64,000 nt of DNA from contig OZ024743.1 in NCBI GenBank assembly GCA_964016885.1, forward strand, positions 195,300,001 to 195,364,000, in the 5' to 3' direction. This DNA comes from Eledone cirrhosa. Lineage: Eukaryota. The notes under the pieces were generated by a model that saw nothing but the letters and a program-made list of their open reading frames with translations, was not told the DNA's origin and made no database searches. A program made the translations under genes and the position numbers. This document shows positions 1 to 64,000 of the stretch, one piece after another; position 1 is the first letter of the stretch; the number at the start of each line of letters is the position of its first letter.

Positions 1-147
1 TTTTAAATGTTGTCTTCATTGGGAGATTTTAAGTTTGTTCCTACAAGTTTCTCTGATTTAAGACAGTAGAAAAATGTCAGTGAATTGTTTGCAACAGACA
101 TAACAATGCTTTTATGCTACGTTTGAGTGTGTATATTAATGCACACG

Positions 148-291
<144 letters not shown>

Positions 292-1568
292 AATTTTAAT
301 CCGATTGTATGAGATGGAAGAATTTCTACACACACAGTGCGGGATGGATGTGTAGTTCTTTGGGAAATGTATATAGTGTATCATACAGCGTTGTCCGGAC
401 TTTTGATATAACCGAATTATACTCATTATTCATAGCAAACTTGACAATAAACCTAATTATCCTTGTTTGAATAATACTGAGTTAAACTATTTATTTTCTC
501 TTCTAGGTCTATAGGTATATTTTCGAAGTATGGGTATTTTATATATTTAATTCTATGTACTTTTTTTACTTTCAAATGATTTCTGACATTCAGCAAAATA
601 TATAGCAAATGACTTCTTTTTTTATCACTGAAAAAAAAAAAAATCGATATATCCGCTAAGTTCTTCTAAGGTCTGGTAAGTACGGGTATGACTATGTTTA
701 CTTTTTTTTTTTTTTTGAGATTCTAACATATGAGAAGCTGTCAATATACTTAACAAAAATAAAACTCGCTCGCTACTGCAAATATCCATTAAATTCCTCA
801 CCAATTTGGATTTTGGGGTTTTCTTTGGGTTTCTTTAGAAGAGTTTCCATAAACATATCATAAACGTTAACCATATGTTTTACTTGTGTTAGTCTTTACT
901 TAAATATAAATTATACCTGGGAAATTTATTCATGTCATTTAGAATTATTCCTTTGACATTGCATTTAACGTTTTGTCTGTAAAGTACAAAAACGTATCTC
1001 AAATTTAAATTTTCCATTTGAATAGAAATATTCAACAACTTACTCAACAACATTAACATCCATTCCTCTCAGGTATTCTGTAGAAATCTGATCCACAGAA
1101 ACATTTGTTTAATCTCAATCACTTTCATATTACAGTTCCTAAAAATCGACCGGATTAGTTTCCAGTCTACTTTTGTAAACTGATGTAAGGAGCATGCACG
1201 ACTTTAGGTAATATTACTTCACTTTAGATCTCATTTATTCTGCATGATTTATTTGAAACCATGCAGCGTAGACAGCTTTCAAACAAACATTGACCTCACT
1301 GAAAGTCCTCGAAACCTTACAATTCTCTACAGGAGTTATTTTAGTGTGAATAAGAGAACTATATTTGCTGATAAGATATTTCAAATAAAATATTTATACA
1401 TCACTTCTCTATATATTTATTATTTTTCTTACAAACAAATTACGTTTCTTACGAATGAATTAAAAAAAAAACAAAAAAAAACACAATTTCACAACTTATT
1501 TTAGGCAAGTGCCTAAATACACAGATAAACATACACAGACATGCATATATGGAAATATAGCTCTCTAT

Positions 1569-1606
<38 letters not shown>

Positions 1607-1673
1607 TAGGACACTTGTGGGTTATATGCGCAATAGTATAGCACTCAGTCCATGGGACGAGTTTCGTAGAAGT

Positions 1674-1709
<36 letters not shown>

Positions 1710-1981
1710 ACTAGAAATTGATTAACATATAAATAAACATGAATAATCACAGGAGATAATTTTTACAAGTGTGTAAGCACACATAGCTAGGTCGGTAACT
1801 AAATGATATGGCGCATGTCTTTCTGGCATGACACCCATAATTTTGATTTAGATTAAATTCATTTTGATTTATCTTAATTTTGGATATATATATATATATA
1901 TATAACGAAGGAGATGTGGTAAGGAACCAGATGGACCATAACGCACCAAAATACTCAATACTTAGGGTAGTAGAGTGGGTA

Positions 1982-2093
1982 ATAGGAACGAGTAGGACCC
2001 TGACGGCTGAGCTCAAGCCGTCTCGACGGCGTTTCAGCATCCAGAATTAGCCGTTGAAACGGCTTGAGCTCAGCCGTCGGGGTCCTCCTCGTT

Positions 2094-2097
<4 letters not shown>
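1982..2097. repeat. Inverted repeat, probably a Penelope-type pLTR remnant carrying the 3' half of a hammerhead
   Basis: ~40-bp arms ATAGGAACGAGTAGGACCCTGACGGCTGAGCTCAAGCCGT and its reverse complement. The right arm reads GAAACGGCT-TGAGCTC-AGCCGTC (GAAA + stem III + GUC). Lies between (TA)n tracts. Confidence 0.5.
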
Positions 2098-2160
<63 letters not shown>

Positions 2161-2199
2161 TTATGTGCGTGAGTCCCGGTTTCAATCGGGGGTAAACAG

Positions 2200-2700
2200 T
2201 TAGTAAGGTACTGATGATGAGTGCACTTGCATCAAAGTAGCCCAACGCCTTGGCCACCACGTGTGTGATCCTACATAAATGCCGCTGTGGGGCGGTTGTT
2301 GATAAGTTCGGCCTACACCCTGTCTTGCTGCCAGAGCGCAGGCCGGTTCCCCCGACACGCCACTCTCAACGACATACTGAAAAGGAGCCTGGACGCAACT
2401 GGCTTTCCATCTCAACTGGAACCAGCTGGCCTAGACCGTAGAGATGGCAAGAACCCCGACGGAATCACCCTCTTCCCATTCGAGGGAGCTAGATCCCTCA
2501 TCTGGGACGCCACCTTCTGCGACATGCTCTCCGCCTCCAATTTAGTCGCTTCGGCCACAAACCCCGGAATTGTGGCCCGCCTCGCAGAAGAACGAAAAAT
2601 AAACAAATACCGGGGAATGTCCGCCGCTTCCTCTTCGCACCGGTTGCCGGCGAGACCCCAGGTATACTTGTATCCCTTAAAGGAGCCCCGCGAGGTTGGG
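2200..2700 (+). mobile_element. CRE-like non-LTR retrotransposon 3' fragment (zinc knuckle + restriction-like endonuclease), frameshifted
   Basis: CRCGAVVDKFGLH in one frame continues as LSCCQSAGRFPRHATLNDILKRSL...LEPAGLDRRDGKNPDGITLFPF...LIWDAT, the RH...PD..D RLE pattern typical of CRE-clade elements. Confidence 0.75.
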
Positions 2701-3142
2701 TGGCTGTGGCAGCGGGTGTCCGCAGGAATGGTTTTACAGTCTTGTCCGCTGGACGCAGCCCTTCTTCCCAATGCCCTATGCCCAATCCTCATCCCCCTTC
2801 ACCCCTCCCCTCTGCGACACTAGATTTAATGCCATCTCCTCCCCTTCCCGTTCTTTTTTCTTTCTTTTTCTCTTTTTCTCTATATTTTCCTATTTTAGTT
2901 TCATTGTTTCCTTTTCTTTTTTTTATTATTGTTTTTATTATTATTATTGTACATAAAAATTAGCCATATAACCGAGTGTAAACATCATATTTAATATAAA
3001 AATAGCTTCTACTTGACTAGAACTGTCTCATTCAAAATAAATCATCAATACATATTCTTTCCTGATGATTTCTTTTGAATGAAATAGTTCTAGTTCTATA
3101 TAAGCCATTTCTATATTAAACATGATATATATATACATATAT

Positions 3143-3225
<83 letters not shown>

Positions 3226-4268
3226 CACATATATATATATAAATATATATGTATATATATGTATGTATGTATATGTGTGTATATGCGTGTATGTGTGTGT
3301 GTGCGTGTGTGTGTGTGTGTGCACGTATGGGTGCGTGTCTATGTATGAGTGTGTTTATGTATATTCGATGATGGAACATCACTGTTTAGTCTATTATATA
3401 TATTGGAACACTTTTATATTCAGTTGTGGGTTTTGTTGAATATTTAGCTATTATCCTTTGAGGAAAAAACAAAAAAAACAGTATGATTTCCATCACATGA
3501 TTTATCCCTGTCACCATGAATATTCCAGTGAATTAGGTTGAACAGGAGATGTGATGACATATATGCGAATTAAATATTGTTTTAATGTGTTGCATCTCTA
3601 GATAAATACATCATTTAATGGCCATAAACAAATGTCAAATTGTCATCTGAATCCCGTCTCTTCGACGTAGTCGCACGACAGTAATTTTCCAGTCCAAACA
3701 TTAAAATACCCTTCTTGTTTAACAAACTTGCATTATTTTCAAACGTCCAGGAAAGAAAACAACAATCTCAATTATTCATTGTAAAAACAAACACATCAAT
3801 TTAGTTTTTGATTTTTTTTTCCTGACGTCTATATATTATTTAAGTTTATATGAACATTCAGTTAGTAGTTCGTCTTATATTGTCTATATATATATTTATT
3901 TATTTGTCATCCCTTGAATAATTACAATGGATAATGTCTATGAGAAGGTAGCTTTATCCTATTTCTCACAGACTACATTATGTTAGCTATCTATTAATTT
4001 CTATTTGTCTGCTATATGTAAATCGTGCTGTGTCTTTTATAATTTCGTTTTAAAAGCCCATATTACAAAGGAAGATCATCTCCAATATCTTAAATTATAT
4101 TTTATTAAAACAATACATGTATTCACCGACACGCTCCTTATATAAATGTATACATTCTTATGAGCGTATATATGTGTCTGTTAAATCTACCACATCAACT
4201 GACATCTTTCGTACCTACGTATAAATATTTACTTACAAACATATATGTAAATACATATATACAACCAC

Positions 4269-4390
<122 letters not shown>

Positions 4391-4449
4391 TATATATATG
4401 TGTGTGCGTATATATATATATGTGCGTGTGTATATATATATATGTTATA

Positions 4450-4479
<30 letters not shown>

Positions 4480-4480
<1 letters not shown>

Positions 4481-5312
4481 TCATTTAAATTTATTAATTT
4501 ATTGATATTTTTTATCTGAGTGTCCCGAATCTTCTGTTATCGATTCTTTATCGTGCGGTTGATTTTAGACTTGTTCTATGTGTGACGGTATTTTAACGAT
4601 AGTTATAGCTCTGATTTATCTAAATTATTGAGCCCTCTGCCGCTCATTTCGAATTTTGTTTATCGTGAACTCGTGCGCCGATTTTTCGACACTCGATCAT
4701 TCTAATATTTTTAGCTCTGGACATAGCTATCCACCAGTTAATTTTATTGTTCATTTTTTGTCGATTCTATTGAGTGATGAATAGCTCCTGTTTTATTTTA
4801 ACATGTCTATTGAGCACTTTTATTCGATATGTGTATTTCCACATTTTTTCGAATAGTTTTCGCGGATGTAGAGGTTATCTCCCTTGCCGAATTCCATGTG
4901 CGTATTTTGCCTGTGTTTTAGCCATCTTATCCGTTCGGACGAAAGCTAGTTGAAGAAGTAAATTTCAAGTCCGCTGAATTCTAGAAGTCTTATATATTTA
5001 TATGTGAGCTGATGGAGTACAGTTTAAGGATTTACAGAAACCCAAGAAGCTAGATTTAACACCTTTCTAGTGGGTCCGGGTATGATTTTACATTCATTTA
5101 AATTTATTAATTTATTGATATTTTTTATCTGAGTTTCCCGATTCTTCTGTTATCGATTCTTTATCGTGCGGTTGATTTTAGACTTGTTCTATGTGTGACG
5201 GTATTTTAACGATAGTTATAGCTCTGATTTATCTAAATTATTGAGCCCTCTGCCGCTCATTTCGAATTTTGTTTATCGTGAACTCGTGCGCCGATTTTTC
5301 GATACTCGATCA

Positions 5313-5320
<8 letters not shown>
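4480..5320. mobile_element. Non-coding ~613-nt unit with ~228-bp terminal direct repeat, inserted in (TA)n (non-autonomous PLE/retrozyme-like)
   Basis: 4480-4708 recurs almost identically at 5093-5320, with (TA)n on both sides and no ORF. Only a degenerate hammerhead-like motif is present (CTGATGG...GAAACCCA...TGGGTC, ~5009-5076). Confidence 0.6.
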
Positions 5321-5360
<40 letters not shown>

Positions 5361-5366
<6 letters not shown>

Positions 5367-5549
5367 TAAACGGAATAGAAAATGCTGACAAATTGTTCAC
5401 AGTTGAAAAATGGTTTAATTAGGAATAAAAGAGTATTAGTGATTGTATGGGTTAGTATTCAGTTGTGGTTTTAAGTTTTTAAGTTTTTACCGGTTGCGCA
5501 TTTCTAAATGCTTTTCAAAAATAACTTTGAGATAGAGTGTCCGTGCTGA
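5361..5549 (-). mobile_element. 3'-tail fragment of the Neptune-like PLE found at 50.3-58.9 kb
   Basis: TATTGGTAAACGGAATAGAAAATGCTGAC...GTCCGTGCTG is near-identical to 55617-55803 and 50351-50538; flanked by (TA)n. Confidence 0.85.
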
Positions 5550-5571
5550 TGTGTATATATATATCTATAAA

Positions 5572-5647
<76 letters not shown>

Positions 5648-5755
5648 GAATATATATGCATGTATATACATATATATATATATATATATATACATATTTT
5701 ATAGATATATATATACACACCCAAACACACACATATATATAATATATATATATAT

Positions 5756-6487
5756 TTTTTTAATTGAGTTTGAATTATTTCCCACATATTACGTTCATTA
5801 TTTTCCATTTTGATGTAATAGTCACTTATATATTATGAAATACTGTTGGGTTCACGCTCACAATAATTTCTATACTTTCATTTATATTTATACTCGGAAT
5901 TTTTTCCTAGAGTGCTTAAAATTATTTGTGACTAATCCCGCGATAATATTGCTATTTTGCTGAACTCCTTACATTTGTAGAGTTTTTTTCGGAATGTTTT
6001 TTTACTGCTGTTTCCTGCAAACAGACATTCGTCTCATTCTGACGTCACAAGCAATGTCTCTCCATGTGCGTTTACTTTCATATTTACGCATGAGTTGAAC
6101 TAGCCTGCTTTTAAATTCCCTTTTTGGCATATTCTGGCAGTGACTTAGGGTTATCGTGTTGAGCTCTACTGATGAACGACTCCAACCGTGACCATCCCCC
6201 CTGAATGTTTCGTGAAATAGTATTTTTAAGACTATATAGAGCATTTGAAGTTTTTCCAAATTGAAGGATGAGTATTTAAACTTTATTTTCTTCAGAGTTA
6301 AGGCTCTATTGATTTTACCCTGGATTTCACAAAATTCTATGGATAAATCTATGTCTTGATTTTTTTGAATTGAGTTTGAATTATTTCCCACATCTTACGT
6401 TAATTATTTTCGATTTTGACGTTATATTCACTTATATATTATGAAATACTGTTGGCTTCACGCTCACAATACTTTCTATACTTTCAT

Positions 6488-6492
<5 letters not shown>
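5756..6492 (+). mobile_element. Retrozyme-like non-coding element: ~606-nt unit with ~125-bp terminal direct repeat and an internal hammerhead
   Basis: 5763-5886 recurs at 6369-6492. (TA)n flanks both sides; hammerhead at 6163-6242. Confidence 0.7.
6163..6242 (+). ncRNA. Type I hammerhead ribozyme
   Basis: Stem I GCTCTA/TAGAGC; core CTGATGA; stem II ACGA/TCGT; GAAA; stem III ATAGT/ACTAT; AUA cleavage triplet (cut predicted after 6236). All core positions are canonical. Confidence 0.85.
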
Positions 6493-6528
<36 letters not shown>

Positions 6529-9138
6529 TGGAAAATTAAATAAGGAATGCAATATAGAGTAAATAAAACGTATTGTTGCTGAATAACATAAAATCTAAGC
6601 AATCAATTAATGTTTCTATTCTCTAGTTTATTGTCTACACTAATCATATGATTAAGTAGTCTCTGATTGATAAAGTACTTCGTAACGGGGATATCTAAAT
6701 AGAACACTTAGGTTTCATTGCCGAAGTAGTATCAAATTCTTTATATTATATACTTTCGAAATGAAATCATATTTTAAAATGAACTCTTGATATAAACTTT
6801 ACATTCAAACATAAAATACATTTTAGATAACACTTTTCATATGAAGTAAGTGTGTACTTGCATGTTGTATCTTAATGCTTCTGATTTCGTTAAGTGTTCT
6901 CTATAATATTGTTATTTTATACTGTTCAATTAATGTTATATTTAATTTCAAATAAATCCAAAAGAATGCCTATTATTTAAAACATTTAAACAATGCTGGG
7001 AAATGTATTCAATAGAATGCTTTTTCATATGAATATATAAGATTTAAGTATATATTGTTGCGCAAATGTGAAGTTCTATTAAGATTATGTTGTGTATTGC
7101 ATAGGATTCTAGTTTATCCCACATTTGAGAAAGGTATATATGCCTGTTATAAATATATTTTCTCAATTCTTCAAGCTTATGCTTATTATCTTCTTTTATT
7201 ACAACGTCTTTCGCGATTCATGTCTTAAAAGAATCAATGTTTGTTAGATTCCAAATCCTATGATTAAATTATGCGGGTAGACATGCTTGGTAAAGTATAT
7301 GAAACTGTGGACGAAACATGCCAGGAAACTGGTGTTGCAGAGTGTTTTGCCCTATATTTTTGTCATCAGAGTTATACGATTAAAAATAAAATGTCTCTTG
7401 TTAAACAGTATATCATTGTTCAATTACTTCTTCACGTTTTCAATTCATAGTGATACGTGAGAAGAAATTGTTATTAATGTATAATATATATGAGGGAATT
7501 AGCGATTCCTTCTTTAGTTAGAATGTAACATCTAATGCAATATACCAAAAGTACAAATTGTTTTATCGAAATTTTAACTGGTCATTACATTTCTTCTATT
7601 TTGTATAGAATTTTAGCATTTTTGAAATTATTTGTTTTGTGATTCAGTTATTGATTTCTTTTCGTGTTGTTTCGTATTCTGATGTTCTAATTTTCCTGTC
7701 GTTATCTGCAGATCGGGTTATATATATTTTTTTATAAATTTTGTATCGTGTATTCCTCTGCTAACTATTCTCATCCAACATATCCTTATTCACCACCAAT
7801 AACACCTCCAACCTTCTATCCACGAACTTGTGGTAACAATGGAACAATCTTTACATCTCAATTATTTCAGTAGTTCAACATAATATTCTAACTTATTACG
7901 TTTTCCAAAGGCTTCCATCTACATAGTCTCCCATCGCATAAATTCTCTCCGTCTACTAATGAATAAAAACTAAAAGCAAACGATATTCAATAGCTAGCAT
8001 CACTTACATAACTGCTGGTAATCAAAGATTTATACCTTTTCAGAGTTCAGTCTATCGTATCCATTTATGAATAACAAATGTAAAATAAATCATTATCCGG
8101 TAGTAACTCAATACGAAAAATCAATGGCAAATGTATCATGTTGAAAAGGAAGTTGATGGATTTCACTTTAACGGGAATTATGTATAGGAGTTTCTATTTA
8201 AAGACAGCAGAATAAATATTAACAATTACGTGTAAGATATATGCAATATGCATGTGATGTTCTACGAAATTATTACCCTGAAATATGTGGTAATTGATAC
8301 TGATATATCTAATAAGTCATTTCCATTGTGCTAAAAGATAGTTATCTTCTCCTTTAATTTATGTTTCTTCTACATCATTCTCTTCGTGAATATATTTGTC
8401 ATGCTATTATATATATATTGATGAAAGGAAAATTGCTGTCAGTTCACTTTTGCTTTGTGATGAAAGAGTTTTACATAAATCGTTTTCCTATTCATATCCC
8501 TGTTAATGAAAAATAAGTAGCATTACAAGAATTGTAGACGTAAACTTATGACAAATTTACGTTAACGTTTCGAAAATATACAGAACTTCAAATCATTGGG
8601 CAGTAGAACAGTGTTGATTGACACTACAAGTTGCACTACTAGATTCTGTTGCTCATTGCATAAATATGTTTGGTTTCAGTCAATAATTCAAACAGTATTA
8701 TAGACCTGTTTCCCAATATAAATGATATATTTATCGCAGACTACCTCTTAATTAACCTTGTCCAATACCATTTACTACTGGTCAATTTTACGAAATCATT
8801 ATTGCTGGTTTCTACTAAATAATTCAAGGACTTCGTTGCAGGTAACTCATTTGTTGTGAAACCTTTTTCATATTAATAGAAAACGTGAAAGATTATTAAT
8901 CTGTATTACCCTGCAATGACCCATTCCCGAATTTTGTTTGTTTTAAACTTAGAATTAGATCGTCGAGAAACCACATTAATTGATAGTTTTGTGCGTTGGG
9001 TAGGGGAACTTTGAAAGGCAAAAAGTTAATTCGGTAAAAGAACGGACTTAAAGCAAAAGAAAATTAGATACTAGTTATAGAAAGATTAGGCACGCAGATT
9101 AATATAAAGCATTGTTACTTCTGGTATTATTATCCGTA

Positions 9139-9318
9139 GTCGACTACATCGTCCCCAGTGCGTTACAAGTACTTTAATGTATCAACTTCCTAAGGATCAA
9201 AACCCGAGGTTAGCTTTGCATTCATCCTTACGGAGTCGATAAAATAAAATACCAGTAACTGGGGTCGATGTAGCCGATTTCCCCTTCACTTCAAATTGCT
9301 GGCTTTGTGCCAAAACCA
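9139..9318 (+). mobile_element. Degenerate OK-like SINE body/tail with an inverted fragment on its left
   Basis: GAGGTTAGCTTTGCATTCATCCTTACGGAGTCGATAAAATAAAATACCAGT...GCTGGCTTTGTGCC matches 54350-54440. 9139-9160 is the reverse complement of CTGGGGTCGATGTAGCCGA. Confidence 0.65.
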
Positions 9319-9899
9319 AGGTAATGTCACTTCATGCGACGCTCTTGTGGCAAATGAAGAAAGGCATAATATATTGCATCTCTATATAATGTGTCTTATG
9401 TGAGTAATTAATGTTGTAATATTGGGCTTCGGTTATGTAAGAGTCTGTCTTGTGTAACTTAATCAAATGCTGATCGTTCAGTGTATCTGTTGTGTGTTTA
9501 TCGTATATGGCATGTTTTATGTATGGAGAATGTTTGTGTCGCACTGTTGAACTAGACGCAGCATTGCCAAATCGTTTAGAAGATCGCTTCACATTAACTA
9601 AATCCTAGGCCCATCACGTGGCATGTTGGAAATTGGTAAAACGGAAACTGCTGGGAAACTTGTCGGATAGATTATATGTGTAATTAAGGCTCAGCCGTCA
9701 CAAACCGTGTCATACTGTATCTTATCTGAGGTTTACGATAAGGGGACACATATTTGTGGAATGCTCAGCTACTAACACATTAATATCATGAGCAGCCATT
9801 TACTTTGAATCAACAAGTAGAACATTCATCCTCGGAACCGACCTGGGTCCATTCTTCCGAATTTTATGCTTATAACTAGCAAAACTATTGTAAGGCTGT

Positions 9900-10500
9900 G
9901 TATGATATGAGCTCTAGTATGTTTTTTATGTTGTCTTTCACTCTCTACTAGGGCTATATTTATTACTTTTGCTGATTTATTTACAAGCCCCCACATCCAA
10001 TATATTTCAAATTGAAGTATCTTGTATTTTTAAAGTTTATCCCCTTGCTTTCTGCCAGTGTTTTAGTCAGTTGGGGTTGCACTATCTCTCAGCAAGCATA
10101 TATATATAACTACTGTCCTTCATTATTAAAGCTGGAATGTTTGCCTTAATATGTCTCTTTGGATGATTGTGGTGTGGTCGTTCTCGATTACTGACCCAAC
10201 CATGTATTTTTATATATTCACAGTTGTCAAGAATTCAGTAGCCCCACTTTGTTTTGGTTGCATTTCTGCATTTGATGTTTTCGTGATTATATTATTGGAG
10301 ATGCTTGTAGCCGGGCATTGCTCTTGTACAGCTGGTATAATACATGCTTTTGCTTTTGAAAACTTTGTTAGCTTCCACTCTGGCCTACTTCCTGCCATAC
10401 TGCGCCTTGTGAGATATTGGCAATGAAGTGTGTTATCTCTTTTTTCTTTCATCAATATATCTGGGAAATCCATTTTGTTTTCTTAACAGCTTGCTATTTT
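9900..10500 (-). pseudogene. Old, heavily decayed R4/Dong-like 3' fragment
   Basis: Minus-strand remnants IIPAVQEQCPAT (cf. MLMAAQEQALKT), VIENDHTTI (cf. VMENNQVKV) and KYKILQFEIYWMWG (cf. RYQDLKWEVKRIW) occur in the expected order. Confidence 0.5.
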
Positions 10501-10877
10501 CTAAATCTTTATATCAGTATTGTTAAATTTCTTATTTGTATTTTATTTTTTCCGTATATACAAAGAGCATATTCTGCCATTATGTCATGTTTCCTTATTA
10601 CGTTTATCGGCTTCCATTTGGTTGCTTCTAAAGTATTTTTCAATCTTACTTCTGCTATTTTCTAATAGCTTTCAATTCATATTATATCCTTCTCTTTTTG
10701 TGAGAAAATAGGTATATTCTATCTAAACTAACTTTGAAAGTGTGGCTACGAAAGTCTGACAAAAGTTTCTTTATTTTTATTTCTAAGCTTTTCAATTCCC
10801 TTAAAATCCAGTTATTGTGTGGCACAAAAATCTATAACATGAATCTCTAGCGTATTTACACTTGCTATATAATTCCT

Positions 10878-11030
10878 AGGCAGCAAATTGGCAGAGTCGT
10901 TAGAACGTCGGATAGAATGTTATGTTATTTGTTTCGGCTCTCTGCTCATTGTGTTAAAATCCTGCCATGGTCAAATTTTGCCTTTCATTATTTCGAGGTC
11001 GATAAAAAAGTACCACTCTAGTACTGGGGT
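10878..11030 (+). mobile_element. tRNA-derived OK-like SINE (diverged)
   Basis: GGCAGCAAATTGGCAGAGTCGTTAG head (A-box-like), then a B-box-like segment and the TTTGCCTTTCAT...GGTCGATAAAAAGTACCA core shared with 54264-54455. Confidence 0.7.
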
Positions 11031-11449
11031 GGGTTCTTCCTCTATATAACTTTCCCAGTTCCTCCCTATCACTCTCTATCCTTCGCTGGAAGAAATCTGC
11101 TATATTCAGACCTGGATATGGGATGGGCCCCGCCGGGTTTAAAAATGACCTAGAAACACAGTATGTGAATACGGCGCCCCTACGGTTCCTTAGGAGTTAA
11201 GGGACTAAAAATATTATTTCTAACATAGTTATGTTCATAATTAGCCTCTCATGTTTGCACTCTCTCTTAGTGGTTCCTTTTATTTCTATGTGTAGGAAGT
11301 CATCAGTTTTAATAATCTTATTAAACGGCCCTGTTTAATGTTCTAATATCGGTATATATGAATAATTCAATACCAGTTCCAGTTATTTTGCCTAATCATA
11401 TCTTCTTCTTCTTCTTCTTCTTATTATTATTATTATTATTGTTGTTATT

Positions 11450-14143
11450 CCTTGAATCTCAGTCATTGATGTTGGTTAACTGGAAAGTCCGTTGGATTGA
11501 ATATCAAGCCACTACCTGCAGCCTCAGATATTCAGGACGTATCGGAGGGTTCTTGCTGTTCCAAGCAAGCATGCCTTTTGAAGCGTTCCAAAAAGCGTGA
11601 AGGGGCCGATTTTCTTTAACCATCCCTAGAAACTTTTGGAGATAGTCCCCAGTGCGCCTATGACAATCGGGATCACTTTGACTTCATGGCAGTTCCAAAT
11701 CCTTTTCACCTCCCACTTTAGGTCCTGGTATCGGTTAATCTTCTCCCTCTCCTTCTCTTGCACTCTCGTGTCAAACGGGCAGGCCACATCCACAATCAGA
11801 CACGATCTTTTTTCTTTGTCCACAACCACCAGGTCAGGTCTATTGTGTTCCAGTTTTTTGTCCGTCTGTATCCTAAAATCCCACAGCACCTTCACCTGAT
11901 TGTTCTCCATCACCGCCTCTGGCCTATGCTCATACCATTTCTCAGAATGTGGTAAATTGTTTACTTTGCACAGGTGCCAGTGGATCACCCTGCCCATCAC
12001 ATCGTGTCTCCAATCCTTATAGTGGGTCTGGGCTAGTTGTTTACACTCGGACACAATGTGAGCCACAGTCTCCTCTCTCTCTCCACAGATCCTGCACAGT
12101 GGGCTAGCCTCCTCCTTGTAGATATGGTGCTTCAACCACTTCGTTTTGAGGGCCTGCTCCTGCGCATCCATTAGCATTCCTTCTTTAGCCTTTTTGAGGT
12201 CTCCTCTTCTCAACCAGTTCCATGTCTGTGGATCTCTAAATTCAGTTTTCTCAAAGAAGGTACTATGAAGGGATTTTCCTTAAGGCTGCTCTTCCTCCTT
12301 GATGTTATTTCCTCCTTGGACATCCCCTGGCCTACTGTCCCCTCCTTCAGTACAGTTCTGAGCATTGGCTCCTTACTATAGGTCACGTATTTGTATAGGT
12401 TGTTTTTCTCCATCTGAACACAGTCCTCTATGCTGATAAGACCTCTTCCACCCTCAGATCTCCTTAGGTAGAGTCTATCGACATCACTCCTCTTGTGGAA
12501 CATGTTGTAGATAGTCAATAGCTTCCTAGTCTTCCTATCTATTTCTTTTTGTTCAGCAACATTCCATCTCAGAATTCCCGCACTGTACCTAATAATAGAC
12601 ACAGCTCGGGAATTTACTGCGCTTATGGCATTTCTGCTGTTCAGATGTGACTTCAATACGCTCCTTACTCTCCGAATGTATTCAGTTCTTCACAATTCCT
12701 TCATTTTTTTGTTCTTTATGCCATCAGCCTCCAGAACGCCCAAATACTTGTATCCTTCCCCAGAGTCAATTTCCTTTATCATCTCACCTGTTGGTATCTG
12801 GATCCCGTTACTTCTGCTCAACCTACCCCTCTTCATCACAACGACTCCACATTTACCAATACCAAACTGCATACATATATCACTGCTGAAAATACGGACA
12901 GTGTCAACAAGCACATCCAACTCCTTCTCACTTTTCCCGAAGAGCTTAAGATCGTCCATGAAGAGGAGGTGATTGATGGTAAGCTCTCCCCTTCCCAACT
13001 TGTATCCTGCTCTCACTTTTCGCAGCATAATGGTCAAGGGCATCAGGGCAAGGACAAACAACAGAGGGGACAGGCTATCTCCCTGGAAGATACCTCTCTT
13101 GATCTTCACGCTTCCCAAGGATACTCCAGTTGATGTCAACTCTGTCTCCCAGGACCCCATACTCCTGCCTAGCAACTGTCTGATGTTATCTGCCACCCTG
13201 AAGATCTCCAGGCTTTTGGTGATCCAGGAATGAGGCACCATGTCAAATGCCTTTCTGTAGTCTATCCATCCCATGGCAAGATCAGTGTGTCTCCTCCTGC
13301 AATTCCCAATTACCATCTTATCAATAAGTAACTGGTCCTTTGTACCACGTGACTTCTTTCGGCATCCTATCTGTTCGTTCGGTAACAAGTTGTTTGTGTG
13401 GAGGTGATGGTAGATTTCCTCAGACACAATGCTCGTCAACAGTTTCCACATTACGGACAGACATGTGATAGGTCTATAGTTGGTAACATCAATACTCTTG
13501 ATTCGGTCTTTCATTATCAGAACTGTGGTACCTTTTGTCAACCACTCTGGCACCTCACCCGACACCAAGCAGTCATTGAACATGGCCGTCAGCTTCGGGT
13601 GGAGGGATGTTAAATGTTTAATCCAATACCCCTGCACACCATCTGGGCCTGGTGATTTCCAGTTGGTTAGTTTTTTGGCCTGCCCCTTAAGAGTTTCAAC
13701 TGTGATACTCAAATCAGTTTGTTGTTGTGCCTGCTCACCGATCTCCCTCTGTACTGTCTCAATCCACCCTGCCTGGGCATTGTGTCTAACATCCTGCTCC
13801 CATATTCCTCTCCAGAATGTTTTAGTTTGCTCCGCCCCAGGGATCAAGTCGTTGCCTCTTTCTTTCCCCTCAAGCTGTCCAAACAGCATCTTCTGGTTGT
13901 TGTCGAACATGAGGTTCTGTTTATACTGACTGACTCTGTTCTCGTATCGCCTGATTTTTGCACTCTTTGCTACAATGCGTTGCTTCAGTTCCTCTATGAT
14001 AATATTTAGCTTTTTCCTCCTAGTGTTGTATTTTATTTCCAGTCTATTTTCAGTGCCTATGTTTTTTAATGTCCCATTCAGTAGTGACTCAAGCTTTCCT
14101 ATGTCATTTCTCATTTCCCCGATTTGCCCACTCAGTCGCTTCT
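11450..14143 (-). mobile_element. R4/Dong-like family A copy A1, 5'-truncated, disrupted
   Basis: RT (GIFQGDSLSP, LFMDDLKL), CRICGEREETVAHIVSEC knuckle and RPDL..D RLE motif. Stops at 11626 and 12690 plus a frameshift near 12277. (TAA)n tail. Confidence 0.95.
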
Positions 14144-14185
14144 ATAATAATAATAATAATAATTATTATTATTGTTATTGTTATT

Positions 14186-16880
14186 CCTTGAATCTCAGTC
14201 ATTGATGTTGGTTAACTGGAAAGTCCGTTGGATTGAATATCAAGCCACTACCTGCAGCCTCAGATATTCAGGACGTATCGGAGGGTTCTTGCTGTTCCAA
14301 GCAAGCATGCCTTTTGAAGCGTTCCAAAAAGCGTGAAGGGGCCGATTTTCTTTAACCATCCCTGGAAACTTTTGGAGATAGTCCCCAGTGCGCCTATGAC
14401 AATCGGGATCACTTTGACTTCATGGCAGTTCCAGATCCTTTTCACCTCCCACTTTAGGTCCTGGTATCGGTTAATTTTCTCCCTCTCCTTCTCTTGCACT
14501 CTCGTGTCGAACGGGCAGGCCACATCCACAATCAGACACGATCTTTTTTCTTTGTCCACAACCACCAGGTCAGGTCTATTGTGTTCCAGTTTCTTGTCCG
14601 TCTGTATCCTAAAATCCCACAGCACCTTCACCTGATTGTTCTCCATCACCGCCTCTGGCCTATGCTCATACCATTTCTCAGAATGTGGTAAATTGTTTAC
14701 TTTGCACAGGTGCCAGTGGATCACCCTGCCCATCACATCGTGTCTCCAGCCCTTATAGTGGGTCTGGGCTAGGTGTTTACACTCGGACACAATGTGAGCC
14801 ACAGTCTCCTCTCTCTCTCCACAGATCCTGCACAGTGGGCTAGCCTCCTCCTTGTAGATATGGTGCTTCAACCACTTCGTTTTGAGGGCCTGCTCCTGCG
14901 CATCCATTAGCATTCCTTCTTTAGCCTTTTTGAGGTCTCCTCTTCTCAACCAGTTCCATGTCTGTGGATCTCTAAATTCAGTTTTCTCAAAGAAGGTACT
15001 ATGAAGGGATTTTTCCTTAAGGCTGCTCTTCCTCCTTGATGTTATTTCCTCCTTGGACATCCCCTGGCCTACTGTCCCCTCCTTCAGTACAGTTCTGAGC
15101 ATTGGCTCCTTACTATAGGTCACGTATTTGTATAGGTTGTTTTTCTCCATCTGAACACAGTCCTCTATGCTGATAAGACCTCTTCCACCCTCAGATCTCC
15201 TTAGGTAGAGTCTATCGACATCACTCCTCTTGTGGAACATGTTGTAGATAGTCAATAGCTTCCTAGTCTTCCTATCTATTTCTTTTTGTTCAGCAACATT
15301 CCATCTCAGAATTCCCGCACTGTACCTAATAATAGACACAGCTCGGGAATTTACTGCGCTTATGGCATTTCTGCTGTTCAGATGTGACTTCAATACGCTC
15401 CTTACTCTCCGAATGTATTCAGTTCTTCACAATTCCTTCATTTTTTTGTTCTTTATGCCATCAGCCTCCAGAACGCCCAAATACTTGTATCCTTCCCCAG
15501 AGTCAATTTCCTTTATCATCTCACCTGTTGGTATCTGGATCCCGTTACTTCTGCTCAACCTACCCCTCTTCATCACAACGACTCCACATTTACCAATACC
15601 AAACTGCATACATATATCACTGCTGAAAATACGGACAGTGTCAACAAGCACATCCAACTCCTTCTCACTTTTCCCGAAGAGCTTAAGATCGTCCATGAAG
15701 AGGAGGTGATTGATGGTAAGCTCTCCCCTTCCCAACTTGTATCCTGCTCTCACTTTTCGCAGCATAATGGTCAAGGGCATCAGGGCAAGGACAAACAACA
15801 GAGGGGACAGGCTATCTCCCTGGAAGATACCTCTCTTGATCTTCACGCTTCCCAAGGATACTCCAGTTGATGTCAACTCTGTCTCCCAGGACCCCATACT
15901 CCTGCATAGCAACTGTCTGATGTTATCTGCCACCCTGAAGATCTCCAGGCTTTTGGTGATCCAGGAATGAGGCACCATGTCAAATGCCTTTCTGTAGTCT
16001 ATCCATCCCATGGCAAGATCAGTGTGTCTCCTCCTGCAATTCCCAATTACCATCTTATCAATAAGTAACTGGTCCTTTGTACCACGTGACTTCTTTCGGC
16101 ATCCTATCTGTTCGTTCGGTAACAAGTCGTTTGTGTGGAGGTGATGGTAGATTTCCTCAGACACAATGCTCGTCAACAGTTTCCACATTACGGACAGACA
16201 TGTGATAGGTCTATAGTTGGTAACATCAATACTCTTGATTCGGTCTTTCATTATCAGAACTGTGGTACCTTTTGTCAACCACTCTGGCACCTCACCCGAC
16301 ACCAAGCAGTCATTGAACATGGCCGTCAGCTTCGGGTGGAGGGATGTTAAATGTTTAATCCAATACCCCTGCACACCATCTGGGCCTGGTGATTTCCAGT
16401 TGGTTAGTTTTTTGGCCTGCCCCTTAAGAGTTTCAACTGTGATACTCAAATCAGTTTGTTGTTGTGCCTGCTCACCGATCTCCCTCTGTACTGTCTCAAT
16501 CCACCCTGCCTGGGCATTGTGTCTAACATCCTGCTCCCATATTCCTCTCCAGAATGTTTTAGTTTGCTCCGCCCCAGGGATCAAGTCGTTGCCTCTTTCT
16601 TTCCCCTCAAGCTGTCCAAACAGCATCTTCTGGTTGTTGTCGAACATGCGGTTCTGTTTATACTGACTGACTCTGTTCTCGTATCGCCTGATTTTTGCAC
16701 TCTTTGCTACAATGCGTTGCTTCAGTTCCTCTATGATAATATTTAGCTTTTTCCTCCTAGTGTTGTATTTTATTTCCAGTCTATTTTTAGTGCCTATGTT
16801 TTTTAATGTCCCATTCAGTAGTGACTCAAGCTTTCCTATGTCATTTCTCATTTCCCCGATTTGCCCACTCAGTCGCTTCT
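14186..16880 (-). mobile_element. R4/Dong-like family A copy A2 (tandem duplicate of A1, 2737-bp period)
   Basis: Same 5' truncation point, same spacer and same internal TGA stop as A1; ORFs 16851-15427 and 15393-14260. Confidence 0.95.
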
Positions 16881-16922
16881 ATAATAATAATAATAATAAT
16901 TATTATTATTGTTATTGTTATT

Positions 16923-17930
16923 CCTTGAATCTCAGTCATTGATGTTGGTTAACTGGAAAGTCCGTTGGATTGAATATCAAGCCACTACCTGCAGCCTCAG
17001 ATATTCAGGACGTATCGGAGGGTTCTTGCTGTTCCAAGCAAGCATGCCTTTTGAAGCGTTCCAAAAAGCGTGAAGGGGCCGATTTTCTTTAACCATCCCT
17101 GGAAACTTTTGGAGATAGTCCCCAGTGCGCCTATGACAATCGGGATCACTTTGACTTCATGGCAGTTCCAGATCCTTTTCACCTCCCACTTTAGGTCCTG
17201 GTATCGGTTAATTTTCTCCCTCTCCTTCTCTTGCACTCTCGTGTCGAACGGGCAGGCCACATCCACAATCAGACACGATCTTTTTTCTTTGTCCACAACC
17301 ACCAGGTCAGGTCTATTGTGTTCCAGTTTCTTGTCCGTCTGTATCCTAAAATCCCACAGCATCTTCACCTGATCGTTCTCCATCGCCGCCTCTGGCTTAT
17401 GCTCATACCATTTCTCAGAATATGGTAAATTGTTTACTTTGCCCAGGTGCCAGTGGATCACCCTGCCCATCACATCATGTCTCCAGCCCTTATAGTGGGT
17501 CTGGGCTAGGTGTTTACACTCGGACACAATGTGAGCCACAGTCTCCTCTCTCTCTCCACAGATCCTGCACAGTGGGCTAGCCTCCTCCTTGTAGATATGG
17601 TGCTTCAACCACTTCGTTTTGAGGGCCTGCTCCTGCGCAGCCATTAGCATTCCTTCTGTAGCCTTTTTGAGGTCTCCTCTTCTCAACCAGTTCCATGTCT
17701 GTGGATCTCTAAATTCAGTTTTCTCAAAGAAGGTACTATGAAGGGATTTTCCCTTAAGGCTGCTCTTCCTCCTTGATGTTATTTCCTCCTTGGACATCCC
17801 CTGGCCTACTGTCCCCTCCTTCAGTACAGTTCTGAGCATTGGCTCCTTACTATAGGTCACGTATTTGTATAGGTTGTTTTTCTCCATCTGAACACAGTCC
17901 TCTATGCTGATAAGACCTCTTCCACCCTCA
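16923..17930 (-). mobile_element. R4/Dong-like family A copy A3, 5'-truncated (~1 kb)
   Basis: Intact C-terminal zinc knuckle/RLE frame ending LRYVLNI; (TAA)n on both sides. Confidence 0.95.
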
Positions 17931-17966
<36 letters not shown>

Positions 17967-17978
17967 GTTATTGTTATT

Positions 17979-20900
17979 CCTTGAATCTCAGTCATTGATG
18001 TTGGTTAACTGGAAAGTCCGTTGGATTGAATATCAAGCCACTACCTGCAGCCTCAGATATTCAGGACGTATCGGAGGGTTCTTGCCGTTCCAAGCAAGCA
18101 TGCCTTTTGAAGCGTTCCAAAAAGCGTGAAGGGGCCGATTTTCTTTAACCATCCATGGAAACCTTTGGAGATAGTCCCCAGTGCGCCTATGACAATCGGG
18201 ATCACTTTGACTTCATGGCATTCCAAATCCTTTTCACCTCCCACTTTAGGTCCTGGTATCGGTTAATTTTCTCCCTCTCCTTCTCTTGCACTCTCGTGTC
18301 GAACGGGCAGGCCACATCCACAATCAGGCACGATCTTTTTTCTTTGTCCACAACCACCAGGTCAGGTCTATTGTGTTCCAGTTTTTTGTCCGTCTGTATC
18401 CTAAAATCCCACAGCACCTTCACCTGACTGTTCTCCATCACCGCCTCTGGCCTATGCTCATACCATTTCTCAGAATGTGGTAGATTGTTTACTTTGCACA
18501 GGTGCCAGTGGATCACCCTGCCCATTACATCGTGTCTCCAGCCCTTATAGTGGGTCTGGGCTAGGTGTTTACACTCGGACACAATGTGAGCCACAGTCTC
18601 CTCTCTCTCTCCACAGATCCTGCACAGTGGGCTAGCCTCCTCCTTGTAGATATGGTGCTTCAACCACTTCGTTTTGAGGGCCTGCTCCTGCGCAGCCATT
18701 AGCATTCCTTCTGTAGCCTTTTTGAGGTCTCCTCTTCTCAACCAGTTCCATGTCTGTGGATCTCTAAATTCAGTTTTCTCAAAGAAGGTACTATGGAGGG
18801 ATTTTCCCTTAAGGCTGCTCTTCCTCCTTGATGTTATTTCCTCCTTGGGTATACCCTGGCCTACTGTCCCCTCCTTCAGTACAGCTCTGAGCATTGGCTC
18901 CTTACTATAGGTCACGTATTTGTATAGGTTGTTTTTCTCCATCTGAACACAGTCCTCTATGCTGATAAGACCTCTTCCACCCTCAGATCTCCTTAGGTAG
19001 AGTCTATCGACATCACTCCTCTTGTGGAACATGTTGTAGATAGTCAATAGCTTCCTAGTCTTCCTATCCATTTCTTTTTGTTCAGCAACATTCCATCTCA
19101 GAATTCCCGCACTGTACCTAATAATAGACACAGCTCGGGAATTTACTGCGCTTATGGCATTTCTGCTGTTCAGATGTGACTTCAATACGCTCCTTACTCT
19201 CCGAATGTATTCAGTTCTTAACAATTCCTTCATTTTTTTGTTCTTTATGCCATCAGCCTCCAGAACGCCCAAATACTTGTATCCTTCCTCAGAGTCAATT
19301 TCCTTTATCATCTCACCTGTTGGTATCTGGATCCCGTTACTTCTGCTCAACCTACCCCTCCTCATCACAATGACTCCACATTTACCAATACCAAACTGCA
19401 TACATATATCACTGCTGAAAATACGGACAGTGTCAACAAGCACATCCAACTCCTTCTCACTTTTCCCGAAGAGCTTAAGATCGTCCATGAAGAGGAGGTG
19501 ATTGATGGTAAGCTCTCCCCTTCCCAACTTGTATCCTGCTCTCACTTTTCGCAGCATAATGGTCAAGGGCATCAGGGCAAGGACAAACAACAGAGGGGAC
19601 AGGCTATCTCCCTGGAAGATACCTCTCTTGATCTTCACGCTTCCCAAGGATACTCCAGTTGATGTCAACTCTGTCTCCCAGGAGCCCATACTCCTGCCCA
19701 GCAACTGTCTGATGTTATCTGCCACCCTGAAGATCTCCAGGCTTTTGGTGATCCAGGAATGAGGCACCATGTCAAATGCCTTTCTGTAGTCTATCCATCC
19801 CATGGCAAGATCAGTGTGTCTCCTCCTGCAATTCCCCATTACCATCTTATCAATAAGCAACTGGTCCTTTGTACCACGTGACTTCTTTCGGCATCCTTTC
19901 TGTTCGTCCGGCAACAAGTTGTTTGTGTGGAGGTGATGGTAGATTTCCTCAGACACAATGCTCGTCAACAGTTTCCACATTACGGGCAGACATGTGATAG
20001 GTCTATAGTTGGTAACATCATTACCCTTGATTCGGTCTTTCATTATCAGAACTGTGGTACCTTTTGTCAACCACTCTGGCACCTCACCCGACACCAAGCA
20101 GTCATTGAACATGGCCGTCAGCTTCGGGTGGAGGGATGTTAAATGTTTAATCCAATACCCCTGCACACCATCTGGGCCTGGTGATTTCCAGTTGGTTAGT
20201 TTTTTGGCTTGCCCCTTAAGAGTTTCAACTGTGATACTCAAATCAGTCTGTTGCTGTGCCTGCTCACCGATCTCCCTCTGTACTGTCTCAATCCACCCTG
20301 CCTGGGCATTGTGTCTAACATCCTGCTCCCATATTCCTCTCCAGAATGTTTTAGCTTGTTCCGCCCCAGGGATCAAGTCGGTGCCTCTTTCTTTCCCCTC
20401 AAGCTGTCCAAACAGCATCTTCTGGTTGTTGTCGAACATGCGGTTCTGTTTATACTGACTGACTCTGTTCTCGTATCGCCTGATTTTGGCACTCTTTGCT
20501 ACAATGCGTTGCTTCAATTCCTCTATGATAATATTTAGCTTTTTACTCCTAGTTTTGTATTTTATTTCCAGTCTATTTTTAGTGCCTATGTTTTTTAGTG
20601 TCCCATTCAGTAGTGACTCAAGCTTTCCTATGTCATTTCTCATTTCCCCGATTTGCCCACTCAGTCGCTTCTTCCACCACGGCTCTGCTCTTTCTTGTCT
20701 GTTGTTTCCTCTCGCTTTTATACCAAGTAGTTTCCTCACCGTATTTGCTGTTGCTTTGAGGATATTGTTGCACTGGTGAAGACTCCTCGCCTCAAGGTAT
20801 GGGATGACTTTGTTTACCTTAGCTGTTGTTTCTTTTAACTTTTTCCTGTCTACAAATCTTAGGTTCATAGGTCTCCCACTATCATTGTTCAACTCATCTA

Positions 20901-21496
20901 CCACTAAATTTAGGATGTCAACTGAATCTTGTCCTAGCCCGTCAGCATTCATCTCCTCAGTGGCCGTATCTCTGTTCCAGGTATTATTTATCTCAGTATT
21001 CAGATCATTGTCTGCTTCGGGTGGTTCCTCCGCTCTCAGGACCTCCTCACCTTCATTTCCCGCCGGCTCGCTTGTCTGGCATACTACACCCGCCACCTCC
21101 AAGCCATTCTCTCTGCTCAGTTCCTCCAGTTCCAGCTCGCTTATCCACCCATTAGTTCTTATTACCCGAGCCTGCCCGGCCAATTTTTGTTCATCTAATT
21201 TAAATAAACCAATCTCGTTCCAGATGTTATGCATCCGTCTCCTGTAGCCCCTCTCCTTGGGGTTACTTTTCAGGTAGCATTGCATAACAGTTCTATTCAA
21301 TTCTTTCGTCCAGTTGGTTCTGGCCCCTTTCCTTCTTCTTCTTCCTCCAACATCAGCAGTATTTCGTTGACAGTCAGGTTCCTGCTGCTGAGCCAGGGGG
21401 CACCTGTTGGGTGAGAGTCTGTCACATGACGTTCTAGTCTCCATTTCACCGTTATTCGAACTGTTTATGTTCGATATTTAAACACTCTTATCGAGG

Positions 21497-21498
<2 letters not shown>
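17979..21498 (-). mobile_element. R4/Dong-like family A copy A4, near full-length coding region
   Basis: Begins ~55 nt upstream of the ATG, flanked by (TAA)n, and contains the whole ORF. Confidence 0.95.
18053..21444 (-). CDS. Single-ORF R4-clade protein (~1130 aa): Myb-like N-terminus, RT, CCHC knuckle, RLE; one 1-nt frameshift near 18219
   Basis: 1080-aa ORF with WTKELN..CYLKSNP..GYRRRM..W..EQKL N-terminus, NYRPITCL, WIDYRKAFD, QGDSLSP, FMDD, CxxC..H..C and RPD-D-EK..Y motifs. The last ~55 aa lie in another frame because one G is missing relative to the other copies. Confidence 0.9.
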
Positions 21499-21586
<88 letters not shown>

Positions 21587-21595
21587 ATTATTATT

Positions 21596-24500
21596 TGCAT
21601 TTATCTTGCTTTATGTTTATACGAGTTATCACCAAGTCACAACCAGTGACCTCAAGAGACAACAAGGTCCGCCATGTTCAAGAAAGAACATACATATTCA
21701 CACATGCATCCTTAGTGTTTAGACTTGTGATGTACTTATATTGACAGGATCTTCCTTAGTATATGGGCAGTTCCCATTAGTACTATCTTTTGTATTTCTC
21801 CTATACGTGGGTTTCCTGTGATTTGCGATAAGTAGTCGTTAGACCCCTTAGGTATCATTCCCAGAGCGCCTACAACCACTGGTATTGTTTTAGTTCTCAA
21901 TTTCCACATTTTTCCAATTTCTATCTCCAGGTCCTTATACTTGCTCAATTTTTCAAATGTTTTTATAGATACATTCTTGTCTATTGGAACAGACATATCA
22001 ATTAGCAGGCATACCCTCCTTTGAAAGTCCTTCAATATTATATCAGGTATATTTGCATCTATTTTTCGGTCTGTTTGGATGCTAAAGTTCCACAAGATTG
22101 AGATGTGATCTTTTTCAAGTATGGTAGGTGGTTGATGCTCCCACCAATTCTTTTGATGGGGCAGGTCAAAATGCTTACACATTATCCAATGTATGTATTG
22201 TGCAGCTCTGTCATGCCTGTTTAGGTATTCGGTTGGAGCTATAGGACTGAACATTGAAATTATATGGTCAATGGTCTCTGGTTGTTTTTTGCATACACGG
22301 CATAATGGGCTGCACCCTTTTTTTATTATGTTGGCTTGGTAATTTTTTGTTGGCAGACACTGATTTGTGCCGATATAATCAGTCCTTCAGTCTCCGATTT
22401 CAGTCCAGAGGATGCCAACCACTGATGGGTTAAAGTTTTGTCAACATCAGGATTGTTAGCTCGCTCTGGGTATTTTCCATACAGAGGCTTTTCTTGCCAT
22501 TTCTTAGCCAGTTTCTGTAGCAGTTCTTTCTTTGCAGTTACTTTTACCTGCTTTGCTTTTTCTGTGTTTTCCATTTCAGTAATAAATGGGACTTCTGAAA
22601 TTTGTAGTCCATTACTGTATCTTTGTGCATCTTTTGTAATGGAATATGATCTTTTGGTGCTTTCGTGTTTCAAAACGAGTTTGATCATCCAATCATGTGA
22701 TTCCCTTAGATATGTAGATAATCCAATTGTTGCAGTTTTCAACGCAATGTCTAACTGGATTAACCCACGTCCTCCTTCTTTCCTAAGGAGATATATTCTA
22801 TCTATATCTGCCTTAGGGTGATGCATTCTGTGCATGGTTAAGAATTTTCGAATTTTTGTATCGAGCCTACGGATCTCTGTGCTTGACCAGTTGATGACAT
22901 TGTAACTGTAGGTTACTACTGGTATGGCAAGCGTGTTTATGGCATCGATCCTATTCCTTGCATTCAATTCCGTTCTTAAGATTGCTCTTACTCTGCGGTA
23001 ACATTCCTTCCTTATCCTTTCCCTCATTGTCGAGTGCTTGATTCCGTCTCCTTCACAAACACCTAGATATTTGTAAGTTTTTTCTTGATCAAGTTCTCTT
23101 ATCACGTTCCCCCGATCAAGATTAATGTCTGAACTCTTCAGCAGCTTTCCTCTGGTGAGCGTTGCTTTGGCGCATTTATCTAGTCCAAACTCCGTGTTAA
23201 TGTCATCACTGAACTGCTTCACAGTGGATAATAGCCCTTGCAATTGTTCATCATTTTTTGCAAATAGTTTCAGGTCATCCATGTAGAACAGGTGATTAAT
23301 GGTTTTGTCATAGACTTTATATCCATGTTTTGTTTCATTGAGCATTTTACTTAATGGTATAAGTGCGATCCAGAATAAAAGCGGTGATAAAGAGTCACCC
23401 TGAAAAATTCCACAATTAATATTAACTTCTCCAGCTTCCAGTGATTTTGTTTCACTATTCAAAAGAAGTGTCGTTTTCCATGTCTTCATACTGAATGACA
23501 AAAACCTCCTGACAACGGGGGATACTTTGAAAATCTCTAAACATTTTTCAATCCAACTGTGTGGCAAACTATCAAATGCTTTTTTATAATCTATCCAAGC
23601 AATCGACAGATTTTTGTGTCTATTATGACAATCTTCCAGTATCATTTTGTTAACCAGAAGCTGATCCTTACAGCCATATGAGCCTCGTTTACACCCTTTC
23701 TGCTCAATAGGAAATAGGTCATTTGTTATCAGGTGGTCATATGTGTATTCAGTTAGGACTGATGTTAAAATTTTATACATTGTGGTCAAGCAAGTTATCG
23801 TTCTGTAATTTTTGGGATTGTTTGTCTCATCATTCTTCGGAAGCAGGAATGCAATGCCGTTAACTAGCCATGAAGGTATCTTTTCTGGCTCCTTAACTAT
23901 TTCATTGAGAAGTTGGGCTAACAGCTCATGAGACTCTGTGAAGGCATTTATCCAAAAGTTTTGTATTTTGTCTTTTCCTGGGGATTTCCATTTGCTAGTT
24001 TTTCTTAGAGCCAAGCGCAACTGTTCAACTGTTATATTTTCCCATGTCTGTTCTTCAAGTTGAGCTGTATCTGTCATTTGTCTGTCTATCCATGGGGCAT
24101 GTATGTTATGAACTTTTTCTTCGGCCCAGATCTTTTCCCAGAATTCTTGCACTTCCTCCTTGGGTGGTATTGATTTAGCAGTTATTGTTGTCTTACCAAT
24201 TTTTCTGTAGAAGTTTCTTTGGTTGTTTTTGAACATATTATTGTCCTTATAGAATCTAGATCGTTTTTCAAAGCGCCTTATACGAGCAGCTTTGGCCGAC
24301 ACTTTTTGCTTGATTATTTCTATCAGCATGTCTATGTCACATGTTGATTTTATACTGTACTTTTTTTTCAATTTTCTAAGTTTAGTTTGTTTAACATGTT
24401 CACCTACTTTATAGTTTGTTAAAATTTCTATGTCAGATCGGAGAAGGTTAAATTTGGCGATTGATGTTCTCTTGCCAAGTAGATTTCTTGTGGGAATTCC

Positions 24501-26506
24501 TTTGTTTTTTCATCTTCACTCCACATAAGTGAGTGGTGACTTTAGCCGATGCATAATAGAGATGATTTAAATCAGTAATGTTTAGTTTGTTTGTGATGAT
24601 AATGTTTTTGAGAATTATGTTAGTCTTGTGTATTATCTTTTGGTTCTGTTTGGAGTTCTGGATCTTAGGGAGGGTGTCTCGTTGCCCCATGTCAGATTCT
24701 TTCATTTTCATCCATTCGATCATAATTTCATCCTTCAAGTTGGCAAGTTCATTCTCATTCATTTCCTTATCATTTACGATCTCATTATTTTCATTTGAGT
24801 TTCATCCTGAGCATGCACTCCCTCCACTTTTCGATCCTTTCTTTAATTTGTTCTGTTGCCAGTGATTCCGCCCCAACCCTGGAATTCGAAGTGTTACAGT
24901 TTACCTCGTTTTCACTGACACATGTTTCATTTTCCCTTCGCTGACTTTGTGCTAATAGCTTGATCTGATCAATTTCTATATCAGTTAGTAACTTTTTCTT
25001 ACAATATTTCTTCGTATATTGGCTAGTTTGTTACTGTCAATATAGCCTCTGTTTTCGGGATGTTTCTTTTTCCAGTTGATATATGTCTGTTCTGTATTCG
25101 ATGTATTTGATGGGTAGTACATGGCAGTTATGAAAGCCTCAAGGACTTCTTTATTATCTTCCCTTGACCATTTTTCTCTCTTTAGATTTCTTGGTGGTGA
25201 GCATGGAGGGCCAACAGTAGGAGTATTCCGGTTATGGGAGGTCTCCAGCTCCGAAGTGATGGGAAGGTTTGAACCATTAGCTGATTTTTCGACCCCAGTC
25301 TGGTTCCTCTCTGAGCGACGCGGCCCTTTTTTACCCGGGTGACGGCCGATCCGGTATGAGATTTTATCATTAGACATTTACTTTATTTTTTCGCGTTTTA
25401 TCCTTATCCGCCAAGGGGTAATCATTTCGTGTTACCACTTCTAGAACGAGTGTCAACCAAGACTAGAGGGGTCGTTCTCCCCTAGAGACTCGGCTATTCC
25501 CCGCCGGCCGCCATCCCGGTATTTCTTGGTCACGGGGTTTTCTTTTTGTTGTTTTTTTTAAAATTGTTATTATCATGAGTGGTTCCTTAATGTGAGCATT
25601 GCGTGGCTTAAGAATGAAATTATTAATAATTGTCTCCACTCCAGGCACAAGGCCAGCAATCACCCAGTGCATTACAATAATATAATATACTTTTTGTTGT
25701 AGTTGGCTGTTATTGTTGTTGGCTATGTCGGTGGTGGTGCCGGGGCTTTTTATATTGTTGGTGAGGAAGGGGTGAGCCAGCAGTCCCATATTTGTTGATA
25801 TTGTCGTTTGGCCTTGGCCAGGTCACTAAGTCAATCTATTTATATCTTTTGCTAGCCTCTCCCTTGTCTAGTGATACCTTCCCCTTTCTCTCTCAAGTTA
25901 ACAGGGGAATAGTGGTGGTAGCATTGAAGGAGTGGTGGCGGCGGGGAGATGTGGGAGACAGTAGCGGCGGTATCGATACTGAGACAGTGGTGGTGGTGAT
26001 GTCGATACCGAGGCAGTGGTGGTGGTGACGTGATCGTATTACTGTAGTGATGGTGTTGTAGCGGTGGTAGCAATGAAAGAGTGGTGGCGGCGGTGATGGG
26101 ATAGTGGTGGTAATGATGGCAGTAGTGAGTGGTGGTGGTGAAATTGCCGTTACCTGGCTGTTGTGTTTAGTGTACACAGAGAGGTGATGGGGTAGGTGTT
26201 GTATCTAGTTTCTGGTGTTGTTTGGCTGTTCTATATAGCGTAGACAGAGGAGGGGGGGGGGTTCTTCTTCCATTTATAGCCATTTTCTTTTTTGAATATA
26301 CAATGTACAATACAAAGTTGAATATTTGAATATTTGAGCCTTATAACAATATATCTTGGGTCCGAATTTTTTGGGACTCAAGCGGGATGCTTTACGTAGC
26401 ATTTGTACTAAGAGTTGTTATTTCACAAATGATTTAAATATGTTAAAAATTCAAAACTTACGGGAGCGATTTCATGACCTTCCGTCACCTCGTGCGTCTT
26501 CTTCCC

Positions 26507-26507
<1 letters not shown>
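21596..26507 (-). mobile_element. R4/Dong-like family B copy B1, apparently full length, ORF broken (25377 to 21736)
   Basis: ORF pieces 25377-24985, 24762-24448, 24371-22326 (RT: WIDYKKAFD, QGDSLSP, FYMDDLKL) and 22254-21736 (RHD..HW..PD..D..EK..KY RLE). Protein is clearly divergent from family A; (TAA)n on both ends. Confidence 0.92.
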
Positions 26508-26564
<57 letters not shown>

Positions 26565-26714
26565 TATTATTATTGAATGCTATGGTTGACGGAGCGATTT
26601 CATGACCTTCCGTCACCTCGTGCGACTTCTTCCCTTATTATTATTATTATTATTGAATGCTATGGTTGACGGAGCGATTTCATGACCTTCCGTCACCTCG
26701 TGCGTCTTCTTCCC

Positions 26715-26767
<53 letters not shown>

Positions 26768-26787
26768 GAATGCTATGGTTGACGGAG
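26461..26787. repeat. Triplicated junction unit: ~47 bp + (TAT)n + ~21 bp
   Basis: GGAGCGATTTCATGACCTTCCGTCACCTCGTGCGTCTTCTTCCCT-(TAT)n-TGAATGCTATGGTTGAC occurs three times with different TAT lengths. Confidence 0.95.
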
Positions 26788-26983
26788 GCTCGGCTCTGTA
26801 AGGTATTGTAAATTTTGACCGCTATAACAATTGTAAATTGTTTAAAACTTTAACCAACTTGTAGACAAAAACACCCTCCTCCTCGTGAGAGGGGTCTTTC
26901 TGCCCGTTATTTAGCCCTTCGGGGTTAAATAACCGTTTATTGGGGTTTTGTGCCCAATATTCATTTTAAACAAAAAAAACAAC

Positions 26984-29062
26984 ATGGCTATGATGAATTT
27001 TCATACGTCACTCCCACTCATTCCGTCTTCTTCTTCCTCAATCGTCACTACAGCAGAGAGAAGATTGTCTCTCTCCCTCCCTTCTCTTTCGCAAGCGACG
27101 CCAGAAAAGAAAAATCACGTGCAAAGCGTGCAAGATTTCTCCACGACGACGAAAAAGGTGTGCGGGAAATACGAAAACCCATTTCATTCGTCTGAGGTCA
27201 GGAATAATAGCAGTAGCAGCCGTAATAACAGCAGCAGTAGCAACAGTGACAAGGAAAACAACAGCAGCAGCATAAACAACAACAGCATTAGCAGCAACAG
27301 CAACAACAACAGCAGCAACAGCAACAACAACAACAAACACAGCAACAGCGGCGGCGGCGGCGGCAGTCGTAGTACCTGCAGCAACAACAAAAGTAACAGC
27401 AGCTCTGACGACAACAATAACAACAGCAGCAAAGAAAAACTAATCTCGTTTGCAGGTATCGCAAAGAACCTTGAAACCATCCTCATAACAAATGAGGAAT
27501 TAGAGGAAGCGAAGAAGATGGTGACGAAAACCGGACACCGAGCAATCTGCAAAGCAGCCGAACAATTTTTCGAAATCCAACAGCACTGTACGGTCACGTA
27601 CCGTCCAGTAAGTACAAAATCCCGTAGGGTTCAAAGAGCCACAGAGGCTCAAATACAAAAAGCCTTAGGGTCCGTGTGGCAGCGGAAAACGCACATCACC
27701 CGAGGCAAGAAATATGCCACCGTAGACGTGCTTTTTGCCACACCCCAGGAGGCAAAGGCTCAATCCGTAGTGACCCTAAGGAGTGAGGAAATGGTGTTGG
27801 TGCCCTCCTACTGCGGGCAAAAAATTGTGAGGGTCAAACTGACCCACGTCCCCCCCCCCCCGGGATGGCTCCTTCTTGGCTGGCCGCGTCTGTCCTCGTC
27901 GGAATCGACGACAAAACAACTGTACTGCAAGTACAGAAAAAAGTAAGAGAAGATTGGGTCGGCACCTCCATTGAGATGTTAATCCAAACCAACCAGGAGT
28001 GCATCGAAGCTATCCTGGATGTGATAGACTTCGATAACGGCACTCAACTGCCCATAAGTGTTGAGGGCAAACGCCCGAAATGCTTTCGCTGTGGATCAAA
28101 GACTCACCTCAGGGCCTTCTGCAACGAGAAGACCCTGAGAAAGGAGAACCCCCCCCCCCCTCTTTCCGAAACCGGCTCCACGGCTACCAGCAACAGGACA
28201 AGCGGCAACCAGGAACGATAGGTCCGTGGCACCCCACGCCACGGAAATCAAATACAGCAGCAGCAGTGGAAGAATTAACAACAACAACAGTAATACCAAA
28301 TGCAGCTGCAACAGAGACTCCAGTGCAAACATCACCAACAACAACAAGTGAAAGAGTGGAGCTGGTACCCCTCCCCGACCTCACAGAATCAGACATGGAG
28401 TGTGAGGTGGGAGAGGGATGACAAAATGTCGTAAGAAGGCACAAACGCAGAAGCAGCCCATCGTCGCCTTCGAAAAGGGAGGAAAGAAATGAAAAAAGGG
28501 TAAAGGCTACTGCAAAGAGACTCTCAGCAGCAACACCACCAACACCATCACCACCCACACTAGCACTACCATCACCATCGGCGACAATCCAACCGCCAAC
28601 AACAACAACACCTTCAACACTACCACCACAAGCACCAACATCGCAAACACAACAACAAAACACACATACCCAGCAACAACAAGAAAATAGCAGAACCACA
28701 ACCCCCCGGGGAAAAACAAATGCACGGCAATAAATACACACAACTAGAAACTAATGACTTACATAATTGAACACACAGACATTTCACAACACGACTACAT
28801 AATACCAGCACCAATCAAAACGCCAACTAACATAAGACTGCTAAAAATAGCACAGAAACAATACACAAACATTAAAACGAAATTCCCCAACGCAGTTGGT
28901 GATTTCAGGGACGTAGGAGGAACTATCAATCGAAGAGTATATTCGGATATACTCATAGAAGAGCCGACGACCCACCGAAGGGACGATTCAACGGTCCCTT
29001 CACCAGACGATCAAGTGAAAAGGGATGTAAAAACCATCCCTCCTCTACGAAAAGTACGGTAA
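26984..29062 (+). pseudogene. Tx1-like ORF1 (gag-like nucleic-acid-binding protein), frameshifted
   Basis: S/N low-complexity tract, CFRCGSKTHLRAFC (CCHC) knuckle and T/P-rich tail. Frame breaks at poly-C runs near 27850 and 28150. Confidence 0.75.
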
Positions 29063-29097
29063 GTGGTCTTTCCCATCTTTTCCACTCTATTCTAAAC

Positions 29098-32000
29098 ATG
29101 ACCTCACTCAGAATAGGCAGCATAAATGCGCGTGACTTGGGGTCGTCATGGAAGCAGGGTCACCTGCTCAACGACCTCAGGTCACTAAACATAGATGTAG
29201 TGGCCATCAGCGAGACCAGAATCTCTGAAGCACGGGCCTTCGCACCGATCTTCGGCGGCTACGATGTGTACGCATCTCCCAGCCGTCCTGGATCGGGGGG
29301 AGGGAGGAGTTGCTGTGCTTTTTCGGAGAGGTTTGGATCTCGCCATACGGGCCATCTTCCTGGACCCAGAGGGTAAGCTGGTGGTGCTGGACGTGACCAG
29401 CGGAGACGGGCAAGCTTTCAGGCTAGTGGCCGTCTATGCCCCGACAGGAGCAGGGCGGCCTGATTTCTTCCGGCGTCTGGAGACCTTTCTTGGAACGTTC
29501 CGCTCTTTAGTGTTAGTGGGAGACTGAAACGGGATCTTAGATGCACGCTGGGACTGTGTGGGATTAGCGGATAGGGGAGAAGGGTGCAAGAGCCTCACCA
29601 ACCTGCTCAGGCGTTTTGAACTGTCTGACAGGTACCGATTGGATTTCCCGAATGTACCAATGTGGACTTGAACAAATCGCATAGAGTCATCCAGATCATA
29701 TCTAGATAGAGTAATTTGTAGGGAAATAGATAGGTCTAGCATAGGCTGTCCACAATTGTAGATAGTCAGCTACACGGACCACAAATTCGTGATATGTGTT
29801 CTTGAATTAGATACGCTTCATAGACGAGGACCCGGCTACTGGAAGCTAAACGTGTCCTTACCAGCGCGCAAGGCCTACAGAGACCGGATTAGCGAACTAG
29901 TTAAGCGGGCGTTGACGGGGGCCATCGTCAACAACAAGTGGTGGTTTGCTCTGAAAAGAGCGATTAGAATAGAATCCATTAGGTTTAGTAAGGCTTTAGC
30001 AATAGAGAAAAATAGAGCAGAGGGAGAACTAGTTAGAAAATTAGACGAGGTGCTTAGCAAAGGCACTGCGACCGACGTGCTTGCGGCGAAATTGGCCCTT
30101 GACCAATTCCTCAATGCAAAGCACGAAGGCTGCGTTGTCAGAGCAAGGGTGCGTCCTCTCAGACACGAGGGGACGAAAGCCGTTCAATGGGCCCGAGTGG
30201 CGGAGGCGCGTCGTGGCAACACATCCACGATCCGGTCTTTGGTGGACCACGACGGACGCATGCTACTCGATCCCGTGTAAATGTGTGAAGCTTTTCAGCG
30301 ACACTTCGCTCAGCTGTTCGGGGGCAGCGGTGAGCCGGGTCAAGGGATGGACTTTAGTGTCTACCTCGACGGACTGCTGCGGCTCTCGGCCACTGAGGCG
30401 CAGTGTTGCGAAAAGCCGATAACAGCCGCTGAAGTAAGGGAGGCAATGACTGGCTGCACAAGGGGTAAATCGCCTGGTTTGGATGGTCTGCCCTATGAAC
30501 TTTACGTACGTACAGATGCCAGACTTGTTCGGAGGCCTCTTGGCGGACGTCTACTACAACTGGCAATAGAACGGGAGAATTCCCATTTCTGTGAGTCGAG
30601 GAGCGGTGGCACTGATGAGAAAGGATCCGAACAAGGGGGATAACATAGATAACTTCCGGCCCATAACTCTGCTAAACACAGAGTTCAAGATTTTGGCCAA
30701 GGTGCTAGCAAAGAGGTTGGTGCTTGTCGTTGGTGGTCTGGTGGGAGGGGCGCAGACATGCGCCATTCCCGACAGATCCATCCACGACAACCTCCACCTC
30801 ATGCGATACATCGTAGAGAGGGTAGCTAGGGAACCTGGCACGGGTGGGTCCTTGATCAATTTAGACCAGTCGAAAGCTATCGATAGGGTCGACAATAGTT
30901 ATCCTAGCGGCAGTCCTGAGGGCGGCTGGCTTTGGGCCCGTCTTCAGAGGATGGATCGCTGTGGTGAGAGTGAACGGTCACCTTTCGGAACCGTTCAACA
31001 TCATGCGCTCGGTCCGCCAAGGATGTCCCCTCTCGTCCCTATTGTACGTATTGACTCTCGAGCCATTACTGCATAAATTGGAGACGTTGAGGGGGATCCC
31101 GCGCGAACTAGGATGCGGAAGATCCGTGTCAGCATATGCCGACGAGTCACCGTAGTGGTGTCGAACGCCAAACACATCGAAGCGATCGGCACTACACTAA
31201 GAGAATACGAAGCGGTGACAGGAGCAATGATCAACCAGGAAAAGTCAGTGGGCCTGCAGCTCGGCACCTGGAGAGGCAGGTCCATGCCGTCCAACAGCTT
31301 CGTCGGGCGCTGGACAGACGGACCGATTAAATTGCTAGGGGTCTGGTTCGGTCCAGACCTCCAGACGGACAAAAACTGGGACGAGGTGACGAGCAGGGTG
31401 GCTTCTCTCACCCAGAAATGGGCCGAGAGGAAGCTATCCCTGAAAGGTCGAGCGGAGGTGGCTAACGCGTACATCGCGTCCGTCATCTACTACCGCCTGA
31501 CCGTCGTACCTTGTCCTAAGCCCCGCCTGACTGCGCTGGAGCGTTTGCTCTTTCGCTTTTTGTGGAAGGGACGCGCTCCGATTGTCTGGCGGTCCATCTG
31601 CTGTCAACACCCGCTACGTGGAGGGCTGGGAATGCCGTGGCTGATGATGTGCAGACACGCGCTCAGGCTACGACATCTCCACCTCTTCCTCGACGGTGAT
31701 CAGGTGTGGTCGCCGTTTGCTCGACACGTATTTCCCAAGCTCGTTTCCTTGACGGAGCTGCAGTCCTGGGTCAAGCGAAGACCGAGAGGGACCGCTTGGA
31801 GACTGGAATGTCTTCAGGCGCTCACAGCCCTCCACCTATCGGGCAATGTGATCGGTGGAAACTCCACCTTGGCGTTCTATAGGGGATTAGTGGAGGGGAA
31901 GAGCGACGACGTACTTGGAGAAACTCTAGGCGTCGACAAAAATCAACTAGCCAATCTCTTCGGAAGGACTTTCGGACCGGGGCCTATGGACAACTTCCAG

Positions 32001-32500
32001 AAATCCCTGGCCTGGCAGTGCTACCGGGGTGCTTTGCCAGTTCGGGATAAACTTTACAGGCATGGAGGTGCCGTCAGCCGGGCATGTCCGAGATGCGCGC
32101 AGGGCGACGAACCGTCCTGCACGCACTCGTCCAGTGTCCGAGCATTGCTGACTTGTGGGTTTATGTCGAACACCTGCTGTCACGTGTAGGACGGATCCAG
32201 CTATCAGCTGAGTCCATCGTGAGGATTGCCCCGCCCTCTTCCTTTAGCCGGGAAGGGCAGGCAGTTTTTATCTGTCTGGTGGCCATGGCTAAAGAGATAG
32301 TATGGTGGACACGTTTGAAAGTTCTGAAGACGAGCACTTACCTCTTCGGTGATGCCCTGATTAACTTTTTCAAATTTCATCTGAAAAGGAAAATCAGGGT
32401 AGAGAGGGAAGTGCTCTCTTCCCAGCAGTTTGTTGAAAGATGGGTGAGAGAAGCAAGTATGGCCCGAATGAATGGGCCTTCTCTGAGTATGTGTCTGTAA
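29098..32500 (+). pseudogene. Tx1-like ORF2 (apurinic-like endonuclease + RT + C-terminal zinc finger), several stops and frameshifts
   Basis: MTSLRIGSINARDL, ISETR, VYAP, LVGD, YLDR, TDH, GPGYWKLN, KSPGLDGLP, NFRPITLLN, RQGCPLS, AYAD, CPRC..E...H...C. Confidence 0.9.
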
Positions 32501-32742
32501 ATTAAAGGTGGAAAACTGGGAGAGGGCACTTGCCCTGGTGGTCAGGGCCACTGTGGTCTTTTAATGGGCTTTCTCCACAAATGTCCCTCGGAAGTCTCCC
32601 CCCTATTGGGCAATTTTTCTTCGTTATTTTATTTCATCCTCTGTTTTTTTACACGCAGAAATGCCCATTTGAACCGTCCTGTATTGTCCTGTACTGTCCT
32701 TAATGTCTACTTTATGTAAACCCTTGTGGTTAATAAAGAAAA

Positions 32743-32803
<61 letters not shown>

Positions 32804-32804
<1 letters not shown>

Positions 32805-33410
32805 CTTGAATCTCAGTCATTGATGTTAGTTAACTGGAAAGTCCGTAGGAATGAATATCAAGCCACTACCTGCAGCCTCAGATATTCAGGACGTATCGGA
32901 GGGTTCTTGCTGTTCCCAGCAGGCATGCCTTTTGAAGCGTTCCAAAAAGCGTGAAGGGGCCGATTTTCTTTAATCATCCCTGGAAACTTTTGGAGATAGT
33001 CCCCAGTGCGCCTATGACAATCAGGATCACTTTGACTTCATGGCAGTTCCAAATCCTTTTTACCTCCCACTTTAAGTCCTGGTATCGGTTAATTTTCTCC
33101 CTCTCCTTCTCCTGCACTCTCGTGTCGAATGGGCAGGCCACATCCACAATCAGACACGATCTTTTTTCTTTGTCCACAACCACCAGGTCAGGTCTATTGT
33201 GTTCCAGTTTCTTGTCCGTCTGTATCCTAAAATCCCACAGCATCTTCACCTGATCGTTCTCCATCGCCGCCTCTGGCTTATGCTCATACCATTTCTCAGA
33301 ATGTGGTAAATTGTTTACTTTGCCCAGGTGCCAGTGGATCACCCTGCCCATCACATCATGTCTCCAGCCCTTATAGTGGGTCTGGGCTAGGTGTTTACAC
33401 TCGGATACAA
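32804..33410 (-). mobile_element. Family A copy A5: 3' (non-inverted) part of the inverted insertion
   Basis: Encodes VSECKHL through the RLE to the 3' UTR and (TAA)n tail. Joins directly to the + strand segment with no microsatellite between. Confidence 0.92.
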
Positions 33411-36400
33411 GTTTTGAATTTTTAACATACTTAAATCTTTTGTGAAATAGCAACTCTTAGTACAAATGCTACGTAAAGCATCCGGCTTGAGCCCCCAAAA
33501 AATTCGGACCCAAAATATATTGTTATAAGGCTCAAATATTCAAATATTCAACTTTGTATTGTACATTGTATATTCAAAAAAGAAAATGGCTATAAATGGA
33601 AGAAGAAGAACCCCCCCCCCTCCTCTGTCTACACTATATAGAACAGCTAAACAACACCAATCTTACCAACACCAGAAGCTAGATACACCACCTACCCCAT
33701 CACCTCTCTGTGTACACTAAACACAACAGCCAGATAACGGCAATTTCACCACCACCACAACCAATCTCAACATAATAATGATAATAATAAATACTATTAT
33801 TATTGTCCCAAGTTTTAAAAAAATATTTAATCCCAACATTAAGGGAATTTATGTCAACACATATACGCGACTAACCCCATAGATTCACCGAACGGACATC
33901 AGTAACGACAACGCCGCCCATCCATCATTACTACCACTATCCCATCACCGCCGCCACCACTCCTTCATTGCTACCACCGCTACAACATCATCACTACAGT
34001 AATACGATCACATCACCACCACCACTGCCTCAGTATCGACATCACCACCACCACTGTCTCAGTATCGCTACCGCCGCTATTCTCTCCCATTGCTTCCTGC
34101 TAGTTGCTGCCACCACATTATAGAATTCCTACTAAAAAAGAGGAAGGCATCAACATATATAGATAGACTCAAAAGAAAAAAGAAAAAACAAACACCAAAA
34201 CCAAAGCAGCACAGCAACAATAGCAAAAAAAGAGAAAAACAAAAACAAAAAAATAAAACGTAAAGAAAATAAGAATGAAGAGGGAAACAAGCGGACGGAC
34301 AGAGAAGAGAAGGGAAAAACTAAGTCAGACATTCGAACACTACATTACAATGAAACTTATGCTTATTCATTTTTTGGGTTTTTTCTGCCTGTGTTTGTTT
34401 GTTTATTTGTGTTCGTCTACAGCGTGGTGATAATGCCACACAAGAGCCAAGTGGAGCGGCGCAACCACCGGAGACGGTGAATCCACCGGAGACGGTGAAT
34501 CCACAGATGGTTATGTAACCATACATTCGCCAATCCTCGATAAGAGTGTTTAAATATCGAACCTAAACAGTTCGAATAACGCTGAAGTGGAGACTAGAAC
34601 GTCATGTGACAGACTCTCACCCAACAGGTGCTCCCTGGCTCAGCAGCAGGAACCTGACTCTCAACCAAATACTGCTGGTGTCGGAGGAAGAAGAAGAAGG
34701 AAAGGGACCAGAACCAACTGGACGAAAGAATTGAATAGAACTGTTATGCAATGTTACCTGAAAAGTAACCCCAAGGAGAGGGGCTATAGGAGACGGATGC
34801 ATAACATCTGGAACGAGATTGGTCTATTTAAATTAGATGAATAAAAATTGGCCGGGCAGGCTCGGGTAATAAGAACTAATGGTTGAATAAGCGAGCTGGA
34901 ACTGGAGGAACTGAGCAGAGAGATTAGCTTGGAGATGGAGGGTGGAGTATGCCAGGCAAACGAGCCAGTGGGAAATGAAGGTGAAGAGGTCGAGAGAACG
35001 GAGGAACCACCCGAAGCAGACAATGATCTGAATACTGAGATAAATAATACCTGGAACAGAGATACGGCCACTGAGGAGATGAATGATTTACGGGCTAGGA
35101 CAAGATTCGGTTGACATCCTAAATTTAGTGGTAGATGAATTGAACAATGATAGTGGGAGACCTATGAACCTAAGATTTGTAGACAGGAAAAAGTTAAAAG
35201 AAACAACAGCTAAGGTAAACAAAGTCATCCCATACCTTGAGGCGAGGAGCCTTCACCAGTGCAACAATATCCTCAAAGCAACAGCAAATACGGTGAGGAA
35301 ACTACTTGGTATAAAAGCGAGAAGAAACAACAGACAAGAAAGAGCAGAGCCTTGGTGAAAGAAACGACTGAGTGGTCAAATCAGGGAAATGAGAAATTAC
35401 ATTGGAAAGCTTGAGTCACTACTGAATGGGACACTAAAAAACATAGGCACTAAAAATAGACTGAAAATAAAGTACAAAACTAGGAGGAAAAAGCTAAATA
35501 TTATCATAGAGGAACTGAAGCAACGCATTGTAGCAAAGAGTGCAAAAATCAGGCGATACGAGAACAGAGTCAGTCAGTATAAACAGAACCGCATGTTCGA
35601 CAACAACCAGAAGATGCTGTTTGGACAACTTGAGGGGAAAGAAAGAGTCAACGACTTGATCCCTGAGGCGGAACAAACTAAAACATTCTGGAGAGGAATA
35701 TGGGAGCAGGATGTTAGACATAATGACCAGGCAGGGTGGATTGAGACAGTACAGAGGAAGATCGGTGAGCAGGCACACCAACAAACTGATTTGAGTATCA
35801 CAGTTGAAACTCTTAAGGGGCAGGCCAAAAAACTAACCAAACTGGAAATCACCAGACCTAGATGGTGTGCAGGGGTATTGGATTAAAAATTTAACATCCC
35901 TCCACCCGAAGCTGACAACCATGTTCAATGACTGCTTGATGTCAGGTGAGGTACCAGAGTGGTTGACAAAAGGTACCACAGTTCTGATAATGAAAGACCG
36001 AATCAAGGGTAATGATGTTACCAACTATAGACCTATCACATGTCTGTCCTTAATATGGAAACTGTTGACGAGCATTGTGTCTGAGGAAATCTACCATCAC
36101 ATGCACACAAACAACTTGTTACCGGACGTACAGAAAGGATGCCGAAAGAAGTCACGTGGTAAAAAGGACCAGTTACTTATTGATAAGATGGTAATGGGGA
36201 ATTGCAGGAGGAGACACACTGATCTTGCCATGGGATGGATAGACTACAGAAAGGCATTTGACATGGTGCCTCATTCTTGGATCACCAAAAGCCTGGAGAT
36301 CTTCAAGGTGGCAGATAACATCAGACAGTTGCTGGGCAGGAGTATGAGGTCCTGGAAAACAGAGTTGACATCCACTGGAGAATCCTTGGGAAGCGTGAAG

Positions 36401-37425
36401 ATCAAGAGAGGTATCTTCCAGGGAGATAGCCTGTCCCCTCTGTTGTTTGTCCTTGCCCTGATGCCCCTGACCATTATGCTGCGAAAAGTGAGAGCAGGAT
36501 ACAAGTTGGGAAATGGAGAGCTTACCATCAATAACCTCCTCTTCATGGACGATCTTAAGCTCTTCGGGAAGAGTGAGAAGGGGTTGGATGTGCTTGTTGA
36601 CACTGTCCGTATTTTCAGCAGTGATATATGTATGCAGTTTGCTATTAGTAAATGTGGAGTCATTGTGAAGAGGAGGGGTAGGTTGAGCAGAAGTAACGGA
36701 ATCCAGATACCAACAGGTGAGATGATAAAGGAAATTGACTCTGAGGAAGGATACAAGTATTTGGGCGTTCTGGAGGCTGATGGCATAAAGAACAAAAAAA
36801 TGAAGGAATTGTTAAGAACTGAATACATTCGGAGAGTAAGGAGCGTATTGAAGTCACATCTGAACAGCAGAAATGCCATAAGCGCAGTAAATTCCCGAGC
36901 TGTGTCTATTATTAGGTACAGTGCGGGAATTCTGAGATGGAATGTTGCTGAACAAAAAGAAATGGATAGGAAGACTAGGAAGCTATTGTCTATCTACAAC
37001 ATGTTCCACAAGAGGAGTGATGTCGATAGACTCTACCTAAGGAGATCTGAGGGTGGAAGAGGTCTTATCAGCATAGAGAACTGTGTTCAGATTGAGAAAA
37101 ACAACCTACACAAATACGTGACTGATAGTAAGGAGCCAATGCTCAGAACTGTACTGAAGGAGGGGACAATAGGCCAGGGGATGTCCAAGGAGGAAATAAC
37201 ATCGAGGAGAAAGAGCAGCCTTCAGGAAAAATCCCTTCATAGTACCTTCTTTGAGAAAACTGAATTTAGAGATCCACAGACATGGAACTGGTTGAGAAGA
37301 GGAAACCTCAAAAAGGCTACAGTAGGAATGTTAATGGCTGCGCAGGAGCAGGCCCTCAAAACGAAGTGGTTGAAACACCATATTTACAAGGAGGAGGCTA
37401 GCCCACTGTGCAGGATCTGTGGAGA
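33409..37425 (+). mobile_element. Family A copy A5: inverted 5' part (1.2-kb leader + decayed ORF up to CRICGE)
   Basis: Leader 33409-34586; ORF from 34587 (GTG in place of ATG) with stops and frameshifts; RT in 35867-37425; ends abruptly at (ATT)n. Confidence 0.92.
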
Positions 37426-37458
<33 letters not shown>

Positions 37459-37470
37459 GTTATTGCTATT

Positions 37471-37873
37471 CCTTGAATCTCAGTCATTGATGTTGGTTAA
37501 CTGGAAAGTCCGTTGGATTGAATATCAAGCCACTACCTGCAGCCTCAGATATTCAGGACGTATCGGAGGGTTCTTGCTGTTCCAAGCAAGCATGCCTTTT
37601 GAAGCGTTCCAAAAAGCGTGAAGGGGCCGATTTTCTTTAACCATCCCTGGAAACCTTTGGAGATAGTCCCCAGTGCGCCTATGACAATCGGGATCACTTT
37701 GACTTGATGGCAGTTCCAAATCCTTTTCACCTCCCACTTTAGGTCCTGGTATCGGTTAATTTTCTCCCTCTCCTTCTCTTGCACTCTCGTGTCGAACGGA
37801 CAGGCCACATCCACAATCAGGCACGATCTTTTTTCTTTGTCCACAACCACCAGGTCAGGTCTATTGTGTTCCA
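37471..37873 (-). mobile_element. Family A copy A6, 5'-truncated (~400 bp)
   Basis: EHNRPDL...LRYVLNI plus 3' UTR, between (TAA)n tracts. Confidence 0.95.
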
Positions 37874-37880
37874 ATTATTA

Positions 37881-37927
<47 letters not shown>

Positions 37928-37936
37928 GTTGTTATT

Positions 37937-40900
37937 CCTTGAATCTCAGTTATTGATGTTGGTTAACTGGAAAGTCCGTTGGAATGAATATCAAGCCACT
38001 ACCTGCAGCCTCAGATATTCAGGACGTATCGGAGGGTTCTTGCTGTTCCCAGCAAGCATGCCTTTTGAAGCGTTCCAAAAAGCGTGAAGGGGCCGATTTT
38101 CTTTAACCATCCCTGGAAACTTTTTGTGATAGTCCCCAGTGCGCCTATGACAGTCGGATCACTTTGACTTCATGGCAGTTCCAAATCCTTTTCACCTCCC
38201 ACTTTACGTCATGGTATCGGTTAATTTTCTTCCTCTCCTTCTCTTGCACTCTCGTGTCGAAAGGGCAGGCCACATCCACAATCAGACACGATCTTTTTTC
38301 TTTGTCCACAACCACCAGGTCAGGTCTATTGTGTTCCAGTTTTTTGTCCGTCTGTATCCTAAAATCCCACAGCACCTTCACCTGATTGTTCTCCATCACC
38401 GCCTCTGGCCTATGCACATACCATTTCTCAGAATCTGGTAAATTGTTTACTTTGCACAGGTGCCAGTGAATCACCCTGCCCATCACATCGTGTCTCCAGC
38501 CCTTATAGTGGGTCTGGGCTAGGTGTTTACACTCGGACACAATGTGAGCCACAGTCTCCTCTCTCTCTCCACAGATCCTGCACAGTGGGCTAGCCTCCTC
38601 CTTGTAAATATGGTGCTTCAACCACTTCGTTTTGAGGGCCTGCTCCTGCGCAGCCATTAGCATTCCTTCTGTAGCCGTTTTGAGGTCTCCTCTTCTCAAC
38701 CAGTTCCATGTCTGTGGATCTCTAAATTCAGTTTTCTCAAAGAAGGTACTATGAAGGGATTTTCCCTTAAGGCTGCTCTTCCTCCTTGATGTTATTTCCT
38801 CCTTGGACATCCCCTGGCCTACTGTCCCCTCCTTCAGTACAGTTCTGAGCATTGGCTCCTTACTATAGGTCACGTATTTGTATAGGTTGTTTTTCTCCAT
38901 CTGAACACAGTCCTCTATGCTGATAAGATCTCTTCCACCCTCAGATCTCCTTAGGTAGAGTCTATCGACATCACTCCTCTTGTGGAACATGTTGTAGATA
39001 GTCAATAGCTTCCTAGTCTTCCTATCCATTTCTTTTTGTTCAGCAACATTCCATCTCAGAATTCCCGCACTGTACCTAATAATAGACACAGCTCGGGAAT
39101 TTACTGCGCTTATGGCATTTCTGCTGTTCAGATGTGACTTCAATACGCTCCTTACTCTCCGAATGTATTCAGTTCTTAACAATTCCTTCATTTTTTTGTT
39201 CTTTATGCCATCAGCCTCCAGAACGCCCAAATACTTGTATCCTTCCTCAGAGTCAATTTCCTTTATCATCTCACCTGTTGGTATCTGGATCCCGTTACTT
39301 CTGCTCAACCTACCCCTCCTCATCTCAATGACTCCACATTTACTAATAGCAAACTGCATACATATATCACTGCTGAAAATACGGACAGTGTCAACAAGCA
39401 CATCCAACTCCTTCTCACCTTTCCCGAAGAGCTTAAGATCGTCCATGAAGAGGAGGGGATTGATGGTAAGCTCTCCCTTTCCCAACTTGTATCCTGCTCT
39501 CACTTTTCGCAGCATAATGGTCAAGGGCATCAGGGCAAGGACAAACAACAGAGGGGACAGGCTATCTCCCTGGAAGATACCTCTCTTGATCTTCACGCTT
39601 CCCAAGGATACTCCAGTTGATGTCAACTCTGTCTCCCAGGACCCCATACTCCTGCCCAGCAACTGTCTGATGTTATCTGCCACCCTGAAGATCTCCAGAC
39701 TTTTGGTGATCCAAGAATGAGGCACCATGTCAAATGCCTTTCTGTAGTCTATCCATCCCATTGCAAGATCAGTGTGTCTCCTCCTGAAATTCCCCATTAC
39801 CATCTTATCAATAAGTAACTGGTCCTTTGTACCACGTGACTTCTTTCGGCATCCTTTCTGTTCGTCCGGTAACAAGTTGTTTGTGTGGAGGTGATGGTAG
39901 ATTTCCTCAAACACAATGCTCGTCAACAGTTTCCACATTACGGACAGACATGTGATAGGTCTATAGTTGGTAACATCAATACTCTTGATTCGGTCTTTCA
40001 TTATCAGAACTGTGGTACCTTTTGTCAACCACTCTGGCACCTCACCCGACACCAAGCAGTCATTGAACATGGTCGTCAGCTTCGGGTGGAGGGATGTTAA
40101 ATTTTTAATCCAATACCCCTGCACACCATCTGGGCCTGGTGATTTCCAGTTGGTTAGTTTTTTGGCCTGCCCCTTAAGAGTTTCAACTGTGATACTCAAA
40201 TCAGTTTGTTGGTGTGCCTGCTCACCGATCTCCCTCTGTACTGTCTCAATCCACCCTGCCTGGACATTATGTCTAACATCCTGCTCCCATATTCCTCTCC
40301 AGAATGTTTTAGTTTGCTCCGCCCCATCGATCAAGTCGTTGCCTCTTTCTTTCCCCTCAAGCTGTCCAAACAGCATCTTCTGGTTGTTGTCGAACATGCG
40401 GTTCTGTTTATACTGACTGACTCTGTTCTCGTATCGCCTGATTTTTGCACTCTTTGCTACAATGCGTTGCTTCAGTTCCTCTATGATAATATTTAGCTTT
40501 TTCCTCCTAGTTTTGTACTTTATTTCCAGTCTATTTTTAGTGCCTATGTTTTTTAGTGTCCCATTCAGTAGTGACTCAAGCTTTCCTATGTCATTTCTCA
40601 TTTCCCCGATTTGACCACTCAGTCGTTTCTTCCACCACGGCTCTGCTCTTTCTTGTCTGTTGTTTCCTCTCGCTTTTATACCAAGTAGTTTCCTCACCGT
40701 ATTCGCTGTTGCTTTGAGGATATTGTTGCACTGGTGAAGGCTCCTCGCCTCAAGGTATGGGATGACTTTGTTTACCTTAGCTGTTGTTTCTTTTAACTTT
40801 TTCCTGTCTACAAATCTTAGGTTCATAGATCTCCCACTATCATTGTTCAATTCATCTACCACTAAATTTAGGATGTCAACCGAATCTTTCCCTAGCCCGT

Positions 40901-41092
40901 CAGCATTCATCTCCTCAGTGGCCGTATCTCTGTTCCAGGTATTATTTATCTCAGAATTCAGATCATTGTCTGCTTCCGGTGGTTCCTCCGTTCTCAGGAC
41001 CTCTTCACCTTAATTTCCCACTGGCTCGCTTGTCTGGCATACTACACCCGCCATCTCCAAGCCATTCTCTCTGCTCAGTTCCTCCAGTTCCA
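37937..41092 (-). mobile_element. Family A copy A7, 5'-truncated, with 921-aa ORF (40910-38145)
   Basis: Complete RT, knuckle and most of the RLE in one frame; frameshift near 38156; (TAA)n flanks. Confidence 0.95.
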
Positions 41093-41131
41093 ATTATTAT
41101 TATTATTATTATTATTATTGTTATCGTTATT

Positions 41132-42199
41132 CCTTGAATCTCAGTCATTGATGTTGGTTAACTGGAAAGTCCGTTGGATTGAATATCAAGCCACTACCTG
41201 CAGCCTCAGATATTCAGGACGTATCGGAGGGTTCTTGCCGTTCCAAGCAAGCATGCCTTTTGAAGCGTTCCAAAAAGCGTGAAGGGGCCGATTTTCTTTA
41301 ACCATCCCTGGAAACCTTTGGAGATAGTCCCCAGTGCGCCTATGACAATCGGGATCACTTTGACTTCATGGCAGTTCCAAATCCTTTTCACCTCCCACTT
41401 TAGGTCCTGGTATCGGTTAATTTTCTCCCTCTCCTTCTCTTGCACTCTCGTGTCGAACGGGCAGGCCACATCCACAATCAGGCACGATCATTGTCTGCTT
41501 CCGGTGGTTCCTCCGTTCTCAGGACCTCTTCACCTTCATTTCCCGCCGGCTCGCTTGTCTGGCATACTACACCCGCCATCTCCAAGCCATTCTCTCTGCT
41601 CAGTTCCTCCAGTTCCAGCTCGCTTATCCACCCATTAGTTCTTATTACCCGAGCCTGCCCGGCCAATTTTTGTTCATCTAATTTAAATAAACCAATCTCG
41701 TTCCAGATGTTATGCATCCGTCTCCTGTAGCCCCTCTCCTTGGGGTTACTTTTCAGGTAGCATTGCATAACAGTTCTATTCAATTCTTTCGTCCAGTTGG
41801 TTCTGGCCCCTTTCCTTCTTCTTCTTCCTCCAACATCAGCAGTATTTGGTTGACAGTCAGGTTCCTGCTGCTGAGCCAGGGGGCACCTGTTGGGTGAGAG
41901 TCTGTCACATGACGTTCTAGTCTCCATTTCACCGTTATTCGAACTGTTTATGTTCGATATTTAAACACTCTTATCGAGGATTGGCGAATGTATGTTTACA
42001 TAGCCATCTGTGGATCCGCCATCCCACTTGGCCCTTGTGTGGCATTATCACCACGCTGTATACGGACACACATAAACAAACAAACACACGGGCAGAAAGG
42101 GCCCCAAAAATGAATAAGCATAAGTTTCATTGTAATGTAGTATTCGAATGTCTGACTTAGTTTTTGTTTTTTAAGTTTTACTTTTTCCCCCCTCTTCTC

Positions 42200-42200
<1 letters not shown>
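41132..42200 (-). mobile_element. Family A copy A8, internally deleted (~1.07 kb)
   Basis: 5' UTR and N-terminal coding region are fused to the RLE 3' end at GATC (41486-41489). About 2671 nt are missing relative to A4. Confidence 0.93.
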
Positions 42201-42252
<52 letters not shown>

Positions 42253-42253
<1 letters not shown>

Positions 42254-42327
42254 GTTGAGTCTCAGTCATATATGTTAGTTAACTGGAAAGTTTGTTGAAA
42301 TGAACATCAAGCCACTACCTGCAGCCT
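42253..42327 (-). mobile_element. Family A 3'-UTR-only insertion A9 (75 bp, diverged)
   Basis: Matches the family A 3' UTR with several substitutions; (TAA)n on both sides. Confidence 0.85.
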
Positions 42328-42353
42328 ATTATTATTATTATTATTATTACAGT

Positions 42354-42542
42354 TGCATTTATCTTGCTTTATGTTCATACGAGTTATCACCAAGTCACAA
42401 CCAGTGACCTCAAGAGACAACAAGGTCCGCCATGTTCAAGAAAGAACATACATACTCACACATGCATCTTTAGTGTTTAGACTTGTGATTGACAGAATCT
42501 TCCTTAGTATATGGGCAGTTCCCATTAGTACTATCTTTTGTA

Positions 42543-42546
<4 letters not shown>
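42354..42546 (-). mobile_element. Family B copy B2, 3' end only
   Basis: Near-identical to 21596-21797 (IQKIVLMGTAHILRKILSI + 3' UTR). Confidence 0.92.
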
Positions 42547-42639
<93 letters not shown>

Positions 42640-44686
42640 GTAATAGGTTACCACCATCACCATAGTCATTATTAATTTCATCATTTCAATAAATATACAT
42701 GGATATATTTTATTATTTCAGACAATTGATATTTATTATAACATATTACACTTCTGTGATATCTTGAAAGAGTGGGCATATGAGCCAAAATGTAAATATA
42801 TGTATATATATATGTGTGTGTGTGTGTGTGTATGTGTGTGTGTTTGCGTGTATGCCTGTGTGTGAGTGAGTGCGTGTAAGCTTGTGTTTATATGTATATA
42901 TGTATGGATGTAGGGATGGTTGGAGTATGCATGTTTGCATGCCTGTATGTATGTATGTATGTATGTATGTATGTATACATGTAAATGTTATGCATGCGTG
43001 TGAGATAGTGCGTGTGTGATTAGGGGAGCGTGATATTCCATGAAACAAATCGACTTATAGCTTTTATTCACTATAAGAACTATATTGTTTTTGATGCCCC
43101 GGCGTTCTTGTTGCCTTCACCAGCAGAACGTTGTATTTGGACATTTTTCATTTTCGATGATTGATGTTTTTGTCTGCTGGATATGAAATATCAATCAATA
43201 TACATGATATATTCGTATTACGGTTACGAATGTGTCAGGTCATTTGACCAGTTTTTCAATGTTTAATAACATATATATATAACAGTACACATTCATACTA
43301 GCTACTTTCTCACGGATATGATCATTGTCTGCCTTCAATTTTATTAAAAAATGTTTTTGCGGCTATATGATAATCACTATGTGGGTATTCAATGCTGTCT
43401 GGTAACATAATTGGACTTCAGACTTGTACAATTCTTCAAGCAGAATTTTTGGGGGTTTTTTTAGAAATAAAAATCACCAATATATTTTGATAAACTGTTA
43501 ATACATATTTCATATATATGACTCACTAATGTCTTATAAACTAGATTGTTTTACCGCATGACGTACACGAATATCGCCACGTAATTGAAATTTACCTCAC
43601 AGCTTGAGAAAGAAAAGAAAAACCTGGCAATTTTGAATAACACTCAAAGAATAGCATCCCCAAATGTAATTGACTTGTTTTGGGGAAATACGATTTTTGT
43701 TAAGTAGTAAGATGACAGCTTCAGACAAAACTTCAATTTTGCTGGGGCTCGTCAGTGAAGCATAGCTAATATTTTGCTTAGTTGATCAGTAGATAGATGT
43801 TTATACACTTTTCAACTTTTTCATGTTAATTCTTTGGTGTTTTCACCTGTCTCGTAATTTCTATATGAGCTTACCAGAAAATATTTTAAATCAATTTATT
43901 TCCATCTTCTTGTACCTATCTCTTATACTGCAATGACAGAGTACGGCCGAGGTCACTCGAAATGCTAGATGTTATTGCCAAATATCTTTCAAAACAGTTC
44001 CTTACGTATGTTTAAAAAATGAAGGTTATATTTGATGATTAAGTCTGAAAAGCAGGCTAGTCAAGCAATTTGTGAGAGATCTGCTAGAACAAAAGAGACC
44101 AGTAGTTAAACAATAAAATATTTATCACACACACATATATAAGTGTGCGTGTGCGTGTGTGTCTATGTGTGTGTGTATGTATATATATATATATATATAT
44201 AAACGTTTGTATATGTATAATAAAGCCAAAACAATGCAGGTATGGACATAGAATAAAGAATGCAAATGCAAAAGATATTGTTGACAATTAGTCTTTTACC
44301 TTAGATTTATTTAAATGTCCATGATTTTCGAGATAATATCTCTTCTTCAGAGGGAAGTAAAGCTGTTAATCCAGTGTTCTAAATAGCTTGCCAGGTCATG
44401 CTGACAGGAAATGGTATAGAGTATCTGTTCTATCTCTAAAAGAACGGATACTCTATACCATTTTCTGTCAGCATGACCGGGCAAGCTATTTAGAACACTG
44501 GATTAACAGCTTTACTTCCCTCTGAAGAAGAGATACTATCTCGAAAATCAAGGACATTTAAATAAATCTAAGGTAAAAGACTAATTGTCAACAATATCTT
44601 TTGCATTTGCATTCTTTATTCTATGTCCATACCTGCATTGTTTTGGCTTTATTATACATATACAAACGTTTATACCTCATTACACA

Positions 44687-47268
44687 ATGCTTCAAGTGAA
44701 CTATAACCTCCTCCTTTCCTTACGCCTGAGCCAGGCCCAGTTCACAACTGTAAAGAAACTCTTCCAGCTATCTGAGAGCGCTCCAAAGACGGCTGCCAAC
44801 TAAACTTCCTAAAACGATGCCTGAATAACAACATCATCCCCAAAACTATCAAAAATTTGCACCTACCAACATGCTTCAAATCAGCAGGCCTCAAACGATC
44901 ACTTAGTTACATACAAAAATTCTGCCTAAGAAAACTCATACTACACCTACACCGCACGCTACAACAACACATACGGACTATTTCCAGCCTTGTACCACAA
45001 CTCGCTGAAACCTCAGAACCTCTGTCCAGAGTCATCTCCGCCGCTATAGACAGGTCATACCACCACCGCCGAGACTACGAGAAAATACGTCTAACGCAAA
45101 CATTTCTCAAACTCAGCACGGCCAACCATCTTAACAACATCCCAACTCTAAACACCAACAGAGGCGAACAAGACGGTACCAACACCGAACCTAGCGGCGC
45201 CCCGACCAACAACACACCTGACGCAAAACACCTCGTCACAGACTTGACAGGATCCCTCTCCCGAGAGGAATTAGACTTCCTCAGCCTGGGTCCCAAGTTC
45301 ATATTGAAACAGAGACTGGACGACAAATTATGGCTCGACATAGAAACGAATTTCTGTCGGGCTGCCTACCAACTAAAATGGATATCGACTCTCGGCAACA
45401 ACACTGCGGAATCTAACAAACCCAGATTCCCGATATACCAACTGGATCGCCCACTCTGTCCACCGCCTGCCAACCGCGAGCTTGAAGAAAAATTCTCGAG
45501 GCTAAAACATTCCGTATTTAACATCTTACGGAAACAGAAGAAGATAGCCCCAAACCTCTCCAGGACACAAGAACTCGCCCTGAAGAACCTACGGAATAGG
45601 GAACTTTTATACTTACCATCCGACAAAGGTAAAGAGTTTTGCGTCATCTCTCAAGCCACATACAACAACCTAGCCTTTGAACACTTAAGCGACAATGAAT
45701 TATATACAGAGATCCCAGACATGACTGCAGCCCAGATCGAAAAACAGACCAAATCCATCTGGTTCGATATCTGTAGGAGAAGACAACTCCCAAATAAAGT
45801 TAAGCTCAACTACACCACTAGAAATAGCAGACTGCCCACTTTCTACCACCTCATCAAGACCCACAAGAATAGTACTAAGACGCAAATAAGACCCATCGTC
45901 TCTAGCATAGAAGGACCCCTATACAAAATTTCCTGGCTCCTCTCCCAGGTCCTCAAGCCTCTACTCTCTACCTTTCCCGGGCATGTCAGTAGCTCCGACG
46001 AAGTTATACGTAGACTACACCAACTCCAGCCAGGACAACTTAAACTAAATAGATACGCCTTTAGCCTCGACGTTGTCTCCCTCTACACTACAGTCCCCGC
46101 TCATCCAGCTGTCGATTCATTGACGGACTGCGTGGTCGCAGAGGACATCCATTGCTACGGCCTCCACCCGACGGACATACACCAGCTTTTGTCCTTCACA
46201 GTAGACAACACGTACTTCACCTTCCACCACCACACATACAGACAGACAACTGGATTACCATGGGATCCAGCCTATCGGGCCTGCTGGCCATCACCTACAT
46301 GAACCAGCTAGAATGCCGAGGCCTCAACACCTGCCATTCCCATACATTCTTCACCCGATATGTAGATGACATACTCATCCTTATATCATCCCGTGAGGAG
46401 GCATATAAAATATACACAACATTCTCCAGCATGGACGCCAGTATAAAGTTCAGCATGGAACACCCCGATGACCGTGGATCCCTATCCTGCTGGACTTCCA
46501 ACTCAGGGTAACAAAGGAGCGCAACATCCACACCTGCTTCTATAAAAAAAAGCCGCCAGCAGGGACCTGTTCGTACATTTCAGATCGGCCCTCCCAGCCG
46601 GCGCTAAGTTCGGATACATAAGGAACGAACTAACACGTATCCGGAACAAATGCACCGACGCTAGAGACCGAGGCACACACACACCACACATTTCCTGGAA
46701 GTACTCAAACTGAACGGATAGACGACATCCACCACACAAACCGTGCCAGAAAGAACAGAGGACACCACACCCGAGGCACAAACACTGGCTTCCTGAAGCT
46801 CCCACACTTCAGTGAAGAAACAACAACAGCCATCCGCAGAACTATCAGACGAGAGGGACTAGATATCCAACTGGCCCACTCAGGTCCTTCTCTACGCGGA
46901 CAGCTAACCAAAAGACACTCTACCAGACATGAAAACTGCTGCAGACTAGCCAACTGACCCATTAACGACACAAACCTATGTCACCAAGCTTACGTCGTAT
47001 ACAGACTAGAGTGTGGCAAATGCAACAACTTCTACGTAGGTAGCACCACCAGACCACTCCACATAAGAATAAAAGAACACCTCAATACTAACGCTTCCTC
47101 ATTTAAGAAACACCTAGTTAAATGCAAAAACACCGACAAAACCATAACAGTGAGGATAGAAACTAAGGAAAGAAACCTCGGCAATCTTAGAATTAAGGAA
47201 GCACTAATTATAGACAAAACACAACCACCAATCAATAATAGACTAGAACTCAACACCCAATTTATAAC
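44687..47268 (+). pseudogene. PLE polyprotein (RT + C-terminal GIY-YIG endonuclease), with stops and frameshifts
   Basis: LSLGPKF, SDKG, FYHLIKTHK, IRPIVS, FSLDVVSLYT, MGSSLS, RYVDD, VVYRLECGKCNNFYVGSTTRPLHIRIKEH. Confidence 0.9.
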
Positions 47269-47676
47269 TTTATAGAGCTTCTAGCCCCATATTTACACCC
47301 CCCCACACACGCACACACGCATGCACACACACACACACACGCTTACACCTCCACTTATTCTCTCTCACACATACACACACAGAACCAATTCTAACACGAG
47401 ATAACATCTATCCCCCACATCTACGTATCGACATATCTTCTGACACTCACACACAGACACACTCACATACTTACACCTTCATGCATTCTCCCACACACTT
47501 AAACAGGAATGTACAACCCCCCCCCCCCCCCCAAAAAAAACCTTTTAAAGGGAGACTACTCTTTATCCACCTAATCTTAACACTTTGACATTAGAGGTAG
47601 AACAGATACTCTATACCATTTCCTGTCAGTATGACTTGGCAAGCTATTTAGAACACTGGATTAACAGCTTTACATC

Positions 47677-47711
47677 CCTCTGAAGAAGAGATATTATCTC
47701 GAAAATTAAGG
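47677..47711 (+). ncRNA. Minimal hammerhead-like motif in the pLTR (also at 44519-44553 and inverted at ~44318-44353)
   Basis: CCT-CTGAAGA-A-GAGAT att ATCTC-GAA-AATT-A-AGG: canonical core, 5-bp stem II, palindromic AATT stem III, only a 3-bp stem I. The other two copies read AATC. Confidence 0.55.
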
Positions 47712-47852
47712 ACATTTAAATAAATCTAAGGTAAAAGACTAATTGTCAACAATATCTTTTGCATTTGCATTTTTTATTCTATGTCCATACCTGCATTGTT
47801 TTGGCTTTATTATACATATACAATATATATATAAATTGATAGATACACGCAC

Positions 47853-48582
<730 letters not shown>

Positions 48583-48666
48583 TATTACACGGCTCAGAAA
48601 TACTTCTTTCTTTGAGCTATTTCATTGTAAAAGACTGCCTGAGTTTTGAACTCATTATTATTGATA

Positions 48667-48708
<42 letters not shown>

Positions 48709-50235
48709 TTTAACGAAAGAGAGAAAGAGAGGATAAACGGAGGAGATTTGTAGCTATATATTCATGTATGTACATATAGTTGCCTTTTTTACAATACATA
48801 TGTTGTGCGTGAAAATATGTATAATACAGCTTTATCCAACCTTTGAATGAATGTAGACAGTAAGCGTAGAATGTATGTCAAATTAGTATCTAAATATGTG
48901 AAAATATAATTTCTATTCTAAAGCTATGACGAAGAAAACGTTTCTTTGGCTGGTTAACGCATTCCATCGAAAGAGGACACTTCTTGATTTTATTTTTGTC
49001 ACTCTATTTCTTGCTGCAAATTATAGTAATTTTTCATTTAACCGTTAACATTTTCTGTATTTATTTTCTTTTTTTTCTCCGACACAAACTTTCTTCACAC
49101 TTGAATATTTCGACTATGTTTAAAAATATATGTTTTTATCAAATTATTTCAAAATGAATTTGCTTTATTCGAAATTCCTTATTAAATTCTTCAAATTTCA
49201 TTTTTCCTCTAAAATACTTTTGCTTTTTTTAATTTCTTATCCCGCCTTACTGTTTTCATGAATGGTCTCCTACTTTTAAAAGTTTTAGGACAAATTGTTT
49301 ATTCAATATTTTTGGCTTCACTCTTTATTGCTTATAAATTTACTTATTCATTGACGTTTTATATAATAAAACTTACATTTCAATTCATATAGATGTTTAC
49401 TTTCTTTGTATTCATTCTCTATTTTGTTACTGCATCGAGTAGGTCTGCATACATGTTTAGACACGTACTGATGTCAATAACAAAAATATCAATGCGATTT
49501 GCTAACAGATTCTTAAACAATCATTGGTAAAACATTAAAAACTGCAAAGATTTTCGTCCTGAATATTTCCCCAAAATTATAAGAAAATAAGATATGTATA
49601 TAATTTAATTTTAGTTATCATGCAAGTTAAATAAGTTTATCTAAATTGAGTTTGACTATGAATATTTATAGAGTTGAAAAGACTTGGCTTTACTAAGTAT
49701 GATTTTCAAATACAACTACTTGGAGATCTGTGATATATTAGCATAATATATTTCAATGTAGAGACAAGCAGATTTACTGCAAAATATTTTGTCTGCAAAC
49801 TTGTTAAATCAAATATGTTCAACATTTATATAATGTAGACATACTTTAATAACTTACAAAGCTAAAGCAATAGCTCTCACAACAACAGGCGGATTTGTTA
49901 TTTCGATTATTAATTTTGAGAGATATATATTACATAGATTAATATTCTCAGGGAACCCAATCACCGTAGTAAATAAATAAAAAATGTGATACATATTACT
50001 TTGATAGTTAATACCATTCACGGCTTACTGGTTATTTTTCCTACTAGCGTTTTATGATATATGCGTACAAGTGATAGTTTATAATATGCATACATAACCT
50101 TCATAAAGTGAAACACTGAGTAACATCTATTGGTTACCGTTACCTTCAAACCCAGAATAGCCACAGAGAGATTACTTAGATAGAGATAATATATAATATT
50201 CGATATTTCGTGTTTGTATACACAGACATACGGAT

Positions 50236-50311
<76 letters not shown>

Positions 50312-50314
<3 letters not shown>

Positions 50315-50711
50315 TTAAAAGAATAGAGGTGTAGCACACAAGTTATTGTATATTGGTAAATGGAATAGAAAATGCTGACAAATTGTTGACAGTTGAAAAA
50401 TGGTTTAATTAGGAATAAAAGAGTATTAGTGATTGTATGGGTTAGTATTCAGTTGTGGTTTTAAGTTTTTAAGTTTTTACCGGTTGCGCATTTCTAAATG
50501 CTTTTCAAAAATAATTTTGAGATAGAGTGTCCGTGCTGTTTGCTCTGATCTGATTAGTTTTGGGAATTCTACCTGTTTTTATGTTAAAAAAGTGGCTCCA
50601 GGAAAAATTCTTGGTCAAAACAATTTTGATTGGTCGGTAGAGGTCATGTGGATAAAAAATTGGTTTTGCGCCAAGATTGAGAAATGACTCTTTCACAACA
50701 AATATGTGTGT

Positions 50712-50789
<78 letters not shown>

Positions 50790-50863
50790 AGTAGTAGTAG
50801 TAGTAAGGTGTTCGATGCTGCGACAATGGCCAGCAGCGATGTGTGTCAAATGGCTATTAAGAT

Positions 50864-50903
<40 letters not shown>

Positions 50904-52401
50904 ATAGCAGAGTAATTCGATGGTCAGTAAGAATGTGTCTGAAAGCAATGGGGGGTATTTTAGCATGTCAAAAGATATTTTTCAGCTTTTGTCTTATACG
51001 GAGAAGTGCGTGTGTGTGTGTGTGTGTGTGTATAAGTCTCTTTGTATGTTGATATACGCGTGTGTATGTGTTTGTGTATATATGTGTGTGTGTGTGTGTG
51101 GGGGGGGGGGTGGACCAGTATTTTTTCCCCCTGGTAAAATGGTGTACACTATTCGATTTTTTCAGTAAAATCGGTTCTCTTAATAGAACATCAAAAATCT
51201 TAACAATAAAAGGTGTGAAATGATATTCATTATATATATATACACATACATATATTCACTACATATATATATATATATATATACATATATACATACATAT
51301 ATATGCACATATATTTTTTTGTATTGCACCATAGAGCATGTGTGTTTACGTGTGTCATTGTGTTTATATGTGGGTAGAGATGTGTGCTGATGTAGGTATG
51401 TATGTTGACGTGTGTATGTTGTGGGTTCGTCTTAGGGAGAAGTGTTTAGACGGGGTCCGTATTTTTTAATGAAGTAAGATTCCTTGCTGATGCGCTGGGT
51501 GTGGGTGGCATTATCTTTAAATTTGTAGAGGGGAAAGATTCTGAAGTTGGGATGATTTTGGGCGGCACAGGTATCAATGTGTTCACTCAGTGGTATTTTC
51601 CTGTATTCCCGTATTTTAATTTGGGATCTATGGACAGTCATGCGTTGGCGGAGGCTGCTTTTGGTCTGGCCTATGTATTGTTCTCGACAACCTGAACAAG
51701 TTAATACATATATTAGATTTTCCGATGCACATGTGAAATTGTGTTTTACTATAAAACGTTGTCCATCTTTGAAATAGAATTCCGAACCCTCTATTAGGTT
51801 GATGCAAATGCCACAGTTGGGTCTATCGCATTTTTTTACTGTGGGTTTCGTTGTTGTGGTTGGCAGTACTTTGGCATGTGTTAAGATGTTTTTCATTGAC
51901 TTGGATTGTCTTTTGCTCTTTATGATATCGTGTGTTCGTAGAATTTGGTTCATTCTATGGTCCTTTTTCAATACAGGGATGTTCTGGAGGATGGTGTCAA
52001 AGGCCTCATTGTTGAGGGGGTTGTGTGTGGAGATGTATGGAAGAGCTTTTAGTTTTGGTTGATTTACTTTAGGGTGTCTAAGGTCCTGGGTACTGAGTTT
52101 TAGGGCACGTTGGATTCCATTGTCAATTAGTGATGCAGGGTAGTCCCTGCCTATGAGTGTGTCCTTTAGTTCTTGTAGCCGTAAGTAGCAGATGTTTTTA
52201 TTGGAGACTATAGTACAGATTCTCTTGGCTAAGTTTTAGGGAATATTAATTTTAACGTGTCTAGGGTGGCAAGAGTTGAAGGGGAGATATTGCTTGGAGT
52301 CTGTGGGCTTGTAGTATATGTCTGTTTCTATTTTTTTGTTATGGATCTTAATGAGGATGTCGAGGAAGGGGAGTTGTTGATGGCTGTATTCCATCGTGAA
52401 G
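50312..52401 (-). mobile_element. Neptune-like PLE copy N1, 5'-truncated
   Basis: Reverse complement of ~56719-58867. ORF end 51971-51432 encodes the CDRPNCGIC linker and LIYVLTCSGCREQYIGQT GIY-YIG domain. 3' end abuts (TA)n. Confidence 0.92.
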
Positions 52402-52415
52402 TTAATATTGTGTGT

Positions 52416-52479
52416 GTGTGTATGAAGAGCAGTTACATTTTTTCCAAGTATCTTTTATCGACAATGCAAATATACATAT

Positions 52480-52534
<55 letters not shown>

Positions 52535-52561
52535 TGTATATATATTCGTGAGTGAATAATA

Positions 52562-52601
<40 letters not shown>

Positions 52602-52726
52602 CTCTCTCTCTCTATATATATATATACATATGTCTGTGTGTGGCGGGGGGGTATGTTTGTTTGTGTGTGTGTGTATGAAGAGCAGTTACATTTTTTCCAA
52701 GTATCTTTTATCGAAAATGCAAATAT
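52416..52726. repeat. ~55-bp direct repeat bracketing a microsatellite block
   Basis: GTGTGTATGAAGAGCAGTTACATTTTTTCCAAGTATCTTTTATCGA(C/A)AATGCAAATA at ~52416 and ~52670. Confidence 0.85.
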
Positions 52727-54263
52727 GCCACCATTTTATCAGTCATATTTCATATCTTTTCAACATTCTTATGAAAGTATAATATTTTTTATGAAAACAT
52801 TCATCTAAAGCAATTATAAAAACCAGATAAGAAAATATAAGAAATCCTAAATAGAAATGGTAACACAAGGACGTAATCTCGTTTTCAGTAAAACTCACAG
52901 ACAAGCGCGCATATATAATACACATGGGCGAACATATGCAGAGCCATGTTGTCGGGGATTTTAAATCTGATATACTAAAATATCAGAAATCGATAATACG
53001 ATCACATGCGCCTAACGTATTAAAGTTTATGTGAGTATTTAATGATTTATATTATAGATACTCTGTTGTAGGCGATTTCCCAAATAGTTATATATATATT
53101 TTTGGTAACTTACAAACACTCGATATTTAAATTATGCTTTCAAATGAAAACACAAAATAGTGCAATAATGTGTAACTAAGAAATATACAAATAGCCAGTG
53201 ACCATAATATATTAATTTGGATTAAAAACTATTTCTAATATATATTCAGTAAATACATTTACGTGCACATGCTCTTTATTATCTACATTTATTCAAGTAA
53301 GAAACCACTATCTGGAAGGCCTGCTGTCTCAATAGCAAAATATAGCACACGAAATTTTAATAAGATCAAAAACTCCAATAAGTTACACATCAAAAGCACG
53401 TTTGGATTTTAAAGTTAAACCCAGTTACTTCCTGGAAAACCTGTTACCATTCTAGATATTTTTCAGTGGACGTAATATTTGGTTGGTGCTCTCAAACATC
53501 TTCTATAGTTGCAGCTTTTATCATATATTTCGATGTATTTTAAGTAACGAAAGTGTTGAAGTCTATTGATCACAATTGACTAACTATATTTTGCAGCAAT
53601 TTCCAATGCCTGGCATAAGCGAAAATATATTTTTAACCACTAACATTTCAGATGAGAACGTAATACACCTAGGACTTAATGTTTCTTTTATATATCTTGA
53701 TTGGTTTCACCTAGGTAGTTATATCAACTACGTTTCTGTCTTAAATCAATATTCGATTATTTCAGTTATTTTTAGTAGAATCCTTATGCCCTTCCTATCC
53801 TAACAAGAAAGTTCAAGTCAATTAGACGTCCAGTTAACATAGTTTGCCTTACATTTTGTAATATCACATATATTGATTGAAATAAGTGGAAGTTGTTTAG
53901 GAGAAAGAGGACCGAATGTCTATACTTAGAATTAGATTTGCTTCAAATAAATTGGATGTGAAGCACTTTTCTTTTGGTCAATGGTACTTCGAATATTTGA
54001 GTAAAGTTTTATTTTCGTATGACCAATAACTTTTCATCAGTATTATACAAACTGGATTTAGATTTAATGATAGTTTTCCTAATTGGAGAACTTCTTACAA
54101 TCATTCTGATGCATTTTCCTTCAAAATATGTTTTTAGATTGCAAACAGTATTTATGTTATTATTTGGATAATGGCTTATGGATGTAAAAGATAATGATAA
54201 ATAATTTGTTCATACAATTGTTAACATTCCATATGTATTAAGACAGCATTATATTAAATAATA

Positions 54264-54455
54264 GGGCGGTGAATTGGCAGTATCGGTAGAGGGTTGGACG
54301 CCATGCTTTCTAGCATAGTTACGTCCCTTTACAGTCTGAGTTCAAATCCCGCCGAGGTTAACTTTGCCTTTCATCCTTACGGGGTCGATAAAATAAAGTA
54401 CCAGTAATGTACTGGGTAATTTGCTGGCCTTGTGCCTAAAGTAGAAACAATTATA
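54264..54455 (+). mobile_element. tRNA-derived OK-like SINE, complete
   Basis: GGCGGTGAATTGGCAGTATCGGTAG (A box), GAGTTCAAATCCC (B box), core TTTGCCTTTCATCCTTACGGGGTCGATAAAATAAAGTACCAG and tail CCTTGTGCC..GAAACAATTAT. Confidence 0.8.
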
Positions 54456-55584
54456 TTAAATAATATTACAACGAATCCTTTTTATTTTCATTTCACTTTC
54501 TAAACTGTGGAAACGGAATTAAAAAAGCATTAATTAAATACATTTTCTTTTTCTACATGAACTAATATATATCATTCGCGTAAATTGTTCATGCTATTCT
54601 GTTTACATGATGTATCATTTGCCTTTTCTTACAACAAGCATTGAAAACGTTAAAATGTAAACCTAATTGTCAATCCGAATGGATATTTTCAAATGTGATG
54701 AAATGACCAATGTTAGAGAAATATTTCACATATTATAACGTTATTTTGGCCTACATTTTCAAAGTGTCTGGCTTACGTTCACTGATTTAGAAAACTTTCA
54801 AATGCCAACATACTTTGTGCAGCCTCTGACCGTATAGTTGACACATCAAGAACGTATAATGAGAGAGCACTTAACTTTGAATACATCATCATTAAAATAG
54901 CTGATGAATTAATCTTTGTTAGAAGTGAATAAATATTTCTTGTTGAATTGAATAAATACGGTTAAGAATGCACTGCAGTTTAGCAACATATGTTTATTCC
55001 GAATATTTCTCTTTTTGACTTCTAAAGCTACACAAACAACATAAACTGTTAATGTCTATGACTTTTAGACGGCTTATTCATGAACCCACTATGTACAAAG
55101 CATTTAAATGTTAATGTATGATTTTATAGGCTCACCCTTAACCTAAATCAACTACAACATCATCCGTGATTCAGTTTGAATACATTATTCCATAAAACAT
55201 TTTTGAAGTTTCAATGATAGATGTAGATCAGGCCAACTTTACTTTACATCAGAGTTATTTAGTCATAAATATCGTTTACACTCAATACGAATACCTAAAT
55301 ATCAAACATATTATCATCTAGAGAGTAGCAAGGACTTTTTTCCTTACAGACATTAAACTAGCAAACTGTTGAATAATTTCTTATTTATAATATTACTAAA
55401 AGGAATAGGTTTAATAACATAATAATTTTTATTGTATATAATTTACCAAGAAAATTAGAGTAGACTTTCGATCTTGTTTAATAAGACTATTTCTTAATTT
55501 CGCCCACACGCATACACATACTCCTTTAAATATGTATGTGTGTATATTTATATGTATATATGTATATATATATATATGTATATA

Positions 55585-59035
<3,451 letters not shown>

Positions 59036-59148
59036 AATGAGAGGTATACAAATATATGAGGTATACAAATATATGAGTCTCCCTCCGCCTTTCTGAGATT
59101 TTCTCGCATGCTACGGACGTATGTAGTTAGGGCTCTTCCCTGGGGTGC

Positions 59149-59239
59149 TCTCTTGATAAGCTGGCTTACCTCACAACAATGTTACATATCTATGATATAA
59201 CATTCTTGCATAGTGACCAGTGAAACTGTACAGTCGTGA
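59149..59239 (+). ncRNA. Type I hammerhead, U3-A8 variant, copy 1 (weakened stem I)
   Basis: TCTC-TTGATAA-GCTGG...CCAGT-GAA-ACTGTACAGT-C-GTGA; one mismatch in stem I. Confidence 0.6.
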
Positions 59240-59463
59240 CTAGAGACAAAAATAGGTATATTGTATCTATTATTTCTTTTTATAATATTTTACATAACTC
59301 TGATATTGTGTCAATTTAATTATTTCGATTATTTTGTCTCTCATAATCATAGAGTAACACTGGTTAAGGTCGACAACATACAATCTCACATACTTGTGAA
59401 AAATATATGTTTAAATATACATGTATATGTATGTATACACATATATTTGTATACCTCTCATTA

Positions 59464-59621
59464 TTCGCCATGCTTTCCAGCATAGTTACGTCCCTTTATG
59501 ATCTGAGTTCAAATCCCGCCGAGGTTGACTTTGCCTTTCATCCTTACGGGGTCGATAAAATAAAGTACCAGTAATGCACTGGGTGATTGCTGGCCTTGTG
59601 CCTAAAGTAGAAACAATTATT
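59464..59621 (+). mobile_element. 5'-truncated OK-like SINE nested in the retrozyme-like unit
   Basis: Near-identical to 54299-54452. Confidence 0.85.
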
Positions 59622-59890
59622 GTCTCTAACTCCCTCACGGTAGAGTAACCACGGAAGTATAGTGACTGCTTTCAAGCAAACACTATATACACTTCTAGTC
59701 AACCTTACCACCCCTCTGTAGCCTATGTATCATATCAATATCTCCCTCCGCCTTCTGAGATATTTTCACTGCTACAAGGGATTAATCCCCTTTCTTGACC
59801 GGTGTATCACGTGATAGAGTCTCCCTCCGCCTTTCTGAGATTTTCTCGCATTCTACGGACGTATGTAGTTAGGGCTCTTCCCTGAGGTGC

Positions 59891-59981
59891 TCCCTTGATA
59901 AGCTGGCTTACATCACAACAATGTTGTATATCTATGATATAACATTCTTGCATAGTGACCAGCGAAACTGTACAGTCGGGA
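59891..59981 (+). ncRNA. Type I hammerhead, U3-A8 variant, copy 2
   Basis: Stem I TCCC/GGGA; core TTGATAA; stem II GCTGG/CCAGC; GAA; palindromic stem III ACTGTACAGT; GUC cleavage triplet (cut predicted after 59977). Confidence 0.78.
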
Positions 59982-60046
59982 CTAAAGAATTAAATAGGTA
60001 TATTGTATCTATTATTCCTTTATATAATATTTTATATATATATATA

Positions 60047-60774
<728 letters not shown>

Positions 60775-61654
60775 TGCACACATACATATAGAAAGGAGTA
60801 TGTGTATGTGTGGGGGTGAAATTAAGAAATAATCTTAATAAACAAGATCGAAAGTCTACTCTATATATATGTATTTATTTATTTACTCTTGAGATGCAAC
60901 AGATATGAACTTCCCGATATAAGGTTTGACTCTCTTTGTTTATTTTTTTTATATATGAATATTGATTTTTTCTTGTATCTCATTCTGTTATTTTGCCCGA
61001 GAAAATATCTATGTGTATCATCAAACGAAGTACACACATGGCTATTTTTTCAAATTCTAATTGAGTTCTGGCACGTGGCCTGAATTCCTTTTAGAAACCA
61101 TTGTCCTGCGCATGTATTGTTTTTTTGGCGGTAATCTACTTCCTCATTTTTGAATCAGTTTGAGAATTTCTTTAGAACTGCTGGAGTAGCAACCTAACAG
61201 ATACCTCAGGCACTGATGCTGATTATCGCTAAATACTGATATTGATTTGATTATCAATATTAATATTATTGGGCACCCACTGTAGAATTATAAGAGCCCA
61301 CTTGAATAAGTATATGTTGATCTTATACAAGCTTCTACATAAATTGGTATAATTTCACCCAAATTGTAGGAATCTTATAATGAAACGAGACGTCCGTCTG
61401 GGAAGAGATATTTTCGATATATCTCATATGAAATAATACAGCCAATTTTCCACACAATACAATTAGTTAGCACCCCGAACGTTTAATTAGCAATATACTC
61501 ACTTATTTCCTAATGTTTGTTAAGTGAGATGGGATTTGGCCGGAGTATCGCTAAAAGCTTTCTCCGACAATGTATTTATTTATTTATTTATTTATTTATT
61601 TACTTATTTATTTATTTATATATATATATACATGTGTGTGTATTAAGAACACAG

Positions 61655-61925
61655 TGGACGTGTTGCATATGAGATTTATTGCTCAGCCCGGTTTCAAATG
61701 ATTTTCAGGCGGCGGGCTCTTGATTTACGAGGTGTCCCAGACCTGACGCCAAGTCTGGCTGATCCTCAGACCACTGTTAACACAACATATTTGTTGTGGT
61801 AACACTGGTCTGAGGATCAGGCAGACCTGGAGTCTGATTTGGGATACCTCCCAGATCACCAGCCTGCTGCCTGAGAAACATTTATTACCGGACTGAGCAA
61901 TAAATCTCATATGTAGCACCTCCAC
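61655..61925. mobile_element. ~270-bp near-perfect palindrome (hairpin MITE-like)
   Basis: GTGGA..CATATGAGATTTATTGCTCAG...CTGATCCTCAGACCA..CACAACA-tatt-TGTTGTG..TGGTCTGAGGATCAG...CTGAGCAATAAATCTCATATG..TCCAC. Confidence 0.85.
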
Positions 61926-62054
61926 TTTCTTCTTATTATATACATTCTACCCTGCATCGAGTGCTCATACTGGTACTCTCTTCAGTTTTCTTCGGGGTTA
62001 CTGAATCTTTTGAACCTATATATATATATATATATATAAATATATATATATATA

Positions 62055-62333
62055 GCAGCCAACACTGTAACGTGGTCTTGATAGGGACACGATAAAAAGC
62101 GCCCAGCCCACACTGTAATGTGGTCGTATCGGTTTCGTGACAAAATCCACCCAGCCCACATTGTAAAGTGGTCATTTAGGTGGCACGCAAAAAGCACCCG
62201 GTCCCCGCTGTAAAGTGGTCATTCAGGTGTCACGCAAAAAATCCCAGCCCACACTGTAAAGTGGTCGTTTAGATGTCACGCAAAAAGCACCCAGCCCACA
62301 CTGTGAAGTGGTCGTTTAGATGTCACGGCAAAA
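62055..62333 (+). repeat. Minisatellite, ~47-48-bp unit, ~6 copies
   Basis: Consensus approximately CAGCCCACACTGTAAAGTGGTCGTTTAGATGTCACGCAAAAAGCACC. Confidence 0.9.
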
Positions 62334-62339
62334 AGATAA

Positions 62340-62425
62340 TCTCGGAGAGGTTTGAACTCAGAATGTAATGAGCCGTAACCAAATACCAAGTAGCGTTTTG
62401 TCCGGCACTATAACTATTTGGCTAA
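62340..62425 (-). mobile_element. Diverged SINE head fragment
   Basis: Reverse complement gives ...TCTGAGTTCAAACCTCTCCGAG, similar to the B-box region of the SINE at 54264. Confidence 0.5.
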
Positions 62426-63189
62426 TAATAATAACTATTTGGCTAATAATAATAACATTAATATTGCTTAGAATGATACTCCTATAAAGAGAGAGTAGAT
62501 AATCGAATAGATTGTGCTCTTTTTAGTATAAATTGTGTGCTTACTCTATGTATGATCTGCTTCTTGATTAATCATAGTTGTTATACTGTACAAATGTGTT
62601 AAATTAATATTGTAAGCATATCAAGAAAAAGACGTTTCCACTATTTTTATCCACATTATATTATGAGCAGTTCCTTAAATTCAGTCTTCATTGAAAGCCA
62701 ATGGAAGACACATAATTTAAGATTTATATCTACATCTGTTATTGCACCTGGCCTTTAGCATTCAATAGAATAATTATAGCTTAATATAATCATAGCTGAA
62801 CATGCAAAATAACATACTAATATAGCAAAATTCTCTTTGGATTCTATGTCTCAATATGAAAACGACAAAAGCTGCCATTTATTTTCATACAACATTAAGG
62901 AAAGGAGCATATGATATTCTTTAATTTTGTAGATTGTCTCTAACATAGACACATATCTAAGTGTACCATGGCACGCAAATGGCAAGTCGCATGCACACAC
63001 ACACATGCACACACATACACAGACGTATGTATATTTTATATGTACACACGCACATATATATATATGGGCGTGTGTGTATGTGTGTACAAATGTAGATATA
63101 TATTATATATATATACTATAACTATCTGTATCTCTATCTCTTTCTCTCTATCTATCTCTCTCTTTCTCTCTCTTATATATAAGCCAAAT

Positions 63190-64000
63190 CACTGACGATC
63201 CCAAAGAATGCGCAGAACTCATTGCTGAGTGCTATGCAAGTATTTTTACTGTTGAAAACCAGAATGTACCATCTCCACCATCTCTAACATCAAATTCCAT
63301 AACAACTATGGAATTTACACCTGCAATGTTGCGACGTCACCTTAAGAATAAGCGCAACTATGCCTCCCCTGGTCTTGATGGTGTTACATACCTGCTTCTC
63401 AAACGTGGCGGGTATTTCCTTTTGCGCCAGCTTTCTTTCTTCTTTCAATACTGTCTCAACAATGGTACTACTCCGGAGCAGTGGAAAACTGCCAGTGTCA
63501 TTCCCCTGTTCAAATAGGGCAACCGCATGTCACCTGTCAACTATCGTCCAGTCAGTCTTACTAGCTGTATGGCCAAACTGATGGAATCCTGTGTCAGAGA
63601 AACACCTTGGAACTTCTGGAGCTCTCACAGCCTCATCCGACCCTCAAAGTTTGGATTTATCCCTAACTCCAGCTACTGTGATCAGCTTATCGAGTTCCTT
63701 GAAGACATCACCCGGATCACTGACAGCGGCTCATGGGTGGATGTTGTTTACCTTAACTTTGCTAAGGCTTTTAATTGTGCAACACAAAAAACTTATGGCA
63801 AAACTCTTTGCAATGGGTGTGAGGGATGATCTTTTCGACTGGTTGAAATCCTTCATTCTCAGCCGAAAAGAAGTAGTCACGGTTCTAGGACAGCATTCTT
63901 CACCATATGAGATGTCATCTGGTGTACCACAGGGATCTGTTCTTGGTCCCCTTTTGTCTGTGGCATATATTAATGACATAGATGCCAACTTACAGAATGC
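63190..64000 (+). mobile_element. CR1/L2-group LINE RT fragment, decayed, runs off the window
   Basis: ASPGLDGV, WKTASVIPLFK, NYRPVSLTS, VDVVYLNFAKAF, SGVPQGSVLGP..YINDI, with stops and frameshifts. Confidence 0.85.

Follow-up and report, generated by a model that had tools for sequence, protein, structure and literature searches.

The window, a 64,000-nucleotide stretch of Eledone cirrhosa contig OZ024743.1, contains two retrotransposon insertions of different families, A and B, that have a leader sequence in common. The family B element, B1, is a full-length Dong-like element on the minus strand (positions 21596 to 26506) with an open reading frame (ORF) broken by stops and frameshifts, and it is bordered on both sides by (TAA)n arrays (21497 to 21595 and 26507 to 26574). 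From its 5′ end, B1 consists of an A-type (a1) leader (25952 to 26506), the rest of an earlier B leader (approximately 25820 to 25951), a B-specific 5′ untranslated region (UTR; 25378 to 25819) that contains a short piece of another abundant repeat, and the ORF, with its ATG at 25377. Within the leader, a 45-nt head that is a putative first exon (26462 to 26506) is followed by a 175-nt GT-AG intron (26287 to 26461) with a GTAAG donor and an AAAAG acceptor. The family A copy is a 5′-inverted insertion, the 3′ part of which lies on the minus strand (32804 to 33410) and ends in (TAA)n (32744 to 32803), while the 5′ part lies on the plus strand (33409 to 37425) in a twin-priming-like arrangement; the junction shows a loss of about 23 nt and 2-nt AA microhomology. 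The common leader occupies 33409 to 34089 of the inverted part and begins at leader position +48, the first 47 nt being absent. Downstream, a T-rich tract plus CAG (34360 to 34422, CAG at 34420 to 34422) is a candidate distal splice acceptor. An unrelated, broken two-ORF LINE (26768 to 32743, plus strand), Tx1/L1-like by eye and with a match in the reverse transcriptase (RT) only, is head-to-head with B1 and outside the leader.

Masked self-BLAST and alignment indicated that the two leaders match in two blocks: 26129 to 26459 (minus strand) is 91% identical to 33409 to 33758 (plus strand) over 350 columns (E = 4e-120), and 25952 to 26119 is 95% identical to 33922 to 34089 over 168 (E = 8e-72). 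An earlier note on this DNA had reported a near-identical leader in two families with very different proteins, and both the match and the protein difference (40% identity over 676 amino acids [aa]) were borne out. The note had started the B1 module at 26460, but the module reaches its true 5′ end only at 26506, 47 nt further out. The segment of about 165 nt that it described as extra in A is indeed part of the A leader and missing from B1 (approximately 33759 to 33921 in the A copy), but it is no novelty of A: B's own older leaders have homologues of it, and an A sublineage dropped it before the last transfer. The note described the UTRs downstream as very different, but the B1 stretch just past the module is homologous to old A leaders. 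Finally, the A leader lies within the inverted segment and adjoins the inversion junction, and we conclude, in agreement with the note, that the leader was on the RNA template.

Families A and B each encode one ORF that contains an RT but lacks an APE domain, and a Pfam scan of the elements detected RVT_1 and no endonuclease family. Intact A ORFs encode 1,130 aa; none of the fetched B copies had an intact ORF. A C-terminal CCHC knuckle and a PD..D motif, which we take to be the restriction-like nuclease motif, were recognized by eye in the protein of A and in the 3′ frames of B1. A TAA or GAA array was directly upstream of 84 of 89 leader heads, and 3′ ends run into (TAA)n. ORF layout, motifs, and (TAA)n insertion suggest that A and B are R4-clade restriction-like-endonuclease (RLE) non-LTR elements; because no named Dong or R4 protein was among the homologues found, we call them Dong-like. 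In a protein tree of unnamed relatives, A and B were separated by the deepest split in the sample. Mixed A/B tandems are common in the genome, and a third family, C, has a leader unrelated to that of A and B.

The exact head motif occurred 1,862 times genome-wide, and leader heads overall number roughly 2,200. At 89 usable positional sites, 61 heads led into A and 24 into B, and the other four were leaders split by later insertions. The leader was also present at 28 of 30 loci picked via the B-specific UTR, with the other two being 5′ truncated, and no alternative leader was found among 30 loci picked via an A-specific motif. Unclassified heads in both samples (89 and 30) were interrupted or A-type leaders, and neither contained a stand-alone leader with its own tail (0/89 and 0/30). 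The earlier note had also entertained a separate noncoding element recruited by both families, and had asked whether the module was an abundant repeat rarely next to Dong ORFs or the pairing was confined to this locus; instead, 85 of the 89 positional heads open A or B, and both pairings recur on many contigs. In an independent read set, moreover, one contig joint connects the leader with the B UTR across a B1-type junction. An independent repeat, a local rearrangement, or an assembly artifact, for which the rearranged state of the window locus is the one argument, is refuted by the sampled loci and is almost certainly wrong. Six metagenome matches to the leader in other organisms were all chance 19- to 20-mers. 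We conclude that both families begin with this leader at their 5′ end.

The tree of the 5′ UTR leader was discordant with that of the ORF. Leaders of A and B interleaved, B as a single clade was rejected (p-AU = 0.0001; 0.002 without the a1-type rows), and the leader tree contained six to eight label changes, three to four of which were forced by well-supported branches. From old A to delta A, the leader jumped by about 0.28 substitutions per site, whereas the internal branch for the ORF start was only 0.03; an older B copy, L295, fell on this long leader branch and was collinear with B leaders. Modern A leaders comprise B-type positions 1 to about 700 fused to old-A sequence from +172 onward, and the youngest B leaders comprise A-type positions 1 to about 600 fused to B sequence from +370 onward. 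At both mapped junctions, the parts are joined out of register and with 2- to 4-nt microhomology, and donor and recipient subfamilies of these last two transfers are 92 to 98% alike over the transferred part; for the ancient exchange, leaders are 72 to 80% alike. Within the first 25 nt, A and B went through one and the same order of head changes: GGTAG, then GGCGG, then GACGG. The chimeric junctions reveal three or more exchanges, of which the first is ancient, a later one ran from B to A (about 700 nt), and the latest ran from A to B (about 600 nt). The last made the leader pair in the window, followed by an internal deletion in B1. The recent exchange of a leader cassette proposed earlier thus stands as exchange, repeated and in both directions, with "recent" holding for the last event only. 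A scheme in which A was always the donor was overturned by the B-to-A junction and the placement of L295. The idea of B as a recent immigrant was weakened: L295 carries an older B leader, the nearest outside protein is at only 65%, and there was no B body below 90% in 1.2 Mb.

The leader carries a GTAAG donor at +46, and two independent retrocopies, L161 and L165, miss exactly the GT-AG intron (167 nt and 168 to 169 nt, respectively). Among 25 non-G heads, four lose sequence exactly from the donor, which amounts to three events compared to a rough expectation of 0.26 (P = 0.002), and two end at the same AG; L159 and L160 are donor precise but stop 5 nt before the AG of their nearest relatives. 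The most conserved stretch of the leader is the donor motif, GCTCCCGTAAG, which was also present in old A copies found without using the motif. We conclude that the leader donor is used in retrotransposed RNA. Because few copies are spliced (4 among about 1,900 heads) and the proximal AG is gone in 28 of 41 youngest-A copies, splicing to the proximal site may be cryptic and selected against. Almost every A copy in the alignment, old ones included, retains the candidate distal acceptor. A retrocopy spliced to it was found neither in a search for one junction form with 1 mismatch allowed (0 matches) nor among 25 plus 12 variant heads, and no GT-AG joint was among the joints listed for contigs of four unlabeled runs, which counts neither for nor against splicing. 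A small ORF after the proximal acceptor was dismissed, as its frame differs between subfamilies.

The 5′ end of the elements is sharp, with GGGAAG straight after (TAA)n; the strict start occurred in 59 of 89 heads, and most others had a substitution or 2 to 15 nt missing. TATA-like motifs lie 225 to 265 nt inside the element, and TATAAA is TACAAA in old A copies; on the grounds of internal position and nonconservation, they were rejected as a core promoter and are probably not the promoter. A homemade HDV-like ribozyme descriptor, validated only on synthetic controls (20/20), gave no hit in 85 leaders at ≤1 mismatch and a single hit in the 85 at 2 mismatches (shuffles, 2/40 and 9/40), and Rfam scans detected no ribozyme family. 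The B-specific UTR contained a near-HDV pattern that was not above shuffles, and the fold of the head showed no gain over shuffles (z = 0.0 and +0.7). Separately, the A segment at 34420 to 34569 folds at a z of −2.7, but an 18-nt tandem hairpin duplication is present in this copy.

We think it probable that the leader is a shared 5′ end that was exchanged repeatedly, that acts as a promoter, and that moved by template switching. Transcription would start at +1 of the leader, and common (TAA)n arrays and overlapping periods of activity would give A and B the opportunity to exchange. The joining step could be template switching, a truncated insertion, or a microhomology deletion, and selection for transcription would have fixed each chimera. 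The leader is likely the promoter of both families and would take the place of the self-cutting RNA of silkworm Dong. More tentatively, and at somewhat less than an even chance, A and B, which separated long ago but have a microsatellite target in common, may form one promoter gene pool in which a better spliceable Pol II leader passed both ways by template switching and even changes of one base within the first 25 nt moved from family to family.

The exchanges might instead have occurred in DNA, where a deletion or gene conversion involving A and B neighbors of like orientation in a (TAA)n array produced a fusion that became a new master. An A 3′ end precedes B heads at 15 of 24 sites and a B 3′ end precedes A heads at 14 of 61, CAC-rich repeats cause frequent deletions and duplications within the leader, and the junctions left by a microhomology-mediated deletion and by a template switch are identical. 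We nevertheless find this route doubtful, if a serious contender, as both junctions are out of register even though the 75 to 85% homologous leader was open to in-register crossover, and DNA-level recombination was discounted for L1 mosaics in the accessible text of PMC3600994.

A different function for the leader is unlikely: it could be a module for RNA processing or stability, such as an unrecognized ribozyme or a U1-binding site that counters premature termination, in elements cotranscribed from the host or from upstream. Silkworm Dong self-cleaves out of a TAA cotranscript (PMC3774820, in the part available), tandem arrays permit read-through, and the donor motif is the stretch best kept; the ribozyme scans, the ordinary fold of the head, the sharp ends, and the splicing of the leader all speak against such a module. 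Repeated and independent acquisition from a third source, whether an element outside the sample or the first exon plus intron of a host gene, is very unlikely, since no third partner appeared among the 89 and 30 heads and both donor and recipient were identified for each of the two latest transfers. A short first exon, a GTAAG intron, and AAAATGG after the acceptor do resemble the 5′ end of a gene, L1 5′ transduction of host first exons has been described (bioRxiv 2025.02.02.635956, accessible part), and a third source could be the leader's ultimate origin.

A shared, exchanged 5′ end has partial parallels in known systems, compared here with the accessible portions of the papers cited. Mouse L1 families recruited 5′ ends from other families in 11 replacements, with template switching among the proposed routes and coexistence of lineages tied to nonhomologous promoters (Sookdeo et al. 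2013, PMC3600994). Recruitment is repeated in both systems, but replacement in mouse took place between close subfamilies of what is essentially one lineage, whereas A and B are distant RLE lineages; unlike in mouse, traffic is reciprocal, involves one homologous leader, and leaves A and B coexisting on it. Promoter swapping is already known in L1; reciprocal 5′ exchange between lineages so distant was not found in the main texts of the open-access literature. Like A and B, Bombyx mori Dong and the R4 clade have a single ORF with RT, a CCHC knuckle, a PD..D nuclease motif, and insertion into TAA repeats (PMC3774820 and PMC4640811); in Dong, the 5′ end carries an HDV-like ribozyme that cleaves itself (PMC3774820), whereas A and B have a 5′ UTR of 1.0 to 1.4 kb with splice sites. 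L1 SpIREs likewise combine a conserved donor near the 5′ end with rare retrocopies lacking an intron within the 5′ UTR, but belong to a different clade; their reduced promoter activity was measured, whereas the A/B case is read from sequence, and overlap with a promoter element may be the reason that the donor persists (Larson et al. 2018, PMC5860796). Pr77 of trypanosomatid L1Tc/ingi is also one 5′ module common to several retroposon families, but it is a 77-nt internal promoter and HDV-like ribozyme with unspliced transcripts (PMC3383444), compared to a leader of 600 to 700 nt with mapped lateral swaps.

The exchanges show that LINE regulatory modules can repeatedly cross 60% protein divergence, and the coexistence of A and B on one leader challenges the L1-derived view that coexisting lineages need different promoters. 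To our knowledge, the transcription of RLE retrotransposons outside rDNA is poorly known, and silkworm Dong, which has been tested, depends on ribozyme cleavage. The leader offers a concrete candidate promoter whose splice donor is used, and its natural swaps form an ordered series in which junctions have been mapped. A shared promoter gene pool, if real, would provide a route from ribozyme-dependent to self-transcribing elements. In repeat libraries, the 5′ ends of A and B will be cross-annotated.

The earlier note had described a near-identical 5′ leader in two divergent Dong-like retrotransposon families, A and B, and alignment bore this out, as the window leaders matched at 91% over 350 columns and 95% over 168 columns and the proteins were 40% identical. 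The real 5′ end of the element is the GGGAAG immediately following the (TAA)n target array, located at position 26506 in B1, the full-length B element (21596..26506, minus strand). The A copy (32804-37425) is arranged as in a twin-priming inversion: its inverted segment starts at leader position +48 where it adjoins the 3′ part, the joint carries AA microhomology, and ~23 nt are absent between the two priming points. Thus, the leader was on A's RNA, as the same note had proposed. Twin-priming-type 5′ inversions are known mainly from L1, and the one at 32804-37425 lies within a restriction-like-endonuclease element.

Families A and B are reverse transcriptase elements with a single ORF, whose C terminus bears CCHC and PD..D motifs, and both target (TAA)n; the nearest outside proteins were 63% (A) and 65% (B) identical. 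A midpoint-rooted protein tree of 49 rows, none a named reference element (45 homologues out of 225, A, B, and two fragments of a third family, C), placed A and B on opposite sides of its deepest split (SH-aLRT 100 for each side). Family C, on B's side, has a ~1.9-kb leader unrelated to that of A and B. The C leader at five loci (L176, L190, L193, L220, and L223) carries, inside a duplicated unit, an internal GAAGAAG...GTAAGTTTT motif with a layout like that of the A/B head, the start of the leader. In Octopus vulgaris, Dong-R4 is reported to be active (PMC13282606). Several recent A copies elsewhere in the Eledone genome have intact 1130-aa ORFs. Long series of co-oriented, mostly 5′-truncated A copies with (TAA)n between them occupy 11450-21496 and 37937-42165. 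At L085 (1440-1500, oriented), an A copy sits in a single TAATAA within another A's ORF, and thus a long array is not required.

The head motif had 1862 exact matches across the 3.0-Gb genome (control, 0), and an older head variant had 327 more. Of the exact matches, 100 places were listed and 90 of these retrieved; among the 89 heads scored (L136 was left out), 61 led into A, 24 led into B, and 4 had leaders interrupted by other insertions, so that 85 of 89 ran into one family or the other; 30 older-variant heads led into A (27), B (1), or unclassified A-type leaders (2). Thirty loci chosen by a B-specific untranslated region had an A-like leader (17; 90-97%), a more diverged leader (11; 74-78% by local BLAST), or a truncation (2). 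Thirty loci chosen by an A-specific motif had the head (15), truncation at the array (12, two of which turned out to bear the older head), or another arrangement (3), and none of the 30 had a different leader. We conclude that the leader is not an independent repeat, contrary to the suggestion of a separate noncoding element.

Leader trees interleaved A and B, with 8, 7, and 6 label changes in three trees, of which 3, 3, and 4, respectively, were forced by well-supported branches. A single clade of B leaders was rejected (p-AU 0.0001; 0.002 with the a1-type rows removed). At least three exchanges between A and B can be read from the leaders. The ancient exchange, E1, shows in the 72-80% similarity of old A leaders to L295, the oldest B leader in the sample, and presence of the leader in old A and its absence from C weakly favor A as the source. 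In E2, which ran from B to A, delta and gamma A leaders consist of B-type sequence from 1 to ~700 (90-95% to B copy L117) followed by old-A leader from +172 onward; the joint is out of register with AA microhomology and B carries the same sequence collinearly. E2 accounts for old and delta A differing by ~0.28 substitutions per site in the leader but far less at the ORF start. In E3, which ran from A to B, the youngest B subfamilies carry A leader from 1 to ~600 (93-98% to a1-type A) joined through AATT to B's own leader at +370. The window pair is a product of E3, so that much of the shared module moved from B to A and then back. The short leader form of B1 arose by later deletions between CAC-rich repeats. 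Subfamilies were ordered by mean pairwise ORF distances from small samples: for A, old 0.064, delta 0.069 (3 copies), gamma 0.039, a1 0.025-0.035, and a2 0.013; for B, delta 0.039, beta 0.011-0.031, and a1-type 0.006-0.014. L074, and a three-step head change that A and B have in common, may reflect additional exchanges.

At both mapped joints, foreign 5′ sequence runs into a recipient leader that is itself truncated; the two are out of register and meet at a short microhomology, an arrangement that fits template switching or truncated insertion better than homologous crossover. Microhomology deletion between neighboring A and B copies could also have joined the two, and it stays viable because mixed A/B tandems are common. 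Neighboring copies tended to belong to the opposite family: where heads adjoined 3′ ends, B heads followed A in 15 cases and B in 2, and A heads followed A in 13 and B in 14 (Fisher p 0.01, post hoc, 89 positional heads on C1). Given that exchange happened, we lean modestly toward an RNA-level route.

Across ten representative leaders, the longest stretch without variation was the GTAAG splice donor at +46, GCTCCCGTAAG; eight of the ten had been chosen by that motif and two old copies had not. In the whole genome, 25 heads had a base other than G after CCC; 21 of them had point changes and 4 lost sequence exactly from the donor. Two of the latter, L161 and L165, lie on separate contigs and differ in their heads; in both, the loss stops at one and the same AG, giving an intron of 167-169 nt. 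In a tandem pair (L159/L160), the loss ends 5 nt earlier. Twelve heads with G and then a non-T comprised 11 small changes and 1 rearrangement with another repeat. Against a background of 3 of 89 leaders broken within the first 250 nt, 0.26 events were expected at one position versus 3 seen (rough P of 3 or more, 0.002), and we conclude that the donor is used in retrotransposed RNA. Such copies resemble L1 SpIREs (PMC5860796). Two counts speak against the intron being needed: donor-precise copies number only 4 in about 1900 heads, and 28 of 41 youngest A copies lost the proximal AG. Nearly all aligned A copies retain a distal acceptor, but no retrocopy spliced to it was found.

Silkworm Dong is reported to self-cleave via an HDV-like ribozyme (PMC3774820). 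None was found in 85 leaders with a descriptor at up to 1 mismatch, and an Rfam scan returned no ribozyme family. Given the sharp 5′ ends of these elements, their splicing, and the negative ribozyme searches, Pol II may well initiate near +1. Promoter replacement among mouse L1 subfamilies is well described (PMC3600994), and retroposons of trypanosomatids are known to share a 5′ module (PMC3383444). Searches of the open-access literature found no account of repeated, two-way leader exchange between such distant lineages, or of splicing within the leader of a Dong-like element.

An 80-bp tandem (26555-26734) combines the Dong head with (TAA)n and the initial ~20 nt of the opposite-strand LINE, and was apparently duplicated via CTCC(C)GT microhomology. 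A two-ORF LINE (26768-32743, plus strand; also L033, L034, L086, and L208) shares arrays with Dong in opposite orientation, lies head-to-head with Dong heads at 9 of 89 sites, and has a GTAAG ~30 nt into its own 5′ end. A fragment of an abundant short repeat (25625-25675) is fixed in the untranslated region of younger B subfamilies, and the full repeat often inserts in these leaders. Finally, a 99%-identical inverted pair of Penelope-like GIY-YIG fragments (51315-52415 and 56706-57805) lies between (TA)n arrays.
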